NCBI GenBank assembly: GCA_040755995.1
Contig: JBFMAF010000032.1
Span: 1-64,000 of the forward strand
Direction of reading: 5' to 3'
Source of the DNA: Acidobacteriota bacterium
GTDB lineage: Bacteria; Acidobacteriota; CAIWXX01
Length of the DNA: 64,000 nucleotides
Below the pieces are notes generated by a model that worked only from the letters and a program-made list of their open reading frames with translations, did no database searches and was not told the DNA's origin. This document shows positions 1 through 64,000 of the stretch, one piece after another; within the stretch, counting starts at the first letter, position 1, and every line of letters starts with the position of its first letter. The position numbers and the translations under genes were made by a program.

Positions 1-19
1 CAATACGGAGGAGTATGAA

Positions 20-1042
20 ATGAGAAGCGAGGAAAGACAGGGCGAATCCAGGGAGACGTTCGAAGTCGGCCACTTTCGACCGGAGGATGCGGCCGGTATC
101 GTGCGGCTGTTTCGGGAGGTCTACGGCGATGACTATCCGATAAAGATCTTTTACGACGATCAGGAGCTCACTGAGGCCAACGCAGAGGGTCGCTACCATT
201 CGATTGTGGCCCGGAATCCGGAAGGGGAGGTGATCGGAGTCCAGCATCTGTACCAATCTGCGCCCTACGATCGGTTGTACGAGGTGGGCGCCGGTGTCGT
301 GCTCAGAGAGTTCCGCAACCTCGGCATCGGCAAGCGCAGCCTGGAGTACCTGTACGAAGAATGGATTCCGCGGCGGGATGACATTGACGAGTGCTTCGGC
401 GAAGCCGTGTGCAATCACCCGTACATGCAGCGAATCAGCGCAGTCGCCCGGTTCATCGACATGGCGATCGAGATCGCCCTCATGCCTGCTCAGGCATACG
501 TGAAAGAGGCGAGCGCAAGCGGGCGCGTTGCGGCGGTGCTCTGCTTCCGCTGCTACAGGAGGAGGCCTCAGGCGGTCTACGTGCCCTCGGTCTATGAAGA
601 CGAGCTCCGATATCTGTACGCGCGGTTGGACGACAAGCGTGAGCTGAAGACAGCGCGGGCGGGGGCTTTCGATGAGTGCGAGTCCGAGGTCGAGACGGCG
701 GTTTTCGACTTTGCGCAGGTAGCCCGCATCGCAGTGCGCCGGGCCGGGCGGGACTTCGCATCGCGCATCGAGGCGGTCGAATCCGAAGCACGCAGCCAGA
801 ATGCGATCGTCATACAGGTCTGGCTGCCGGCAAACTCCACTGCAATCGACCCGGCGGTGGATGCGCTCAGAGAGAGAGGCTACTTCTTCGGTGGGCCTTT
901 GCCACGCTGGTTCGACCACGACGGACTGCTAATGCAGAAACTCCACTGCCCACCCGACTTCGACGCCATCCAGCTCCACTCGGACGACGCGAAACGGCTG
1001 CTGGAATGGATCGAGCGGGACTACCGGTGGACGCGGTACTAG
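20..1042 (+). CDS. GNAT-like N-acetyltransferase domain protein
   Basis: 340-aa ORF with GGAGGAG RBS; acetyl-CoA-binding-like motif VLREFRNLGIGK. Confidence 0.6.
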   Translation: MRSEERQGESRETFEVGHFRPEDAAGIVRLFREVYGDDYPIKIFYDDQELTEANAEGRYHSIVARNPEGEVIGVQHLYQSAPYDRLYEVGAGVVLREFRNLGIGKRSLEYLYEEWIPRRDDIDECFGEAVCNHPYMQRISAVARFIDMAIEIALMPAQAYVKEASASGRVAAVLCFRCYRRRPQAVYVPSVYEDELRYLYARLDDKRELKTARAGAFDECESEVETAVFDFAQVARIAVRRAGRDFASRIEAVESEARSQNAIVIQVWLPANSTAIDPAVDALRERGYFFGGPLPRWFDHDGLLMQKLHCPPDFDAIQLHSDDAKRLLEWIERDYRWTRY

Positions 1043-1049
1043 GGAGCCC

Positions 1050-1217
1050 ATGGAGTTCCTCAACTTCGTTCTGATACTAGTCGCGGGATACCTGGTGGTG
1101 AAGAAGCCCCACAGGGAGAAGACGGCCTTCACGTTGTTGGTCGTCATCTTCCTGCTACTGATCGCACTCTTCTTCGTCGGATCACGCAGTTCGATACTGC
1201 CGCCCGTGAACTACTGA
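1050..1217 (+). CDS. dba: Small two-TM DsbI accessory protein (Dba-like), 55 aa
   Basis: Below the ORF-track cutoff; my translation MEFLNFVLILVAGYLVVKKPHREKTAFTLLVVIFLLLIALFFVGSRSSILPPVNY. GGGAG RBS; size, KKP..EK.AF pattern and position before dsbI match Campylobacter Dba. Confidence 0.8.
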   Translation: MEFLNFVLILVAGYLVVKKPHREKTAFTLLVVIFLLLIALFFVGSRSSILPPVNY

Positions 1218-1237
1218 TCCGGAGGGCTGGTCAGGCG

Positions 1238-2707
1238 ATGAAGGACACGTTCTACACGTTGCTGTCCGTGGCCATCCTGGTTCTGCTCGTCCCAGTAGGC
1301 ACCTCTGTGTTCGTGCTCGGGTTCGTCCTCGGCGACTCCCCGTGCGTGCTCTGTTGGGCGCAGCGCACGGGCATGGTGCTCATCGCGCTGATAGGGCTGT
1401 TCATTCTCCGGTATGGCCCGAGACCTCGCTATCTCGGGCTCGTGGTGCTCGTCGGCGCCTACGGCATCTACATGAGCATCCGGCATTCGGCGCTGCATCT
1501 CGCCCGGGACATCGGGCAGGGGTTCAGCGTCGAGATGCTCGGAGCGCACACGTACAGCTGGTCAACCTTCATCTACTGGGCATGCGTGGTCGCAGCCGGC
1601 CTGGCGTTGCTGCTGTCCAGGGAGTGGGAATCGCTCGCCGGGGGCCGTCGACTCGGGCTCTTGGGGAAGATCGCAGCGGCGGTATTCTTCGTCGTCGTGG
1701 CGGGGAACATCGCCCAGGCGATAACCAGCACCGGACCGCCTCCGTTCATGGGGCAGAGCGACCCGGTCCGATACTCCTTCAATCCGAGGCGGTGGGTGTG
1801 GTCGCTGGAGGAGTGGCGGCACGTGCCAATCTCGTTCCGCGGAAGATGGAGCATCGACCGTCCGAGCCTCGATGGCCTGGACACCGACTCGCGAAGAGGA
1901 CCGCTCGCGACCGTCGGAGAGCTGCAAGTGAAGAGGCAGGAAACAATCTCTCCCAGCCTGAACGGTGAAGTGACCGACCTCGCGTACGACGAGGCGTCCG
2001 GCAGGTTCCTGCTGACAACGCAGAAGTTCGGCATCTACCTGGTGGATGCGGCGTTCAAGAACGTCATCCGCTACACCGTCATCGACCCGGGCTTCTCGGT
2101 AGACATGAGCGAATTGAACGGCGCCGCATTCGTCGACAGCCGTACCATCGCGGCGCTTTCGCACAACAAGAGCTACGTCATTCTCAAGGAGAACGATGCT
2201 GCGGACGCGGACAAGAACTACCGCTACTTCGCCGAGTCGTTCGACCAGTTCGACGAGCTGGACAGGTCGCGTTTCTCGACGGTGAGAGCCAGGATGATGT
2301 ACGTCATGTCCCTGGCTTACGACCCTGCAAGCGACTGCCTCTACACGGTCACCGTCCCGAACCGTAGAAACAAGAAGCTCGTGGTCTCACGATTCGCACG
2401 CACGGACATGACACTGTCGGAGGAGTATTCGCCGAAGCTCAGCGCCGGTTCCGGGCCTGTTCTCCGAGACGACACGCGCAGTCTGGGCGAATACTACGTC
2501 ACCGGCATCGCGATCCGGGACGGCCGGATGTACGCGATCAGCGCGGCCTACAGCACGCTCCTCCTGATCGATCTCGCGAAGCGGGAGGTGAGCGCAGCGT
2601 ACGCCGTCAGAGGCCTGTCGAAGCCGAACGGCCTGGCGGTAAGGGGCACGGAACTCTACGTTGCCTGTGAGAACAAGACGGTCCACGTGGTAGATGGGCC
2701 CGCATGA
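1238..2707 (+). CDS. dsbI: DsbI-type disulfide bond formation protein (DsbB family plus C-terminal beta-propeller)
   Basis: N-terminal TM helices with DSPCVLCWAQR, GAHTYSW and TGPPPFMGQSDPVR; soluble beta-rich C-terminal domain. Confidence 0.85.
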   Translation: MKDTFYTLLSVAILVLLVPVGTSVFVLGFVLGDSPCVLCWAQRTGMVLIALIGLFILRYGPRPRYLGLVVLVGAYGIYMSIRHSALHLARDIGQGFSVEMLGAHTYSWSTFIYWACVVAAGLALLLSREWESLAGGRRLGLLGKIAAAVFFVVVAGNIAQAITSTGPPPFMGQSDPVRYSFNPRRWVWSLEEWRHVPISFRGRWSIDRPSLDGLDTDSRRGPLATVGELQVKRQETISPSLNGEVTDLAYDEASGRFLLTTQKFGIYLVDAAFKNVIRYTVIDPGFSVDMSELNGAAFVDSRTIAALSHNKSYVILKENDAADADKNYRYFAESFDQFDELDRSRFSTVRARMMYVMSLAYDPASDCLYTVTVPNRRNKKLVVSRFARTDMTLSEEYSPKLSAGSGPVLRDDTRSLGEYYVTGIAIRDGRMYAISAAYSTLLLIDLAKREVSAAYAVRGLSKPNGLAVRGTELYVACENKTVHVVDGPA

Positions 2708-3552
2708 AGCAGTTCGCGGTGCTCCAGCTATCCGGCTGCGCCGGATGCGAAGTCTCGCTCCTCAATGCCGAGGAATGGATCCAGCGGTACCGACTGGCCT
2801 ACATGCCGCTCGTGGTCACGACGTACGACGTGCCAGAGGTGGACGTGCTGCTGGTGAGCGGGAGTGTTCGCAACGAGGAGGACATCTACAACCTTCGGCG
2901 GGCCGTCGACCGCGCCCGGAAGACGGTCGCCGTAGGCACGTGCGCGATGTCGGGCGGCGTCGCCCACCTTGGCGACCGCGAGGAAATACGAGGGCTCTTC
3001 TTCTCGCACCCCGAGCGGCCGCATGTGCCCGACCTGCTCCCGAGGACGCGGCCGGTCGACGAGGTAGTCTCGGTCGACCTGTATCTCCCCGGATGCCCTC
3101 CAACCCCCGAGCTCTTCATGGCAGCGCTCGATCCTGACCCCGGCTTCAAGCCGGCCGCCAGCGTGTGCGTTGAATGCGGGCGCGAGAAGCTCAGAGACAT
3201 GCGCCCGAAGAAACTCCTCGGGTTCACGCAAGGGGAGGTCCAACCGGGGATCTGCCTCATCAACCAGGGATTTCTCTGCGTCGGCACTTCGACGCGCGGC
3301 GGCTGCCGCGCGCTGTGCACGCGCCCCGGACACCCGTGCGTCGGGTGCCGCGGCCCGTCCAACGCCTTCATCGAGAAGGATTCACGCGTGTGGATGACCA
3401 GCATCGAACGCGTCATCACTTCCATGACAGACATTCCGGTCGCCGTCGTTGAAGCCGAGCTACGTTCACCACAGCTCTCGCTCTTCCTCTTCCAGTTCTC
3501 GGATTACGACGGTCGAAGGCGGGCACCGCGACCGAGGGAGAAGCTGCTGTAG
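2704..3552 (+). CDS. [NiFe]-hydrogenase small subunit, group 3-like (MvhG/HoxY type)
   Basis: SGCAGC, GTCA..GG, PGCPP, CVEC, CLINQGFLCVG, CRALC, PCVGCRGP; no Tat signal; ATGA overlap with dsbI. Confidence 0.85.
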   Translation: MKQFAVLQLSGCAGCEVSLLNAEEWIQRYRLAYMPLVVTTYDVPEVDVLLVSGSVRNEEDIYNLRRAVDRARKTVAVGTCAMSGGVAHLGDREEIRGLFFSHPERPHVPDLLPRTRPVDEVVSVDLYLPGCPPTPELFMAALDPDPGFKPAASVCVECGREKLRDMRPKKLLGFTQGEVQPGICLINQGFLCVGTSTRGGCRALCTRPGHPCVGCRGPSNAFIEKDSRVWMTSIERVITSMTDIPVAVVEAELRSPQLSLFLFQFSDYDGRRRAPRPREKLL

Positions 3553-4869
3553 ATGGCTGTCATCACGTTTCCGTTGAGCCGCATCGAGGGGCATGCCAGG
3601 GTCGTGATCGACCTGCATGACGGAAGGGTCGTCTCGGCTCACTTCCAGGCCACCGAGATGCGCGGCTTCCAGCACCTGCTTCGCGGCGTGCCGGCCGAAC
3701 AGATGCCGGTGATCGCGCCCCGGATCTGCGGCGTGTGCTCGACGGCGCACCACGTGGCGGCGGTGAAGGCGCTCGAGGACGCCTACGGAGTGACACCGCC
3801 GCCGCTGGCGCTTCGGATCCGCGAGCTGCTCATGCTCGGCCAGCTCATCCAGAACCAGGCCACGTCGCTGTTCTTCTTCACGATGCCTGACCGTCTGGGA
3901 AGCCCCGGTCTCCTCCAATGCGCCGCTGAAGATCTTGGATCATCGGAGGAGCGACAGGCCATCGCCCTGCGGGCGCTCCAGGTGCGTAAAGCCGGAACGG
4001 ACCTTATCACCGCTGCGGGCGGCCAGTTCATCCATCCGGTGAAGGCGGTGGTGGGCGGAGTGAGCAGCGGAGTCGAGGTGGGCGCGGCCGCCCCCGTGCG
4101 CGAGCAGCTCGCCGCGGCGCTGCCGCTGGCGTGCGAGCTGTTCGACGAATATTGGCGGCTGACCGAGCGGCTCCGCGACCGCACGGGCACCTGGGGCGAC
4201 GACACGCCAACGAGGTACATTGCCGCCGTCGGCGAGCGGCGTCCCAACTTCTGCGGTGACGTGCTGAGGGTGACAGGGACGGACGGTGCCGTCTGCGCGA
4301 CGTTCCCGGCGCGCGAGCTGCGCGAGCACCTCGCGTACGAGGACACCGATTACAGCTACGCGGGGCGGACGAGCTACCTCGGCGACATCGTGCGGGCTAA
4401 CAGCCTGGCTCGGATCAACATGGCGCGCGAGATGTGCACGGAGCGGGCCGACCGGTATCTCGATCGATTCCGCCATGCGTTCGGAGGCCCTGCGCATGCG
4501 ATTCTGCTCTTCGATCTCGCGCGCGGGATCGAGCTCGTGTACGGCATCGAGCGGGCGCTGGAGCTTCTGTCGATGCCGCTCCTCGGTGAGGACACGGCGG
4601 TGGCTCACACGCCGAAGGACGGCGAGGGGTTCGGCCTTGTCGAAGCGCCGCGCGGTCCGCTGGTACATCGGTATCGCATCGAAGGCGGCCGCATCGCGGA
4701 CGTGGAGCTGATCATCCCCACGGTGCACAACGTGGGGGCGATCGAGCGTGCTTTGCGCGTGGCCGCCGAGCGCTACATCACGGCCGATGCGGTGAACCTG
4801 GAGCTCGAGCGGGCCGTAGGCCGAGTAGTCCGCGCCTTCGACCCCTGCATCGCCTGCGCGACGCATTGA
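3553..4869 (+). CDS. [NiFe]-hydrogenase large subunit, group 3-like
   Basis: SRIEGHA, L1 RICGVCSTAH, EAPRG, L2 DPCIACATH followed directly by stop. Confidence 0.9.
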   Translation: MAVITFPLSRIEGHARVVIDLHDGRVVSAHFQATEMRGFQHLLRGVPAEQMPVIAPRICGVCSTAHHVAAVKALEDAYGVTPPPLALRIRELLMLGQLIQNQATSLFFFTMPDRLGSPGLLQCAAEDLGSSEERQAIALRALQVRKAGTDLITAAGGQFIHPVKAVVGGVSSGVEVGAAAPVREQLAAALPLACELFDEYWRLTERLRDRTGTWGDDTPTRYIAAVGERRPNFCGDVLRVTGTDGAVCATFPARELREHLAYEDTDYSYAGRTSYLGDIVRANSLARINMAREMCTERADRYLDRFRHAFGGPAHAILLFDLARGIELVYGIERALELLSMPLLGEDTAVAHTPKDGEGFGLVEAPRGPLVHRYRIEGGRIADVELIIPTVHNVGAIERALRVAAERYITADAVNLELERAVGRVVRAFDPCIACATH

Positions 4870-4916
4870 GAAGTCGACTGACGGCCGTCCACAGACCGAA
4901 CTGAGCGAGAGATAGA

Positions 4917-5462
4917 ATGGAAGTACTGAACATTCATGAGCGTCAATTGGATGTTGACCCGAGGCAGGTCGGTGCACTCATCGACTCACTTGGGTCCCGA
5001 GAGGACGGGCTGTGGCCAGGCCACGTATGGCCGCGCATGGACTTTGCAGGCCCGCTCGGTGTCGGCGTGAAGGGCGGGCACGGGCCGATAAGGTACTTCG
5101 TCGAGGAGTACACGGTGGGCAAGTCGATCAAGTTTCGTTTCACCGGCCCGAAGGGCTTCGATGGGTTTCATCGCTACGAAGTAGAGACCTGGGCCGGAGG
5201 GGCGGTGCTGAGGCATACATTGAAGATGAGGGCTCACGGTCTCGCGATGCTGTCGTGGTCTCTTGTCTATCGGCCTATGCACGACGCGTTGCTGGAGGAC
5301 TCCCTTGCTACAGCGCAGGTGTCGCTCGGGCTGACTCCCACGGTCCAGGTGTGGACGCTGTGGGTGAAGATCCTCCGCTGGGTTCTCTCGCGCGGCAAGG
5401 CGCGCTCCCAGGTGGCACTCGCAAGGTCGCTCGACGCCGCCACCCGTGGCGAGCCACGCTGA
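4917..5462 (+). CDS. SRPBCC-like hypothetical protein
   Basis: LNIHERQL, LWP...WPRM, GGHGPIRY, HDALLED pattern. Confidence 0.6.
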   Translation: MEVLNIHERQLDVDPRQVGALIDSLGSREDGLWPGHVWPRMDFAGPLGVGVKGGHGPIRYFVEEYTVGKSIKFRFTGPKGFDGFHRYEVETWAGGAVLRHTLKMRAHGLAMLSWSLVYRPMHDALLEDSLATAQVSLGLTPTVQVWTLWVKILRWVLSRGKARSQVALARSLDAATRGEPR

Positions 5463-5476
5463 CGCCGGAGCTCAGC

Positions 5477-6859
5477 TCACACCCCTGATGCCGCGCCTCG
5501 TTCGGCGCCGAGGTGGAGCTCGCGTATTGCCTGCATCGCCGTGCCGAAGAGGTTCATCTGCGTCCCGATCTGCCGCGGGCCGTACTTGAGGAGGGTCCGG
5601 AGGAGGTGGTGGAACGGGACTGCGTTCTCGAACAGCGCCGCAAACTCTGCGTAAAACTCCTCCCGCGGGAGTCTCGTCGGGAGGACGCTGTGGACGAAGT
5701 CGAAGAACTCGGGCTGCTCGGTGGTCAGCTCATGCCGCCGCTGGCGGTAGAGCTCGCTTCCCGGCAGCGGAGTGAGCACACCAAACGACGCGTGCTTGAG
5801 ATCCAGCTGCCTGACGTAGGCGACGAGCGAATGGAAATCGTCTCGAGTGAAGTCCGGGTCGATCATGAATGAGGCATAAAGGAGGATGTCGAGATCGTCG
5901 AGTATCTTCGCGGCGGCGGTCTGCTGCTCGATGGTGATTCCCTTCTTGAGCGCTCTGAGTCGCTGATCACTGGATGTCTCGAGCCCCATATAGACCACCT
6001 CGAGTCCAATCTCCCGCCACTTCCGAAACAGAGCCGGGTGACGGATCACGGTGTCCGCGCGGGCGTACAGCATGTACCTCTTTCTGATGCCGGCGCTTCG
6101 GATCAGGTCCGCCAGCCTGTTCATTCGCGACGCGTCGCACATCGATTCGTCATCGCAGAGGAAGATGCACTCTTCCGCAATTGTAGCCAGCTCGGCCACG
6201 ACCGCCTCGGGCGCGCGCGTGAGATAGCGGCCGCCGGTGATGGCCCACAGCGAGCAAAAGCTGCACCGGGAGAAACAGCCGAGCGAGGTGCGGATCGACG
6301 CGATCGGCCTCATCCACTCCATGAAGTACTGTTGCCGATGCGGCTCTGACAGGCTTCGGTCGGGGACGGGGATCTGGTCGAGATTCGTGTAGGGCCGGAG
6401 CTCGGAGAATATCATGCCGTCAGGGCGCGGGATGCCGAGCCCCCGGATGTCGCCGCGGTCCCCGCCTCGTTCCATCTGCACGACGATCTCCCTAAGCGCC
6501 GCCACCCCCTCGCCGATCACCACCATGTCCACAGCTGCGTCGTTGAAGTCGACAGGCTGCACCGTTGCGTGGTGGCCTCCGACCACCACGGTAATCCGCG
6601 GATCGAGCGCCTTCAGGTGTCGCGCGAGGCTGCGGATACTACCAGCCTGTGACGTGTAGCCCGTGAGTCCAACCATGTGGGGACGGAAGCGGGCGAAAGC
6701 TCCATCGACATCCGGATTGAGCCGGGTGTCCAGGAGCTCCACCTCATGGCCGTCCAGCTTCAGACCGGCCCCAAGGTATTCCAGCGCCAGCGGCTCGTGC
6801 ATGAAGAGCTGGTCGAGGACAGCCAAGCTGGCCCGTGGTTGAATCAGGAGCACCCTCAC
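5477..6859 (-). CDS. Cobalamin-dependent (class B) radical SAM methyltransferase, HpnR-like
   Basis: B12-binding domain (EPLALEYL, VGGHHAT, IGEG) plus CFSRCSFC and TPLPGSELY. Confidence 0.8.
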   Translation of the reverse strand: MRVLLIQPRASLAVLDQLFMHEPLALEYLGAGLKLDGHEVELLDTRLNPDVDGAFARFRPHMVGLTGYTSQAGSIRSLARHLKALDPRITVVVGGHHATVQPVDFNDAAVDMVVIGEGVAALREIVVQMERGGDRGDIRGLGIPRPDGMIFSELRPYTNLDQIPVPDRSLSEPHRQQYFMEWMRPIASIRTSLGCFSRCSFCSLWAITGGRYLTRAPEAVVAELATIAEECIFLCDDESMCDASRMNRLADLIRSAGIRKRYMLYARADTVIRHPALFRKWREIGLEVVYMGLETSSDQRLRALKKGITIEQQTAAAKILDDLDILLYASFMIDPDFTRDDFHSLVAYVRQLDLKHASFGVLTPLPGSELYRQRRHELTTEQPEFFDFVHSVLPTRLPREEFYAEFAALFENAVPFHHLLRTLLKYGPRQIGTQMNLFGTAMQAIRELHLGAERGAASGV

Positions 6860-7128
6860 GTCTGTCTGCCCTTTCGACTCAATATACCCGATCCATACAC
6901 CGCGACATAGGTCGCACTCTATATTCTCGAAATTGAGAATCTGAAAGGTTCCGGGCTCCGGCCAGGACGCGAAAAGAGCCGATCAGATACGCCGTCGGTG
7001 CGGGGACGGGGCGCCGGTCAGACGCAGAGCGCGGGCGACAGTCTTTCTCAACGTGTCCCCGCGACGCCGCCCCGGCCCCGACTGCGTCGCACCCACGGAT
7101 CAACCGGCGCAGCCCGAATGAAGCGCCC

Positions 7129-9396
7129 TCACCGTCGAAAGATGTACGCCAGTTTCACGAAGAAGCCGTCGCTCGTGCGCCCCAGGCCAGCGTACGACGC
7201 CGCATCCTCCAGTGTCGTGCCGTAGCCGAAGAAGACCGAGGTGCCCGGCGTGGGTTCGTAGGAGAAGAGCCAATCGAGCCGGAGGCTCCTGTCGGACTGG
7301 GCGTCGCTCGGAACGCCGTCCACAATCAGCACATCGCCTGTTCTGGCGTCCCTCAGTCCTGCTTGCCGCTCAGCTCTGAACTCACCGACCATCCTGAGGA
7401 ACAGCGACGGTCGAGGCTGATATTCGATCTTCAGGCGCGGTATGAGCGTGCGGGCAAACTCGCTGTCGTCCCGCCGGCGAGTCAGGTCGGCGAATACCGC
7501 CGTTGCCTCAACCCGGATGGACTCGCTGGGGCGCAGGCCGAGTGTGGCTTCCGCCCGGATCTCCCGCCCCTCCGACGCCTCGGCGAAGATTGGCATCTCC
7601 CTCTCGGTGAGCTCGAACGCGGCGTCGAACATCCGATAGGTAGGTGTCCCGACTTCGAACGAGGCTTCGACCGCTCCGGTCATCTCTTCAGGCGGATCGT
7701 ACGGTTCGATCGCGCCGTCAGGCCTGCGGACCTCGAAGCCGGCGTAGTCGGCTCGGTCGAAGCGGTAGAAGCTGTCGTTGAGCTCGCCGGACGCAGTCCA
7801 GCCGCCGCGGAGCTGGACTGCGACTTCGACAGTCGCTCCACCTTCTTCCGCAGGCTGGTCCCCCAGAAAGCCCGCATACGGCCAGACGCCTCCCGCAGAG
7901 ACGTGGGTATTCACGCATTCAACAAGAGCGCCCTGTCGCCCGTACCAGGAGAACCGGTTGAACGCGTGACCATCAACGATGTTGTTGCGCGGTACGAACC
8001 CCGATCGCGTCTCGAACGACTCGCCGATTCCTGCGAGCCTGTAGTTGAATCCCCACGCCCGCCCCGTGCGATCGAACTGGAGCTCCCAGATCGGAGCGCT
8101 TTGGGATGGATGGTCCTCGCGCGTCCAGGAGCCTCCGAGCTGCCCCTGGATGAAATACAACTTGGCGAAGACCAATCGCACGTCGGCCGCCAGAACGCGG
8201 TTGTAGTCGTCGCCGCCGGTGCGATCGGTGTAGGTCAAGCCCATGAGTGAGTCCGTACCCAGATCCCGCCGGAGCCGCAGGATGTTGAAGACGGCGTTGC
8301 CCCCCTCGGCGTCGTCTACCGCGCTGAGATAGGCGATTCCGTAGCGGCCGATCTTCCCGGTGAATTTCGCCCCGACGATCGGCTTGGCGATCTGGCGCGT
8401 ATAGACCAGCTGGTTCGGCGTCGAAAAGAGCTCGATCCCTTCGAGGAAGAACGGCCTCTTTTCGGGATAGAACAGTGCAAAACGCTCGTTCGCGGTAACC
8501 TGGCCAACGTCGGACTCGACCTGGCTGAAATCGGGGTTGACCGTGGCGTCGAACGAGACATTGGTCAGTCCCAAGCGCAGGTTCACGCCGGGATTCACAT
8601 CGGTCGACTGGCGGGTGAAGTCGCCAGTGTCCGAATCGCGCGAACCGTTCGCCACCAGAGTTGCGAACGGCTGCGTTTCGATGACCAGCCCGCGCTTCAA
8701 GTCATGAATACCTTCGATGTAGCCCGATTGAGCGAGGAAGCTCGCACTCGCACGCCGTACGTCGGTCCAGGTGTCTATGTATCCCGTTCTCTGAACCGTT
8801 CGCTTGACGTTGATCCCCCAGCGCTGCGGGCCCTTTCCGGGGTAGCGAAGGCTCTTGAACGGGATGCGCACCTCTACGCAATACCCCTCCGGCGTGACCC
8901 GGCCCTTCGAATCGAAGGCGTAATCGGGGTTCTTGTCGGTCGATCCGCCGAACAGCTCGCCCGCCGTCCACTGTCCTTCGCTGAATACCCCATCCTGTTG
9001 CACCCCAAGAGGGTTGACCTCGAAGAAGAAGGCTCTCCTGCGATCGTTGAATGTGTCGAGATAGATCGTGACTGTGTCATCGCGCTCCAGCTTGTCGCGC
9101 TCCGCCACGGTGGCGCGGATGGAGCCGGGATAGCGGTCTCGTGCGAGGATGCCGAAGTGCAGGGCCTCGGGTGAGTACCAGACCAGCACTTCGGTGTCCT
9201 CCTCAGCCGGGCGGCCGTCGACCGGCTGCCACTGCCAGAACCCCGTCAGCTTCACCGCCTGCGCCCAGGGGGCTTCGTCGAGCACGCCGTCGATCACCAC
9301 GACGCTCTCGATTCGCGGCACGCCGACGGCCGGCGCGCCCTGTCCAGGCACGACGGTCTGTGCCGGGAGGAGAAGCGGCAGAAGCAGCTCAATCAT
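7129..9396 (-). CDS. CBM9-like + DUF5916 outer-membrane protein
   Basis: IDGVLDE..W, YLDTFNDRR, NPDFSQVESD, LFYPEKRPFFLEG; terminal FFVKLAYIFRR. Confidence 0.8.
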   Translation of the reverse strand: MIELLLPLLLPAQTVVPGQGAPAVGVPRIESVVVIDGVLDEAPWAQAVKLTGFWQWQPVDGRPAEEDTEVLVWYSPEALHFGILARDRYPGSIRATVAERDKLERDDTVTIYLDTFNDRRRAFFFEVNPLGVQQDGVFSEGQWTAGELFGGSTDKNPDYAFDSKGRVTPEGYCVEVRIPFKSLRYPGKGPQRWGINVKRTVQRTGYIDTWTDVRRASASFLAQSGYIEGIHDLKRGLVIETQPFATLVANGSRDSDTGDFTRQSTDVNPGVNLRLGLTNVSFDATVNPDFSQVESDVGQVTANERFALFYPEKRPFFLEGIELFSTPNQLVYTRQIAKPIVGAKFTGKIGRYGIAYLSAVDDAEGGNAVFNILRLRRDLGTDSLMGLTYTDRTGGDDYNRVLAADVRLVFAKLYFIQGQLGGSWTREDHPSQSAPIWELQFDRTGRAWGFNYRLAGIGESFETRSGFVPRNNIVDGHAFNRFSWYGRQGALVECVNTHVSAGGVWPYAGFLGDQPAEEGGATVEVAVQLRGGWTASGELNDSFYRFDRADYAGFEVRRPDGAIEPYDPPEEMTGAVEASFEVGTPTYRMFDAAFELTEREMPIFAEASEGREIRAEATLGLRPSESIRVEATAVFADLTRRRDDSEFARTLIPRLKIEYQPRPSLFLRMVGEFRAERQAGLRDARTGDVLIVDGVPSDAQSDRSLRLDWLFSYEPTPGTSVFFGYGTTLEDAASYAGLGRTSDGFFVKLAYIFRR

Positions 9397-9541
9397 GCGA
9401 GCCTGCCGGCCCCGATCCCCTGGGGGCTCTCAGGGGCAGAGTGAGCGGCCACTGTGCTATGTGGTCGCGGCTTCGGCGACGGCAGTCAGCTCCTCCGTTG
9501 GCCGGCGGATGAAGCCGATGCCTCCTGTGGCGGAGGCGGGT

Positions 9542-9616
9542 ACGCGGTGAGGTGGAGAAGCCAGCCATGGCACTGCATCTCCTCACCGCGTCTCCGTGTC
9601 TCCGCGTCACCGCGTC
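9542..9616. repeat. Intergenic hairpin plus four 8-bp tandem repeats (WCCGYGTC)
   Basis: ACGCGGTGAGG 9542-9552 pairs with CCTCACCGCGT 9581-9591; accgcgtc-tccgtgtc-tccgcgtc-accgcgtc at 9585-9616. Confidence 0.6.
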
Positions 9617-9664
9617 TGATCCCCTGAGCGACGGCGCTCTCCGGTCAGCCCGTCAGGACCCGCC

Positions 9665-11761
9665 CTACTTCTCCTCCGCCTTCTTGAATACGCGGTTGCG
9701 GAGGAAGTCCTCGACCTTCCAAGGAGGTGGCTCCCCGCCGAGGTAGCTGTGAAACCAGTCGAGATGGGCTGTGTAGTAGAACGCCATCTCGTACCACGAG
9801 GGCCAGTGCCCTGCGTTGGAATAGACGATCAGGCGCGAGGGCACGTTCATCTTCTGCAGATAGGTGAAAGCATGGAGGCTCTGTGTGTATGTGAGCCGGA
9901 AGTCCTTCTCACCCGTGAGGATGAGCATGGGCGTCCTGAAGTTTTTCACGAGACCGGCGGGGTTCCATTTGACGTAGTCATCGGAATCCCACGGCGTGCC
10001 ATCGAGGTCGCGCTCGGGAAACCACAACTCTTCAGTGGTTCCATACATGGAAGACAGATCGAAGGTTCCCATCATGGCGGCAAGGCACCTGAAGGGGTTC
10101 GAATGTCCCTCGATCCAGAACATCATGTATCCGCCGTATGACCATCCCATCGCGCCCATGCGGTTCTTGTCCACATACGGGAGCTTCGAAAGATGATCGG
10201 CGACCTTCATGATGTCCTCATAGACCGCTCCGCCCCAGTCACCTCCGATGCTATCCGTGTACTCCTGCCCGTAGCCGTTCGATCCATGCGGGTTCGGGAA
10301 GGCCACGATGTAGCCTGAACCCGGGTATATCTGCCAATCGCCTCGGAACGAGTCGAGCCATTGCAGCTGAGGTCCGCCGTGTACGTTCAGGATGAGTGGA
10401 TACTTCTTGTTCGGATCGAACCTGTGCGGCTTGACGACGAAGACCTCCACGGGCTCTCCACCCGCGCCCGTTATTCTCATTCGCTCGGCCGGACGAATGT
10501 CCACCTCTTCCTCCACTGGCTTGTTGAAGAAGGTCAGTCGCGCCGGCGCAGTCTTTCCTGTCAGGTCATATCGCCAGATCTCCGTGGGCTCGCCCACCGA
10601 ACGTCGAATCGCCCACGCCACCGTCCCCTCGTCGTTGATCTCGAACGCGTCGAGAGTAGCGTGGCTGATGAGCTTGCTTATCTTGCCGGTGCCGATGTCT
10701 ATCGCGTAGAGCGGCGTCTCCCCGTGATCTTGTGCCGAGAAGACGATGCCCTTTCCATCGGCACGCCATCGGTGGGCGCCGGCCCAGTAATCGAAGTTCG
10801 AACGGTCGGTCAAGAGTCGCGACTCCCCGCTCTTCACGTCCAGCAGGGCCAGGCGGAAGAGGTCGGACTCGTACGCGGGGACCCGTTGCGTTATGTATGC
10901 CAGGCTTCTCCCGTCCGGCGCGAACCGCGGAGCTGTATCGGCCGCCGTGTTGGACACCGTCAGATTCCGTGGCGTTTCGATTCCGTCCTTCGCAGGGTCC
11001 TCCAGGAAAAGGTCGGAATTCGTTGACTCGGCCGGATTGCGTGCGCGCTTCGACGCGAACACGAAGTTCGTCCCGTCAGGAGAGATGTCGTAGCGCTGCT
11101 CTCCATCGAGCGAGAACACGGGCGACTCGTACGGCCCGGGCGTGAGATCGCGCACCTTGCCGCCCAGGTCCACGGCCAGAACATGGTCCATCTTGCCATC
11201 CGCCCAGGAATCCCAGTGGCGATAGAGCAGAGCGTCAGCCATGTGGGCTTTCAGAGGGCCCTCGGTCCAGGTCTCGGCCATGTCCTTGTTGCACGCGTCG
11301 TCGGCTCCGCACTCCGGGAATACGGTGGAGGTGAATACTATGCACGTGCCGTCCGGCGACCAGATGGGCTGCGATACGCCTGTTGAAATGCGTGTTAGCT
11401 GCCTTGGTTCGCCTCCATCGAGCGGGAGAAGATAGAGCTGATCCAAGCCCGTTCTGTCGGAAACAAACGCCAGCGTTCTTCCGTCCGGCGACCAGGCGGG
11501 CGAATGATCCTGCTTCTCCCCAGCGGTGACTTGCCGCAGGCCGGACCCGTCGGTCCCCATGATCCACACCGCCCTCGTACGTTCGGCTTTCTCCAGATTC
11601 AGAGTAGCAACCGTGAACGCCAGGAACTTCTTGTCTGTAGAAACCGACAGGTCGCTGATCGACTTCAAACGGTAGAGGTCCGTGAGCTGAAACGGCCTCT
11701 TCTCGGAAGCCGAGGCGGCGAGGGGAATGACGAGCATCACAATCGCGACTGTTTTCCGCAT
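9665..11761 (-). CDS. Secreted S9 family serine peptidase (acylaminoacyl/dipeptidyl peptidase)
   Basis: Signal peptide MRKTVAIV after an AAGGAG RBS (start moved to 11761); PD40-like repeats, HGGP, GWSYGG, GEKDFR, AGH. Confidence 0.9.
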   Translation of the reverse strand: MRKTVAIVMLVIPLAASASEKRPFQLTDLYRLKSISDLSVSTDKKFLAFTVATLNLEKAERTRAVWIMGTDGSGLRQVTAGEKQDHSPAWSPDGRTLAFVSDRTGLDQLYLLPLDGGEPRQLTRISTGVSQPIWSPDGTCIVFTSTVFPECGADDACNKDMAETWTEGPLKAHMADALLYRHWDSWADGKMDHVLAVDLGGKVRDLTPGPYESPVFSLDGEQRYDISPDGTNFVFASKRARNPAESTNSDLFLEDPAKDGIETPRNLTVSNTAADTAPRFAPDGRSLAYITQRVPAYESDLFRLALLDVKSGESRLLTDRSNFDYWAGAHRWRADGKGIVFSAQDHGETPLYAIDIGTGKISKLISHATLDAFEINDEGTVAWAIRRSVGEPTEIWRYDLTGKTAPARLTFFNKPVEEEVDIRPAERMRITGAGGEPVEVFVVKPHRFDPNKKYPLILNVHGGPQLQWLDSFRGDWQIYPGSGYIVAFPNPHGSNGYGQEYTDSIGGDWGGAVYEDIMKVADHLSKLPYVDKNRMGAMGWSYGGYMMFWIEGHSNPFRCLAAMMGTFDLSSMYGTTEELWFPERDLDGTPWDSDDYVKWNPAGLVKNFRTPMLILTGEKDFRLTYTQSLHAFTYLQKMNVPSRLIVYSNAGHWPSWYEMAFYYTAHLDWFHSYLGGEPPPWKVEDFLRNRVFKKAEEK

Positions 11762-12011
11762 AGGGTTCTCCTTCCCGGGGTCGACGGACCCTCGTTCATA
11801 ATACGCTCCGGCGGACCCGAGGTTGCGACTCCCGCTGCACGCCGGCGCGGGTGCTGTTGAAGAACATCGGGGCGTAAATGCCGATGTCGGTGTCCGCTCC
11901 CAAGCCCGCCTGGTTGCCGATCGCGGGATCGCGGGCGTGATCGTGGACCTGAGCGTCGAGTTCTCGGGCTCCCGAACGCCAGTCGAGCAAGGCGTCACCC
12001 TGGCTCAGCCA

Positions 12012-12962
12012 TCACTCTATTCTCTCCCATGTCAGCACAAGCACCTTGGGGTTCGGATCGCCGGCGGTGCGAAGGGGTGGGCCGCTGACGATCAGTCTGT
12101 TGCCCTCGAAACGTGTGAACCTTGTTTGATCTCCTCCGATCCAGGTTGGGTCAGTGGCGACTTCCACATGGTGGACGACCCCTTCCTGGGTCATGGTATA
12201 GGTTCCCGCGTACCCGAAGGAGTTGCGAAACAGCATTGCCTGCTCCTCCACTGATGATTCGCTGGTGGTTGGGACTGCGATCTTCCGGTCAGCTGCCGCA
12301 AGGAGCGCGCTCATTCTCCCGCCCGGCGTATAACACAACAAACCGATCGGATCCTTGCCCCAAAGATCTGTTTCCTTTCCAGTTGATTCGTCCAGATAAG
12401 TCATGGAAAGAAGCTTCCATGTCCCAACGATCCGGTTCGCCGGCAATACAGCGGTTGGCGTCCCGGTCTCGCCCTTGTTGGGTTCGAAGGACTGAATATC
12501 TCCGGATACGAGAGCCCTTTTCTGCTCAGCTGTATGCGTGTGGACATAGACCCATTTCTTGTCGATGCTCGTTTGCCTCGCCAGAGAAGAGGCAACGCTG
12601 TGCATGAGCCTCCCCACCAAATCGTCGGTCAGAGAGCCGGGAACATACAGATCCACGAAGATCGGATGATCGTCCACCCCCTTGCCCATGCAGTTGATCT
12701 CGTCGAAAACCTGCCAGAAGCATGTGATCAAAGATCGATCCAGACCGGTGTCACGGGAGACATCCTTGCTGAGCTCGTCCAGCACCTCGGCCTTATCCAC
12801 CTTGATCGACGGAGGCGCGGTAATCCTGACCATGGGATCGCCCTGCGGTAGGCCGCCGGCAGCCCGGGCCTGGCGGGGCTGTACAACGACGAGTATCATC
12901 AGACAGACGATCGCCGGAAACGGCAAGACAGCTCCAATTGTTCCCTTCCGTCCGTAATTCAT
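12012..12962 (-). CDS. Exported tautomerase-like + lipocalin-like fusion protein
   Basis: Signal/TM segment; middle region resembling a MIF/tautomerase fold; C-terminal IVGTWKLLS...GLLCYTPGGRMSA...YAGTY lipocalin-like domain. Confidence 0.6.
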   Translation of the reverse strand: MNYGRKGTIGAVLPFPAIVCLMILVVVQPRQARAAGGLPQGDPMVRITAPPSIKVDKAEVLDELSKDVSRDTGLDRSLITCFWQVFDEINCMGKGVDDHPIFVDLYVPGSLTDDLVGRLMHSVASSLARQTSIDKKWVYVHTHTAEQKRALVSGDIQSFEPNKGETGTPTAVLPANRIVGTWKLLSMTYLDESTGKETDLWGKDPIGLLCYTPGGRMSALLAAADRKIAVPTTSESSVEEQAMLFRNSFGYAGTYTMTQEGVVHHVEVATDPTWIGGDQTRFTRFEGNRLIVSGPPLRTAGDPNPKVLVLTWERIE

Positions 12963-13086
12963 GGATCGCTTCCTCCTGTCTTGGGACCTCGGCCTTGAAC
13001 CCAGGATAACCGGTGCAGATATTTCCGCTAAAGGGTCAGAAATGCAACCTCCATGACCTACTGCGTGTTGTTACGCCGGTCTCGAA

Positions 13087-13127
13087 GAAACTTTCAACCT
13101 ACAATATTCGTCTCACAATTTCGTCTA
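13087..13127 (+). promoter_or_regulatory. Candidate ECF-sigma autoregulatory promoter
   Basis: GAAAC at 13087 and two CGTCT -10-like boxes (13109, 13122) just upstream of an ECF sigma gene. Confidence 0.3.
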
Positions 13128-13137
13128 CAGCTCGTAG

Positions 13138-13725
13138 ATGATGGATGAAGGGATGAGAGAGCAGTGGCCGATGGCGGAGCAAGATCAGCGGATTCTCGAG
13201 GTGATCAAGCGGGAGCAGTCACGGCTGCGCAACTTCATACGCCGGCGCGTGCCCGACCCGCGCGACGCCGAGGACATCCTGCAGGACGTCTTCTACAAGC
13301 TGGCGGAAGCGAACCGCCTGCTCATGCCGATCGACCACGTCACCGGCTGGCTGTTTCGCGTGGCGCGCAATCGCATCACCGATCTCTTCCGCCAGAAGAA
13401 GACGCAGAGCTTCAGCGACAGCAATGTCGCGGACGATGAAGACGAACTGCTGCACCTGGAGGACCTGCTGCCTTCCTCCGAGGCCGGACCGGACGCACTT
13501 TACGCCCGGAGCGTGCTCCTCGACGAAATCGAGCTGGCGGTCGAAGAGCTGCCGGAGAAGCACCGCGCGGTGTTTGTTGCGCACGAGCTGGAAGGGCGCA
13601 GCTTCAAGGAGATCGCCGCCGAGACCGGCGTGAGCCTGAATACGCTGCTCTCGCGCAAACGCTACGCGGTGCTGCATCTGCGCGAGCGATTGCAAAGCAT
13701 TTACGACGAACTTACGAAAGGATGA
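13138..13725 (+). CDS. ECF RNA polymerase sigma-70 factor
   Basis: DAEDILQDVF, WLFRVARNRITD, region 4 SFKEIAAETGVSLNT. Confidence 0.92.
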   Translation: MMDEGMREQWPMAEQDQRILEVIKREQSRLRNFIRRRVPDPRDAEDILQDVFYKLAEANRLLMPIDHVTGWLFRVARNRITDLFRQKKTQSFSDSNVADDEDELLHLEDLLPSSEAGPDALYARSVLLDEIELAVEELPEKHRAVFVAHELEGRSFKEIAAETGVSLNTLLSRKRYAVLHLRERLQSIYDELTKG

Positions 13726-13735
13726 GGGACCGAAC

Positions 13736-14071
13736 ATGAGAAGGAGATGGGTTCTCATTGCTCCACTGGCGATTCTGGGGATGCTGGTATTCATCGCCAT
13801 CGGCGGCGAAGTGGTGCGGCTGCTGTGGAATTGGCTGCTGCCGACGCTATTCGGGTGGCCGCAGCTCAGCTTCTGGCAAGCGCTTGGGATCCTGGCGCTG
13901 TGCCGGATCCTCTTCGGCGGAATTGGATTGCGCGGTTCCGGTCGCTCCAGTCTCCGCCGTCGCATGGAAGAGCGCTGCGAGCACATGACCCCCGAAGAGC
14001 GGGAACGATTCCGGCAAGGCATGCGTGAACGTTTTGGCTTCGGCCCCGCGAGCGAGAGCAAGGGGCAATGA
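13736..14071 (+). CDS. Small membrane protein co-encoded with the ECF sigma (possible regulator)
   Basis: GAGGG RBS; hydrophobic LWNWLLPTLFGWP..SFWQALGIL and charged tail MTPEERERF. Confidence 0.75.
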   Translation: MRRRWVLIAPLAILGMLVFIAIGGEVVRLLWNWLLPTLFGWPQLSFWQALGILALCRILFGGIGLRGSGRSSLRRRMEERCEHMTPEERERFRQGMRERFGFGPASESKGQ

Positions 14072-14164
14072 AGGCGTCCCGACAGCGCCCAAGGCAATGC
14101 CGATCTGTCCAGACCAGATCGGCAAAGTCGCTCGGGACGGCCCTGCTCGTACGTTCCGCGGATT

Positions 14165-15514
14165 CTACCGCGGCGCCGGCGCGCTCCCGGGCGCCGCTCT
14201 ACCGGCCTCCGGCAACCTGCGCACAATCACCAGGGTGAAGTCGTCCGGGTAGGATCGGTCCTGCGTGAGGGCCCGAGTGGCGTTCACGATGCACTCTATC
14301 AGACCGTCTGCGGGCTGGTCCCAGTGCACGCGGATGTATCGCTCCAGTCCCAAAGCGCCGAACTCGGCGCCGTTCTCTCCCGAAAGATCCACCACTCCGT
14401 CTGTATAGAGCGCCAGGATGTCGGCCGGCTCCAGTCTGACCGTAGCCGCCTCGTAGGCGGCGTCGGCACTGATGCCCAGCAGCAGACCTCCGCGGTCCAG
14501 CAGCTCCGTGCGGCCGTCCGCGTGCAGCAGGAGCGGACGGGTGTGCCCGCAGTTCACGTATGTGAACCTGCCCGTTTTCGGCTCAAGCACACCGAACACA
14601 GCTGTGACGAACGTGGCAGTGTGCGTCGATTCCAAGAGAAACAGATTCACCGCGCGGATGATCCGCGTAATGTCCGTCTCGTATCCGACCTGGGTGCGCA
14701 GCGCGGCCCGGAATGTCGCCATGATCAGGGCTGCCGCCACACCCTTGCCGGAGACGTCGGCGATCGCGATGCCGACGTTGCCACTGGGAAGCGGCAGATA
14801 GTCGAAGTAGTCTCCGCTGATGCTCAGATTGGGGAGGTTCACGGCGGCGACGTCGTAGCCCGGGAGCTGCGGAGGCCCGTCCGGGAGCAGGCCCGCCTGG
14901 ACATCGCGCGCGATCTTCATCTGATACTCGAGATGCTTGTTTTCGACGAGGTGCCGGTGGAGCATCGCCTTCTCGATTGATATGGCCGCGACACCGCAGA
15001 GGAATCGAAGGATCTCAGCGTGTGTTTCGTTGAATGCATCCAGGCGGTCGCTTTCGAGGTTCAGCGCTCCGACCACCTGCTGCTCCACGACGATCGGCAT
15101 TGCGATCTCGGATTGCGTCCCCGGGCGGCCCTCCACGTAGCGCGGGTCCTCTCGGACATCGCTCGCGATCACGGCCTCGCCTGTCCGGATGACATGTCCG
15201 ATGATGCCCCTTCCCCACTTCAGCATCGGATCATCCTCGCGAGGCGCTCGGGGGAACCCGCGAAGAGCCGTCCCGGCGATGATATGCGTGTAAGGGCTGT
15301 GTGGGAACGGGTGGAAGTTCGTCTTCAAGACGAAGATGCCGGCTGCGTCGTAGTCAACCACGCTCTTGACGGCATCGATCAGGTGGTTGAGCACCTCGTC
15401 GAGATCCAGCGTGCCCCGCACTTCCTCTGTGATCTCGGTCAGCAGCCGATACCTCAGCTCGAAGCTGAGTTCCCGTCGCCCGTCCGTCCGCGCCACGTTC
15501 CCCAAGCTCCCCAT
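14165..15514 (-). CDS. GAF-domain PP2C/SpoIIE (RsbU-like) phosphatase
   Basis: GAF region (DVREDPRY, SEIAMPI) plus SGDYFD, ADVSGKG, YTDG and DDFT. Confidence 0.9.
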   Translation of the reverse strand: MGSLGNVARTDGRRELSFELRYRLLTEITEEVRGTLDLDEVLNHLIDAVKSVVDYDAAGIFVLKTNFHPFPHSPYTHIIAGTALRGFPRAPREDDPMLKWGRGIIGHVIRTGEAVIASDVREDPRYVEGRPGTQSEIAMPIVVEQQVVGALNLESDRLDAFNETHAEILRFLCGVAAISIEKAMLHRHLVENKHLEYQMKIARDVQAGLLPDGPPQLPGYDVAAVNLPNLSISGDYFDYLPLPSGNVGIAIADVSGKGVAAALIMATFRAALRTQVGYETDITRIIRAVNLFLLESTHTATFVTAVFGVLEPKTGRFTYVNCGHTRPLLLHADGRTELLDRGGLLLGISADAAYEAATVRLEPADILALYTDGVVDLSGENGAEFGALGLERYIRVHWDQPADGLIECIVNATRALTQDRSYPDDFTLVIVRRLPEAGRAAPGSAPAPR

Positions 15515-15790
15515 CCAGTTCTACGATAGCATACCGGCACTGGTTCCGGCAGCCTCATTGAACGAACGAGGGACGGTAGTTCCGCCGTCGGCCTCGAAAC
15601 AAAAGCTTGCTGTTCTGCGTACCAGATGAGGTGTGCTCGTCAGTTGGGCAAACTCGAGGGGGTGTTGACCGAAGCGAACGTAGTCGCAAACGTGAACGAT
15701 GCGACCGCCAGGGATTCGTTCAGGTTCACGTCTATCAACGCAAGGACGATGCCACTGGATCACAGCCGATTCTGGCGCCGGGAGGCACCA

Positions 15791-16813
15791 ATGTTCCAGA
15801 CTGAACCGAACCTCTACTTGCAGTCGCTCGGGTCCGATTGGTTCACAGCGCTGATGAAGGCCGTGTCATGGATGGGCTACGAGCCGTTTTTCGTCGCGGT
15901 AGTGGGGCTGCTTGTCGCCGGCGTGAACTTCCGCAAGGGATTCCTGCTTCTCCAGCTGATGCTGTGGCAGGGTGCCGCCATCTCCGTGCTGAAAGACGTC
16001 TGTGCGCTGCCTCGACCGGCGCAGGTCGACTCGAGAGTGTTGTACAAGGGACGGCCCAATCCATGTCCGTTCACGGACATGGGCGCTGAGGGCTTCTTCG
16101 AGCCGCTGCCTCGCGAGGTGGTCGACTACTATCGCGCCACTATTCCGAGAGGCCATGACGAGTTCGGATTCCCATCGGGTCACGTTCAGAGCACCGCAGG
16201 TCTGTGGGGCGGCCTCTGCGCTCTGTTCGGCGGCCGCCTGATCATCTGGGCGACACCGCTGATCGTCGCAGTGATGGCACTGTCCAGGATGTACTTGGGC
16301 GTTCACTTCCTCGCGGACGTGCTCGGAGGCGCGGCAGCCGCGGCGCTCCTGGTTCTGGCATTTCAGCAGCTCTGTGCCCGAGCGAACATGCAGTCACGAC
16401 TCTTCGACCGCTCAATCGTGTCGCACGCTTTCCGCCTGCCAAACCTGCTGTTCGCCTCATTCATGTTCATCATCCCGTTGCTGCTGCTGCCGTTCTACCC
16501 GGCGCGAAGCGGCCTGTTCCTCGGAGTCAACACCGGCTACCTCCTCGTCTTGCGGAACGGACTGCCCGTAGACTCCGGGAGCTTCCCGCAACGTGCGGCG
16601 CGCGTGTTGATGGGCTTCTCCATTTTCCTCGTCACCAGTCTCCTGATCAGGTACGCGATCGTCCTGTTCGGCATCGATGACGATGCTGCATCGGTCCGAT
16701 TCGCTGCGAAAGCCCTGCCCACCTTCATGATCGTCTGGGCGATGGTCGAGCTTTGCGTGAGACTCGGCCTGTACAAGCGTGAGCCCGCTCCAAGGCCCGG
16801 TGCCGCCGTCTGA
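15791..16813 (+). CDS. PAP2-family membrane phosphatase
   Basis: K......RP, FPSGH, SRMYLGVHFLADV; GGAGG RBS before ATG 15791. Confidence 0.88.
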   Translation: MFQTEPNLYLQSLGSDWFTALMKAVSWMGYEPFFVAVVGLLVAGVNFRKGFLLLQLMLWQGAAISVLKDVCALPRPAQVDSRVLYKGRPNPCPFTDMGAEGFFEPLPREVVDYYRATIPRGHDEFGFPSGHVQSTAGLWGGLCALFGGRLIIWATPLIVAVMALSRMYLGVHFLADVLGGAAAAALLVLAFQQLCARANMQSRLFDRSIVSHAFRLPNLLFASFMFIIPLLLLPFYPARSGLFLGVNTGYLLVLRNGLPVDSGSFPQRAARVLMGFSIFLVTSLLIRYAIVLFGIDDDAASVRFAAKALPTFMIVWAMVELCVRLGLYKREPAPRPGAAV

Positions 16814-16960
16814 CGGCAAGGAATTCTACAATAGTAGTAACGAAGCCTGCGCGAGGAGGCGTGACTCTGCGATCCGGCGGGTTCTTCGCGACCACGATGG
16901 CGGTTTGCCACCGACGCAATCATGTCCCGATCCTGCCGGATAGCCGTGGAATCCGGGTTA

Positions 16961-18055
16961 TTACAGTATGTGCGGGAAGCGGTACTTCCGGGGGCCTTCG
17001 AGGATGCCCGTCTCTTCCGCGCTCAACTCGTCGCACCGGATGCGCTCGATGAGATCGTTGTAGAGGACGCCCCGGTGCCGGCTCCTCAGGGCCCTGTAGT
17101 TCATACTGCTGACGGGTCGTATCTTCTCCAGCCGCGGGCTCTCCCACAGGAAGTTCTCGCTCGGTTCATTGCCAAGGTCGGCGATGACGTGGTCTGGATG
17201 GTACTTCACTTCGGGGGCCAGGTAGTTCAATCCGTCTGCACCAACCACCAGCATGAAGTGCGCCGCGTGATAGCCGTGGAATTTCAGCTCCGAGCTCGAG
17301 TATCTGCTCTTGGAGACGAACGCCTCGAACCCGTTCGAGCGTGACAGAAGGCTCAGGTACCCAGCCAGCGTCTCGGGCACACCTGCCTGGTTCACCTGCG
17401 CCAGATCATTCGATCCCCAGCCGGTGCACATCGGATGGAAGTAGATCCAGTGGGCGCCGGCGGATCGCACCCGCTCGGCCAGCGCCGGGAGGACGTGCGC
17501 GCGATCCTTCGATGTCAACGCGCTGACACCGATCTTGAGCGCGCTTCCGAGCTCGTCCACCCGCCTGCGAAGCGCCTCTACCTTCCCGAGCATCGGAGCC
17601 ATCTCCTCGAACACGCCTCCATCCCAGTCGTAAGCGGAGAGACGGATAGTAGAGGCGTATGACACGAGAGCCTCGACCACGCGCTCCTGGTGCAGCAGCG
17701 AGCCGTTGGTGACGACGGCGACGTCCACGAATCCGCGCTCGCGCGCGAGTCGCAGGACGTCGGGGAAGATCGGAGACATGGTCGGCTCCCCTCCGGTGAG
17801 CAGCAGCCCCCTGGTCTGGCCTTCGAGCGAGGCAAGGAGCTTGCCGACGAATCCCACGCTGAGATTGTGACCTTCCCCGCCCCTGCCGCTCGGGCAGTCC
17901 GCGCAGACGCGCGTGCAACGGCTGGTGATGTCGAGCTCGAGAGTTGCCGGGAATATCCGGTCGCCTTTCAGGTACGCGGCGATCTTCTCGGAGTGGTACG
18001 AGATCTTGTAGGCGGATGCGATCTCAGCCGCTGGTCCAAGGCGCTGCTCGTTCAC
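16961..18055 (-). CDS. Radical SAM protein
   Basis: CTRVCADC, LTGGEP, TNGSLL; GTG start overlapping the upstream stop (GTGA) with GAGGGG RBS. Confidence 0.85.
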   Translation of the reverse strand: MNEQRLGPAAEIASAYKISYHSEKIAAYLKGDRIFPATLELDITSRCTRVCADCPSGRGGEGHNLSVGFVGKLLASLEGQTRGLLLTGGEPTMSPIFPDVLRLARERGFVDVAVVTNGSLLHQERVVEALVSYASTIRLSAYDWDGGVFEEMAPMLGKVEALRRRVDELGSALKIGVSALTSKDRAHVLPALAERVRSAGAHWIYFHPMCTGWGSNDLAQVNQAGVPETLAGYLSLLSRSNGFEAFVSKSRYSSSELKFHGYHAAHFMLVVGADGLNYLAPEVKYHPDHVIADLGNEPSENFLWESPRLEKIRPVSSMNYRALRSRHRGVLYNDLIERIRCDELSAEETGILEGPRKYRFPHIL

Positions 18056-18969
18056 CGTAGTCCCCTCAATCCAATCTTCCGCCTCCACCGGTCAATGTAC
18101 CTGCCTTTCCCCCTGTAGCGCAAGTAGTACGAGAGCTCCATCGGGGTAACGCCGAAGGCGAGGGCTGCGCGCTTGAGGATGTTGATGCCGCCCTTCCGGA
18201 AATGAGTCCAGACGGACATGTCGCCTTCGCGCCGCAGGTGGTCCGCGACCACAGCATGCAGCTCGCTTGCCATGAAGTCCAGCTCGTTCAGCATGCGGTC
18301 ATGCCAGCGCCGATTCTCGTCGACCTCGCGCGTCGCGTACACATTGGGGCGGTCCCCAGCCGATATGATCACGACGGTGATCCTGGGGATCGCGCAAACA
18401 CACTTGCCGGCCCTCCAAGCGCGCAATAGAAGATCCTGCGACGGCGCGAGATAGCAGTCACGAGGATGCCGCCAGGGGCCGACCTGTTCGAGCACCTCCC
18501 GCCTCGCAAGCCAGAGCGACGACGGGATACCGGCGTTCGGGACGAATCGGCCACTGGTAATAGCCGGAGGAATCACGGTCCGGGCGCTTCCCTTCACGGC
18601 CAGCCCGAGCGTGTGAACGATGTCGGCCTGCGTCTCCTCGATGCCTCCCAATACGCTGTCGAGGTGATCGGGCAGCCAGAAATCGTCGTGGCTCAAGTAG
18701 GCGACGTATCGACCACGAGCGTGGCGGAACCCTTCGTTGTTCGGACCCCCCTGATCCCCGAAGTTCTTCTCGATATTGAAGAACCGGATCCGCGGGTCCC
18801 CGAACGACGCGACGACCGCCTCCGTGTCATCCGTGCATGCATCGCCGACTACGAGAAGCTCCCAGTCGGTGAACCGGGAGCGCAGGACGCTCGCGATCGA
18901 GAAGCACAGGACATTGCTGCGGTTGTAGGTAGCAATGATGACGGAGACGAGCGGGGTGCCCGGTGTCAT
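18052..18969 (-). CDS. Glycosyltransferase family 2
   Basis: VSVIIATYNR, VGDACTDDT, YLSHDDFW; start uncertain (frame open to 19131). Confidence 0.88.
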   Translation of the reverse strand: MTPGTPLVSVIIATYNRSNVLCFSIASVLRSRFTDWELLVVGDACTDDTEAVVASFGDPRIRFFNIEKNFGDQGGPNNEGFRHARGRYVAYLSHDDFWLPDHLDSVLGGIEETQADIVHTLGLAVKGSARTVIPPAITSGRFVPNAGIPSSLWLARREVLEQVGPWRHPRDCYLAPSQDLLLRAWRAGKCVCAIPRITVVIISAGDRPNVYATREVDENRRWHDRMLNELDFMASELHAVVADHLRREGDMSVWTHFRKGGINILKRAALAFGVTPMELSYYLRYRGKGRYIDRWRRKIGLRGLR

Positions 18970-19143
18970 TGCGTCGTTCTGTTCGCGCGAGGCGGCTGCG
19001 CGGCGGCGCGCCCCAGGCCCATTCGCGGCCATCGCCTCACCGGTCGCCGCCGTGCGGCGCGTCAAGAATGCTGGCCCGGGCCGCCGGGACGTCACTCCAC
19101 GTGAGCCGCTGTATGATCGCTCGATTTCCATTGGCTCCCCACA

Positions 19144-20103
19144 TCAGGACGGGCGCGTTCGCTCTGCTTTGAGCCTCGCCACCTCGGCTGGATCGAGCAG
19201 ATCCCCCAATCCACATCGCATGCAGATGTCGAGCTCGAAAATCCCGCAGCGCAGATTGCGCCTGGTGTGGCGGAACTCGGCCTTTCTCCAGATATCCTGG
19301 ACACGCTCGGTGCCCGCGTTCCCGTACACCGGCGCCGGTTCCCACTGGCGTGCGCATAGCACAATGCGCCCGTCGTGCCCGATCGTCAGGATCGCCTCCG
19401 GCAGTTGGCAAGCCCCGCATGCCTGTTGAACGCTGACGCACTGGTCGAGGGGAACGGCGCCCGATCGGTTCTGAAATCTGTCAAGGCCGCGAATCTTCTT
19501 GTAGTTGAGATCGTGGAAATGCAGGCTCCTCTTCTCCACCCGGTCCGCCTTCTGGTACGTGCGCGCGGCTTCTGCCGGCTCGTCGATGACGTAGCGGTCG
19601 CCGGCGATCTTGAAGTGATCTGAGACATCGAAATCCCTGACGCCGGCCCGGCGAAGATCGCGGAAGAGCTCGAGGGTGAGCAGGTCGCCGTTGGTCAGCA
19701 AGTTCACCGTGCATCCGGGCAGATGGCCTTTGGCGTATTCAACGAGTGACGGTAGTCTGGGATCCAGAAGAGGCTCACTCCACGGGGCGAACAGCATAGT
19801 ACCCTGGTATCGTATCTCGGCCAGGTCATGGATGATCTTGTCGTACAAGGACCGCTCCATGACCAGGTTCTCCCGCGGCGACCAGAAGTGCGGGCAGTAC
19901 GGGCAACGCCGGTTGCATGCCGTCGTGTTCTCGATGGCGATGGCCCGCGGCGCAGACCTGCGCCTGTAGTAGGCCTCGCGCAGAAAACCCATCCTGTTCC
20001 AGAGATAGTCCAAGTACGGCAGGCTCCGGACGCGCTCATTCTTGTGGATCCGATCGACGATCTCGCTCAGAAAGTCCCTGGTAGGCATTCGCTGTTTCCA
20101 CAT
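19144..20103 (-). CDS. Radical SAM protein with SPASM/Twitch domain
   Basis: CNRRCPYC, SEPLLD, TNGDLL; C-terminal CQLP...DGRIVLC...CMRC. Confidence 0.88.
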   Translation of the reverse strand: MWKQRMPTRDFLSEIVDRIHKNERVRSLPYLDYLWNRMGFLREAYYRRRSAPRAIAIENTTACNRRCPYCPHFWSPRENLVMERSLYDKIIHDLAEIRYQGTMLFAPWSEPLLDPRLPSLVEYAKGHLPGCTVNLLTNGDLLTLELFRDLRRAGVRDFDVSDHFKIAGDRYVIDEPAEAARTYQKADRVEKRSLHFHDLNYKKIRGLDRFQNRSGAVPLDQCVSVQQACGACQLPEAILTIGHDGRIVLCARQWEPAPVYGNAGTERVQDIWRKAEFRHTRRNLRCGIFELDICMRCGLGDLLDPAEVARLKAERTRPS

Positions 20104-20127
20104 CGGTAAGTGTGAGGCACAGCCACG

Positions 20128-20889
20128 CTAGAACCTGGTGATGGCCTCCCTCAGACGCCCCCGCGTATCCTCCGCGTACCACCATCGCAGGAAGAACTCC
20201 TCCCTCTCTTCCAGATGCGCCAGGATCTGCGATTCCACCGGTTCCACGCGATTCCGTTTGATCATCGCCAGCGCCTCCGCGGGCAGCTCGCCCAAGGCGG
20301 TAGCCTTCTCGATTGCCCTCGGAAGCACCTGCTCGATCGGCAGCACTTCGTCGACCAGTCCCATCTGGAGCAGCCGGTCGGAAGCGTAGAATTCGCCGCC
20401 CTCCATGATGTCGCGCGCGCTCCGCATGCCTGCCAGTTGCCGCACGATGCAGTCGCCCAGGTACGGAACCGGGACACCGAGCTTCACTTCGTTCAGCCCC
20501 ATGAGCTTCCGGCCCTGTGCAATGAACCGGTAGTCGCAACAGAGGGCCAGGATGCAGCCGCCGGCTATCGCGTGCCCGGTGATGGCGGCTACCACCGGCT
20601 TTGGCAGTGTGAAGAGCTTCAGGCACGTCTGATTGTAGGCCTGGTAAAACCGTGCGAACTCCTCGCGGCTCAGCTCGTAGAGACGCGGTATGTCGAAGCC
20701 GATCGAGAAGAACTTGTCGTTGGCGCTGCTCAGGACAAGCCCGCGCACACCGGGGTTCCCGGTGACCTCCTGCACAACCTCGGCCAGTTCGGCGACGACT
20801 CGCAGGTCAATTGCGTTGGTGACGCCGCGGTCGAGTCTCGCTTCCACAACCCGGCCGTGATGCTCCAGACGGATCATCTCCATCATCAT
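20128..20889 (-). CDS. Enoyl-CoA hydratase/isomerase family protein
   Basis: FSIGFDI, KPVVAAITGHAIAGGCILALCCDYR, GLNEVKLG; AGGAGG RBS. Confidence 0.9.
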   Translation of the reverse strand: MMMEMIRLEHHGRVVEARLDRGVTNAIDLRVVAELAEVVQEVTGNPGVRGLVLSSANDKFFSIGFDIPRLYELSREEFARFYQAYNQTCLKLFTLPKPVVAAITGHAIAGGCILALCCDYRFIAQGRKLMGLNEVKLGVPVPYLGDCIVRQLAGMRSARDIMEGGEFYASDRLLQMGLVDEVLPIEQVLPRAIEKATALGELPAEALAMIKRNRVEPVESQILAHLEEREEFFLRWWYAEDTRGRLREAITRF

Positions 20890-21193
20890 CCTCCTGTGAC
20901 TGCCCACATGTAGCGCCCGCGGCAGCCGCGCCGCTCACGCACTAGAGCCCACGCCCGCCGCTATCATACTACCCGAGCCTGCCGTTGAGAAACCGCATTG
21001 GGGTTCGCGTCTCCGCTGAAGGCAGTGCGCGATCAAACTGAACCCGCCCATGCACTTGATAAGGAATTCGAACAACAGTATTATCAAAGAGGAATGCATT
21101 CCAGGTTCGCGCGGAAGATCGCATCAGGATTCCGTGTGGACGGGAATCCCACGGAGAGTGTTTAAGGGCCACCGATCGACTCGATATCCGGCC

Positions 21194-21871
21194 ATGAACA
21201 GGGAGAGACGGAAGTCACCACGCTACCGGGTCGGCAAGATCCTGGGCAGCATACTGTTCAGAGCGGATGCGCGAGTCCAGGATGTGAGTGTGGCCGGGAT
21301 GAAGGTCGTCACAAACACCCAGCTGCGAGTCGGCCGGCCGTGCATCGTGTCGTTGGGAGGCGGACGGGGAATGCTGCAGCTCAGCGGCTCGGTCGTGCGC
21401 TGCGTCCTCCGAGGCACACAACGAAACGAGAAGGGTGAAAGCGAGCTGGTCTACGAGGCGGGCATCAGTTTCCAGGGGATGTCGGATGAGACCGCCGCGA
21501 TGCTCCGCAATTTCCTCCAGGAAAGCGTCCAGATCGACATGGATAGAAAGGTGTCCGGGCGCTTCATGCCGGACAGGAGGAATGAAGCCTCATCGATCCG
21601 AGAGCAATCGTTTCAGGTCTGTGCTCTGTGCCTCGCAGGGATGAGAGTAGTCACATCCGGAAGACCGATGTTGGGCCCCGTCCCGGAAATCGAGCTCAAC
21701 CTGGGCCATCACGGCACCGTCAGGTCGCATGCCCGCGTCCAGGAAGTGCCGGCCGCACGAGGCCCGGAGAACGAGCACACCTTCGACGTCGAGTTCCTCA
21801 ACATGGGAGCAGACAGCAGGAACAGGCTCGGCCGATTCATTACAGATTCGTTCTCTGGGCCGGCTTCCTGA
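21194..21871 (+). CDS. PilZ-domain (c-di-GMP-binding) protein with a degenerate second PilZ-like domain
   Basis: RRKSPR and DVSVAG motifs (RxxxR, DxSxxG). Confidence 0.75.
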   Translation: MNRERRKSPRYRVGKILGSILFRADARVQDVSVAGMKVVTNTQLRVGRPCIVSLGGGRGMLQLSGSVVRCVLRGTQRNEKGESELVYEAGISFQGMSDETAAMLRNFLQESVQIDMDRKVSGRFMPDRRNEASSIREQSFQVCALCLAGMRVVTSGRPMLGPVPEIELNLGHHGTVRSHARVQEVPAARGPENEHTFDVEFLNMGADSRNRLGRFITDSFSGPAS

Positions 21872-22046
21872 GCATCGCCGCGTAGAGGCGATTTGATACC
21901 GGTTGCGCGGCTGCCCTGGCGCTCCGCGAGATGATGGCCTCCTCGCGGAAATCCGAATGCCGCGGCTCGGTCGCGCGGCGAGACCTGGAGGGGCCACGCC
22001 GCAGAGACGCGTGCTTTCACGATCAGAAGGTCGCTACTGTCAGCCC

Positions 22047-22238
22047 CTCGTCGGCTACAGCCAGGACGCGAGAGGCGTCTACCACGGCTTCCTATGCTCG
22101 ACGGGCCGCATCACACTCTACAACGCACCTGGCGCGCGCACTGGCTCCGAGCATGGAACGCTTCTGTTCGGGATCAACGACGAAGGCAAGATGGTTGGCT
22201 ACATCATTGACTCGAAAGGTGCCTACCGCGCCATTCTG
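22047..22238 (+). pseudogene. Fragment of an extracellular HAF-type repeat protein
   Basis: VGYSQDARGVYHGFL...GINDEGKMVGYIIDSKGAYRAIL inside an otherwise implausible ORF. Confidence 0.5.
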
Positions 22239-22334
22239 TCCGGAGGAAAGCGAAGTCCAGGGGAGGTCGGGGGCGCGGGCCAGGAGCAACTCCAGGGCGG
22301 TCATGCGGACCGGTGCGGACAACTACATGCGTCC

Positions 22335-23030
22335 TCAGATGACCTGCAACTCCTGCAGGACCTGCAAGACGGGCGGGGTTTGCCACAGCCACCTCGCACG
22401 TAGCCAAAAGGCGGATAGTGAAGAAGAGCGGTACACCCCATCGGCATCCGGTTCCACCAGCCGATACCGACCGTCGGCATCCAGTTGGTAGAATTCCACA
22501 CGTTGCCGCAAAGGATCAATCAACCAATACTCGGGAATACCGGCTCGTTCATACTCGTAGTACTTTGCGCCGCGGTCGCGGTCGAGGCTATCAGGTGAAA
22601 CGATCTCAACCACCAGATCCGCCGGGCCATCCAGAAAAGTATCCTTCAGCCGATCCATATGCTTACTAGCCACAAACAACAGGTCCGGTTCCCGGCCTTG
22701 TTCCAGCTTGATCTGAAACGGTGCGCTGATGACCACACCCAGGTTGTGCGCCTCGGCATATATCCCCATGATCTTGAGCAAGAAATCCGCAATGTTCTGA
22801 TGCTGCTTCGACGCCGGACTGCTCATCACCACCTCCCCATCCACCCACTCGGCCAACGTGTCCTCGTCGGCCCAAGACAGGAACTCCTCGTAGGTCATCT
22901 TGCGGCGCTCGATTGGTCCCAGCAGCACCTCAATCAACCGGCGGCGCAGGTCATCACCCCGTCCGGACCCTTCCCCCGGCGATCTGCGCGGCGTATTCTC
23001 CGGTGGGGCAACAACTCCTTGCTCGCTCAC
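22335..23030 (-). CDS. Uma2-family (PD-(D/E)xK) endonuclease
   Basis: MTYEEF, EWVDG, EPDL, DLVVEIVSP, GIPEYWLIDP. Confidence 0.92.
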   Translation of the reverse strand: MSEQGVVAPPENTPRRSPGEGSGRGDDLRRRLIEVLLGPIERRKMTYEEFLSWADEDTLAEWVDGEVVMSSPASKQHQNIADFLLKIMGIYAEAHNLGVVISAPFQIKLEQGREPDLLFVASKHMDRLKDTFLDGPADLVVEIVSPDSLDRDRGAKYYEYERAGIPEYWLIDPLRQRVEFYQLDADGRYRLVEPDADGVYRSSSLSAFWLRARWLWQTPPVLQVLQELQVI

Positions 23031-23234
23031 CCGTCACCTCCTGCGCACTAGCCCTGCCGCTTCATTATAACACACCGTTGACGGCCCCAGACTCGGATGA
23101 GGTATCATGCTCACAGGTGAAGCGATGGCGCGCGTCAGCAAGCGGCTTGAGGCGAGAATCAACGAGCAGATTCTGTTCGACGCAGGCACCTGCCAGGAGG
23201 CGCTGGCGAGAGCCGATGCTGGCGCCGGGCGCGG

Positions 23235-26200
23235 ATGAGCGTCGTCGTTGTCGCCGAGAAGCCTTCCGTCGCGCGCGATATCGCGCAGGTAGTCGGAGCA
23301 CGCGAGCGTGGCGACGGGTACCTGCACGGCGGCGGATGCGTTGTCACGTGGGCAGTCGGACACCTGGTCATGCTCGCCGAGCCGCATCAGATCGAGGCTG
23401 CATGGAAACTCTGGCGGCGCGAGTCGCTGCCGATGCTTCCGCGCTCGTGGCCGCTCGTGGTCATCGAGGAAACACGGGCCCAGTTCGAGGTCGTCCGCAG
23501 GCTCATCAACGCCGCCTCCACCGAACGTCTGATCTGCGCCACGGACGCCGGGCGAGAGGGCGAGCTGATTTTTCGATTCATCTACGAGGCTGCTCATTGT
23601 CGCAAGCCGGTCCGCCGGCTGTGGCTCTCCTCGATGGTCCCCGAGGCAATCAGGTCCGCGTTGCAGTCTCTGCGGGACTGGGGCGACTACGACCGCCTCG
23701 CCGCAGCGGCGCGCGGCCGCGCTCAGGCCGACTGGCTCGTCGGCATGAATCTGTCGCGGGCATACACGCTGACACACGGCGAGACCCTTTCGGTGGGCCG
23801 CGTCCAGACCCCCACCCTCGCCATGGTCGTGGCGCGGGAGAAGGAGATCGAGGCGTTCACGCCCGAGGACTTCTACGAAGTCACGGCGACCTTTCAGCCG
23901 GTCCGGCCCGAAGGAAGCGCCCCGGCGCACGGACCCGCGACCTACACCGGGATCTGGTTCCGGCGCCAGGGCCCTCCCGAGAAGCTGCGCGAGGCGGCTC
24001 GTTCCAATCGCCGTCTCCCCGCCGACGGGATCGAGGCGCAGCGCATCGCCGACAGGGTGCGACGCGCCGGGTGTGGGCTGATCGAGTCGATCGAGGAAGA
24101 GACCAAACGCCTTCCTCCGCCTCTCCTCCACGACCTCGCCGACCTTCAGCGACAGGCCAACCGGCTCTATGGCTTCACGGCCCAGAAGACGCTGGAGACC
24201 GCGCAGCGTCTGTACGAGACCCACAAGCTCCTCAGCTACCCCCGCACCGACAGCCGGCATCTCTCGACCGCCGTCGCCGCGACTCTCCCGGATGTCGTCC
24301 GAGCGGTCTCGGGTCCTTATCGCGATCTCCTCGCTGCGGGGACGGGACAGCATCCGCTGTCCCGGCGCTTCGTAGACGACACCAAGGTCACGGACCACCA
24401 CGCGATCATTCCCACTACGTCGAGCGCGGAGGCGGCTCGACTGACCGAAGACGAGGGTCGCGTATATGACCTCGTCTGCCGCCGCTTGCTGGCGGCCTGG
24501 CACACCGACCATGTCTGGGCGGTGACCACTCTGATTACCACCGTCGACTCGCAGGACCCGCGCGGTGAGCGCATCGTCGATAGCTTCAGCACGACCGGGA
24601 TCGCGACGATCGAGCAAGGATGGAAATCGATCGAGCCGGCCGACCGGCCCCGCAGCCCCCGCGTGACTCAGGATCAGCAGCCGGCAGACCTGGGAAGCGA
24701 CCTGCCGTCCGGGCTCCTGGCAGGTCAGGCCGCAGATGTGCAGGCGATCGAAGCCCAGAAGAAGCAGACTCGGCCGCCCAGGCGATTCACCGACGCCACG
24801 CTGCTCACGGCCATGGAGAGCGCCGGCCGCGGACTCGACGACAAGGCACTCTCGCGGGCTATGCAGGACTGCGGGATTGGCACACCCGCCACGCGCGCCG
24901 CCATCATCGAGCTGCTGCTGGCTCGCGGCTTCATCGCGCGCGAGGCGAAGACGCTGAGCGCCACGCCGAAGGGAATCCATCTGATCGATCTGGTGCATCC
25001 GGCAGTCAAGACCCCGGCCATGACGGGCGAGTGGGAGGCGAAACTGCGCCGGATCGAGCGCGGTGAAGGGGATCTGCGGGAGTTCATGCATGGCATCGAG
25101 GAATACGTCCGGCAGGTCGTGGGAATCGTCTTCTCGACGCATACTGGCACGACGCCGCAGTCTCATCCGCGACCGGAACCCGCGCACACGCCATCGGCGG
25201 AACCCGTGGTAACGCCGTCAACCGCCCCCGGGCCCTCGGCGCAACCTGCTGCGACACCGTCGACTGCCTCCACACCGCCCGCTCCGAGTGCTGCACGGGC
25301 AACTCCCGGCGCCGGCCCGGCCTTGGCCGATACACTCAAGCGCCTCTTCCGATTCGACGGCTTCCGGCCGTACCAGGAGGCGGTCTGTAGCGCCGTTGTC
25401 GCGGGCGAAGACGTGCTTCTGGTCATGCCGACAGGCGCCGGCAAGTCGCTATGCTACCAGCTTCCCGGGATCGTGCGCGGCGGTACTACACTCGTCGTAA
25501 GCCCGCTGATTGCTCTCATGGAGGACCAGGTAGGGAAGCTCCAACAGCTCGGCCTGCGGGCGGACCGCATACACTCGGCGCGCGACCGTGTACACTTTCG
25601 CGCCGTCTGCGACGAGTACCTCGCAGGGCGGCTCGACTTCCTCTTCGTCGCTCCGGAGCGGCTGGGCGTCCCCGGCTTTCCCGACCTGCTCGCGCGCCGG
25701 CCCCCCGCGCTCGTCGCCGTGGACGAGGCGCACTGCATCTCGCACTGGGGGCATGATTTCCGCCCCGACTATCGAATGCTGGGCCAGCGCCTCCCGCAGC
25801 TTCGCCCCGCGCCCGTGATCGCCATGACCGCCACTGCTACGCCTCGCGTGCAGGCCGACATCGCCGAGCAGCTCCGGCTCTCGAGCCCGCGGCGATTCAT
25901 CCACGGCTTCCGTCGCGAGAACATCGCGATCGAGGTGGTGGAGGTGCCGAAGCCGGAGAGGGGCGAAATCGTCGCGGCACTGCTGGCCGATCCGGCTCGA
26001 CGCCCCGCCATCCTCTACGCTCCCACGCGGCGGGATTCCGAGGCGCTGGCTCACAGGCTGGCCGGCCGGATTCCCGCCGCAGCCTACCACGCCGGCATGC
26101 CCGGGGCCGCGCGAGATTCGGCGCAGACCCGATTCATCGCCGGAGAAGTGGACACCGTAGTGGCGACGATCGCATTCGGCATGGGCGTAGACAAGCCCGA

Positions 26201-27419
26201 TGTGCGCACCGTCGTCCACCTGGCGCTCCCCCAGACCCTCGAAGGCTACTACCAGGAGATCGGCCGCGCCGGCCGCGACCGCAAGCCGTCCCGCGCCATC
26301 CTCATGCACTCATTCGCCGATCGCAAGATCAACGAGTTCTTCCGCGAGCGCGACTACCCCGACCCGCGGATGCTGCAGCTGATCTACGGACAGCTGGGGC
26401 CGAAGCCGGAGGCGAGGGAGGAGCTGAGACGGAGGGCCACCGTGCCCGACGAGATCTTCGACGTCGCGCTGGAGAAGCTCTGGATACACGGCGGCGCGCT
26501 CCTCGATTCGAATGACGCGGTGCGTCGTGGCGAGGCGCAGTGGGCCGCCGGCTACGAGGCACAGCGGGCGCTCCGGAAGGAGCAGGAGGAAGAGATGGCG
26601 CGCTTCGCGCGCAGCCACGGCTGCCGGATGCTGCACCTGGTGCGGCATTTCGGCGACAGCACCGATCCGGGCCACTCCTGCCGGCTCTGCGACAACTGCG
26701 GCCAGATCGCGGCGCTCCCCCGCCCAACGCGCAGGCCGGATGAGGCCGAGCAGCAGGCGATGCGGGCAATAGTCGAAGCGCTCAAGAAATGCGGAAGCGC
26801 ATCAACCGGGAAGCTCTATCGGGATCTCTTCGAAGGCAAGGGGCTGGAACGATCGGCCTATGAGACGCTGCTCTCGGCGCTCACGCGCGCCGGCGTGCTA
26901 GCCATCACCAGGGAGGATTTCGAGAAAGACGGGCGGCAGATAGAGTACCAGCGGGTGCGGCTGACGCGAGAGGGGTGGGAGGCGGGGGCGAAGCGGGTCG
27001 AGGATGTCGAGGTGTCCGGCGCGCTGGCGGCGGCCGGCCCGCGGGGGCTGCGACGCCGGCGTGCGAAGCGGATCCGCGAGGCACCCTCGCGCAGCGAGCA
27101 GCCGGCGCGGCAGGCCCAGGCGGAGCCGCACCAGAGACCGGTCGAAGCACGGCATCCGCGGCCGCTCCAGGCAGAAGATCGAATCAGGGCGTCCGAGCCG
27201 CAGCAGGAACTGGTCGAAGCGCTCCGTGCGTGGAGACTCGCCACATCGAAGCGGCGGCGCACGCCGGCCTTCCGCATTCTGCACGACAGTACGCTCTATG
27301 CCATCGCCTCGGCGGGCCCGCGCACGGAGACCGAGCTGCTGGAGGTCCGCGGAGTTGGTCCCGCCTTCATCCGCAAGTACGGCGCCGAGGTGCTGAAGAT
27401 CGTGCGCGGAGGCGCCTGA
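23235..27419 (+). CDS. topB: DNA topoisomerase III fused to RecQ helicase (with Zn-binding and HRDC domains)
   Basis: TOPRIM AEKPSVA and TDAGREGE, catalytic SYPRTD; Pro/Thr/Ala linker; MPTGAGKSLCYQLP, DEAHCISHWGHDFRPDY, ATIAFGMGVDK, QEIGRAGRD, CRLCDNC; C-terminal HRDC. Confidence 0.93.
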   Translation: MSVVVVAEKPSVARDIAQVVGARERGDGYLHGGGCVVTWAVGHLVMLAEPHQIEAAWKLWRRESLPMLPRSWPLVVIEETRAQFEVVRRLINAASTERLICATDAGREGELIFRFIYEAAHCRKPVRRLWLSSMVPEAIRSALQSLRDWGDYDRLAAAARGRAQADWLVGMNLSRAYTLTHGETLSVGRVQTPTLAMVVAREKEIEAFTPEDFYEVTATFQPVRPEGSAPAHGPATYTGIWFRRQGPPEKLREAARSNRRLPADGIEAQRIADRVRRAGCGLIESIEEETKRLPPPLLHDLADLQRQANRLYGFTAQKTLETAQRLYETHKLLSYPRTDSRHLSTAVAATLPDVVRAVSGPYRDLLAAGTGQHPLSRRFVDDTKVTDHHAIIPTTSSAEAARLTEDEGRVYDLVCRRLLAAWHTDHVWAVTTLITTVDSQDPRGERIVDSFSTTGIATIEQGWKSIEPADRPRSPRVTQDQQPADLGSDLPSGLLAGQAADVQAIEAQKKQTRPPRRFTDATLLTAMESAGRGLDDKALSRAMQDCGIGTPATRAAIIELLLARGFIAREAKTLSATPKGIHLIDLVHPAVKTPAMTGEWEAKLRRIERGEGDLREFMHGIEEYVRQVVGIVFSTHTGTTPQSHPRPEPAHTPSAEPVVTPSTAPGPSAQPAATPSTASTPPAPSAARATPGAGPALADTLKRLFRFDGFRPYQEAVCSAVVAGEDVLLVMPTGAGKSLCYQLPGIVRGGTTLVVSPLIALMEDQVGKLQQLGLRADRIHSARDRVHFRAVCDEYLAGRLDFLFVAPERLGVPGFPDLLARRPPALVAVDEAHCISHWGHDFRPDYRMLGQRLPQLRPAPVIAMTATATPRVQADIAEQLRLSSPRRFIHGFRRENIAIEVVEVPKPERGEIVAALLADPARRPAILYAPTRRDSEALAHRLAGRIPAAAYHAGMPGAARDSAQTRFIAGEVDTVVATIAFGMGVDKPDVRTVVHLALPQTLEGYYQEIGRAGRDRKPSRAILMHSFADRKINEFFRERDYPDPRMLQLIYGQLGPKPEAREELRRRATVPDEIFDVALEKLWIHGGALLDSNDAVRRGEAQWAAGYEAQRALRKEQEEEMARFARSHGCRMLHLVRHFGDSTDPGHSCRLCDNCGQIAALPRPTRRPDEAEQQAMRAIVEALKKCGSASTGKLYRDLFEGKGLERSAYETLLSALTRAGVLAITREDFEKDGRQIEYQRVRLTREGWEAGAKRVEDVEVSGALAAAGPRGLRRRRAKRIREAPSRSEQPARQAQAEPHQRPVEARHPRPLQAEDRIRASEPQQELVEALRAWRLATSKRRRTPAFRILHDSTLYAIASAGPRTETELLEVRGVGPAFIRKYGAEVLKIVRGGA

Positions 27420-27461
27420 TACGCGGGTAGTCGTTCACGTTCGCGTCGAACGGCCTCGCGG

Positions 27462-30400
27462 TTGGGGCCGAGGGCTGGGTCTATCCTTGACCGTCCCTGT
27501 CGGGCCGGGTACACTCGGGCCAGCAGTTGGCTGGAGGCGGAGAAAGGGTTTCTATTGAGCCGACTTTTGGGGTTGCTGCGGCATCGCCTCACGGGAGCCT
27601 CCCACTCTCCACCGTCAACTATCCACCCTTTGAGTGAGAGGCCGACCGGTCCGGACGCCGAGACACGGGGCGGTGAGGTGCCGGATGCAGTGGGCTCCCC
27701 GGCGGTTGCACCCGCACGTGCACCGGCCGCGCCGCAAGGAGTCGTCTCCGAGCACTCGGGGCCATCCGCAGCCGAGGCGCAGAGAACCACGATGTTCGGC
27801 AAGTATCTCATGGGGCCGCTCATCGGCGAGGGCGGGATGGGACGCGTTTACGAGGCCTTCGACAAGACTCTCAACCGTTTCGTGGCTCTCAAGTTTCTTC
27901 GTGGCGACAACCCATCGCTGACGGTGCGTCTGGTGCAGGAGGCGCGTGCGCAGGCCCAGGTCGATCACGACAGCGTCTGCAAGGTCTACGAGGTCGGTGA
28001 GATCGAAGGCAAGCCGTTTATCGCCGTGCAGTACATCCCGGGCCGGACGCTGGACCAGGTGTCGCCGGAGATGACGCTGGAGCAGAAAGTCAGGGTGATG
28101 AGAGAGGTCGCTGAAGGCGTGCACGCAGCTCACAGGATCGGGTTGATCCACCGCGACTTGAAGCCCGCCAACGTGATGGTCGAGAAGACGGCCGAGGGAC
28201 ACTGGAAGCCGTACGTGATGGACTTCGGACTGGCTCGAGAGGTGGCGACTCCCGGGCTGACCGTGACCGGGGTGGTGATGGGGACTGTCGGCTACATGGC
28301 GCCGGAGCAGGCGCGGGGGCGCGTCCACGAGCTCGATCGCCGCACGGACGTCTACGGCCTTGGAGCGACATTCTATGAGATCCTCACGGGCCGCCCGCCG
28401 GTCGCGGGATCAACCAGCATCGATGCCATACTGGCGCTGCTGGAAACGGATCCCGAGCCTGTTCGCAAGCTGAACCCACGCGTGCCTGCCGACATCGAGA
28501 CAGTCGTCATGAAGTGTCTCGAGAAGGAGCCTCAGCGCCGCTACGACTCCGCCAGGGCCCTGGCCGACGACCTGCAGCGGTATCTGGACGGCGAGCCGAT
28601 AGAGGCGCGGCGCGCAAGCTACTCATATCGCATTCTCAAGAAGGCCGGCCGGCACAAGGCGGTCACGGCCGTCGTCGCCGTGTCGTTCACCGTGGTGCTG
28701 GCGCTGGCCGCGGTCGCCTGGTCCGCGTGGCGCACGGCGAAGGTGCGGTCTCGCGTCGCCCAGCAGCTCGGGCAGGCCATCGAACGCATGGACTCCATCA
28801 TGCGAGTGGCGCACACGATTCCCCTGCACGACACGCGCCCGGAGCAGGCCGCCGTGAGGGCCCAGATACGCGATATCGAAGGGCGAATGAAGGAGGCCGG
28901 GAGCGCGGCTGACTGGCCCGGTCATTACGCCATCGGCCGCGGATTCATGGCGCTCCAGGAGACCGAGGCCGCGAAGACTCATCTGGAGGCCGCGTGGAAC
29001 AGCGGCTACCGGGAACCGCAGGTCGCGTATGCGCTGGGCCTCGTCCTGGGTGCCATCTACCAGCGCGAGCTCGACGAGGCGGACCGCATCCCCAACAAAC
29101 CTCAACGTGATGCCCGAAGGAAGAAGCTCGACACGCTCTACCGCGCTCCCGCGCTCGAGATGCTCAGGAATGGCCGCGGATACGAGTCGGGGTCCGTGGA
29201 GTACGGAGAGGCATTGATCGCCTTCTACGAGAAGCGATACCCGGAGGCACTGCGATTGGCCGACAGGGCTCTCCTCAGGGCGCCGTGGATGTACGAAGCC
29301 ATCATTCTCCGCGGCGAGGTCTACTGCGCAGAGGGAATAGACGCCGCCAACCGCGGTGACTACCGGACGGCGGTGCAGTCGTGGGAGGAAGCGGCGCGCG
29401 TGCATCAAGATGCCACGCGAATCGGAGAAAGCGATCCGGCGGCCTACGAGGCGATCTGCGACGTCTGGACGAGGCTCATGTACTTCGAAATCTACCAGCA
29501 TGGCGGCAGCGCGCGGCCGTACTTCGATTGGGCGGTTGCGGCTGCCGAGTCTGCGCTCCGCGCAGAACCCGACAGGGCGACCACGTGCACGAAGCTCTCG
29601 TACGTGTACTATCTGTGGAGCGAGTATCAGATCCGGCACGGCCAGGACCCCTCGGCCTCTTACGACAGGGCGGCGGAAGCCGCGCAGACGGCTGTGCGAA
29701 GACGGCCGGACGATTCCACCGGCTGGCTCCACCTGGGCAACATCCAGCGAGCCAGGGCGGTGTACCTGATGAGGCTGGGGCAGGATCCGGCGGAGGCGCT
29801 TGGCGTTGCTGTCCACAACCTGACCGAGGCCACCCGCAGGCCGCCTCCCAGTGCCTTCGCCCACCACTATCTCGGATGGGCACACACGATACTCGGAACA
29901 GGGGACATGGCGCAGGGCCGAGATCCCACACCCGAGTACCAGGAGGCGATCCGGGAGTATCGCGATGCGATTCGGATAGACCAGGTCTTCGCCGTCACCA
30001 ACAGCGGGAACAACATCGGGGAGACCTTGAACTACCTGAGCCAGTACCGCATGGCGCACGGAATCGATCCCACGGCGTCACTGGACGAGGCACAACGGAT
30101 GTTGGAGGGCATCCTGAGCGCCAACCCCGATCACCTGTACGCTCGACTGAATCTCATAGACACCCTGAGGCTGCGGGCGGAATATCTGTGGCGCACCGGC
30201 GGCGACCCGACGCGCGCATTGGACCAGGCCGATGCTCATTCCGAAACCGTGCTGAAGGTGAACGCCTCCGATCCGGACGTGCGGTTGATCGTGGCTCAAC
30301 CGGCGACTCTGAGGGGCCGCGTTCTCCTGGCCGGAAAAGCAGGCTCCCAGGCCCTGGCACAGGTGCTCGCGACGGCTCGTGCTCACCTGGATCAGGCACT

Positions 30401-30893
30401 TGCACTGAATCCCAACTTCGCCCGTGCGCTCCGCGAGATGGCGGTGCTGGAGATGCTGGAGGCCCAGATGCGCGCCAACGCCGGCCAGGCCGCGGAGCCG
30501 GGATTCCGGCGGGCCGCCGGCGAGCTCGATCGTGCAGCAACGTTGAATCCGAGCGACGCCGAGACGTACGCGAGATCAGCCGAGCTCTGTCGGGTCTGGG
30601 CCGAGTGGCGAGGACGCAGGGGGTTGTCCGTGCGGGAGGAGATACAGCGCGGCCTGGCCGCCGCCGGCAGAGCAGTCTCCATCAACCCGACGCTGGCCGA
30701 CGCCCTCGCCACCGAAGGGGTTCTTCACCTGCTCTCGGCCCGCCTGGAAAGGGACCCGGCACGACGCATGCAGTCGGTGCAGACCGGGCGCGCCGCGGTG
30801 GAGCGCGCCGCCCGCATCGACCCGCTTCTCGGACGCGAGCTCCGAGACGAGCTGGGCGATGCGGCCGAGTCGCTGATCACGGCGGCTCGTTGA
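27462..30893 (+). CDS. Membrane Ser/Thr protein kinase with C-terminal TPR-like repeats
   Basis: GEGGMGRVY, HRDLKPAN, DFG, YMAPE; one TM helix; helical repeats; true start probably downstream of 27462. Confidence 0.9.
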   Translation: MGPRAGSILDRPCRAGYTRASSWLEAEKGFLLSRLLGLLRHRLTGASHSPPSTIHPLSERPTGPDAETRGGEVPDAVGSPAVAPARAPAAPQGVVSEHSGPSAAEAQRTTMFGKYLMGPLIGEGGMGRVYEAFDKTLNRFVALKFLRGDNPSLTVRLVQEARAQAQVDHDSVCKVYEVGEIEGKPFIAVQYIPGRTLDQVSPEMTLEQKVRVMREVAEGVHAAHRIGLIHRDLKPANVMVEKTAEGHWKPYVMDFGLAREVATPGLTVTGVVMGTVGYMAPEQARGRVHELDRRTDVYGLGATFYEILTGRPPVAGSTSIDAILALLETDPEPVRKLNPRVPADIETVVMKCLEKEPQRRYDSARALADDLQRYLDGEPIEARRASYSYRILKKAGRHKAVTAVVAVSFTVVLALAAVAWSAWRTAKVRSRVAQQLGQAIERMDSIMRVAHTIPLHDTRPEQAAVRAQIRDIEGRMKEAGSAADWPGHYAIGRGFMALQETEAAKTHLEAAWNSGYREPQVAYALGLVLGAIYQRELDEADRIPNKPQRDARRKKLDTLYRAPALEMLRNGRGYESGSVEYGEALIAFYEKRYPEALRLADRALLRAPWMYEAIILRGEVYCAEGIDAANRGDYRTAVQSWEEAARVHQDATRIGESDPAAYEAICDVWTRLMYFEIYQHGGSARPYFDWAVAAAESALRAEPDRATTCTKLSYVYYLWSEYQIRHGQDPSASYDRAAEAAQTAVRRRPDDSTGWLHLGNIQRARAVYLMRLGQDPAEALGVAVHNLTEATRRPPPSAFAHHYLGWAHTILGTGDMAQGRDPTPEYQEAIREYRDAIRIDQVFAVTNSGNNIGETLNYLSQYRMAHGIDPTASLDEAQRMLEGILSANPDHLYARLNLIDTLRLRAEYLWRTGGDPTRALDQADAHSETVLKVNASDPDVRLIVAQPATLRGRVLLAGKAGSQALAQVLATARAHLDQALALNPNFARALREMAVLEMLEAQMRANAGQAAEPGFRRAAGELDRAATLNPSDAETYARSAELCRVWAEWRGRRGLSVREEIQRGLAAAGRAVSINPTLADALATEGVLHLLSARLERDPARRMQSVQTGRAAVERAARIDPLLGRELRDELGDAAESLITAAR

Positions 30894-30895
30894 TT

Positions 30896-30956
30896 TACAG
30901 CGCGTCATAAGTCCACGACAGATTCGACGAGTAGAGGCAGTGGATGACGCGCTGTA
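30896..30956. mobile_element. 61-bp palindromic MITE/REP-like element, copy 1
   Basis: 13-bp terminal inverted repeats TACAGCGCGTCAT/ATGACGCGCTGTA; 52/61 identical to 58645-58705. Confidence 0.7.
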
Positions 30957-30972
30957 TTCGCGCCGGCCGGTG

Positions 30973-31956
30973 CTATTGCGTACCCTTCGGGAAGGTGCTC
31001 TCGTAGGCTCTGCTGACGGTCGAGTCCCCGCGCCCGGCGACCGCATCATGGATTCTCTGATGCAGTGCGTCATCTGCCGCGTATATCTTCAGCGCTCGCA
31101 CGGCCGCCGCGGCGGACTCCGAGTGGTCCTGAGCGACGACCTTCAGGAGGTAGTCGAACGACACGTCACTGCGCGAGAGCGCGATCGGAAGCAGCAGCAT
31201 CGTTCTGGTCTCGCGATCGGCGGCGGCTTCGCGGTGCTTCAGCAAGGCATCGAGCGCCGCGGGGCTCCGCGACTCCCCCAGCGCGAGTGCGGCTCCTTCG
31301 GCAATCAGGATGTCCTGCGAATCGAGAAACGACGCCACCAGTGGCAGGGACCGGCCGGCACTTATGCTCATGAGCCCGGCGAAGCACTCGCTCAGGACTG
31401 CGGGTTCCCGATCTCGCACAAGCACCTTCAAGCGCAGCAGCAGTTCGGCTCTCTCTTCATTCATGTACGTCAGCGCCCTGACGGCGCCGGCGCGGGCTTG
31501 TGGCTCCGGGTCCGCCAGCAATGCCACGAGCTCGAAGAAGACATCAGGGACTTCCTGCCGGGCCAGGGCCATTGCGCAGATTGCTCGAAGAGGAGCTGCC
31601 GTGTCGTGATAGCCGCCGAACACAGGCTCTCGCTGCACATGTCGAACCCCGCGCCTGAACACGTCGATCGCGTCCGCCTCCAGCTTCACCAAGGTTTCAA
31701 GTATCGCCAACTTGGCGTAGCACCCTTTGTCAGTGTCAGCGGGGTCCTCCATGAATCGTGCGAACGCCCGGGTGAGCTCAGGCGCGAACTCGCGCAGATG
31801 TTTCTCCGCGACAACCTTTGCGGCTTTCCCAACGATCAGGCGGTTTGGATTCGCAATAGAGGCTCGAATGTACTCGATGTCCTCCTCAGTGAGCGTCCGT
31901 TTACCCAGTTCGCCGAGTTGTGCCACGGCTTCTTCCGTTCGACTCTTCTTGGCCAT
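30973..31956 (-). CDS. HEAT-repeat protein
   Basis: Repeated LADPEPQARAGAVRAL and AALALGESR helical units. Confidence 0.75.
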   Translation of the reverse strand: MAKKSRTEEAVAQLGELGKRTLTEEDIEYIRASIANPNRLIVGKAAKVVAEKHLREFAPELTRAFARFMEDPADTDKGCYAKLAILETLVKLEADAIDVFRRGVRHVQREPVFGGYHDTAAPLRAICAMALARQEVPDVFFELVALLADPEPQARAGAVRALTYMNEERAELLLRLKVLVRDREPAVLSECFAGLMSISAGRSLPLVASFLDSQDILIAEGAALALGESRSPAALDALLKHREAAADRETRTMLLLPIALSRSDVSFDYLLKVVAQDHSESAAAAVRALKIYAADDALHQRIHDAVAGRGDSTVSRAYESTFPKGTQ

Positions 31957-32084
31957 GTGGCTCAATCTATCTCAAAGGGCGGCCTGCCGGCGAGTCGGCG
32001 CCTCCGGCAGCCCGGCTCTCTGCGATACTCCTCAGGTACGATATCGAGCGCCCTAGCCTCCCCCTGGAGGCGGATGGCCCGCGA

Positions 32085-33539
32085 CTACTCCTGCACGCGG
32101 TCCAGCCAGCGCCGGATGCGACGGCGCACGTCCTCGGCGGTGGGTGGATCGTAGTTTGACATGACGACGATCGTGTAGCCGCTTCGCGGGTCCCACTCGA
32201 GCACGGAGTTGATTCCCGGCGCACCGCCGGCGATGAGGAAGCCGGTGAGGGCGCGGTCGAAGCTCGTCCCGCCTTCGGCCGGCTGCCTGCCCGTGGACAG
32301 ATATTCGGTGTACGCAGGGCTAAGCAGTTTGCATTCGACAAAGGCAGTCGTGAACTTCTGCAGGTCCTCTGCCGTCGAGTAGCCTCCACCCGCCGAGCTG
32401 CCTTTCGCGGGGCGCGTGTAGATGTTGTTCCGGCGCGGCTCTGACGGGTGCTCTTCGCCGTCCCAGCCGCGTGTGTACCCGGAAGCCACGTTGGGTGTGG
32501 GCACATCGGCGTCGAAGGAATCGCTGCTCTCCATGCCGGCGGGCTTGAAGATGTGCTCGCGCACGTAATCGTAGTAGCTCTTTCGGCTCACCTTCTCCAC
32601 GATCGCTCCCAGCACGACATAGCCGCCGTTCGAGTACCGGTTCTGGCTGCCGGGCTCGAATTGAAGCGGATTGGAAGCGAATAGCGGGAGATAGTCGGCG
32701 ATTGCACGCAGTCTGTTCTTCGGTGTCTCGGCGTACTTCGGCCCGAAGAAATCGCCGATACCCGAGGTCATGTCCACGAGATGGCGGATGGTGACCTTCT
32801 GTGCGGCCTCTTTGTTCGGGTATTCCGGGAGGAACTTGCCGATCGGGTCGTCGAGCGATAGAGCGCCCTTCTCGAGCAGTTGCCAGATGGCGATCTTTGT
32901 GAAGCGCTTGTTGATCGACCCCAGGTTGAAGCGGGTGTCGAGACGATTAGGCACTCCGTATTCCTTGCTCGCGAGGCCGTAGGCTTCCGCGAACAACGGC
33001 TTCCCCTCCTTGGCGATGAGGACGGTGCCGGAGAAGGCGTCCGCCTTGGTCGCATCGTCGAAATAGCGTCGCAGCATCTCCAGCATTTCCGCCTGCGTGA
33101 TCGGCGTCTGAGGCTCATTCGCCACGGACTCGTCGGAATCCTGCGCCCGTATGCTGCGAAGTTTGTGAGGCGGTGCTGGATCCAGATCGAAGCTGTACTC
33201 CAGCCACTCTCCCTTTGCCGTCTTGACCAGCACGAGCAGAATCGGTTCCGGCGACCGGAGGACTTTGACCGGCGTCAGCGCTCCAGCCTCACCCCGGAGC
33301 TCCGCATAGGTCTTCAGCCGCAGATCGATCGGACGAGCACGCAGCGCATCATCTGCGATGTTCTCGGTGAGAAACGCGCGCATCGCCTCTTCGTCTCCGG
33401 AGTTGAACGCGGCGAAGTATGCGGCGGCGCGCCGTCCCGCCACAGTGTCGGGCATCGTCGTCTGCCCAGCCTCCTCCGCTGCCGAGGCCGGCAAGACGAA
33501 CCACATCATCATTACGGCCCATGCACATCCCGATTTCAT
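32085..33539 (-). CDS. Secreted serine hydrolase (beta-lactamase/AmpC-like family)
   Basis: Signal peptide; SxxK (GSINK), YSN, FEPG; GGGAGG RBS before ATG 33539. Confidence 0.88.
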   Translation of the reverse strand: MKSGCAWAVMMMWFVLPASAAEEAGQTTMPDTVAGRRAAAYFAAFNSGDEEAMRAFLTENIADDALRARPIDLRLKTYAELRGEAGALTPVKVLRSPEPILLVLVKTAKGEWLEYSFDLDPAPPHKLRSIRAQDSDESVANEPQTPITQAEMLEMLRRYFDDATKADAFSGTVLIAKEGKPLFAEAYGLASKEYGVPNRLDTRFNLGSINKRFTKIAIWQLLEKGALSLDDPIGKFLPEYPNKEAAQKVTIRHLVDMTSGIGDFFGPKYAETPKNRLRAIADYLPLFASNPLQFEPGSQNRYSNGGYVVLGAIVEKVSRKSYYDYVREHIFKPAGMESSDSFDADVPTPNVASGYTRGWDGEEHPSEPRRNNIYTRPAKGSSAGGGYSTAEDLQKFTTAFVECKLLSPAYTEYLSTGRQPAEGGTSFDRALTGFLIAGGAPGINSVLEWDPRSGYTIVVMSNYDPPTAEDVRRRIRRWLDRVQE

Positions 33540-33702
33540 TGGCCTCCCCTTTGGATGATCTGCGACTTCCCTACACTCAGGGCCGGTTGAGCCCTCGGGT
33601 TCGTCCGGAACGCGTTTGGCTATGCGCCTGACCCACACATGATAACTACGCACGGGATGCACACCGGTTCTATTATTGTTGCGATCCTCTCGGTGTGATT
33701 CC

Positions 33703-33757
33703 TTCACGATTTCTTAACACCTGATTCATCGTGCATTAACCGGGTGCCCGGTATACT
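33703..33757 (+). promoter_or_regulatory. Pho-box-like promoter (four direct repeats at 11-bp period plus -10)
   Basis: TTCAC 33703, TTAAC 33714, TTCAT 33725, TTAAC 33736; TATACT at 33752-33757; upstream of porin-pstS. Confidence 0.75.
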
Positions 33758-33787
33758 CTCGCTTCGATCTTATAAGGAGGAGACTGA

Positions 33788-35119
33788 ATGAAGGTCACAC
33801 AAGGGTTTGTCAGATCGGCGACGGCAGTGGTCGTGGCCGTACTGATGGCGGCTGCGGCAGCGGCACCACTGCATGCGGCCGGGCCGGTCCTCTTCTACGA
33901 GGAAGTGGAGAAGGACGGCCGGATCTACGTATTCAACACGCCGGAGCGCCTCCAGATCTGGAAGGAGTCCGGGGAGATGGGCGCCGCGGTCACGCTGGTT
34001 GGCCGGGGGGCGAACGGCGAAACGATCGTGGCCGAGAACGAGGTGGCGATCGACATGTATCTGTTCAAGCACAACCTGCCGGGATACGACAGGCCGACGG
34101 CACCTCCCCCGCCGCCTCCGCCCACCTATCCGCAGGTGAAGGTAGGCGGGTTGGCATATCTCTCCTATCAGAACGGCACCACCAAGGGTGTTGACTACAG
34201 CAAGGTGACGATCAAGCGCGGGTACATACTTGTGAATGCGACGATAAACAGCTTCTTCGGCGCGCGGCTCACACCGGACGTCACCCAGGACGACACCGGC
34301 GACATCAAGCTCCGCATCAAGTACGCATACGGACAGTTCAAGTGGGCGAAATCCGGGTTCCTGACGAAGCCCAACGTCGAATTCGGCGTGGCTCACATGC
34401 CCTGGCTGGACTTCGAAGAGCACGTGAACATGTTCCGAATGCAGGACACGATGTTCATGGAACGAAACGGCCTGTTCAACAGCGCAGACGTCGGTGTGAC
34501 GTTTGCCGCGCTCCTCGGGCCCGAGCTGGATGACACTTACAAGAAGGCCGTGAGCAGCTACTACCCCGGCAAGTACGGATCGTTCTCGTTCGGCGTTTAC
34601 AACGGCAGCGGCTATCACGCGAAGGAGAAAAACGAGAACAAGGTTGTGGAGGGTCGCGTGACGGTCCGTCCGATCCCGAACCAGCTCCCCGGTCTACAGG
34701 TCTCCTACTTCGGCATAGCCGGGAAGGGCAACACCGAGAAGGAACCGGACTGGCTCGTCAACACGCTGATGGGGAGCTACCAGCACAAGTACCTCGTGCT
34801 GACGGGCACCTGGTACGACGGCAAGGGCAACCAGAGCGGCAGCGCTGTCGACGCCGATGGCAAGGCGCTCGAACGCGACGGATGGTCGTTCTTCACGCAG
34901 CTGAGGCCCACCCCGGACTGGAGTGTCATAGTCCGCTACGACTTCTTCGATCCCAACAAGGATGTCGAGGATGATGGGAACAAGCGAACCATCGTCGGCG
35001 TCGCCTACGAGTTCGCCCACCACAACTACCTCCTGTTCGACTACGACCGAGTAGACTACGAGAAGTCAGGGGTGGACGCTGACGACAGGCTGCAGCTCAC
35101 ACTACAGGTCAGTTTCTAG
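33788..35119 (+). CDS. Outer-membrane porin, probably phosphate-uptake associated, with an extra N-terminal domain
   Basis: Signal peptide, small domain, poly-Pro linker, amphipathic beta strands, terminal LQVSF; adjacent to pstS. Confidence 0.7.
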   Translation: MKVTQGFVRSATAVVVAVLMAAAAAAPLHAAGPVLFYEEVEKDGRIYVFNTPERLQIWKESGEMGAAVTLVGRGANGETIVAENEVAIDMYLFKHNLPGYDRPTAPPPPPPPTYPQVKVGGLAYLSYQNGTTKGVDYSKVTIKRGYILVNATINSFFGARLTPDVTQDDTGDIKLRIKYAYGQFKWAKSGFLTKPNVEFGVAHMPWLDFEEHVNMFRMQDTMFMERNGLFNSADVGVTFAALLGPELDDTYKKAVSSYYPGKYGSFSFGVYNGSGYHAKEKNENKVVEGRVTVRPIPNQLPGLQVSYFGIAGKGNTEKEPDWLVNTLMGSYQHKYLVLTGTWYDGKGNQSGSAVDADGKALERDGWSFFTQLRPTPDWSVIVRYDFFDPNKDVEDDGNKRTIVGVAYEFAHHNYLLFDYDRVDYEKSGVDADDRLQLTLQVSF

Positions 35120-35140
35120 GTAAACGAGGTGATACAAGAA

Positions 35141-36115
35141 ATGAACGGAAAGACAATACTCAGCGCCATCGCGATGATGGCTCTCGCCGCGGGGATCGCC
35201 TTCACGCAGGCAGTCAAGGTGGATCCCGGGATTCCCGAGTACAAGCAGACGCAGGGCATCTCCGGCAGCATCAAGAGCGTCGGCTCCGATACCATGAACA
35301 ACGAGATGACGCTCTGGGCCGAGGGATTCCGCAGGCTCTATCCGAGCGTGAAGGTCGAGATCGAAGGCAAGGGCTCATCGACTGCGCCGCCGGCTCTCAC
35401 GGCGGGCACCTCACAGTTCGGGCCTATGTCCCGGGCCATGAAGGACGAGGAAGTCGACAAGTTCGAGAAGAAGTATGGGTACAAGCCGACGGCGATCCGC
35501 ACATCGATCGACATGTTGGCCGTGTACGTGAACAAGGACAACCCGATCGCATGTCTTTCGATGCAGCAGCTTGACGCCATCTTCTCGAAAACGCGCCGCA
35601 GCGGAGCACCGAAGGACATCCGCACCTGGGGTGACCTGGGACTGACAGGCGAGTGGGCAAGCCAGCCGATCAGCCTTTACGGCCGCAACAGCGCGTCGGG
35701 TACGTACGGGTACTTCAAGGAGCACGCGCTGGCCAGGGGTGACTACAAGGACACTGTGAAAGAACAGCCGGGCACCTCATCCGTGGTGCAGGCCGTCGCC
35801 ACCGACAAGTTCGGCGTCGGGTACGGCGGCATCGGATACAGGACAGCCGACGTGCGAGCCGTGCCGATTTCGCTGAAGAGCGGCGGGACTTGTGTCGACA
35901 CCACGCCGGAGAACGGCTACAGCGGAGCGTACCCGCTTGCCAGGTTCCTTTACATTTACGTGAACAAGGCGCCCACGGGCTCGCTCGACCCGCTTCGCGC
36001 CGAGTACATCAGATACATCCTCAGCCGGGCAGGCCAGGAGGCCGTCGTGAAAGACGGCTACCTGCCTCTCACGGCAAAGCTGGTTCAGGAGGAGAGATCA
36101 AGGCTGGGGCTGTAG
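35141..36115 (+). CDS. pstS: Phosphate ABC transporter substrate-binding protein
   Basis: SVGSDT, EGKGSSTAPPAL, GPMSR, GRNSASGTYGYF, YPLARFL. Confidence 0.93.
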   Translation: MNGKTILSAIAMMALAAGIAFTQAVKVDPGIPEYKQTQGISGSIKSVGSDTMNNEMTLWAEGFRRLYPSVKVEIEGKGSSTAPPALTAGTSQFGPMSRAMKDEEVDKFEKKYGYKPTAIRTSIDMLAVYVNKDNPIACLSMQQLDAIFSKTRRSGAPKDIRTWGDLGLTGEWASQPISLYGRNSASGTYGYFKEHALARGDYKDTVKEQPGTSSVVQAVATDKFGVGYGGIGYRTADVRAVPISLKSGGTCVDTTPENGYSGAYPLARFLYIYVNKAPTGSLDPLRAEYIRYILSRAGQEAVVKDGYLPLTAKLVQEERSRLGL

Positions 36116-36244
36116 TGCTCAGGCCGGGGGGTAGGTTGATGCGGCGGGAGGCGTCGAGAGCGCGACGCGTCCTCGATGCCTCTTCGTCTCTTTCCCGCCA
36201 CCGTTGACGGCTGACTGATCCCCCTGGCAGAAGTGGCCGACGGA

Positions 36245-37744
36245 ATGAACATCAGTGCAATCGATGTAGGGAGCAACGCGATTCGGATGCTGATCGCATC
36301 CACCTCGCAGCCTGGCTTCACTCCCCTGGGAAACTACCGGGAACCCGTTCGCCTCGGGCACGACGTCTTCCGGCGTGGCCGGGTCAGCGAAGAGACCGCC
36401 ATCCGTGTCGTTGCGGCGTTCTCCCGCTTCGCCGATATCCAAAGACAGTGGCACGTCGAGCGGTCCAGGGCGGTGGCCACAAGCGCTATGCGCGAAGCCG
36501 CGAATGGAGACGCGCTTGTCGACCGGATTCGCAGGGAGACCGGAATCGATCTCGACGTCATCTCGGGCGTCGAAGAAGGGCGACTGATCTTCCAGGCTGT
36601 GCGCAGTCGCGTGGACCTGGGAAGCTCCAACGCCCTCATCGTCGAGCTCGGCGGGGGCTCCATGGAGCTCATCGCGGTCCGCGAGGGCAGGCTGGCCGGG
36701 ATAGAGACCTTCAAGGTCGGCGCGGTGAGACTCCTGGAGATGCTCGTCGGCGATCAACCCGAGACCGCACACTCCACTCGCCTGGTGCAGGACTATGTCT
36801 CCGGACTGCGCGGGCACCTCGAACGCGCCACGCAGGGATTCCGCCCCGATCATTTCATCGTCACCGGCGGCAACGCCGAGCGGATCGCCACACTCGCGGC
36901 ACCGCGTGGCGACAACGGGCGGCCGCCGGTCGTGCCCAGGGAGAACCTGCACGATCTGATCATGAGGCTGTCGAGCCTGAGCTTCCGCGAACGTATCGAG
37001 CAGCTGGGGCTCGACTCTGACCGCGCGGACGTCATCTTGCCCGCGTCCATCGTCGTGTACGGCGTGATGGAGGCCACCGGGATGAAAGACTTTATGGCTC
37101 CGATGGTGGGACTGAAGGATGGCGTCGCCCTGGATCTCGCGGCAGGCGTGGAATCAGAGCCCCTGAAGCGCCAGATTGTCGATGCGGCGATATTCATGGG
37201 ACGAAGGTACATGTTCGACGAAGGTCACGCACGGCGCGTGGCGCGCAATGCCCTGTTCCTGCTCGATCGACTCGCCCCTCAGCTTCACCTGGATCGCAAG
37301 CCGGCGCCGCTGCTGGAAACGGCATCCATCCTTCACGATGTCGGTTTCCACGTCAACGGCCGCCAGCACCACAAGCACAGCTACTATCTGATCAAGCACT
37401 CCAACCTCCCAGGCCTTTCGACAAGCGAGCGGCTCATCGTCGCCAACATCGCCCGCTACCACCGCAAGGCCGCTCCAAACGCCTCTCACGGCAACTTGCG
37501 CGGACTGCGACGCCAGGACCGCGATACGATCCGCAAGCTGTCGGCGATCATTCGGATCGCCGACGCGCTCGACCGCGACCATGCGGGCACTGTGACGCCT
37601 GCAGCCGTGAGCATCGAGGACGGCACGATCGTGATTCGTGTGAAGGCCCGCGGCGAGATCTCGCTGGAGCAGTGGGCGATCCGCCGCAAGCAGGACCTCT
37701 TCGAGGAGGCCTTCGGCTACAGGGTTTCGCTGGTGGAAGCCTGA
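36245..37744 (+). CDS. ppx: Exopolyphosphatase / pppGpp phosphohydrolase (Ppx/GppA)
   Basis: IDVGSNAIR, ATSAMREA, ELGGGS; C-terminal HD domain LHDVG...HHKHS. Confidence 0.92.
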   Translation: MNISAIDVGSNAIRMLIASTSQPGFTPLGNYREPVRLGHDVFRRGRVSEETAIRVVAAFSRFADIQRQWHVERSRAVATSAMREAANGDALVDRIRRETGIDLDVISGVEEGRLIFQAVRSRVDLGSSNALIVELGGGSMELIAVREGRLAGIETFKVGAVRLLEMLVGDQPETAHSTRLVQDYVSGLRGHLERATQGFRPDHFIVTGGNAERIATLAAPRGDNGRPPVVPRENLHDLIMRLSSLSFRERIEQLGLDSDRADVILPASIVVYGVMEATGMKDFMAPMVGLKDGVALDLAAGVESEPLKRQIVDAAIFMGRRYMFDEGHARRVARNALFLLDRLAPQLHLDRKPAPLLETASILHDVGFHVNGRQHHKHSYYLIKHSNLPGLSTSERLIVANIARYHRKAAPNASHGNLRGLRRQDRDTIRKLSAIIRIADALDRDHAGTVTPAAVSIEDGTIVIRVKARGEISLEQWAIRRKQDLFEEAFGYRVSLVEA

Positions 37745-37848
37745 CCGCGACCCACTCCAGGTATCGCGGCGCCGCCGGCGCTGGTAGAGGGGGCTTTGCG
37801 GCCGGCACCTTCCCGGGCTATATTCGATGCCGAGATGAGGGAGGGAAC

Positions 37849-38841
37849 ATGAAGCTTTCCGAGATCGGCGAGCTCGGGCTCATCCGGCGGATCGCCTCCG
37901 GTTGCATCGTGCAGCCCTCTCGTGTGGTGCGCGGAATCGGAGACGACTGCTCGGTCACACCCGGCTCCGCCGGCATGCTCCGGCTGGTCACCACCGACCT
38001 GCTCATAGAACGGGTTCACTTTCTGCGAGGCGCCATCGCCCCCAGGCAACTCGGCTGGAAGGCCCTCGCCGCGAGCATATCAGACATTGCAGCGATGGCG
38101 GGCCGCCCTCTCGATGCATATGTCTCCGCCGCCATTCCTGCGGATGTGAGCGTTGAGTTCTTCGACGAGCTCTACGACGGCCTGAAGACCGTTGCAAGAC
38201 GGTTTGACGTCAACCTGCTCGGCGGCGACACCACCGGTTCCAAGCAAGATCTGATGATCAACGTCGCGCTCATCGGCGAGGTCGAAGAGGATCGTGTGCT
38301 GTACCGACGCGGTGCCGGAGCCGGGGATCGCGTGTTCGTGTCGGGCGGCCTGGGAGATTCGCGCGCAGGGCTCGACGCGATTCTCAACGCGCGTACCACG
38401 GAGAGTATCGACGCGGAGACGCTGGTGCGCTGCCATCAGGAGCCGGAGCCCCACGTGCGGCAAGGGAGAATCATCGGTGAGACACGGCTGGCGCACGCGA
38501 TGATCGACGTGAGCGACGGGCTGGCCGTGGACATCGGACACATATGCGAAGAGAGCGGAGTGGGGTGCGTCGTGGAGGCCGAGCGAGTTCCGATGTCGGT
38601 GGAGTTGCGCCGCTATTGCGAGCGGCATGGGCTGAGCCCGCTGGAACTGGCGTTGGCCGGCGGTGAAGACTACGTGCTCCTGTCCACCGGCGATCCCGAG
38701 CTCGGACCGGCCTGCGGCGCCGCCGGCGTGGAGCTGTTCGAGATCGGAAGCATTGTAGAGGGCGCCGATCGGATGCTGCGGCATCCCGGCGGCAGGATCG
38801 AGCCTCTGGGATCGGCCGGGTGGGATCACTTCCCCGCCTGA
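37849..38841 (+). CDS. thiL: Thiamine-monophosphate kinase
   Basis: GELGLI, GIGDD, SDIAAM, GGDTT, MIDVSDGL, GGEDY; GGAGGG RBS. Confidence 0.93.
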   Translation: MKLSEIGELGLIRRIASGCIVQPSRVVRGIGDDCSVTPGSAGMLRLVTTDLLIERVHFLRGAIAPRQLGWKALAASISDIAAMAGRPLDAYVSAAIPADVSVEFFDELYDGLKTVARRFDVNLLGGDTTGSKQDLMINVALIGEVEEDRVLYRRGAGAGDRVFVSGGLGDSRAGLDAILNARTTESIDAETLVRCHQEPEPHVRQGRIIGETRLAHAMIDVSDGLAVDIGHICEESGVGCVVEAERVPMSVELRRYCERHGLSPLELALAGGEDYVLLSTGDPELGPACGAAGVELFEIGSIVEGADRMLRHPGGRIEPLGSAGWDHFPA

Positions 38842-39135
38842 TGCCGAGCAGATGCCGGTTTCCGAGCGTCCGTCGAGGCCCGGCGTTTGAGATTGACTCG
38901 CAGTCGATTATCGCCGTACGGGAGCTGTCCAGATCCTGCGCGACACGCGGCTAGAACGAAGAGCCTCCGACGTAGATCCGGTGAACACACGAGCGGGGCG
39001 CGCCCGCACTCACGGGCGCCGCTCCTCTCGTCGACTTCTCGGGTCATGGCGTCATGAAAATCCCGCCGCATTCGGTCCACCGCGAGGGAGCCGGTGGCCG
39101 GAAGGAAATGGTTCCGGGGTCGGGTTCGGAGTCTG

Positions 39136-39984
39136 TCAGCCGTAGACGCTGCCGAGGGGGCCCAGGCTGGCGACCACGTCCCGGACGACGTCCTCACGGA
39201 TCTCGAAGAGCCGGATTATGACCTCGACCAGTTCCTCTCGGCTGCCCAGCCGGTCGATGGTGTAGGAGCCGGCGGTGGCGCGGATCAGCGAGAGGTTGTA
39301 GATGACGATTGAGCTCGACTCGCCGAACCGCACCAGCATCAGGGCGTTCATGAAAGCCGCCTGGTCGCCGTAGGAATTGCGCACTGCGTCATCGAAGTGC
39401 TCGGGGCCGCGAGGTGTCGGCTTGAGCAGATACCCGTGGACCAGCTCGCCCTCGCGGTAGAGATCGAGCCTGGAGCGGGCCTGTTCATCACGAGGTCTCA
39501 GGGCGTAGCAGTCGCGGCCGAAGCGAATGAGCAGGTCCTGATCGAGATCGCGGGGCAAAGGCTCGTAGAAGGGTGCGGCGTACCCCACGTCGACGATATA
39601 CTCGCGTCCGTCGATGGTGACGATGATCGCGCAATGGACGTCCGGACCGGAAGGCATGTCGGCTCCACAAAGGCTGGCATCGTATCCAAGCGCGACCAGC
39701 AGCCCGTGGAAGTACATGTTGTTGGGATAGCAGGTACCGCCGAAGTGGTCGTGCCGGATGCCGTCGAGGTACAGCTCGATGCCCGGAAGTGAACGAAGCC
39801 CCCTGTGCTTGCGGTAGAACAGCTTCGATACGTTCTCGAATGGAACGCGCGTGAGCTGCGCGCGTATGAGATCGCGCAGGCTGTCAAAGCTTGGTGGCGC
39901 TCTCCGGACGCCGATCACGTCCAGGTAGGCGTGGACCTGGGCTTCGGTAAGCTGGACCCCCAGCAGTGGACCCGTCCCGTTCAC
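39136..39984 (-). CDS. Arylamine N-acetyltransferase family protein
   Basis: VPFEN, GGTCY (catalytic Cys), DVHC, VDVG (Cys-His-Asp triad). Confidence 0.88.
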   Translation of the reverse strand: MNGTGPLLGVQLTEAQVHAYLDVIGVRRAPPSFDSLRDLIRAQLTRVPFENVSKLFYRKHRGLRSLPGIELYLDGIRHDHFGGTCYPNNMYFHGLLVALGYDASLCGADMPSGPDVHCAIIVTIDGREYIVDVGYAAPFYEPLPRDLDQDLLIRFGRDCYALRPRDEQARSRLDLYREGELVHGYLLKPTPRGPEHFDDAVRNSYGDQAAFMNALMLVRFGESSSIVIYNLSLIRATAGSYTIDRLGSREELVEVIIRLFEIREDVVRDVVASLGPLGSVYG

Positions 39985-40002
39985 CGACCCAAGCCTCGGC
40001 CT

Positions 40003-40890
40003 TTATCGACCGGGCGTCGATGACGCTCGCGGCGCTTCGCCGGGCATTCCGCCTCCAGCGATTCCATCAAAGAGCTCGGGCAGACGCTCTACAATCCCCG
40101 GATCCGATCGCGCATAGCTCCGGATGAGCAGTTCGCCGCCCGCGTAAAACGTGACGCGATCGAAAGGTTTCGCCAGGCCACCGGTATTTTCCTTCAAGCC
40201 GAGCCTCCGCCTGACGAGGTTCTCCAGATATCGCGCCAGCCCCTCCTTCCATTCCTCCCAGGTCATGTACTCCCAGTCGGCACGCGCGAGCTTGCCCTTC
40301 AGCCGTGCCCTCAGCTGTTCCACTCGCTGCGATTCGTTGCCGCCAAGCGCATCGAGCAGCTCTCCGTATGTTGCAGTGAACGCCTCGTCCGTGTAGGGGA
40401 AAGGGTGCTGCAGCTCCCACATGAAGTCATTCCTCTTCATCGCCTCCCTGTAGACGTCGAGCTTCTCCTTCAACTCGCGTTCGCAGGTCTCCCACTGGTA
40501 GCAGTGGACAAACTCGTGCAACACCATGACGTAGCCGTCAGGCTCGTCGAACACTTCGCCGGTGACGCAGCAGGTGGCGCGGTTGCCGTAGAAATCGAGC
40601 GGCATGGATGCCCTCAGCCCCACCTGAACTGGGAATGGCGCCGGCGCGATCCGGACCAGATTGTACCGGGATGCAGCCTCGTCCGGTTCGAATACGTGAA
40701 ACTTGCCATCCTCCGCGATTGCGATCGGACAGAGCCGATCGAACATGGGATGGACCCCGCGTACCTGCTCACGAACCGAGAACACCTTTCGCAGCGGGGC
40801 GTCGTACTTGTCGGCAATGACCGAGTCAGTTGGAGCGCCATTGAGGGCGCCACTGACGAGCAACGCGAGATGGAACAGGAGCATGAGCAC
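40003..40890 (-). CDS. Secreted hypothetical protein with HExxH zincin-like motif
   Basis: Signal peptide; LHEFVHC and downstream KEGLARY. Confidence 0.6.
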   Translation of the reverse strand: MLMLLFHLALLVSGALNGAPTDSVIADKYDAPLRKVFSVREQVRGVHPMFDRLCPIAIAEDGKFHVFEPDEAASRYNLVRIAPAPFPVQVGLRASMPLDFYGNRATCCVTGEVFDEPDGYVMVLHEFVHCYQWETCERELKEKLDVYREAMKRNDFMWELQHPFPYTDEAFTATYGELLDALGGNESQRVEQLRARLKGKLARADWEYMTWEEWKEGLARYLENLVRRRLGLKENTGGLAKPFDRVTFYAGGELLIRSYARSDPGIVERLPELFDGIAGGGMPGEAPRASSTPGR

Positions 40891-40991
40891 CGTCCTTTCC
40901 TACTCCCACAGTATCAACCTCCATCCCCATTCTGACACACAATCGTGTCGATGGAGCGAGGTGCCCGCGGTTCAACAAGCCAAGGGGACGA

Positions 40992-41027
40992 GGGCGGCCT
41001 GTGTTGCACCAGGCCGCCCCTTGTTTT
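40992..41027. terminator. Candidate intrinsic terminator hairpin
   Basis: GGGCGGCCTG-8 nt-CAGGCCGCCC followed by CTTGTTTT. Confidence 0.45.
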
Positions 41028-41064
41028 CGTCGGGCATGCGGGCGGCAGGCTCCGGCTCAGTTCG

Positions 41065-41238
41065 CTACCTGGGGGTGAAGGCCTTGATGCAGACGTTCTC
41101 CGTCCTGTCGTAAGTCGTCGTATCCACCCAGGAAGTCCCGTTTGTGCTCATGTAACTTTGCTGGGCACTCGCTTTCGCCTTGCTTGACACGCCGGCCACC
41201 TTGTATTCGATCGGGACCGGGTAGTTGTAACCAGGGGT
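41065..41238 (-). pseudogene. Orphan 3' end of a lectin-like-domain (C1A peptidase-associated) gene
   Basis: My translation TPGYNYPVPIEYKVAGVSSKAKASAQQSYMSTNGTSWVDTTTYDRTENVCIKAFTPR*; upstream in-frame TAG and no start codon before the homologous segment. Confidence 0.6.
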
Positions 41239-41577
41239 CCCGGCGGTCGCCTCTGGACGCGCCTCTGCCTGCTACCCTGGATTCTCGTACAGACGGACGG
41301 CGGCACTGTTGACAGAATCTGGCATCTCTGCGTAGAAAACGCCATCACGGGGCCACCAAGCCTACCCAACCCTCTTCCGTGCTTCTCTGCTGGGTAGAGT
41401 AGTCTGCGGCATGCTGGAAGTCAAACAGAGCGGCCCGAGAGAAATGGGCCGAGGAGGCCGCGCTGGGCCAGCACTGTGCGGCGGGTCGTCGTGTACCAGA
41501 GGCGGCCGCGGCCGGCACGAGCCACGGCTCGCCACCCGCGTACGGCAGCATGGCGCGGATGGCGGCCGTGCGTCGGA

Positions 41578-42012
41578 CTACAGGTGTTTTACAGCGGTGC
41601 CAGCGCGGGTGATTTTACCGACGACCGACGACACGACGCGCACCGGGAAGGAGACGTGGACCCGATCGTGTCTGTCTTCGACGTCGACATAGATCTTGTC
41701 GCCGCGTTTCTCGACGATGACACGGTCCTGGCCGTCTCGGACTTCCACCAGGACCGTGTCAGGGATGCGCTCCAGCTCTTTGCAGGCCGCCTCGATCAGT
41801 GGAGCGTACGGCCCGACTTCTGATGCAGCTTCTTCGAGGGCCTCGTTGGGGGCGAACATCAGACCCAGGTTGACGAACGAGACCGGCACGGGCAGCACGA
41901 TCCGCGTGCCTTCGGGGTAGTTCTCCTGTACGTCGACCCAGATGAAGCCCGGTGCGAGGGTGACGCCCGCGAGTATGATCAATCCCACCAGCAGAATGCT
42001 CTTACCTGACAT
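41578..42012 (-). CDS. Hypothetical membrane-anchored protein
   Basis: N-terminal TM; resembles the upstream neighbour. Confidence 0.7.
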   Translation of the reverse strand: MSGKSILLVGLIILAGVTLAPGFIWVDVQENYPEGTRIVLPVPVSFVNLGLMFAPNEALEEAASEVGPYAPLIEAACKELERIPDTVLVEVRDGQDRVIVEKRGDKIYVDVEDRHDRVHVSFPVRVVSSVVGKITRAGTAVKHL

Positions 42013-42044
42013 GGCTTCTCCTACTTTTTCAACGCCGGTGCGTG

Positions 42045-42614
42045 CTAGTCGATCGTGTTGCGGCCGTCGATCCAGACGCCCACGGTCTCGTGATCGCTCT
42101 CTACGCTCACAAGCTGCATGTCACCGTGTGATTGCAGGGCGCGGATCATCGACAACAGATCGATCTCGCCCTTCTCGGTGGACGTGAGGGACTCGGCGAT
42201 CGTCATGGGCAGCCGGACGTCCACCTTCTCGTGGTCGCCTCGCTTGCCGCGCACGGTGATGAGCAAGAGCCCGTTCTGCTTGGCCACCCGCACATCCTCG
42301 TCTCCCCCCTCGACCGTGACATACTCCCCATCCTGCGCATCCCGGACCGCCGCCAGTATGCCCGGAAGATCGATCTCACCATGATGGCAGCCCTGAATCC
42401 TCACTTTGCCGCCCTTCAGATCCTCGGACTGGATCAGCGGGAGCAGCTTCTCGGCCAGGCTGAGAGGCACGTTCACCTTGACGACCTCACCCTTGCCGCT
42501 CCGTTCCTCGACCTTCACGTGCAACCATTTCTCCTGGGGCGCTGCCCGCAGGATTGCGCTGGCGCAGAAAATCGCTGTTACCAGAATTGCGAGTCTTGCA
42601 ATCGGCTTGCTCAT
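42045..42614 (-). CDS. Hypothetical exported protein
   Basis: Signal peptide; internal repeat VKVNVPLSLAE / VDVRLPMTIAE; GGGAGG RBS. Confidence 0.7.
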   Translation of the reverse strand: MSKPIARLAILVTAIFCASAILRAAPQEKWLHVKVEERSGKGEVVKVNVPLSLAEKLLPLIQSEDLKGGKVRIQGCHHGEIDLPGILAAVRDAQDGEYVTVEGGDEDVRVAKQNGLLLITVRGKRGDHEKVDVRLPMTIAESLTSTEKGEIDLLSMIRALQSHGDMQLVSVESDHETVGVWIDGRNTID

Positions 42615-43071
42615 TATCTCAGCCTCCCATCGTGATTCGGACTACACCCATAAGAACGATCTTCGCAGGCAAAATGTTCCCCACGGGGCGCCGGCTACGC
42701 CCCTTGAGCGATGTACCATGCGACATTGCGTCGGCAGCGCCCCGCGGAGAGATTGGAGAGTGGCTGTGACGCGGTCGGCTGCCGGTTTTCGGCCCAGGGA
42801 GCCTCGCTCACTCGAAAGAAGCTGGCGATGACTACTGCCCACTCGTGAGTTGCGCCTGTACTCCGGTCTCGAGTCGATACCGCCTCGGGAGATCTGGATC
42901 GTAGACAGGGCAGTGCCGGACCAGCTTCTCAACGCACCAACCGATCAGCGCGCACACGAACGAACAGGTGGACGGGTTGCTCAAGATTCTGTCAAGATTC
43001 AGCTCGCGAACGGCGACGGCCATGGAACAAGACAAGATTCCGAGGTCGAGAACATCGGCAGCTTCGCGGAA

Positions 43072-43215
43072 TCACGAGCGTTCCGCACGAATGCGATCGA
43101 GGCAGCACTTCTTGAATTTCTTTCCTGACCCGCAAGGACATGGGTCGTTGCGCCCGACCGGGCGCGTGACTGGTGTGGGTGTCGCGGCTGACTTGCGGCT
43201 CAGCCTGATGATCTC
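43072..43215 (-). pseudogene. SEC-C metal-binding motif fragment overlapping the rtcB 3' end
   Basis: [19 protein letters not shown] in a frame different from rtcB, with no credible own start. Confidence 0.65.
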
Positions 43216-44609
43216 GCCGCCGGCTTCTCGCCCGCCGGGGCCATCTTGACCAGACGGGGATCGAAGCGCGCGACTGCCATCACCAGGTCCGCCTGGGCGG
43301 CCATCACATCGTCGATGTTCTTGTACGCCATCGGAGCCTCGTCGATCCCCGCCGAGAGCACAGTCACACCGCGATCGGCGAGGATTGCGCGGGCATCCTT
43401 CCACGTGAACTGCTCCCGGGCTGCGGTGCGGCTCATCCTCCTGCCCGCGCCATGTGATGCGGAATCGAGCGAATCGGGATTGCCCGCGCCGCGCACGACG
43501 TAGCCGGCCGTGGCCATCGATCCGGGGATGATCCCGAGTACCCCTCGCCCGGCCGGTGTCGCTCCCTTTCGGTGAACGATCACTTCCTGGCCGCCGTGGG
43601 TCTCCTTCCACGCGAAGTTGTGATGGTTCTCGATATCGAGCAAGACGGCGGCGCCGAGATGCCGCGCGACATACCGGTGGATCAGCTGGTGGTTGGCCGC
43701 AGCATACCGGCCCATCAGCTCCATGGCCACCCAGTACTCCTGACCCGTCTCGCTGTCGAGATCCAGCCAGGCCAGATAAGCGAGCTCGCGTGGAAGCTCA
43801 GGGTGCGCCGCCATCGCCGCCCTGCTGTAGTACTCGGCAACCGACGATCCAGCGCCGCGGCTGCCGCTGTGACTGAGTAGAGCCACGTACGACCCCGCCC
43901 TCAGACCGAGATCGTCGGCCGAAAGCGCCAGCGTGCCGAACTCGACGAAGTGGTTGCCGCTGCCGCTTGTCCCCAGTTGGCTCCAGGCCTTGTCCTTCAG
44001 ATGCGCCGTCAACTTCGTGACCGACCAGTCCTCGTCCATGACGGCGTGTACCCGCCGCTTCTTGAAAATTGCACCGACCCCAAACTGGGTCTCATCTTCG
44101 ATCGCTCTCGCCAGGCGGTCCTGACGCCGGTCCAGCTCGCTCACCGGCAGGTCCAGAACCGTCATCTTCATCCGGCATGCGATATCGACTCCGACGGCGT
44201 ACGGAATCACGGCGTTCTTCGTTGCGAGCACGCCGCCGATCGGGAGGCCGTATCCCTGGTGAGCGTCCGGCATCAGCGCGCCCACAACCGATACCGGCAG
44301 CCAGCACGCGTTCCGCATCTGCGTGAGCGCCTGCTCGTCCAGCCCGCTCCCCCACTGCACGAACCGCGCGGGGCTCGCGCGCTCCTGGAAGCGCAGGCCG
44401 GACTCCCTGTAGTCGACCAGAGCGGATGCGAGCGCGCCGAACCGGGCGTCGCTGCTATAGTCAATTGGGCGTTCTACCAGCGCGCGGATCGCGGCTCTCA
44501 CAGAATCCTTGTCCAACCCAGCGTCTCGGGCGGCAATCACAGCCCGTATGGCAAGCTGCATCGTCTCGCCTCTCGGGATACCGAGGTTCTCCAACTCCCG
44601 CGGCTTCAT
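43200..44609 (-). CDS. rtcB: RNA-splicing/repair ligase RtcB
   Basis: [61 protein letters not shown]. Confidence 0.96.
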
Positions 44610-44610
44610 C

Positions 44611-45633
44611 TCACCTCCCGCCGATCTCTACTTCACACACAGCTGGAGCGACAGGCGAGACCGTGATCTCCACGTCCAGAAACCGCCTCACGATCTCGAT
44701 GTTGGTAGTCGTGTGGCGCGTGAGCTCGAGCGTTCGGAAGCAGCCGCCGCCGGCGAGCGCCATCGGGATCAAGAGCTGATCCGCGAGATGACGGCCGACA
44801 GGGACGCCGGCAGCAAGGTACTCCCGGACCTCCCGCACGACATCGCCCGCCACGGTTTCCGCCGGTTGCCCTTTTTCGCCAAACCCCGTGAACAGCTCGG
44901 TGACATGCTCGGATTCGATCTCGATCGTGAAGACGTTGCCTGGGCCGATCGATTCATCTACCTCGGTCACCTGGTAGCATTCACGCGGCCATGAGAGCTT
45001 TTCCTGCGCTACGCGCAGCTCGCGCTCGCCTATCGACCGCGGCAGCATCGCGACAGCAGCCCGTGCCATGCGCCGCCGGATCTCACCGCGCTCGGTCAGA
45101 TCCACTCTCGTCAGCTTGCCGCCCGGCTGCACGCTGACCCTCATCCTGCCTCCGCCTGCCGGGTAGAACCCGGGTCTCTCCAACGACGCGTCGACTCGGG
45201 CCCCCATCCGGTTCACGATCGGCAGGAATGCCTTGGCCAGGAAGTCGAACGGGGGCGCAAACGGATTGTGTGTGCCGCCTTCGAGCAGAATGTCGGAGGC
45301 TCCACCCGCAACGAGCAGCGCCGGCAAGACCGTCTGCAGCACGAGCGTGCAGCTGCCGGCTGTCCCGACCGCGAAGTGGAAATCACCGGATCGAGTCCTG
45401 GACGGCGCGAAGGTGAGCTGCATGGAGCCGATGGCGTCTCCTTCGACATCTGCGCCGCCGACCTCGGCCGCCGCCCGCACCGCAGTCAAGTGCTGGCGCA
45501 TCAGACCGGGCTTCTTCCGACCCGCCCGGATGCGCTCGATCTTGAACGGCTTCCCGGTCACGAGCGAGAGCGCGAGCGACGTGCGCAGGATCTGGCCGCC
45601 GCCTTCGCCCGCGGAACCGTCAATCGTCATCAT
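44611..45633 (-). CDS. rtcA: RNA 3'-terminal phosphate cyclase
   Basis: IDGSAGEGGGQILRT, PGLMRQH, GGTHN, GFYPAGGG, HLADQL, HTTTN; GGAGGAG RBS before ATG 45633. Confidence 0.96.
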   Translation of the reverse strand: MMTIDGSAGEGGGQILRTSLALSLVTGKPFKIERIRAGRKKPGLMRQHLTAVRAAAEVGGADVEGDAIGSMQLTFAPSRTRSGDFHFAVGTAGSCTLVLQTVLPALLVAGGASDILLEGGTHNPFAPPFDFLAKAFLPIVNRMGARVDASLERPGFYPAGGGRMRVSVQPGGKLTRVDLTERGEIRRRMARAAVAMLPRSIGERELRVAQEKLSWPRECYQVTEVDESIGPGNVFTIEIESEHVTELFTGFGEKGQPAETVAGDVVREVREYLAAGVPVGRHLADQLLIPMALAGGGCFRTLELTRHTTTNIEIVRRFLDVEITVSPVAPAVCEVEIGGR

Positions 45634-45724
45634 TGCGTGCGCTCCTCCCCGATGTGTCCTGCTGGGGGCTTCAGGCGTCCCTCGCAGCCCTGTGACACTG
45701 AGTGAATCTATGCGATTCCCCATT

Positions 45725-45853
45725 GCGGCGACAAGTGTTGGTGAAACGCGTGCTCTGCCCGTTGAGCTACGGCCCCGCGATCGGTGGAGCCGGCGGGATT
45801 CGAACCCGCAACCACGTCGTCCAAAGCGATGTAATTCCACCGGCATTCGCCAC
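45725..45853 (-). ncRNA. yrlA: YrlA-type bacterial Y RNA (tRNA mimic)
   Basis: 5' GTGGCGAATGCCGGTG pairs with 3' CACCAACACTTGTCGCCGC; internal T arm GCGGG-TTCGAAT-CCCGC, acceptor-like stem GGCTCC/GGGGCC and D arm GCTC-AACGGGCA-GAGC in permuted order; downstream of rsr. Confidence 0.88.
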
Positions 45854-45911
45854 GATACCTCAGTTGCCATGCGTCGGTTGTCAGTTGTTAACCCTTCACA
45901 CTACCCGAAAT

Positions 45912-46004
45912 GTGGCGACAAGAGGTGGTGAGAGTTCCTGCGCGCATTTCGCGCGTGGGCTTCGAACCCGCCAGGTACCATGTACTCCCACCGGCATTCG
46001 CCAC
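45912..46004 (-). ncRNA. Second, shorter Y RNA (YrlB-like)
   Basis: Same terminal stem GTGGCGAATGCCGGTG / CACCACCTCTTGTCGCCAC; keeps GGG-TTCGAAG-CCC, lacks a D arm. Confidence 0.8.
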
Positions 46005-46041
46005 GATAGCTAGTTGTCAGTTGTGGGTTGTCAGAGGATCC

Positions 46042-47595
46042 TCATAGCTCCACCTGCTCGATTACTCCCACCCAGTGATCAGCCTTCAGCTTGCCGTCGG
46101 CGAACAGCTTCACGATCTCGAAAACGCGGTCCGAGAAACCGCCGACGTTCAGAATGTCCTCACGCTCGCAGGCCTGGGTCGTGCCGTACGGCTGGATGTC
46201 GATGCAGACCAGCCTGGCCGAAGGGTTCAGCTTCTTGAACCGGTTCCACTCGCGCATCGTCGCCGTCCCACGGCCGATACCGGCATCCACCCACGACTGG
46301 TTGTCCGAGATGAATATGACCAGATCACCTCGAGCCCTCTCGCCGTTCAGGCGCCGCAGCGGAGCGCTGCAGTTGGTGCCGCCGCCGCCGATGCCGCCGA
46401 GCTTCTGCGCGTTGGTCATGACGCTGTCCCGCGGATTGAATCGAAACGGAACCACGTTATGCTCGAAGGGAAGCACCTGCGCAGTCGGGTTCTTGCGGAC
46501 GATCGCCGCCGCGACCAGCGCGGCAACATCGATGCAACGGACGGCGCTGGTGGCGCCTTTGCGGTGGCCGGTGACGGAGGATCCCATCGAGCCCGAGACG
46601 TCCGGGCAGACAATAACTCTGCCTTCTACCCGAGGGACGTTCTCGATCGCGATCTCCATCGCATCCTGCAGGGCTTCACGAATCTCAGCCGGCACACCCT
46701 TCCTCGCCGCCTGGCACCCCATCAGCAGCTGGTACGGAAAGGCCCGCGCCTTTCTTATCGCATCGCGATCCCGCAAGCGGTCGGCCACGAAAGCGACCAT
46801 CTCGCGATCGGCAAACACGCCGTGACGGACGAACGTGTTCAGGTTCATGCGCGTCATCTGCCAGCCGCCCTGTCTTGCGATCTGAGTCCACTCGCGCCGG
46901 CCGAGGCTCAACCCCGTCAGCATCTCGAACGGGACATCCGGCGCCTCTCCTCGGGGATCGGCCTTGAACTCCTCGAACCTGCGTACGACCTCCGGCAGAG
47001 CCGTCGTGTCGACCTGGCGCCCGATCATGTAGCCATAGAGCGCCTCTCGACTCTTCGTCCTCGGCTTCGGATGGACCATCTTCACGATATCGGCCAGCGA
47101 CGGGTCGTTGCCGACGCAGGCTCGAAAGACCGCCTCGTCCTCCCGCGCATCCAGCCAGTCACGCACGAGACGGCGCGGGAGCGTGCCCAGCGACTTGCGA
47201 CCCGCAACGCCGGACCGAATGATCTGTACGAAGTTGCGGAGCATCTTGCCGTTGTCGATGACCCGTTCGAAGACGCGGCCGAGCAGCTCCGGGGACCTGC
47301 TCGCAAGCACGGCACACAGGAGCGCCGGCATGTCCTTCATCGCCCCCTGCTCGCGCGCGTACACGGCCGTGCGGGCGACGAACTCCGCCGGGACCTTCGC
47401 GCAGAGGCTGCGAACGGTGTCCAGCTGCTCGCCGGCCGTAGCATAGAACGTCCGGTTCAGACAGCCCGTCGCAGTGTACTGCGCCAGCGCCTGCTGCGGA
47501 GTGAATGCGTAGGCCGGCGCCAATTCCTCGTTGACCGCCGTCGTCTCCCCGATCAACTTGCCCACCAGGCTCTTGAACAGCGTCTTGTTGGCCAT
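46042..47595 (-). CDS. rsr: Ro60/Rsr RNA-binding protein (TROVE + vWA)
   Basis: LAQYTATGCLNRTFY, MKDMPALL, WQMTRMNLNTF, FPYQL, MIDAS DVSGSM, GGGTNC, SDNQSW. Confidence 0.93.
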   Translation of the reverse strand: MANKTLFKSLVGKLIGETTAVNEELAPAYAFTPQQALAQYTATGCLNRTFYATAGEQLDTVRSLCAKVPAEFVARTAVYAREQGAMKDMPALLCAVLASRSPELLGRVFERVIDNGKMLRNFVQIIRSGVAGRKSLGTLPRRLVRDWLDAREDEAVFRACVGNDPSLADIVKMVHPKPRTKSREALYGYMIGRQVDTTALPEVVRRFEEFKADPRGEAPDVPFEMLTGLSLGRREWTQIARQGGWQMTRMNLNTFVRHGVFADREMVAFVADRLRDRDAIRKARAFPYQLLMGCQAARKGVPAEIREALQDAMEIAIENVPRVEGRVIVCPDVSGSMGSSVTGHRKGATSAVRCIDVAALVAAAIVRKNPTAQVLPFEHNVVPFRFNPRDSVMTNAQKLGGIGGGGTNCSAPLRRLNGERARGDLVIFISDNQSWVDAGIGRGTATMREWNRFKKLNPSARLVCIDIQPYGTTQACEREDILNVGGFSDRVFEIVKLFADGKLKADHWVGVIEQVEL

Positions 47596-47624
47596 CTCTC
47601 TTCTCCTGCTCGTTCATTCACCAC

Positions 47625-47640
47625 TGCATGGACCGTGCCA
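47625..47640 (-). promoter_or_regulatory. Sigma54 (-24/-12) promoter of the rsr-yrl-rtcA-rtcB operon
   Basis: Minus strand TGGCACGGTCCATGCA = GG-N10-GC, about 30 bp upstream of rsr. Confidence 0.85.
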
Positions 47641-47729
47641 GCCGCAGCCGCATGACGGGGCTGTCCCGCAAAGGCCCGATTCTCAACGAGCTCCGGCTGG
47701 GCGGGCTCGCGTGGGGTTGAGAACACACC

Positions 47730-47763
47730 TATTCCATAGTATAATTCCTTATAGAGATGGATA
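47730..47763. promoter_or_regulatory. Candidate RtcR upstream activator sequence
   Basis: AT-rich imperfect inverted repeat TAT-N7-TATAA-N4-TTATA-N7-ATA about 100 bp upstream of the sigma54 promoter, overlapping the rtcR start. Confidence 0.5.
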
Positions 47764-49373
47764 AAGTGACCAAACGAACCGTTCTTCTCGGGCTGCTCGG
47801 GCCGGTGCTCGACCGGAGCCAGGGGGCGACCCGCTGGGAGCTCTGGCGACCGTCGGTGGCCGCCTGCCAGCACGAGGATCTGCTGGTCGACCGCTTCGAG
47901 CTTCTCTATCAGCGACGCTACGAGAAGCTCGCGAAGGTCGTGGCGCAGGACGTCGGGTCCGTATCTCCGGAGACGCAGGTGCGCCTGCACATGGTGGATT
48001 TCGAGAACCCTTGGGATTTCGTCGAGGTCTACGGTGTGCTGCACGATTTCGCGAAGCACTATGTCTTTGATCCGGATCGCGAAGAGTACTTGATCCACAT
48101 CACGACCGGAACGCACGTGGCCCAGATCTGCATGTTCCTGCTGACCGAGTCGCGCTACTTCCCGGCAAAGCTCATCCAGACCAGCCCGCCCAAGCGCCCC
48201 GAGAAGGGCGGCCCGGGCGAATACTCGATCATAGATCTGGATCTGTCCAAGTACGACCAGATCGCAATGCGGTTCCGGATGGAGGCGCGAGACGACATCT
48301 CCATACTGAAGTCCGGCATCGAGACTCGCAATCGAGCCTTCAACGCCCTCATGGAACAGATCGAGCACGTCGCGGTCAGCTCCTCTGACCCGATTCTCCT
48401 GACGGGACAGACAGGGGCCGGGAAGAGTCACCTGGCCAGGCGCATCTTCGAGGTCAAGAAGGTCCGGCGCAAGCCGGAGGGCGAATTCGTGGAGGTCAAC
48501 TGCGCGACGATCCGCGGCGATGCCGCCATGAGCGCGCTGTTCGGCCACAAGAGAGGCTCCTTCACCGGGGCCGTGCAGGACCGCGCGGGCCTGCTTCGGG
48601 CCGCAGACCGCGGCATGCTCTTCCTGGACGAGGTGGGCGAGCTCGGGCCGGACGAGCAGGCGATGCTGCTGAGGGCGGTCGAGGAGAAACGGTTTCTCCC
48701 GGTCGGAGCTGATCGCGAAGCCGAGAGCCGGTTTCAGTTGATCTGCGGCTCGAACCGCGATCTGCAGGCCGAGGTGGCTCGCGGCCGCTTCCGCGAGGAT
48801 CTCCTCGCACGAATCGACCTCTGGACGTTTCGCCTGCCGGGGTTGCGGGAGCGGCCGGAGGACATCGAGCCGAATCTGCGCTACGAGCTGGACCGGTTCG
48901 CCGAGAGAAACGGCGCGCGCGTGACGTTCAACAAGGAGGCGCTCGGCCGTTTCCTGGAGTTCGCCACCTCGCCGGAGGCCAGCTGGACCGCCAACTTCAG
49001 AGACCTGAACGGTGCCGTGGCTCGCATGGCAACGCTCGCCCCGGGCGGAAGGATCACGCCGGGGGTAGTCGAGACCGAAATCGTCCGGCTGCGTAGATCC
49101 TGGCGAAGCATAGAACCACCGTCCGGCGACTCAATCCTGACCGACGTGCTCGGGCCTAAACGCGCATCCCAGATCGATCTCTTCGACCAGGTTCAGCTCT
49201 GCGAGGTTCTCAGGCTCTGCCGCCGAAGCCGCACCCTGTCGGAGGCGGGTAGAAGCCTCTTCAACGTCTCACGTCATAAGAAGAGGTCCGTCAACGACGC
49301 CGACCGGCTCAGGAAATACCTGGAACGGTTCGGGCTGAGCTGGGAGGACGTGACGTTCGATCGCGGCGCTTGA
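47757..49373 (+). CDS. rtcR: Sigma54-dependent RNA repair activator RtcR
   Basis: N-terminal RWELWRPSV...NPWDF...HITTGTHVAQIC (CARF-like); AAA+ GQTGAGKS, GSFTGA, FLDEVG; NDADRLRKYL tail. Confidence 0.95.
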   Translation: MDKVTKRTVLLGLLGPVLDRSQGATRWELWRPSVAACQHEDLLVDRFELLYQRRYEKLAKVVAQDVGSVSPETQVRLHMVDFENPWDFVEVYGVLHDFAKHYVFDPDREEYLIHITTGTHVAQICMFLLTESRYFPAKLIQTSPPKRPEKGGPGEYSIIDLDLSKYDQIAMRFRMEARDDISILKSGIETRNRAFNALMEQIEHVAVSSSDPILLTGQTGAGKSHLARRIFEVKKVRRKPEGEFVEVNCATIRGDAAMSALFGHKRGSFTGAVQDRAGLLRAADRGMLFLDEVGELGPDEQAMLLRAVEEKRFLPVGADREAESRFQLICGSNRDLQAEVARGRFREDLLARIDLWTFRLPGLRERPEDIEPNLRYELDRFAERNGARVTFNKEALGRFLEFATSPEASWTANFRDLNGAVARMATLAPGGRITPGVVETEIVRLRRSWRSIEPPSGDSILTDVLGPKRASQIDLFDQVQLCEVLRLCRRSRTLSEAGRSLFNVSRHKKRSVNDADRLRKYLERFGLSWEDVTFDRGA

Positions 49374-49453
49374 GAGAGGCGATTCATGGCCTGGGCACGG
49401 ACCGAGATCCGTGCAATCGGGCCGGCACTGAGAGCCCTCGCCGCACCGCGTCG

Positions 49454-49471
49454 TTACTACATATGTAGTAA
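49454..49471. promoter_or_regulatory. Perfect 18-bp palindrome, BlaI/MecI/CopY-type operator candidate
   Basis: TTACTACATATGTAGTAA with a TACA-N2-TGTA core. Confidence 0.55.
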
Positions 49472-49596
49472 TGCCTGAGGCTGATCGCTGCGCCTGCAGG
49501 ACGGCAGCCACGCCGTTCCTCGGGAATGTGACCGGCGTCACCGGCAACAGACTCGCGTGGAGTTACGATAAGAGTAGATGCATGCGGAAGGAGGGT

Positions 49597-50328
49597 ATGG
49601 TGATGGTGCCACAATTCAGTGTGTATGGACGATTGTTCGTCGCCGTCTGCGTTCTCGGGGTGGCCGCTTCGGGGACCTACCTCAGGGCGCAGAAGTTCGA
49701 GATGGGAGCGGGTTTCGTCGCGGGTGTGCCGGCGGGCGAATTCGGCGATTCGCTGGACGCGACGGGTTACGGCTTCTCCATCCGCTTCGGCTACCTGGTG
49801 GGCGACGGCCCCATCCGGGTCGGCGGGGATTTCGGCTTTCTGCGCTACGGCTCGGAGAAACACTCGGAGATCCTCTTGAGCGACATCCCGGACGTACGAG
49901 TCGACGTCGAGACGACCAACAACATCCTCCTCGGCCACTTCTTCTTGCGGGCGCAGCCGCGAAGCGGCGCCGTCCGCCCTTACGCAGAAGCGCTGATCGG
50001 CGTGAGCTACCTCTTCACCGACACCAGCATCCAGAACGAGCGCACCGGCGAGGAATTCGCCTCATCGATCAATCTCGACGACTCGGTGTTCTCGTACGGG
50101 TTCGGTGGAGGTGTCGAGCTGGTGCTGTGGGACGGCATGAAGCGCGCCGGGACGCCCATACCCATACAGCTTCTGCTTGACGGCAGACTCCGCTACCTGC
50201 GCGGCTCCAACGCGCGCTACCTCAAGGAAGGGTCCATCAGCCGCGAGAACGACCAGGTCACCTACGAGATCCTGGAATCGCGCACCGACCTGCTCCTGCC
50301 CGAGATCAGTCTCGCCTTGCGATTTTGA
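49597..50328 (+). CDS. Outer-membrane beta-barrel protein
   Basis: AAGGAGG RBS; signal peptide; VRPYAE..G and GFGGGVE; terminal LALRF. Confidence 0.75.
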   Translation: MVMVPQFSVYGRLFVAVCVLGVAASGTYLRAQKFEMGAGFVAGVPAGEFGDSLDATGYGFSIRFGYLVGDGPIRVGGDFGFLRYGSEKHSEILLSDIPDVRVDVETTNNILLGHFFLRAQPRSGAVRPYAEALIGVSYLFTDTSIQNERTGEEFASSINLDDSVFSYGFGGGVELVLWDGMKRAGTPIPIQLLLDGRLRYLRGSNARYLKEGSISRENDQVTYEILESRTDLLLPEISLALRF

Positions 50329-50435
50329 TTCCGTGTAGCCACGAGGGCTCGGCCGAACGACGCAGCGAATGGTCCTGTAGCAGGCGCGTCAGCGAGCTGG
50401 TACACTATGGCGCGCATCTCTGGAAAGGTGGACCC

Positions 50436-51851
50436 ATGATGGAAAGCACCAATTCGCAGTCGCGCGGCGCGTTGAAAGAGACTATCGACGAGCTCGCCAC
50501 CACCGTTCGAGCGTTCGTCCGGTCGCCCAGGGCGTTGTGGGGCGTGAACATCCCCTATTTCCTCGAAGGCATCGCCTACTTCGGCGTTCTCACGCTGTTG
50601 ATGAAGTACCTCTCGGAGAACCTGGTGCTCGGCGACGTCCGCGCCGGTGTCGTTGTGTCGCTGTTCACCGGAGGCATCACCTTCGCCATGTTCTTCCTGG
50701 GCGAGATGGGAGACCGATACGGGCTGCGGCGCATTCTGTTGCTCTCCATAGCTCTGATGGCCTTCGGGCGCATCTTCATCACGCTGGCGGGGTGGATGCA
50801 GGGCGGGAGCTTCGGGTCCCCTGCCTTCATGCTCACGGCACTCAGCCTACTCATAGTGGTCGTGGGATTCGGTATGTTTCAGCCTGCGCTCTTTTCCGCG
50901 GTGAAGCAGTTCACAGATCCCAAGACCACGGCCGTCGCCTTCGGCGTCATCTACGGTCTGAACAACCTCGGCGCCTTCGTCGCCGGGGCGATCTCGCCCG
51001 AGATCCGCGGGATCTCATCGAACATCTTCCCGCCGAACGGCATCAACGGGGTGTTCGCCGTCTACACGGTGTTGACGTTCTGCTCGATCGCGATCACCGC
51101 GCTCATCCTGAGGCCGGCCATGGTGAAGGCCGCGCTGGCGAGCCGGCCGGAAGGGGCGAAGCAGGAGGAGCAGGCGCGGGCCGAGGCGAAGCCGCGCATC
51201 ATGTCGGCGCGTTGGTTCGCCGAGCACCCTATGCGCGACGCGCGGTTCAGCTTCTTCATATTCATTCTCATCCCTGTGCAGACGTTGTTCGCCCACACGT
51301 GGCTGACGCTGCCCCTGTACATCAACCGCGCGTTCGTGCCCTGGGTCAGCACGCGATTCGAGTTTTTTACGAACCTGAGCCCGCTGGTGGTCTTCCTGCT
51401 CGCACCGCTGGTCGCGGCGCTGACCGCGAAGCGCGACGCTCTGAAGATGATCCAATGGGGCACGCTGGTGATGGCCCTGCCTGCCTTTTTCCTGGCGCTG
51501 GGGCCGTCGCCGGGGACTCTGTTCGCCTACATCATTTTCATGACCGTCGGCGAATCGATGTGGCAGCCGCGCTTCTACCACTATCTGACCGAGATCGCGC
51601 CTCCTGGAAAGACCGGCGCGTACATCGGCATCGGGCAACTCCCATGGTTTCTCACGAAGCTCCTCACGGGCCTCTACGCCGGTTGGTTTCTGGCGAACTT
51701 CTGCCCAGCCGGTGCCCCGCAGCACACAGAGAGGATGTGGTTCATCTACGCGTGCATCGCGATGGTCTCGCCCGTAGCTCTTCTCCTCACCCGGAAGTGG
51801 CTCCGGCACGGGGCCAGAGCTTCAGCGGGCGTTGCCTCGCAGACTAGCTGA
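50436..51851 (+). CDS. MFS transporter (POT/peptide-like)
   Basis: Many TM helices; YFLEGIAYFG, GEMGDRYGLRR, GESMWQPR. Confidence 0.85.
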   Translation: MMESTNSQSRGALKETIDELATTVRAFVRSPRALWGVNIPYFLEGIAYFGVLTLLMKYLSENLVLGDVRAGVVVSLFTGGITFAMFFLGEMGDRYGLRRILLLSIALMAFGRIFITLAGWMQGGSFGSPAFMLTALSLLIVVVGFGMFQPALFSAVKQFTDPKTTAVAFGVIYGLNNLGAFVAGAISPEIRGISSNIFPPNGINGVFAVYTVLTFCSIAITALILRPAMVKAALASRPEGAKQEEQARAEAKPRIMSARWFAEHPMRDARFSFFIFILIPVQTLFAHTWLTLPLYINRAFVPWVSTRFEFFTNLSPLVVFLLAPLVAALTAKRDALKMIQWGTLVMALPAFFLALGPSPGTLFAYIIFMTVGESMWQPRFYHYLTEIAPPGKTGAYIGIGQLPWFLTKLLTGLYAGWFLANFCPAGAPQHTERMWFIYACIAMVSPVALLLTRKWLRHGARASAGVASQTS

Positions 51852-51978
51852 CAACGCATCGGCCGCGAGCTCAATCTAGCCGAGACTCGGCGTGAGACGT
51901 CCAGCAGCCTGGCCCACCGAGCGGAGATGATCACGGTCGTTCCACGGCTTCTCGTCTCTGAACCGTAAGAATTGGGTA

Positions 51979-52040
51979 TGTGACGATAATCACACCCTCG
52001 CCAACGGGTGATTGACATCGCCCGACGCTGCTCTTATTTT
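51979..52040 (+). promoter_or_regulatory. CRP/FNR-family box plus sigma70 promoter upstream of the multiheme cytochrome
   Basis: TGTGA-CGATAA-TCACA 51979-51994; TTGACA 52012-52017, 17 bp, TATTTT 52035-52040. Confidence 0.65.
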
Positions 52041-52373
52041 GACGTGGGCAGAACAAGCATGAGGACCGCGGAAGTATGCCGACTGAGAGCCATGATGAGG
52101 CTCGCGACGCTCGTGGAACGCGGTCCATCTGCGGCGATCTGAGCGTGCGGCTCGGAGTGCAACGTCGCGGTTGCCGCCGTATGTCCAGGCGCTGATGGCG
52201 CACGGAGCCGAGGCATCCGCCGCCGTGCGCGCACAGTCCGCGACCGTGGATCGCGCGCGTCGTCCGGAGCAGGAACTCGCTCCGTCCGGAGCGATGTTTC
52301 GATTCGTCCCGCGCACAATGACCATACATGTCCTTGTCGCCGTGATGACGGGCTACTTCTGAAGGGAGGACTC

Positions 52374-55300
52374 ATGAGGCAAGCATGGATTCTCGCGGTC
52401 TCACTTGCCGTGCTGCCCCGCAGCGGTGTGGCGCAGGCTTTGAGCGATCTTATCTCTCCGGGCGAGCTCTCGTCGGCGCACGCCAAGTACTCCGGGGTGA
52501 AAAACTGCAATGTCTGTCATGGCGGCGACAGGGATGTCCTGGAATCGAGGTGCGAGGATTGTCACAAGGAATTGGCTGCCAGGATTGTCGCCGGCAAGGG
52601 GTTCCACGCAGACAAGGGCGGGCGCTGCGTGAGCTGCCATAGCGAGCACCTCGGCAAGGACTCCGACATCCGCGCTCTCGACCGGTCGACGTTCAACCAC
52701 GACCAGACGGGCTACAAGCTGGCAGGCAAGCATTCGGCGATCAAGGATTGCGCGCGCTGCCACAAGACGCGGTCCTTCCTCGGGAATCGCACAACCTGCC
52801 AATCCTGTCACAACGACAGGCATCAGGGGCGACTGCCAAACTGCGAGCAGTGTCATTCATTCGATCGCTCGTTCAAGGAGCCGTCGTTCGATCACAGCAC
52901 CGCGCGCTATGTGCTCACGGGCGCGCACACCCGCGTGGCGTGCTCAGCGTGCCACAAGAACGAAGTCTTTCGGGGTCTGGCGTTCGACCAGTGTGGCGCG
53001 TGTCACACGGATCCACATCGCAAGATGCTGGGCACGGACTGCTCGCGCTGTCACCGGACCGAGCTGTGGAAGGGCGTCCAGGTGCCGCACAAGACTTTTC
53101 CCCTCGCCGGGAAACACGCGGCCGTGGATTGCGCGAAGTGCCACCCGGAAGGCCGGTGGAAGCTGGCCGCGTTTGGAAAGTGCGCCGACTGCCACAAGGA
53201 CAAGCACCTGGGGCAATTCAAGCAGCCGTGCGAGGACTGTCACTCTGTGAACGGCTTCAAGCCGGCCAAGTTCAACCACGATCGTTTCAAGCTTGAGCTG
53301 AAGCATGCGATCGATTGTCAGAAGTGCCACAAGAGCGAGAAGGGCGCCTTCCCGGCGGGCACCGGCACTACCGTTCGATACAAGCCGATGAATGCCGCCT
53401 GCGCATCCTGCCACAAGGACCCCCATGCGCAGCAACTCGGGGCGAAGTGCGAGAACTGCCACACTATCGCTTCCTTCAAGCTGACGGGATTCGATCACTC
53501 GAAGGCCCGCTACCCGTTGGACGAGAAGCACGCCAAGGTGGCGTGCGAAAAGTGCCACAAGAAGGATGCCAAGACAGGCGGGGTGATTTACAAGCCGCTG
53601 GCGATGAACTGCGGTGCCTGCCATTCGGACGTGCACCTGGCGCAGCTCGGCCAGAACTGCGAACGCTGCCACGCTCCGGCGCGATTGCTGTTCACTCACA
53701 CCATGACGACCTACCCGCTCGAAGGCAAGCACGCGAGCGTCTCCTGCGAGAAGTGCCACAAGAAGGAGAAGGGGACCTTCCCCGCGGGCGCCGGCGAGGC
53801 CGTTCGATACAAGCCGATCGCCCGTGCGTGCGCCACGTGCCACGCCGACTATCACCGCGGTCAGTTCCCACGGGATTGTGCGGCCTGCCATACGACGGCC
53901 TCGTTCAAGCCCACGTCGTTCGCTCACGCCAAGAGCGAATATCCGCTCAAGGGCAAGCACACCAACTTGCAGTGCGACCGGTGCCACAAGCAGGAGGTCT
54001 TCCCGGCTCCGCCTCCGCCGGCGACCCTCGTACGGTACCGGCCGATGGCGAAGGTGTGCTCTGCTTGCCACCGCGATCAGCACGCCGGCGTCTTCGGATC
54101 CGACTGTGCGAAGTGCCACGACGAACGGACGTGGCACGGGATCAATGCCACGTTCCACAGGTCGACAGCGTTCCCGTTGACAGGCCGGCATGTCACGGTA
54201 CCGTGCGTTTCGTGCCACATCTCTCCCGGGGCCACGCCCACGGCGTGCGAGTCATGCCACATGAAACGGCGGCAGGACGACCCGTTCAGAGGGCGGCTGG
54301 GGCTTGCATGCGCGCAATGCCACAACACTGGCGGCTGGAGTCCCGTGCAGTTCGATCACGGCGCGAGGACCGGGTTTGCGCTTGTGAGCGAGCATTCCGG
54401 GCTCAGGTGCCAGGCGTGCCACCCGGGACAGATCGAGGCCGTCACGTCGACGTGCGCAGGGTGTCACATGAAGGACTACGACTGGGCGCGAACGCCGCCG
54501 CACAAGGCGATCGGACTGTCTACCGACTGCCGTGTCTGCCACTTCCCGGGCGACGGCGCATGGTCGGCGGGACGGTACACGCACCGGAGCTACCAGCCGC
54601 TGGGCCGGCACTCTGCGGCCGCCTGCGATGCCTGTCACAGTGGTGGTCGATACGCCGGTCTCTCACAGGAATGCTATGCCTGTCACAAACCCGACTACGA
54701 TCGCACGCAGAACCCCAATCACATCAAGGTCGGGTTCTCCACCGATTGCGTGCTCTGCCATCGCGCGGGCGATTCGAGCTGGACTCAGGGCAGGTTCGAC
54801 CACAGCGGATTCCCGCTGCAGGGCGGGCACGTCGGACTCGCGTGCGAGAGCTGTCACGAGGGAGGCAAGTACAGCGGTCTCTCGACGGACTGCTACTCCT
54901 GCCACAGGGCCGATTACGACTCGACGACCAACCCCAATCACAAGACCGCCGGCTTCCCGACAGATTGCATCGTCTGTCACAAGGCCACGGACACGAGGTG
55001 GGAGCAGGGCAGGTTCGACCATAACAGCAGCGACTTCCCCCTGCAGGGGGCGCACGCGAAGCTGGCGTGCGAGAGCTGTCACAAGGGAGGGAAGTACTCG
55101 GGGCTCTCTCCGGACTGCTACTCCTGCCACAAGGCGGATTACGACGGGACGACAGATCCCAATCACAGGACAGCCGGCTTCCCGACTTCCTGTGTAGTCT
55201 GCCACAAAGCAACAGACACGAATTGGAATCAGGGGAAGTTCGACCACGCCAACACCGGCTTCGCGCTGCAGGGGGCGCACACGAAGCTGGCGTGCGAAAG

Positions 55301-56795
55301 CTGTCACAAGGGAGGGATCTACACCGGGCTATCGCCGGACTGCTATTCCTGCCACAAGGCGGATTACGACGGGACGACAAACCCGAATCACAAGACCGCC
55401 GGCTTCCCGACCTCCTGTATCGTCTGCCACAAGGCAACAGACACAAACTGGAATCAGGGGAAGTTCGACCACAGCAACACCGGTTTCACGCTGCAGGGCG
55501 CGCACACGAAGCTGGCGTGTGCGAGCTGCCACAAGGGCGGGGTGTACACCGGGCTGTCAGCAGACTGTTATTCCTGCCACAAGGCGGACTACGACGGGAC
55601 GAAGAACCCGAATCACAAGAACGCCGGTTTCCCGACATCATGCCTCCTGTGTCACAAGGCGACGGACCTGAACTGGCGACAGGCGAAGTTCGACCACGGG
55701 ACGACCGGCTTCCCACTGCAGGGCGCGCACACCAAGCTCGTCTGCGAGAGCTGTCACAAGGGCGGTAAGTACACAGGGCTCTCTCCGGATTGCTACTCCT
55801 GCCACAAAGCAGACTACGACGGGACAGCAAATCCGAATCACAAGAATGCCGGCTTCCCGACATCGTGCGTCGTCTGCCACAAGGCGACGGACACGAACTG
55901 GCATCAGGCCAAGTTCGACCACGCGACGACCGGCTTCGCGCTGCAGGGTGCGCACACCAAGCTCGTCTGCGAGAGCTGTCACAAGGGCGGTAAGTACACA
56001 GGGCTCTCTCCGGATTGCTACTCCTGCCACAAAGCAGACTACGACGGGACGGCAAATCCGAATCACAAGAATGCCGGCTTCCCGACCTCCTGCATCGTCT
56101 GCCACAAGGCGACGGACACGAACTGGCATCAGGCCAAGTTCGACCACGCGACGACCGGCTTTGCCCTCCAAGGCGCACACGCGAAGCTCGCTTGTGCGAG
56201 CTGTCACAAGGGCGGGGTCTACGCCGGGCTCTCCAGTGATTGCTACTCCTGTCACAAGGCCGACTACGACGGCACGAAAAACCCCAATCACAAGAGCGCC
56301 GGCTTTCCGACATCCTGCATCGTCTGTCACAAGGCCACCGACACGAGCTGGCATCAGGCGAAGTTCGACCACGCAAATACCGGCTTCCCACTTCAGGGGG
56401 CTCACACCAGTCTCACGTGTGAGAGCTGTCACAAAGGAGGGATCTACGCAGGGCTCTCCACGGACTGCTATTCCTGCCACAAAGCCGATTACGACACGAG
56501 CACAAACCCGAATCACAAGAACGCCGGATTCCCGACGGACTGCTCGACCTGCCACTACGCAACCGATACTTCGTGGAACCAGGGCCGCTTCGATCACCGA
56601 TTCCCGATCAGCAGCGGCAGGCACAAGTTCGCGTGCTCGTCGTGCCACACCGATCCCTCCAACTACCGGGTCTTCGACTGCCTGAGCTGCCATCCCCTCT
56701 CGTCCATCCAGGACAAGCATAGAGAGGTAGGCGGGTTCCAGTACACGTCTCAGGCATGCTACGCATGCCATCCGAACGGGACTGCAGACGATTAG
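52374..56795 (+). CDS. Giant secreted multiheme cytochrome c (60 CxxCH motifs, 20 triheme modules)
   Basis: GGGAGG RBS; signal peptide; 60 CxxCH counted by hand, with regularly spaced extra His (FDH, GAH, PNH). Confidence 0.95.
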   Translation: MRQAWILAVSLAVLPRSGVAQALSDLISPGELSSAHAKYSGVKNCNVCHGGDRDVLESRCEDCHKELAARIVAGKGFHADKGGRCVSCHSEHLGKDSDIRALDRSTFNHDQTGYKLAGKHSAIKDCARCHKTRSFLGNRTTCQSCHNDRHQGRLPNCEQCHSFDRSFKEPSFDHSTARYVLTGAHTRVACSACHKNEVFRGLAFDQCGACHTDPHRKMLGTDCSRCHRTELWKGVQVPHKTFPLAGKHAAVDCAKCHPEGRWKLAAFGKCADCHKDKHLGQFKQPCEDCHSVNGFKPAKFNHDRFKLELKHAIDCQKCHKSEKGAFPAGTGTTVRYKPMNAACASCHKDPHAQQLGAKCENCHTIASFKLTGFDHSKARYPLDEKHAKVACEKCHKKDAKTGGVIYKPLAMNCGACHSDVHLAQLGQNCERCHAPARLLFTHTMTTYPLEGKHASVSCEKCHKKEKGTFPAGAGEAVRYKPIARACATCHADYHRGQFPRDCAACHTTASFKPTSFAHAKSEYPLKGKHTNLQCDRCHKQEVFPAPPPPATLVRYRPMAKVCSACHRDQHAGVFGSDCAKCHDERTWHGINATFHRSTAFPLTGRHVTVPCVSCHISPGATPTACESCHMKRRQDDPFRGRLGLACAQCHNTGGWSPVQFDHGARTGFALVSEHSGLRCQACHPGQIEAVTSTCAGCHMKDYDWARTPPHKAIGLSTDCRVCHFPGDGAWSAGRYTHRSYQPLGRHSAAACDACHSGGRYAGLSQECYACHKPDYDRTQNPNHIKVGFSTDCVLCHRAGDSSWTQGRFDHSGFPLQGGHVGLACESCHEGGKYSGLSTDCYSCHRADYDSTTNPNHKTAGFPTDCIVCHKATDTRWEQGRFDHNSSDFPLQGAHAKLACESCHKGGKYSGLSPDCYSCHKADYDGTTDPNHRTAGFPTSCVVCHKATDTNWNQGKFDHANTGFALQGAHTKLACESCHKGGIYTGLSPDCYSCHKADYDGTTNPNHKTAGFPTSCIVCHKATDTNWNQGKFDHSNTGFTLQGAHTKLACASCHKGGVYTGLSADCYSCHKADYDGTKNPNHKNAGFPTSCLLCHKATDLNWRQAKFDHGTTGFPLQGAHTKLVCESCHKGGKYTGLSPDCYSCHKADYDGTANPNHKNAGFPTSCVVCHKATDTNWHQAKFDHATTGFALQGAHTKLVCESCHKGGKYTGLSPDCYSCHKADYDGTANPNHKNAGFPTSCIVCHKATDTNWHQAKFDHATTGFALQGAHAKLACASCHKGGVYAGLSSDCYSCHKADYDGTKNPNHKSAGFPTSCIVCHKATDTSWHQAKFDHANTGFPLQGAHTSLTCESCHKGGIYAGLSTDCYSCHKADYDTSTNPNHKNAGFPTDCSTCHYATDTSWNQGRFDHRFPISSGRHKFACSSCHTDPSNYRVFDCLSCHPLSSIQDKHREVGGFQYTSQACYACHPNGTADD
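55010..56600 (+). repeat. In-frame 225-bp (75-aa) tandem repeat, about seven well-conserved units
   Basis: ACCAAGCTCGTCTGCGAGAGC at 55731 and 55956 (period 225); each unit encodes three hemes. Confidence 0.9.
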
Positions 56796-56874
56796 ATACC
56801 GAGGGGCTGCATAAAGCGGGGAGAGGGGAGGCCCGATGTGCTGGCCGAGATCGGACCAGCCCGGCGGGGCCGAA

Positions 56875-57152
56875 CTACGGGACTGCGCACGATCGAAGCT
56901 CGATGCCGGCTCGCCGGAGCAGATCGTATGGAAGCTCCCCGCAGGCGAAAACGAATACGTAATCGTCCGGGATCTCCTCGATGCCCCCAGCTGTGCGGAG
57001 CATCACGCAGCACCACCGACAATCGCCGTTTTCTGGAGCTTCTCCCGAGCGCGCTTCTCCGCCAGGCGGTAGCGGACCAGGTACGGAAGGACGGTTGCAC
57101 CGCAGAAACCGAGCCCGAGCCCGATTATCAGCAAGCTGCTCGTCCCAAACAT
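56875..57152 (-). pseudogene. Internally deleted membrane-anchored thioredoxin-reductase-like oxidoreductase
   Basis: 57152-57003 MFGTSSLLIIGLGLGFCGATVLPYLVRYRLAEKRAREKLQKTAIVGGAA*; then in another frame EEIPDDYVFVFACGELPYDLLRRAGIE to the stop at 56875. Confidence 0.55.
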
Positions 57153-57257
57153 ACTCGCTCGTTCTAAGCGATCGAGACGATTCTGACGTGGTCGCCGTCA
57201 CACTTCTGTAGCGGTCTGCAACTTGCTCGAAGTGTGAAAGATGGGCGTTGGGCCCGC

Positions 57258-58049
57258 TCAGAATGCGCGGCTCAGGAGGAGCACCACGGCCTGCGTGCGC
57301 AGCTCCGCCCGTGTCGCGCCGATCGGGATGACCTTGGTCTCGTTGGTCGTAGGCCGGTAACGGATCGCGTCGCCCGCGTCGGTGTTCACTTCACCGAGGT
57401 CGGCATATCTGTATTCGACCTGCAGCATCCATTTCTCGTGCAGCTGCCGGCTGATGCCCGCCCTCAGGTCGAATGCAAAGTCGGACCGCACCCCACCCGG
57501 TGTCGTCATCGTGTGCGGGACGGCCAGAGTCGGGTACCACATGACGATCTGGTCGACCTTGTTTCGAGACACGCCGAATCCGCCGCCGGCGTAAGGCTCG
57601 AGCGCAAAGAAACGCCAGCCGGTGAGCTCCGAAAAGTCCACCTGGACGCCCACGATCGCCGCGAGTGCTTTCACTTTCCCATGGACCGGCTCGGGAGCCG
57701 GCGGCGTCAGGAAGTCGCTCTGTCCCTCGAACTCCAGCTGCGGGTGGTATCCCACTCGCAGGTCAGTCGTCAGCCAGGGTGACAACTCATAGGCGACGCC
57801 GGCTCCGACAATCATCGAGCCGCCGAAATCCCCGGCGGCGCGATAGCCGCAGCCGTACAGCGGCGTGGGCGTCTTGATCCGGCAGTTCACGTCGCGGAAC
57901 GAGGCATCAGTCGAGAGCTCGTAGCCGATTTCCAGGAGAAGCCGCATCCTTCCGTCGCCGCCTGATGCGCATCGCGAGGCCAGGGCGAAGACAAACCCCA
58001 CCAGCCATACGCGCTTCCAGCAGCTCTGTGACCTGGCGAGCTCTTTCAT
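57258..58049 (-). CDS. Outer-membrane beta-barrel protein (opacity/OmpA-like)
   Basis: EPYAGGGFGVSRN, VEYRYADLG, terminal Phe. Confidence 0.78.
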   Translation of the reverse strand: MKELARSQSCWKRVWLVGFVFALASRCASGGDGRMRLLLEIGYELSTDASFRDVNCRIKTPTPLYGCGYRAAGDFGGSMIVGAGVAYELSPWLTTDLRVGYHPQLEFEGQSDFLTPPAPEPVHGKVKALAAIVGVQVDFSELTGWRFFALEPYAGGGFGVSRNKVDQIVMWYPTLAVPHTMTTPGGVRSDFAFDLRAGISRQLHEKWMLQVEYRYADLGEVNTDAGDAIRYRPTTNETKVIPIGATRAELRTQAVVLLLSRAF

Positions 58050-58076
58050 GACGGCACTCCCATCGCTTCTCGCTCA

Positions 58077-58616
58077 CTACATGAGCGGTAGCACGATCCC
58101 GGCGGAGTACCTGACGTTGTCCGCAGGCTCCTCGAACGTGTATACGCGCTCGTAGTCGAGCTGGACCGGGCGTATCATGATGTTCCCAATCACCCTCAAG
58201 TCGACGCCTCCGCCCACGGCAAACGCGAACCCGCCGTCGCTCGATGAGGTCTGGCGGACGTCCACTCTGCTGCGAGCCACACCCAGGAGCACGCGGGCGA
58301 ACGCCCGGATCGTGCCGCATTCCTCGCAGGAGCTGGCGAGGAGCTGTGGGCCCGCCATGATCGTGTGGGTGCTCACGTCGGCACTCGTTTCACCTTGGCT
58401 GCCGTACGTACCCGCCCCCTCAATCACGAGCAGCAGGTGCTCGTTGATTCTCGCATTCAGCGCCAGGTTCCATCCGTTCATATTGACCGCTTCTTCATCG
58501 CCTGCAGCACTGCGTACGAAACAATATCCTCCGAAGAGCTCCATCTTGGGCACTTCGGCGGCGAAGCCCAGATTCGCCGGCAGCAACATCAGCGCGAGTG
58601 CCATCAGTACCCTCAT
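58077..58616 (-). CDS. Small outer-membrane beta-barrel protein
   Basis: Signal peptide; ELFGGY, NGWN, FAFAVGGGVD, RPVQLDY, NVRYSAGIV; GGAGGG RBS. Confidence 0.78.
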   Translation of the reverse strand: MRVLMALALMLLPANLGFAAEVPKMELFGGYCFVRSAAGDEEAVNMNGWNLALNARINEHLLLVIEGAGTYGSQGETSADVSTHTIMAGPQLLASSCEECGTIRAFARVLLGVARSRVDVRQTSSSDGGFAFAVGGGVDLRVIGNIMIRPVQLDYERVYTFEEPADNVRYSAGIVLPLM

Positions 58617-58644
58617 CGTGCATCCCTCCACCGGTGGCATTCTA

Positions 58645-58705
58645 TACAGCGCGTGATGAGTCCACAACAAATCCCACGAGTGGACGCAGTGTATGACGCG
58701 CTGTA
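58645..58705. mobile_element. 61-bp palindromic MITE/REP-like element, copy 2
   Basis: TACAGCGCGTGAT...ATGACGCGCTGTA flanked by CTA/TAG; same length as 30896-30956. Confidence 0.7.
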
Positions 58706-58815
58706 TAGCCCAGAGCTCCGCCGGTTGTCGAAGACCGCTCTCGCGGAACGCACAGGCCGCCTCCCGGCGGGAGGCGGCTGCGGGTGGCCGCAGGAAAGAA
58801 ATCGGCTAGATGCCC

Positions 58816-60108
58816 TCAGCGCACGGCGCGGAGGCCCAGGGCGTAGAGATCGCAGTCGCCGCCGTTTCCGGAGAAGTAGACCATCCCGTTGGCGACCGCC
58901 ACCTGTGTGGAGTACTCGGCGTCGTATCCGAGAGAGAATGTGAAGAGCTTCTTCTTGTCCGATTCGCCGATGGCGTACATGTTGGTGTCGGACAGGAAGT
59001 AGATGACGCCGTTGGCGACAGACGGGCTGAAGATGGCGTCGTATCCCATGTAGCGCCACTTCTCGGCTCCGGTCTTGAGGTCGTAGGCGTAGAGATACGG
59101 GTTGGTGGGCACGTATATCCGCTTCAGGGTCGTGTTGCATGCAACTGCTCCGGTGACTGCGGATGAGGTGTACCTCTTGGACCAGACGATCTTGGGCGAA
59201 TTGATGTTGTATGCACAGAGTATGCTCTTCCCGCGGAACACGTCATCGCGGTCGTGGTAGGCGACGATCAACATGTCGTTGCACACGGTGCAGCCACCGA
59301 TGTCATACCACTCCTCGGGAGACGGCCGGTCGTAGTACATCTCGATCTTCCTGGTCTTTGAGTTGATCCTGCCGATCTTGTCGGCTTCCGAGTAGGAGAC
59401 GGGGACCACGGCTGTTGCGAAGACCCAGGCGCCCTTGAGCGCCACGTAGTTGCCTCGGAATGCGGCCTTGTCCTTCTCCTTGCTCATGTACCACAAGACC
59501 TTGCCGTTCTGCTTGCTCAGGGCGAAGAGCTTCCCGTCGCCGATGAACAGATTCTCGACAACGTAGATCGTCTTTCTCGCTTCATCGACCGTGGGCACGC
59601 AGTAGGCCGCGCCTTCGAAGCCAAGATCGAAGCCTACCGGTGCCTTCCATAGCTGCTTGCCGTCGGCGCTTCTCACGCCATAGAGACTCGTGGGGATCGT
59701 TCCCTCCATATAGGCGATCGTTCCGTCCGTACAGACGACCGGCTGCGGCGCCCAGCCCGAGTTGCCATCGCCGTGCTGCCACTGCAGATCTCCGGTCCGC
59801 GCGTCGTAGGCCCGGAGGCAGTCCCCGGCACTCGACGTGAACAGCGTATTCTGGTAGATCGCCGGCGATCTGAAGATCACGCTGAACCAGCCGTCGTCGC
59901 AGCCGATCCCCCATTTCTTCTCGAGATACCTCACGTTCTGCGCGTTGAGCGTCTTCTCCTGGCGATTGTACGAGGTGAACTGGTCGTCGTAGCCGAAATG
60001 GGGCCAGTCGGCGGCGACGGCGACCGAGGCCTCGATGAACCATGACGCGACCACGCAAGCCGCGAATAGGCCCCCAGGGCTCCAGTGTGTCAGCTTCTTG
60101 CGATCCAT
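58816..60108 (-). CDS. Secreted PQQ-like beta-propeller repeat protein
   Basis: DWPHFGYD, AYDARTGDLQW, YAYDLKTGAEKW, SPSVANGVIY; GGAGGAG RBS. Confidence 0.85.
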   Translation of the reverse strand: MDRKKLTHWSPGGLFAACVVASWFIEASVAVAADWPHFGYDDQFTSYNRQEKTLNAQNVRYLEKKWGIGCDDGWFSVIFRSPAIYQNTLFTSSAGDCLRAYDARTGDLQWQHGDGNSGWAPQPVVCTDGTIAYMEGTIPTSLYGVRSADGKQLWKAPVGFDLGFEGAAYCVPTVDEARKTIYVVENLFIGDGKLFALSKQNGKVLWYMSKEKDKAAFRGNYVALKGAWVFATAVVPVSYSEADKIGRINSKTRKIEMYYDRPSPEEWYDIGGCTVCNDMLIVAYHDRDDVFRGKSILCAYNINSPKIVWSKRYTSSAVTGAVACNTTLKRIYVPTNPYLYAYDLKTGAEKWRYMGYDAIFSPSVANGVIYFLSDTNMYAIGESDKKKLFTFSLGYDAEYSTQVAVANGMVYFSGNGGDCDLYALGLRAVR

Positions 60109-60361
60109 GATGACTCCTCCCTTCTCGCTTTTCCACCGACACATACTGCAAACACGATGCCATCCAGCGCCAGACGCGGATCCGGCTGAGAATCAAAGCG
60201 TCCCGGCGCGCGAGCGGGGCCCTGGCGCTGCCTCGGATGTCCTCGCCGCTATCCGCCGACCTCCACCCTTGCCGCTCGGTCCTGAAGCAGCACACGGGGG
60301 CGCCTCGCTTCAAGGCATATCGCGGAGGCCATGCGGGATGGCATACAGGGTATCGCGCCGC

Positions 60362-60892
60362 TCATCTGGCAGGCGGTCCCATCATCGCATCGAGGCGTCT
60401 TGCGCTCAGGAACAGTCGATAAGGGTGACCGGGCATCGATGCGAAATCCCACTTCTGATAGAAGGTCCTTGCCTCATCGTTGATGCAATCGAGGATCACC
60501 GCAACGAAGGCGAACGTCTTCCCGGCCTCATAGCAGCTCTGCAGGGCGCACGCGAGAAGGGTGCGACCTATGCCCCCGCCCTGATGGGCTGTGCTGACGC
60601 CGAGCCAGGCCAGGACCGCGACGGGCAACGCCCGGCGTGGGAGATGCTTCGTGATCTCGGATGTCAAATCCCCGAAGTCTACCTGGGCGGTCGCCAGGGT
60701 GTAGCAACCGGCGATGCCCCCGTCTCGGTCAACCAGGACCTCCGTCACTGACAATCGCTTTTCTTGGTGCTGCAGCGCTTTTGTGCGAAGCCAGTCATCC
60801 ACAGTGCCCTCACCGCACCGGAACGCACTGCGTGGGTGTTCGCGGCGCAGGCACTCGACCCGATACCCGTCCGGGAGCCGGATTGCGGTCAG
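60362..60892 (-). CDS. GNAT-family toxin (AtaT/TacT-like)
   Basis: R.AFRCGEGTVDDWL, LPVAVLAWLGV...QGGGIGRTLL, ARTFYQK; frame open to a CTG at 60892 overlapping the antitoxin stop. Confidence 0.85.
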   Translation of the reverse strand: MTAIRLPDGYRVECLRREHPRSAFRCGEGTVDDWLRTKALQHQEKRLSVTEVLVDRDGGIAGCYTLATAQVDFGDLTSEITKHLPRRALPVAVLAWLGVSTAHQGGGIGRTLLACALQSCYEAGKTFAFVAVILDCINDEARTFYQKWDFASMPGHPYRLFLSARRLDAMMGPPAR

Positions 60893-61197
60893 TCTTCACC
60901 TCGCATAATAGCGCCGAGCCGCCGCTGTGCCTCAGTCAGTCTGGGCGCCTCGCTCAGCGCGTTCCAGAACTCCAGTTGTTCTTCCGGTGTCAGGGCTATC
61001 GTTTGTTCATGGGATGCATGCAGTTCGCGTCGTGCCTGTGCCACCATCACCGTTCGCACGTAGTCACTGATGCTTATGTGCCTCAGCTGCGCCGCCTGGT
61101 ACAGGTAGCTCTTGCTCTGCGGATCCAGACGCACCATGAGCGACCTTGTGGCCGGTGCCGAGTTGCGCGACCGTCGTGCCGAACGAGATCTGAGCAT
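60889..61197 (-). CDS. DUF1778 ribbon-helix-helix antitoxin
   Basis: LMVRLDPQSK..L.QAA.LR.ISISDYVR, IALTPEEQLEFWNAL; GAGGA RBS. Confidence 0.88.
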   Translation of the reverse strand: MLRSRSARRSRNSAPATRSLMVRLDPQSKSYLYQAAQLRHISISDYVRTVMVAQARRELHASHEQTIALTPEEQLEFWNALSEAPRLTEAQRRLGAIMRGED

Positions 61198-61219
61198 GCT
61201 TAGTCCTCCATTCCCCGCA

Positions 61220-61242
61220 TTGTACTGCAGTTTGCAATACAA
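61220..61242 (-). promoter_or_regulatory. Toxin-antitoxin autoregulatory operator overlapping the -10 box
   Basis: TTGTACTGCA-GTT-TGCAATACAA inverted repeat (9/10); minus-strand TACAAT at 61219-61224. Confidence 0.65.
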
Positions 61243-61326
61243 ATCAATCTCGCTGGAGCTGCACAGATCGACGGCATGGTCGTCCGGTCTGCGAATGTGA
61301 ACGAGTCCCACTCAGTCGCACTGTTC

Positions 61327-63567
61327 CTACTTTACGTCCAGCGGCACCCAGTCGAAGACGCTGGTTCCGTTCATCTTGTCCGTTGCAGTCACCTTGAGCC
61401 AGCAGAGCCCGGCAGGGAGCTTCTCGGCGTGGATGTCGAACATGTACTCGATCTGCGAGTCGGAGATGCGATTGGGCTTCTCGAGGAGCTTGAACTGCGG
61501 CTGCCCGAGATACCTGCCGCCCTGATCGAAGATCTCCCACCGCAGCCCGATGTCGGGCTCCTTGGTGCCCGAGTCGAACGAGAAATTGTAGAGTCTGATC
61601 AGCAGCCCCCGGTCATCGCGGTCCTGGACGTTCGGGTAGATCTCTGCCGTGCACGGCTTGGCTCGATATGAGATCGGGTAGTAGCCGCCGAGTCCGGCAA
61701 CACGGGCCGGCGGCTTTTCGGTGTCGTAACCGAGCACGTTCAGCCACTCCGACTTGCCGCTGACGAAGAACGGTGTGGCCATGGCGAAGGTGGTCGACGC
61801 CTTCTGCGCGGCCGCTTTCACCGTGGTCGTGCCGATGTCGCCCGTGAGACCGTTTCGAACCAATACTCGTATCTCGTACTCTCCCGGAGGAAGCAGCATC
61901 ATGTCGCTGTAGCGCAGGCCGCCCTTCTGAATCCCGCCATTCGCCTCCGACGGTGGGATTCTGCAGAAACCGTGCGCGTACCCGTCGAATGTGCCTTTCG
62001 GGCCGACGGCGAACGCATACACTTCCAGCAGCAGCTCGCGCTTGGCCTTCTCGAACTGTCCCCCGGGGATCTGCAGCAGGACCGCAACGGGCACCTGGCC
62101 GCTCTGTTCCGGAAACACGGCCGCCTGGGCCCGGAGCTTCAGGTTGTCCATCGAAAGGTTATCGCTGACCACTTCTGCGATCTGAAGCTGCCTGTCTTCC
62201 TTGGAGAGTTTGCTGAATGGAATCGGATCGTGGTAGCCCGGCCGGTAGGAGATACTCAAGCCCCGTCGGGCGACCTCCACCTTGATCTTGTGGTACTTCT
62301 CCTGCTCGGACGCGGGCCGCACAGGCACGTTGTAGCCGAGGAGGTAGAATGAGCCCGTGGTGTCGAGTACGTCGGCCATCGCGGCATCGATATCGTTGGT
62401 GTTCTTGTATAGCTTCCCGCCCGTCTCGTCGGCGAATTCGAAAAGCGACGCCTGCCTTCGACCAACGGCCTGTGGATCGGCGGAGCTCTCATCAATCAGG
62501 TCGAGGTTGGCATCGCCGGCCAGTCCGGAGGTGTCGATCGGGAACACCTTACAGTCGGAGGACGCCAGGTATCGGGCGGCCTGATGCATCACATCGGAAA
62601 GGTCCCGCCTGACCTCGCGCTCCTCATTCACACCCGACGCTGCCATCCATTCGAAGTCCCCGTGGGCCGCCATCTCCGCCTGTTCCGCTGCCGTTTTCAG
62701 ATCCATGGCACCCAACACCTTAGTGTCGAATCCGTTGGAGAAGTAGATCAGGTACTTGCGGCCGGGGAAGAACTCGAGCGATCGCGCGAATGACCGCATC
62801 CCTTCCAGGTACGCGGAGACGGTGTTGGTATAGAACTCCGCGTCGTTGCGCTTGCCCATCGCATTCAATTGGCGCATCCACAGATTCGCTTCGTCCTGAT
62901 TCCCTCCCGCCCCATCCGATAGACGCGACAATCCCTCCACCATCACCCCGCCCTGGTGCGTCTGAAGCAACACCTGGTTGAAGTACCCACCGGCATCCGT
63001 CACAACGTCGAAACGGCGATCGATGCCCAGCGAGTCCAGAGCAGAGCGCAGCAGCTGCTTGTCCGAAGTGAAGTTGGCCACCAGGAAGATCCCCTTAAGG
63101 GAGGAGAACGCGAACACCGCGGCCCGGTCCTCAGGGTCCATTTTCGTATCGACGAATCGGTAGGCCGCTTGCCTCGCCCGTATGAGGCCCTGAGCCGAAT
63201 TGAACGTCACATCGAAGAAGAAGACGAAATTGCGCCGGATGAGTTGCTTCGGAAGCACGCTCTCGGCTCGCTTCCCCAGATCGATCGGTAAGAATATCTC
63301 GATCTTCTGTGCCTTCCCGTCTTCGTATACCGAAAACTCTTCCTGCGTGAGATCGAGCACCGGCTTGCCCGCGTCGTCCCGCGCGAACACCGGAACCTCG
63401 ACGATCGACACTCCGGCTTCTTCCTTGGGCTGTTGCGCGTGCGCGAACCCGGAACCGACACACAAGGCAACAGCGCAACTTGCGCCGGCTCCGCACAGCC
63501 GCAACTGCGCCAAGCGTGGCCTCCGATCCGCACGAACTCCAAGACCATCGACAATTCGCCAAACCAT
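61327..63567 (-). CDS. VWFA-related (Acidobacterial-type) VWA domain protein
   Basis: VEVPVFARDDAGKPVLDLTQEEFSVYEDGK, GRKYLIYFSNG, ADETGG, YLLGY, YRPGY; AGGAGG RBS. Confidence 0.85.
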   Translation of the reverse strand: MVWRIVDGLGVRADRRPRLAQLRLCGAGASCAVALCVGSGFAHAQQPKEEAGVSIVEVPVFARDDAGKPVLDLTQEEFSVYEDGKAQKIEIFLPIDLGKRAESVLPKQLIRRNFVFFFDVTFNSAQGLIRARQAAYRFVDTKMDPEDRAAVFAFSSLKGIFLVANFTSDKQLLRSALDSLGIDRRFDVVTDAGGYFNQVLLQTHQGGVMVEGLSRLSDGAGGNQDEANLWMRQLNAMGKRNDAEFYTNTVSAYLEGMRSFARSLEFFPGRKYLIYFSNGFDTKVLGAMDLKTAAEQAEMAAHGDFEWMAASGVNEEREVRRDLSDVMHQAARYLASSDCKVFPIDTSGLAGDANLDLIDESSADPQAVGRRQASLFEFADETGGKLYKNTNDIDAAMADVLDTTGSFYLLGYNVPVRPASEQEKYHKIKVEVARRGLSISYRPGYHDPIPFSKLSKEDRQLQIAEVVSDNLSMDNLKLRAQAAVFPEQSGQVPVAVLLQIPGGQFEKAKRELLLEVYAFAVGPKGTFDGYAHGFCRIPPSEANGGIQKGGLRYSDMMLLPPGEYEIRVLVRNGLTGDIGTTTVKAAAQKASTTFAMATPFFVSGKSEWLNVLGYDTEKPPARVAGLGGYYPISYRAKPCTAEIYPNVQDRDDRGLLIRLYNFSFDSGTKEPDIGLRWEIFDQGGRYLGQPQFKLLEKPNRISDSQIEYMFDIHAEKLPAGLCWLKVTATDKMNGTSVFDWVPLDVK

Positions 63568-63694
63568 TTTCAGCCACCTCCTCCTACGAGACCGTGACAC
63601 CTCCGGCGGTCGTCCACCGCCGACGGGTTGACTACTCTGCCCTTTATCATAGCACCCTCCCTCGGCCGGGGTGCGCACGAGGTGTGGCGGAGCC

Positions 63695-64000
63695 TCACCT
63701 CAGCTCGAGCGGCACCCAGTCGGATATGGCCCCTCCTTTCATCTTGTCCGTCGCCGTCACCTTGAGCCAGCAGAGCCCGGCAGGGAGCTTCTCGGCCCGG
63801 ATGTCGAACATGTACTCGATCTGCGAGTCGGAGATACGGTTGGGCTTCTCGAGCAGCTTGAACTGCGGCTGCCCGAGATACCTGCCGCCCTGATCGAAGA
63901 TCTCCCAACGCAGCCCGATGTCGGGTTCCTTGGTGCCCGAGTCGAACGAGAAATTGTATAGCCGGATCAGAAGCCCCCGGTCGCCGCGGTCCTGAATGTT
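63695..64000 (-). CDS. 3' end of a paralogous VWA domain protein (runs off the window)
   Basis: NIQDRGDRGLLIRLYNFSFDSGTKEPDIGLRWEI...DWVPLELR*, nearly identical to the C-terminus of 61327-63567. Confidence 0.85.
   Translation of the reverse strand, partial: NIQDRGDRGLLIRLYNFSFDSGTKEPDIGLRWEIFDQGGRYLGQPQFKLLEKPNRISDSQIEYMFDIRAEKLPAGLCWLKVTATDKMKGGAISDWVPLELR

Follow-up and report, generated by a model that had tools for sequence, protein, structure and literature searches.

A single gene in the 64,000-nucleotide stretch of an Acidobacteriota genome analysed here (assembly GCA_040755995.1, contig JBFMAF010000032.1; the window) encodes a topoisomerase III (TopB) core joined to a RecQ-family helicase with an HRDC domain, and the two enzymes probably work as a tethered pair. 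The ATP-driven RecQ helicase would open forks, gaps or recombination joints and pass ssDNA to its topoisomerase partner. The topoisomerase would then use Tyr335 to cut one strand, pass another and reseal, with the outcome that hemicatenanes, forks that converge, and joints of the D-loop or Holliday type could be unlinked. This is the best explanation of a single reading frame, two intact sets of catalytic motifs, family-wide conservation and joint inheritance of the halves. Judged from sequence, the likely task of the fusion is the unlinking of ssDNA-containing fork or recombination intermediates, a job in genome maintenance that would be useful and non-essential. Both halves are well-known enzymes; the new elements are a likely single fusion with repeated losses, a non-canonical RecQ, coupling that appears to be by tether rather than latch, the lack of a topoisomerase IV stand-in role, and a family in whose three genomes no RecG was found.

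The gene is real, intact and encodes one chain: all 1,394 codons are translated without internal stops (Table 1). Domains were called with Pfam and NCBIfam profiles at their curated cut-offs, and Toprim, Topoisom_bac, DEAD (residues 711-872), Helicase_C (921-1015), RecQ_Zn_bind (1108-1155) and HRDC all scored above the Pfam cut-off, with the topoisomerase III part occupying residues 1-632. E8, D104, E108, Y335, R337, K737, D830-E-A-H833, motif VI, and the zinc cysteines 1130, 1149, 1152 and 1155 are invariant in a 44-row alignment. The original prediction of one 1,394-aa ORF with intact type IA motifs, RecQ motifs, zinc site and HRDC is thus borne out, and the Pro/Thr/Ala linker that it set at about 25140-25330 lies in frame within a few nucleotides of that position (about 25131-25322). 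A genome search identified the fusion gene as both the sole TopB and the sole RecQ of the source genome. A promoter and terminator scan at the gene gave signals no better than chance.

Table 1. Features of the topoisomerase III-RecQ fusion gene, in positions of the window.
Feature	Residues	Coordinates	Strand	Basis
Whole gene: topoisomerase III-linker-RecQ-HRDC fusion	1394 aa	23235..27419	+	ORF translation, Pfam, NCBIfam
Toprim domain, E8 + D104-A-G-R-E108	4-132	23244..23630	+	PF01751; E. coli Topo III alignment
Type IA topoisomerase core	152-618	23688..25088	+	PF01131, 350 bits
Catalytic Tyr codon	335	24237-24239	+	Y335 invariant, as is Arg337
Segment aligned to Topo III decatenation loop	about 528-547	24816..24875	+	E. 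coli Topo III alignment
Pro/Thr/Ala/Ser-rich linker	633-696	25131..25322	+	Sequence
RecQ helicase core: Walker A K737, DEAH 830-833, aromatic-rich loop, motif VI	697-1030	25323..26324	+	Pfam, NCBIfam, alignments
Inserted domain, predicted extra winged helix	about 1040-1100	26352..26534	+	AlphaFold2 secondary structure
RecQ Zn-binding site, C1130, C1149, C1152, C1155		26556..26699	+	PF16124
Second predicted winged helix (RQC position)	about 1170-1250	26742..26984	+	AlphaFold2 model
Second linker, low-complexity, basic	1256-1320	27000..27194	+	Unconserved in 120-row alignment
HRDC domain	1323-1390	27201..27404	+	PF00570, 68.7 bits

The topoisomerase half exceeds the TopB family profiles PRK07726 Topo III (643 bits; cut-off 597) and TIGR01056 topB (554; cut-off 516), and its score with the TopA model is below threshold (188 bits against a cut-off of 456). 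E8, Y335 and R337 align with E. coli Topo III. The Toprim motif of type IA enzymes is given as DxD in the available text of a recent review (PMC10969213), and the original prediction had assumed this standard form; the sequence instead reads DxG (DAGREGE), the second Asp being replaced by Gly. DxG is found in 13/13 stand-alone TopBs of the sister group and in 55/57 fused TopBs, and because it is common to all of those stand-alone enzymes it is a trait of the subfamily. TopB enzymes of the DxG type, such as Bacillus TopB, are reported to be active, but the Gly still counts against the tethered-pair reading. The segment corresponding to the decatenation loop, placed by the loop coordinates in E. 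coli Topo III, aligns with that enzyme with a one-residue gap, is of equal length in 182 of 183 matched fused rows, and consists of charged residues to about one-half. All 13 stand-alone TopBs carry CxxC tails at the position taken by linker and RecQ in the fusion. RecQ would have replaced this Zn-ribbon tail, and the topoisomerase half therefore probably relies on RecQ for DNA targeting.

The helicase half exceeds the RecQ family profile TIGR00614 (372 bits; cut-off 220) and misses the recQ equivalog TIGR01389 (467 bits; cut-off 640). We did not detect a Pfam match to RQC (PF09382) in the fusion, although the RQC position is predicted to hold a winged helix nonetheless. Because the equivalog cut-off is missed and the Pfam RQC is lacking, the biochemistry of E. 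coli RecQ may not transfer to this enzyme. An AlphaFold2 model of the RecQ part (pLDDT 94.7) agrees with solved RecQ structures (RecQ 4q48: Z 41.1, rmsd 6.8, 468 residues aligned) and aligns to both 4q48 and 1oyy through the second winged helix, which has a long predicted beta-hairpin bearing F1229, conserved in 95% of fused members. Between motor and zinc site lies an insert of about 70 residues that corresponds to a gap in the alignment with E. coli RecQ; it is predicted to form three helices and a beta-hairpin, has a weak match to the SelB winged helix that is below cut-off (E 0.03), and shares no sequence likeness with the second predicted winged helix. ESM Atlas matches to residues 1028-1260 were limited to RecQ Zn/RQC clusters, and the zinc cysteines are conserved at 98-100% in fused and stand-alone members alike. 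The RecQ half is non-canonical, with a predicted extra winged helix; neither winged-helix unit features in the original prediction.

A one-chain dissolvasome, in which RecQ would converge double Holliday junctions and Topo III remove the last hemicatenane to give non-crossovers like BLM-Top3alpha-RMI, is a narrower form of the tethered-pair explanation. We regard it as possible but doubtful. Its domain set is that of the eukaryotic complex, a bacterial decatenation loop of the kind termed the functional equivalent of Rmi1 (in the available part of PMC13244152) is present, and HRDC and both predicted winged helices are candidate binders of branched DNA. RecG, proposed as the E. coli partner of Topo III in the same text (PMC13244152), was not found among the matches listed for three genomes of the source's family, in a survey that scored the best candidates of each genome, 13 at most. 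These points are set against the presence of RuvC in the source genome, the retention of RecG by at least 19 of 35 other fused genomes, and the absence of HRDC from some fused members: eight of the 50%-identity representatives, with a top+core+...+wh or similar architecture, and also one individual locus. RecG was likewise detected in at least 15 of 17 stand-alone-RecQ genomes and at least 5 of 13 non-fused Myxococcota genomes. A general anticorrelation of RecG with the fusion found no support outside the source's family. Equally tentative is the proposal of an old enzyme family that is a self-contained, RMI-free dissolvasome, a two-winged-helix RecQ with Topo III that would dissolve Holliday junctions and D-loops and, in the RecG-less Acidobacteriota family, take over the job shared by RecG and Topo III in E. 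coli. We detected neither an RMI/OB-fold domain in the chain by Pfam nor a conserved neighbour gene in 32 loci. If this proposal were true, reverse gyrase would no longer be the only natural chimera of a helicase and a type IA topoisomerase, and the BLM-Top3alpha reaction would gain its smallest model.

The broader reading, a tethered pair, draws on the linker and on the history of the family. The linker between topoisomerase and RecQ has a GC3 of 0.66, compared with 0.82-0.86 for the folded parts, and 193 distinct linkers range from 17 to 365 aa (median 63 aa) and are unconserved. A search for RecQ positions conserved in fused members yet relaxed in stand-alone ones found none. Such variation in length, together with the lack of a fusion-specific conserved patch, makes a tether preferable to a reverse-gyrase-like latch, and coupling would occur through local concentration, without a rigid latch. 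Complex prediction with the topoisomerase half and the RecQ motor gave no placement (score 0.00), and a single-sequence AlphaFold2 model of residues 1-1200 (pLDDT 37.6) was excluded from all readings.

Architecture searches, as the original prediction had proposed, showed that the fusion recurs across several bacterial phyla; both halves are present in 119/119 top homologues from several databases, and the fusion is intact in proteins as divergent as about 40% identity. In the 180 fused rows whose topoisomerase start is complete, some of which are duplicates, the Toprim acidic motif is found in 180, YPRTD in 178, Walker A in 176 and DEAH in 180. Phylogenies were quick trees throughout, with support by SH-aLRT alone. 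The 57 fused TopBs form one clade relative to 13 stand-alone TopBs (SH-aLRT 90; 99 for the fused clade in a 30-row tree), and stand-alone copies of the fusion's RecQ subfamily lie scattered between fused ones. This combination of monophyletic fused TopBs and scattered stand-alone RecQs suggests that the fusion likely arose once and that the topoisomerase half was then lost several times, with the helicase retained. The histories of the halves agree, with a double-centred Mantel value of 0.75 for 43 fused proteins (permutation maximum 0.27) and 6 of 10 strong splits identical in the two trees; three strongly supported splits conflict, and the nearest neighbour is common to 13 of the 43 rows. 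Acidobacteriota copies as one clade were rejected (AU p 0.006), which suggests that the gene moves between lineages and that the fusion would have been transferred between phyla. No plasmid carriage was detected (none of 72,556 plasmid records reaches 80% coverage of the protein), nor any conserved gene neighbourhood in the 32 fused loci beyond genus-level synteny. Loss is one-sided: we detected no fusion-type TopB without RecQ in the samples examined, and a Myxococcota sample had RecQ in frame for 21 of its 22 fusion-type TopBs, the remaining one hitting a contig end. In 16 of 17 stand-alone-RecQ genomes no TopB was detected elsewhere in the genome, a count that is a floor given incomplete MAGs, and two genomes carry fused and stand-alone copies of the fusion-type RecQ together. 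As the helicase outlives TopB and no replacement was detected elsewhere in those 16 genomes, the coupling is dispensable.

That the gene merely ensures co-expression or co-transfer of two independent enzymes, the tether adding little coupling, is unlikely. The highly variable linker, a RecQ surface without fusion-specific conservation, the repeated loss of TopB, the scattered Acidobacteriota copies, and E. coli genetics that oppose a RecQ-Topo III pathway (as far as PMC13244152 is available) would all be expected of it, but it sits poorly with the persistence of the fusion down to about 40% identity, with a TopB half that is never found alone in the samples seen, and with the lack of a Zn-ribbon tail on that half.

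It is very unlikely that the fusion is the main chromosome decatenase in place of topoisomerase IV. Although the source genome has a single GyrA/ParC gene, as do 13 of 15 other fused genomes, the same holds for 16 of 17 stand-alone-RecQ genomes, mostly without TopB, and a second GyrA/ParC is found in 7/20 fused, 7/16 stand-alone-TopB and 9/16 no-TopB genomes. A Topo IV stand-in role was rejected on these copy counts. The source genome also encodes gyrase and both Topo VI subunits, A and B; Topo VI occurs in 9 of 52 genomes with no pattern of co-occurrence with the fusion, and a family search gave no match to Topo IB. The decatenation role originally predicted is accordingly weakened in its strong form, that of essential chromosome decatenase, both by the gyrase and Topo VI of the source genome and by the single GyrA/ParC in most relatives without the TopB half and the second copy in some fused genomes.

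An allosteric, reverse-gyrase-like machine driving supercoiling change in one direction with ATP is highly improbable: an SF2 helicase and a type IA topoisomerase do share one chain and the shortest linkers are only 17-25 aa, but the domain order is opposite, the match to TIGR01054 is 91 bits against 472, linkers extend to 365 aa, no fusion-specific patch is conserved, and the helicase half has the full unwinding anatomy of RecQ. The distinction from reverse gyrase drawn in the original prediction therefore stands. An assembly chimera at the linker, or two proteins from a misread frame, has a negligible probability, because although four GTDB loci have a broken reading frame, in one case at the linker, three of the four carry several breaks, as would be expected of read errors, and independent assemblies share the architecture (the 119 top homologues, 2/2 genomes of the same family fused and stop-free, and 9 intact fused loci in named GTDB records), which refutes a chimera at the DNA level.

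We did not find a natural TopB-RecQ fusion described in the full-text literature searched, in agreement with the original statement that no biochemical study was known; most subscription journals and supplements lay outside that scope, so a mention there is possible. The word RecQ has no occurrence in the available text of a 2024 type IA review (PMC10969213). Similar fusions are, as anticipated, annotated: databases hold the proteins as 'DNA topoisomerase 3'. The partnership of RecQ and Topo III is textbook in eukaryotes and contested in bacteria. Cooperation of E. coli TopB and RecQ, on which the original prediction drew, holds in vitro, where the result is reported to be negative rather than positive supercoiling (available parts of PMC7245102 and PMC8185306), and is disputed in vivo: according to the accessible text of a 2026 paper, RecG is the partner of E. 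coli Topo III, RecQ does not act with it in vivo, and no physical contact between RecQ and Topo III is known (PMC13244152). This dispute makes the fusion more useful, not less. A conserved natural fusion means that some bacteria have tied RecQ and Topo III together, and the family would open the disputed cooperation to direct experiment, with natural controls in the topoisomerase-less sister RecQs, linkers that span 17 to 365 aa, and genomes that either have or lack RecG. Single-molecule and cryo-EM studies of coupled unwinding and strand passage would also be easier with one bacterial polypeptide than with the human complex of four subunits. In gene structure, the family is a counter-example to the statement, in the available text of a 2020 paper, that helicase-type IA fusion is unique to hyperthermophiles (PMC7245102).

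The fusion has the same two catalytic cores, zinc site and HRDC as the separate E. coli proteins RecQ and TopB, which act with SSB, and among PDB sequences it matches E. coli Topo III (E 7e-90) and bacterial RecQ (E 1e-83) best. It differs from the E. coli pair in being one chain with a TopB of the PRK07726 subfamily that has DxG and no C-terminal tail, and its RecQ, unlike that of E. coli, belongs to a separate long-branch clade, has the inserted domain and fails TIGR01389. With Sgs1-Top3-Rmi1 and BLM-Top3alpha-RMI1-RMI2 it shares the RecQ-Zn-WH-HRDC order and the physical linkage of RecQ and Topo III; in yeast, Top3/Rmi1 is reported to bind the disordered N terminus of Sgs1, the same order as in the fusion (PMC3905885, available text). 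Unlike those complexes, it is covalent, lacks an RMI/OB-fold part in the chain, and has a Topo III of the bacterial kind, which carries its own loop. Reverse gyrase likewise unites an SF2 helicase with a type IA topoisomerase in a single chain (PMC7245102). The fusion departs from it in its reversed order, its TIGR01054 score (91/472), and a long variable linker in place of a packed latch interface. Bennett and Wang reportedly engineered yeast Top3-Sgs1 fusions in 2001, with Top3 N-terminal, and these are said to have complemented; they were artificial and eukaryotic, whereas the present fusion is natural, bacterial and old. The closest relatives are stand-alone RecQs of the same clade in Acidobacteriaceae, e.g., Tunturibacter empetritectus, which have the same motor, insert, zinc site, second winged helix and HRDC, with 59-68% core identity to the fusion and no topoisomerase; as they are nested among fused members, they are likely derived by loss.

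The gene is one open frame in which Pfam places, all above cut-off, a Toprim domain, a type IA core, two helicase lobes, a RecQ Zn site and an HRDC domain, in that order, bearing out the original prediction of a single-chain topoisomerase III-RecQ-HRDC protein; its Pro/Thr/Ala linker also lies where that prediction put it. With NCBIfam (score/cut-off), the N-terminal half is topoisomerase III (TopB; PRK07726, 643/597; TIGR01056, 554/516) and the C-terminal half belongs to the RecQ family (TIGR00614, 372/220), falling below the E. coli-type recQ equivalog cut-off (467/640). The fusion is classed by sequence with Topo III plus the broad RecQ family, not canonical RecQ. Alignment pairs E8, D104, E108, Y335 and R337 with E. 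coli Topo III catalytic positions and puts Gly where the DxD motif has its second Asp, as in 55/57 fused TopBs and 13/13 stand-alone sister TopBs; the catalytic motifs are retained across the fusion family. CxxC tails follow the core in all 13 stand-alone TopBs, where the fusion instead has its linker and RecQ. Across 193 distinct linkers, length is 17-365 aa (median 63) and composition P/A/G/S-rich.

Fusion gene, its linker and other features (window positions unless a source-genome, G000, contig is named)
Feature	Position	Strand	Remark
PilZ-domain protein	21050-21871	+	Pfam
Uma2 endonuclease-like gene	22335-23030	-	upstream of fusion; not conserved beside homologues
TopB-RecQ fusion gene	23235-27419	+	one open frame, 1394 aa
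Pro/Thr/Ala linker	residues 633-696	+	sequence
Ser/Thr kinase-TPR gene	27462-30893	+	downstream of fusion; not conserved beside homologues
HEAT-repeat protein	30973-31965	-	Pfam
Serine hydrolase, beta-lactamase fold	32085-33707	-	Pfam
Topo VI subunit A / B	G000:C35:125963-127069 / G000:C27:63118-63609	- / +	separate contigs

An AlphaFold2 model of residues 695-1260 (alignment input, 93 rows; pLDDT 94.7, pTM 0.90) resembles solved RecQs (4q48; Z 41.1, rmsd 6.8, 468 aligned). Three helices and a hairpin form an extra unit at about 1040-1100, between the motor and the Zn site, which we read as a putative winged helix with a weak Pfam hint. A second predicted winged helix (about 1170-1250) has a long hairpin with F1229, conserved in 95% of fused rows; such a hairpin splits DNA strands in RECQ1/BLM. 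The insert probably predates the fusion event, because the nearest outgroup RecQs share the long helicase-to-Zn domain gap. Comparison of 161 fused with 40 stand-alone halves yielded no fusion-specific RecQ position (at least 75% conserved in fused and 30 points relaxed in stand-alone). The subfamily of stand-alone RecQs sharing this insert (loci L019, L022-L024, L026-L034, L037-L040 and L053) is mostly from Acidobacteriaceae; several members are 790-915 aa long, and the insert-bearing clade also includes two unplaced representatives with two HRDC domains.

The fusion is probably a tethered helicase-topoisomerase. The RecQ half would engage a fork, gap or joint and open it with ATP; the resulting ssDNA would be the substrate on which Topo III, flexibly tethered on the N-terminal side, carries out strand passage. 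In RecQ-DNA structures the strand freed by unwinding emerges close to the N-terminal lobe of the motor; in the fusion that exit would lie near the site of tether attachment. Double-Holliday-junction dissolution, a narrower case overlapping the tethered-enzyme reading, is a tentative possibility, and independent enzymes within one chain seem unlikely.

The fusion is the sole TopB and sole RecQ of the source genome, which has a TopA-like gene elsewhere, one GyrA/ParC gene, both Topo VI subunits (A recurring in the two family relatives), RuvC and three SSBs, with no match to Topo IB. The SSB paralogues lie on contigs C24, C15 and C10 (L144-L146), only the C24 copy having the usual acidic-Pro-Phe tip. 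No conserved neighbour genes were found beside homologues. A RecG search of the 99.8% complete source genome gave no match above cut-off and no wedge domain, just an Mfd-like match. RecG was not found in any of the 3 genomes of the window's family (G000, G001, G002) and is present in 15/15 non-fused same-phylum genomes; it is kept in 19 of the 35 fused genomes searched, and Myxococcota often lack it regardless of fusion. Its absence with the fusion is a local lead, not a rule, family kin not being independent. A second GyrA/ParC copy occurs in 7/20 fused, 7/16 stand-alone-TopB and 9/16 no-TopB genomes, and is missing in 16/17 genomes that lost the TopB half and 13/15 fused. Substitution for Topo IV, very improbable, was rejected on these counts, a single GyrA/ParC being equally common in TopB-half-losing and fused genomes. 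A reverse-gyrase-like supercoiler is still harder to credit: the reverse gyrase model scores far under its cut-off (91/472, NCBIfam), and by sequence the fusion is classed as distinct from reverse gyrase, as originally held.

An assembly artefact can be dismissed with near certainty, because independent homologues and same-family genomes carry both halves. All 119 non-self proteins among the best 120 database matches (drawn from 3798, not all fused, at E 1e-100 or better; 8000 candidates scored) are 53-64% identical to it and match Pfam families of both halves, topoisomerase and helicase; named top homologues are mostly 'DNA topoisomerase 3' of Acidobacteriota, Thermoanaerobaculia, Bryobacteraceae and Myxococcota. 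The fusion is stop-free in both same-family genomes and was found in 0/38 other same-phylum genomes, a count of carriers that is a floor and in which unpublished G025 enters solely as a negative. A GTDB survey retained 80 loci out of 600 candidates: 9 intact fusions (Solibacteraceae, Bryobacterales, Terriglobia, Polyangiaceae, Oligoflexus and others), 4 fusions broken into frames, 18 stand-alone RecQs with the same insert, 2 loci truncated by contig starts and 47 other RecQs. At L021:5947-9929, TopB and RecQ occupy separate, overlapping frames, the break falling at the linker; either a read error or a genuine early split would explain it. Fusion-type TopB was found in 4/150 Acidobacteriota (source genome included; the window's family falls within this sample, where its two relatives recur) and 22/151 Myxococcota, 21 of the latter in frame with RecQ and one running off its contig. 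No plasmid record carries the fusion. Genomes G051 (L018, L037) and G059 each hold a fused plus a stand-alone copy of the same RecQ type, and G050 holds two fused copies. In Myxococcota G293, G360, G290 and G289, non-fusion-type TopB matches fall within ORFs 1310-1937 aa long and are possibly other TopB fusions.

The TopB tree separates 57 fused TopBs, as a single clade, from 13 stand-alone TopBs and 5 TopAs (SH-aLRT 90). Within the one long-branch clade (support 100) that unites fused and stand-alone RecQs, the fused rows are basal and the stand-alone ones dispersed. With 25 fused RecQs, 11 stand-alone ones confirmed by their loci and 6 outgroup sequences, AU tests reject a single clade of fused RecQs (p 0.0007) and of stand-alone RecQs (p 0.002); 25 additional apparent stand-alone rows in one of the RecQ trees come without locus context and may be fragments. 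Acidobacteriaceae RecQs nest within fused Acidobacteriota (99/99), and 16/17 genomes with a stand-alone RecQ copy have no TopB elsewhere (a floor). The simplest reading would be a single fusion followed by several losses of the topoisomerase half. In 43 fused proteins the two halves share a history (double-centred Mantel 0.75 vs a permutation maximum of 0.27), 6 of 10 strong splits being identical between their trees, with three conflicting pairs. The 12 Acidobacteriota rows are rejected as a single clade (p 0.006), a result compatible with transfer between phyla; no donor is claimed.

The literature searched contained no description of a natural TopB-RecQ fusion, nor did the original prediction know of a biochemical study; engineered yeast Top3-Sgs1 fusions reportedly exist. 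An RMI part is a feature of the dissolvasome, whereas the fusion, known here from sequence, is without one and is therefore not filed as a dissolvasome, though its mode of action is probably similar in part. The fusion is real, conserved and apparently an unstudied variant of the known RecQ-Topo III partnership. Bacterial RecQ-Topo III coupling is disputed (PMC13244152), and the fusion makes that coupling directly testable.

Follow-up and report, generated by a model that had tools for sequence, protein, structure and literature searches.

A cytochrome gene with 60 heme-binding motifs, found in a 64,000-nt stretch of DNA (here called the window), is by its sequence a head-to-tail fusion of the two large cytochromes that a PCC3-type cluster encodes, with 24 and 36 hemes, respectively. 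The protein probably represents the predicted PCC3 electron conduit in a single piece, because one chain joins two cytochromes that are separately encoded beside an outer-membrane barrel in other bacteria. We think it probable that the product acts as an unbroken heme wire with mostly bis-His ligation, predicted to dock in a 22-strand outer-membrane barrel encoded on another contig (C43) of the same genome. PCC3 has been described as a periplasmic repeat cytochrome of 21–27 hemes and a variable second cytochrome (median 34 hemes, up to 85; 22–39 aa per heme, in repeats of low complexity), together with a barrel and an inner-membrane protein (IMP) whose signature is two WX3HX13H motifs and SGXXG (He, Barco, Emerson and Roden, 2017; PMC5566968). 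PCC3-type clusters are widespread. Wire and store roles have already been proposed for them, as in the accessible part of a survey of Gallionellaceae (PMC9900912), and the portion available of a recent preprint states that none of the complexes has been tested experimentally (10.1101/2025.02.27.639646). The published "extracellular" label of the PCC3 cytochrome is a software prediction.

The gene is an intact ORF of 1473 codons preceded by an AGGAGG-type site (Table 1). As originally predicted, it encodes 60 CxxCH motifs in 20 triheme modules; these contain all 120 Cys residues, and the protein has 63 further His and 8 Met. The heme density, foreseen as one per about 24 aa, was measured as one per 24.5 aa. 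The predicted signal peptide is likely, judged by eye from a basic start, a hydrophobic stretch and the sequence GVA/Q, with no Cys for a lipobox; the mature part of homologs begins at the same Q, ahead of an SPG motif. A further expectation, that no domain other than cytochrome would be present, agrees with Pfam, where all five hits are to cytochrome families. The size, presented as exceptional, turned out to be ordinary for the family. The best 120 long relatives have a median of 68 hemes and a maximum of 100, with 86 of them exceeding 60, and a PCC3 protein of 85 hemes has been in the literature since 2017. A record heme number was thus rejected, and the number by itself is not new.

Table 1. 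Features at and around the fused cytochrome gene, in window coordinates.
Feature	Position	Strand	Basis
Promoter-like region	51979..52054	+	Consensus matches only
Probable remnant of gene for heme-b inner-membrane protein (IMP), 3' end of 15 codons with stop	52315..52362	+	Profile match
60-heme cytochrome c gene, fused A and B cytochromes of PCC3-type cluster	52374..56795	+	ORF, motif count, homology
Likely Sec signal peptide, residues 1–20, without lipobox Cys	52374..52433	+	By eye
Part A, modules 1–8, 24 hemes, homolog of periplasmic PCC3 cytochrome	52434..54122	+	Pairwise homology
Module 9, seam, first module of B cytochrome, without third His	54144..54347	+	Module alignment
Part B, modules 10–19, with 225-nt tandem array 54802–56536	54348..56573	+	Repeat and module analysis
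Module 20, conserved C-terminal cap	56574..56792	+	Similar C-termini in most of best 120 relatives
Remnant of membrane-anchored 4Fe-4S/FAD oxidoreductase gene, internally deleted, frameshifted	56875..57152	-	E 5e-9

The tandem array in part B (unit of 225 nt or 75 aa, 7.7 copies, 84% matches) raises the question of whether the heme count is inflated by over-assembled repeats, which had been named as the way in which the prediction could fail. Over-assembly is unlikely from the repeats themselves, and inflation of the count by it hardly credible. The eight units, modules 12–19, are 69–96% identical in pairs, and codon differences over their 28 pairs total 535 synonymous and 430 non-synonymous. 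No exact repeat within the gene exceeds 101 nt. The pattern is not one of chance. Units 16 and 17, at 96% identity, are the sole pair that could be an assembly duplicate; all other pairs are 69–88% identical. Relatives with 60–72 hemes (P0017, P0025, P0105) also lie on contigs longer than 1 Mb.

In the modules the candidate ligands and heme motifs come in the order H..H..CxxCH..CxxCH..H..CxxCH, the first two His being 8–11 residues apart and the third lying between hemes 2 and 3; a His between hemes 1 and 2 is absent from all 20 modules. The claim of three extra conserved His per module holds for 19 modules and fails for module 9, which has two. Of the spare His, 59 are at module positions and four are sporadic (588, 1177, 1252, 1327). 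We infer from this pattern that one heme of module 9 would be open or differently ligated and that the other 59 would be His-ligated. Hemes 2 and 3 are separated by a spacer of 15–16 residues in modules 2–8, 21 in module 9 and 25 in modules 10–19, which bears out the observation that the two halves use different module types.

The protein had been compared with the c7 family and Geobacter GSU1996, and it could accordingly be read as a free-standing c7 polymer of that kind, unrelated to a porin. Sequence matches that speak for this are Cytochrome_C7 in Pfam (E 2e-67), TIGR04257 (40.7 bits at a cut-off of 40), and a weak match to GSU1996 (3ov0), the sole PDB sequence hit with the protein as single query (E 3e-7). 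A PDB profile search gave weak, CxxCH-driven hits only (nine sequences; best 3ov0, E 7e-11), and a DmsE model scored 43 bits, below its cut-off of 192. Both proteins are single chains of three-heme modules with a line of hemes. However, GSU1996 has an HxxH pair ahead of the first heme and its third ligand between hemes 1 and 2, read from its alignment to the 60-heme protein, and one His-Met heme in each domain (as given in the part of PMC10138318 available), whereas here the candidate ligands are all His, in another order, and the whole chain has only 8 Met. The 60-heme protein also has five times as many hemes and a porin-cluster context. As its homologs occupy IMP/barrel clusters, gene context largely refutes the free-standing polymer, which is very improbable, and points to a PCC3 cluster instead.

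That the gene arose from two cytochrome genes, as was suggested, is supported by six relatives that hold parts A and B as separate genes; the seam lies between modules 8 and 9. In the five cases inspected, the second gene starts with a signal peptide of its own. Part A (residues 21–599) is 33% identical to a 27-heme Gallionellaceae cytochrome, P0213, over 609 columns in a pairwise comparison (E 2e-82). Fusions number 29 among the best 120 long relatives. They have 46 to 81 hemes in total, and their part A has 24 hemes in 27 cases and 21 in two. An argument that part A is a "periplasm ruler" is weakened because free A-type relatives span 21–45 hemes, with 24 or 27 in 84 of 120. The seam module has a clade motif, CHW-x-RRQDD, in which Met replaces Trp here. 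The motif opens all six B proteins of split loci with a short barrel and is absent from 17 other B proteins; as a DNA pattern it occurs in 10 of 401 genomes of the phylum, each of which is one of the 51 genomes that have an A-type match. At the other end of part B, module 20 has near-invariant columns in alignment A2.

The gene neighborhoods of relatives tie the fusion to PCC3. The IMP signature is found beside homologs in many loci. In all seven other fused loci fetched, an IMP gene is directly upstream (one with an internal stop), and in all six that extend far enough the cluster includes a barrel gene. The complete layout as published is found in a proteobacterial locus, L039: IMP, a 24-heme cytochrome with the same A module, a 35-heme cytochrome rich in Thr/Ser/Ala/Gly, and a barrel. 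Its B part is built of a two-heme repeat of that composition, whereas part B here is built of a 75-aa three-heme module. When the proteobacterial relative is searched, its hits include two taxa already named for PCC3, Gallionellaceae and Aquabacterium sp. The assignment to PCC3 is based on the layout, the motifs, the heme counts and the Gallionellaceae homolog, the published members having been compared by description.

In a barrel tree of 26 rows (omitting the barrels of L026, L028, L035, L047, L064, L070, L072, L073, L075 and L076), all seven fused rows fall in one supported short-barrel clade (100/99) together with six split rows. A single origin of the fusion is not borne out, the tree needing at least two changes of the fused/split label. 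The idea that barrels shed an N-terminal domain upon cytochrome fusion was also rejected, because the six split loci carry the short barrel too.

The protein resembles PCC3 in its heme numbers, its residues per heme and the ~22 strands of the predicted barrel; it differs in having the two cytochromes in one chain with a His-poor seam module, in its most likely acidobacterial host, in the decay of IMP and a flavoprotein, and in the location of the barrel gene elsewhere. MtrAB(C)/MtoAB share the placing of a cytochrome in a barrel, and our barrel model has MtrB among its fold matches, but there is no close sequence relation, and in those systems one protein forms the periplasmic part and another the outer part. 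The EET1/EET2 clusters of peat Acidobacteriota (bioRxiv 10.64898/2026.05.27.727921) are porin-cytochrome clusters of the same phylum; in the accessible part of that survey, counts run from 3 to 116 motifs per protein, the representative cytochromes have 8–13 hemes and no such fusion is described. Our literature search, with subscription journals outside its coverage, found no account of a two-cytochrome fusion of this kind. The portion available of He et al. (2019) mentions a cytochrome with 51 hemes, from a putative PCC that was not binned, which could be one.

The barrel ortholog is intact in the source genome on a contig other than that of the cytochrome (G000:C43:150516-151920), and it is 52% identical to the barrel next to a 51-heme fusion of the sister genus, G001. 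Its model (pLDDT 85.7) has ~22 strands and no plug. The best fold matches are 22-strand transporter barrels (Z 20.2, rmsd 4.7, 366 aligned); MtrB is matched with Z 15.8 (rmsd 6.8, 348 aligned). Searching the ESM Atlas returned only unnamed barrel clusters and c7/c3-labelled clusters.

The two dispersed genes are preceded by similar promoter-like regions. The one before the cytochrome has a TGTGA-N6-TCACA box (51979–51994), TTGACA (52012), TATTTT (52035–52040) and a leader word of 12 nt. Between this region and the gene, at 52277–52294, is a hairpin that weakly resembles a terminator. The two upstream regions align with a score of 369, a value reached by none of 1500 random segments (mean 223, maximum 339), as against a maximum of 284 at 21 other boxes; with the box masked, the similarity is 289 vs. 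a maximum of 308 in 600 random segments. The source genome has 23 perfect boxes where 3.2 are expected, at least one of which is CxxCH coding sequence. Allowing one mismatch, the box is absent upstream of 16 homologous genes in other genomes.

The locus itself has lost much of the PCC3 layout. The barrel is not beside the cytochrome, the second cytochrome is not its own gene and no full IMP is in the cluster; what matches is the 24-heme periplasmic-type part and the heme density with its repeat array. The IMP gene probably survives only as 15 codons, located where expected, 11 nt ahead of the cytochrome start; they match profile positions 279–293 of 296 with E 1e-4 in a 520-residue search and a non-significant E of 0.11 window-wide. 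The sole full IMP-motif protein of the source genome is a paralog on C11. The flavoprotein (oxidoreductase) remnant retains ~45 first and ~55 last codons of ~430, and no full copy was found in the source genome. Against the ortholog of G001, which is intact, the two pieces show 50% and 56% identity. As they are no more diverged than working orthologs, the loss seems recent. With the flavoprotein dead, IMP probably so, and a TAA stop inside IMP of G001, the PCC3 system may be decaying in this lineage.

This decay is the basis for viewing the cytochrome as a relic, the last intact piece of a conduit being lost and one with no current role. Besides the deleted flavoprotein, the nearly vanished IMP, the moved barrel and the stop in G001, there is no match in a third family member, G002. 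At 8 of 202 conserved columns, four of them in module 9, the source protein also differs from the consensus of the fusions, more often than any other of 30 sequences (G001, 7). Nevertheless, a 4.4-kb frame has kept 60 of 60 CxxCH motifs and all module His beside an IMP region that is nearly unrecognizable, and the barrel is intact with its similar promoter-like region. Long-term dN/dS vs. G001 is low (part A 0.16, modules 9–11 0.27, barrel 0.27; controls DmsE 0.13, MtrB 0.20), a measure that recent relaxation would escape because dS is near saturation. We consider a relic distinctly unlikely.

If the fused protein is a working conduit, the topology that we prefer, at slightly less than an even chance within the fusion reading, has part A spanning the periplasm and part B outside, with module 9 lodged in the barrel. 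The product would be exported via Sec and its hemes attached by Ccm. By analogy with GSU1996, at ~1 nm per heme, part A would measure ~24 nm and part B ~36 nm, and part B with its variable length would reach mineral, humic or cell-surface redox partners. Since the cluster's own inner-membrane entry (IMP and flavoprotein) is lost here, electrons would need another quinol-linked partner as their source. This might be the IMP paralog on C11 or a 19-heme/cytochrome b protein whose gene is 3 kb away from that of the barrel. The passage of a folded 36-heme tail through the barrel speaks against this topology. The most complete picture is of a lineage of Acidobacteriota with a covalent ~60 nm heme wire threaded across the outer membrane through a plug-less 22-strand barrel, with a 24-heme periplasmic shaft, a His-poor seam gripped by the barrel, an expandable outer arm of 22–57 hemes and an undescribed export route, here uncoupled from inner-membrane input and sharing a promoter type with the displaced barrel; taken whole, we offer it as a speculation that is somewhat unlikely.

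The chain might instead be wholly periplasmic, a lateral wire or electron store of which at most the C-terminal cap plugs the barrel. Its only export signal is one for Sec, as lipobox and export domain are both absent; the length of part B is free to vary, which would suit a store; and the cap is conserved in fused and split forms. Storage has been proposed for PCC3 cytochromes and for GSU1996 (in the parts available of PMC9900912 and PMC10138318, respectively). But ~60 nm far exceeds the width of a periplasm, and it is the seam rather than the cap that carries the clade motif accompanying the short barrel. On balance a periplasmic chain is unlikely; if true, the "extracellular" PCC3 cytochrome would not be extracellular. 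The role first predicted, a long multiheme conductor or electron store, is supported as a prediction. A cytochrome model (789 residues, without hemes) had pLDDT 66 and pTM 0.28; its fold search (Foldseek, none at E<=0.001; VIA, best Z 2.7) says nothing on the fold because the model is long and heme-free.

The natural fusion is useful because the join would reveal the wire's true place in the cell envelope. It forces a choice: either a folded multiheme rod traverses the barrel in a single chain, and trans-envelope wires can be built in a manner that would be new, or the published PCC3 model is wrong and its second cytochrome stays in the periplasm. The seam module offers an exact place to look for either the contact with the barrel or an open heme site, and the modular 75-aa unit is a scaffold for heme wires of chosen length. 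Genes for maturation and for a porin-cytochrome system, which the original prediction had proposed to look for, are present in the source genome: CcmE and CcmF-, CcmC- and CcmA-like genes on C23 (ResB was not found), and on C43 the barrel and a separate DmsE/MtrB-like pair. Seven secretin genes were found in the same genome.

The gene encodes a 1473-aa product. By motif count it has 60 CxxCH in 20 three-heme modules, as the original prediction had it, and the modules are of the plan H..H..CxxCH..CxxCH..H..CxxCH. All 120 cysteines lie inside CxxCH, and besides the motifs there are 63 His and 8 Met. The three extra His expected per module are present in 19 of 20 modules, module 9 having only two, and four sporadic His lie elsewhere. 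Pfam matches are to cytochrome families only, in keeping with the predicted lack of other domains; of ten NCBIfam matches, only the c7 triheme domain model attains its cut-off, barely. The proposed signal peptide is plausible: the start resembles, by eye, a Sec signal without a lipobox. The likening to GSU1996 does not hold as a family assignment. Unlike the 60-heme protein, GSU1996 has a single His-Met heme in each domain (PMC10138318, available text) and, by alignment, an HxxH pair. Among the 26 CxxCH-bearing frames (≥2 motifs) in the 7.7-Mb genome, this gene is by far the largest, the next having 19 motifs. An assembly artefact is unlikely behind its 225-nt array, since the eight compared units share 69-96% identity with many codon differences (535 synonymous and 430 non-synonymous in 28 pairs), and no exact repeat in the gene is longer than 101 nt.

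The same set of genes recurs at related loci: one cytochrome of 20-24 hemes and another of 10-53, a barrel of the outer membrane, a membrane protein bearing SGXXG and two WX3HX13H motifs and, in many cases, a 4Fe-4S/FAD oxidoreductase anchored in the membrane. The layout agrees with the porin-cytochrome cluster type PCC3, whose available description lists a periplasmic cytochrome (median 21 hemes), an 'extracellular' one (median 34, at most 85), a porin and an inner-membrane protein, IMP (PMC5566968); the likening is by gene layout, motifs, heme counts and a Gallionellaceae homolog. Periplasmic PCC3 subunits of Gallionellaceae have 21, 24 or 27 hemes (PMC9900912, in part), and residues 21-599 of our cytochrome share 33% identity (E 2e-82) with a 27-heme Gallionellaceae protein. 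At a proteobacterial locus (L039) the PCC3 layout comes with an A module shared with the 60-heme protein, and Gallionellaceae and Aquabacterium proteins are among the relatives of L039. Sideroxydans CL21 transcribes PCC3 genes, of putative function (10.1101/2025.02.27.639646, available portion); the accessible part of PMC13390432 does not mention PCC3.

The suggested fusion of two genes proved right: split relatives encode both parts, and these genes together with a motif in module 9 place the seam at the start of the second part. Modules 1-8 (part A, 24 hemes) are the counterpart of the periplasmic PCC3 subunit, and module 9, the seam, that of the opening module of the second cytochrome (part B). 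The latter is a separate gene in six relatives, with a signal peptide at all five starts inspected. Its spacer lacking the third His contains CHW-x-RRQDD in 6/6 separate second cytochromes vs. 0/17 from other clades. Among the best 120 relatives, 29 are A+B fusions by a stricter filter and 32 by a looser one. The spacer lacks the third His in 28 of the 29 (five of these with a His at a different position). Part A counts 24 hemes in 27 fusions and 21 in the other two, with whole-protein totals of 46 to 81. In a midpoint-rooted barrel tree (barrels of L026, L028, L035, L047, L064, L070, L072, L073, L075 and L076 omitted), seven fused and six split rows share one supported clade of short barrels, which lack the N-terminal domain; no row beyond it has an A+B fusion. 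A single origin of the fusion is not demonstrated, as the tree needs at least two changes. The literature searched held no account of such a fusion or of a seam module. One further example may be the 51-heme cytochrome that PMC6344600 (seen in excerpt) mentions from an unbinned putative PCC. Elsewhere, L031 and L047 each have a lone cytochrome with A-like modules (33 or 30 hemes) adjoining a barrel, and at L047 the IMP is joined to a ferredoxin-bearing domain. An entire split cluster (IMP, flavoprotein, 23- and 40-heme cytochromes, barrel) lies on Emticicia oligotrophica plasmid pEMTOL02 (L076, NC_018749.1), which also encodes its own ccsA; the host, a cultured aerobe, is a convenient test organism.

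Around the 60-heme gene the cluster is broken. The IMP gene is immediately upstream in 7/7 other fused loci fetched, and the barrel is inside the cluster in 6/6 of sufficient length. Here a probable IMP tail and an oxidoreductase remnant are left (table), and no complete oxidoreductase was found across the genome (99.8% complete). None of the small barrel genes or the MFS transporter flanking the cytochrome resembles the large cluster-type barrel. A seven-heme cytochrome with the same module lies beside an intact IMP paralog on another contig (L038), a possible substitute inner-membrane partner.

Coordinates of the features discussed (window positions unless a contig is named)
Feature	Location	Strand	Remarks
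60-heme cytochrome ORF	52374-56795	+	
Probable IMP tail	52315-52362		15 codons; E 1e-4 in local search, 0.11 window-wide
Oxidoreductase remnant	56875-57152	opposite to cytochrome	downstream; first and last codons kept; about 340 codons gone, plus a frameshift
Three small OMP beta-barrel genes (PF13505) and MFS transporter	49471-50328; 57258-58670	+; -	flank cytochrome
Sister-genus IMP gene (L023)	L023:9257-10197 (G001:C171)		one in-frame TAA
Seven-heme cytochrome and IMP paralog (L038)	G000:C11:36735-38212		
Second porin-cytochrome system (L077)	G000:C43:139826-147553		
RNA repair locus	43200-49373		
YrlA Y-RNA	45722-45853		above Rfam cut-off
Antitoxin and acetyltransferase pair	60362-61311	-	
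VWA-domain gene (TIGR03436)	61327-63961	-	
Near copy of VWA gene 3' end	about 63570-63961		

Such a locus might be decaying rather than kept. The oxidoreductase pieces retain 50-56% identity to the counterpart in the sister genus (G001), so the loss may be recent; the sister-genus IMP contains a stop, through true decay or sequencing error; the cytochrome is absent from a third family member; and the 60-heme protein strays from the fused consensus at more columns than any other sequence compared (8 of 202, four of them in module 9). However, compared with G001, cytochrome and barrel give dN/dS values of 0.16-0.27, similar to the controls (DmsE 0.13, MtrB 0.20), although dS is near saturation, which limits this reading. 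Because every cytochrome motif persists next to an almost erased IMP, selection on the cytochrome is favored.

The barrel itself is intact on contig C43, with 52% identity to the sister-genus barrel. Its model is confident (pLDDT 85.7) and shows a plug-less barrel of about 22 strands, for which 22-strand transporter barrels are the best fold matches. A 19-heme/cytochrome b gene is 3 kb away and a DmsE/MtrB-like pair 8 kb away; the G001 oxidoreductase adjoins the ortholog of this pair, which hints at a shared locus in the past. The region (L077: DmsE-like decaheme, MtrB-like barrel, one-heme barrel-like gene and 19-heme/cytochrome b protein) is a second porin-cytochrome system near the displaced PCC3-type barrel. 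Upstream of both cytochrome and barrel genes are a TGTGA-N6-TCACA box, presumably akin to CRP sites, TTGACA (17 and 27 nt from the box), a -10-like hexamer and a 12-nt word. Aligned with each other, the two regions outscore 1500/1500 random segments as well as each of the 21 other boxes, the similarity falling once the box is masked. The box occurs 23 times in the source genome (3.2 expected) and 19 times in G001 (control 2). Homologs of CcmA, C, E and F, the maturation genes called for earlier, were found on C23, and a Crp/Fnr-like gene is apparently close to them.

We lean towards the view that the cell produces the 60-heme protein, matures it through Ccm and uses it, together with the C43 barrel, as a heme wire. 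GSU1996 has 12 hemes over 12 nm (title of a reference cited in PMC10138318); by analogy, at about 1 nm per heme, the expected lengths are about 24 nm (part A) and about 36 nm (part B). The seam module would sit inside the barrel and the tail beyond the outer membrane, a layout that fits because A is near-constant, the seam clade-specific and B freely variable. The argument is weakened by free A-type proteins, which span 21-45 hemes. In the main rival reading no part of the chain leaves the periplasm, where the chain would serve as a store or lateral wire; a weak cytochrome model (residues 21-809, pLDDT 66, pTM 0.28), for which no fold match was found, decides neither topology.

The family is large, with at least 1908 matches in 7999 scored candidates of 810-2578 aa. 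Heme counts in the best 120 relatives, query included, have a median of 68 and a maximum of 100, and exceed 60 in 86. Acidobacteriota genomes with a match, our own included, number 18/61 in one search and 51/401 in another, with different queries and thresholds. A TIGR03436 hit in the window and named close relatives make an acidobacterial host most likely. Both the giant cytochromes of PCC3 and the notion of a wire go back to 2017 (PMC5566968); the portions available of later work give up to 116 motifs per protein (10.64898/2026.05.27.727921) and neighborhoods of >100 (PMC11475568).

Elsewhere in the window lies an RNA repair locus of known kind (rtcB-like, rtcA, YrlA Y-RNA, an Rsr/TROVE-like gene and divergent rtcR). 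A TacA1-like antitoxin gene is paired with a GNAT acetyltransferase, likely a toxin-antitoxin module. Lastly, the 3' end of an acidobacterial VWA-domain gene recurs as a near copy, suggesting a tandem paralog.
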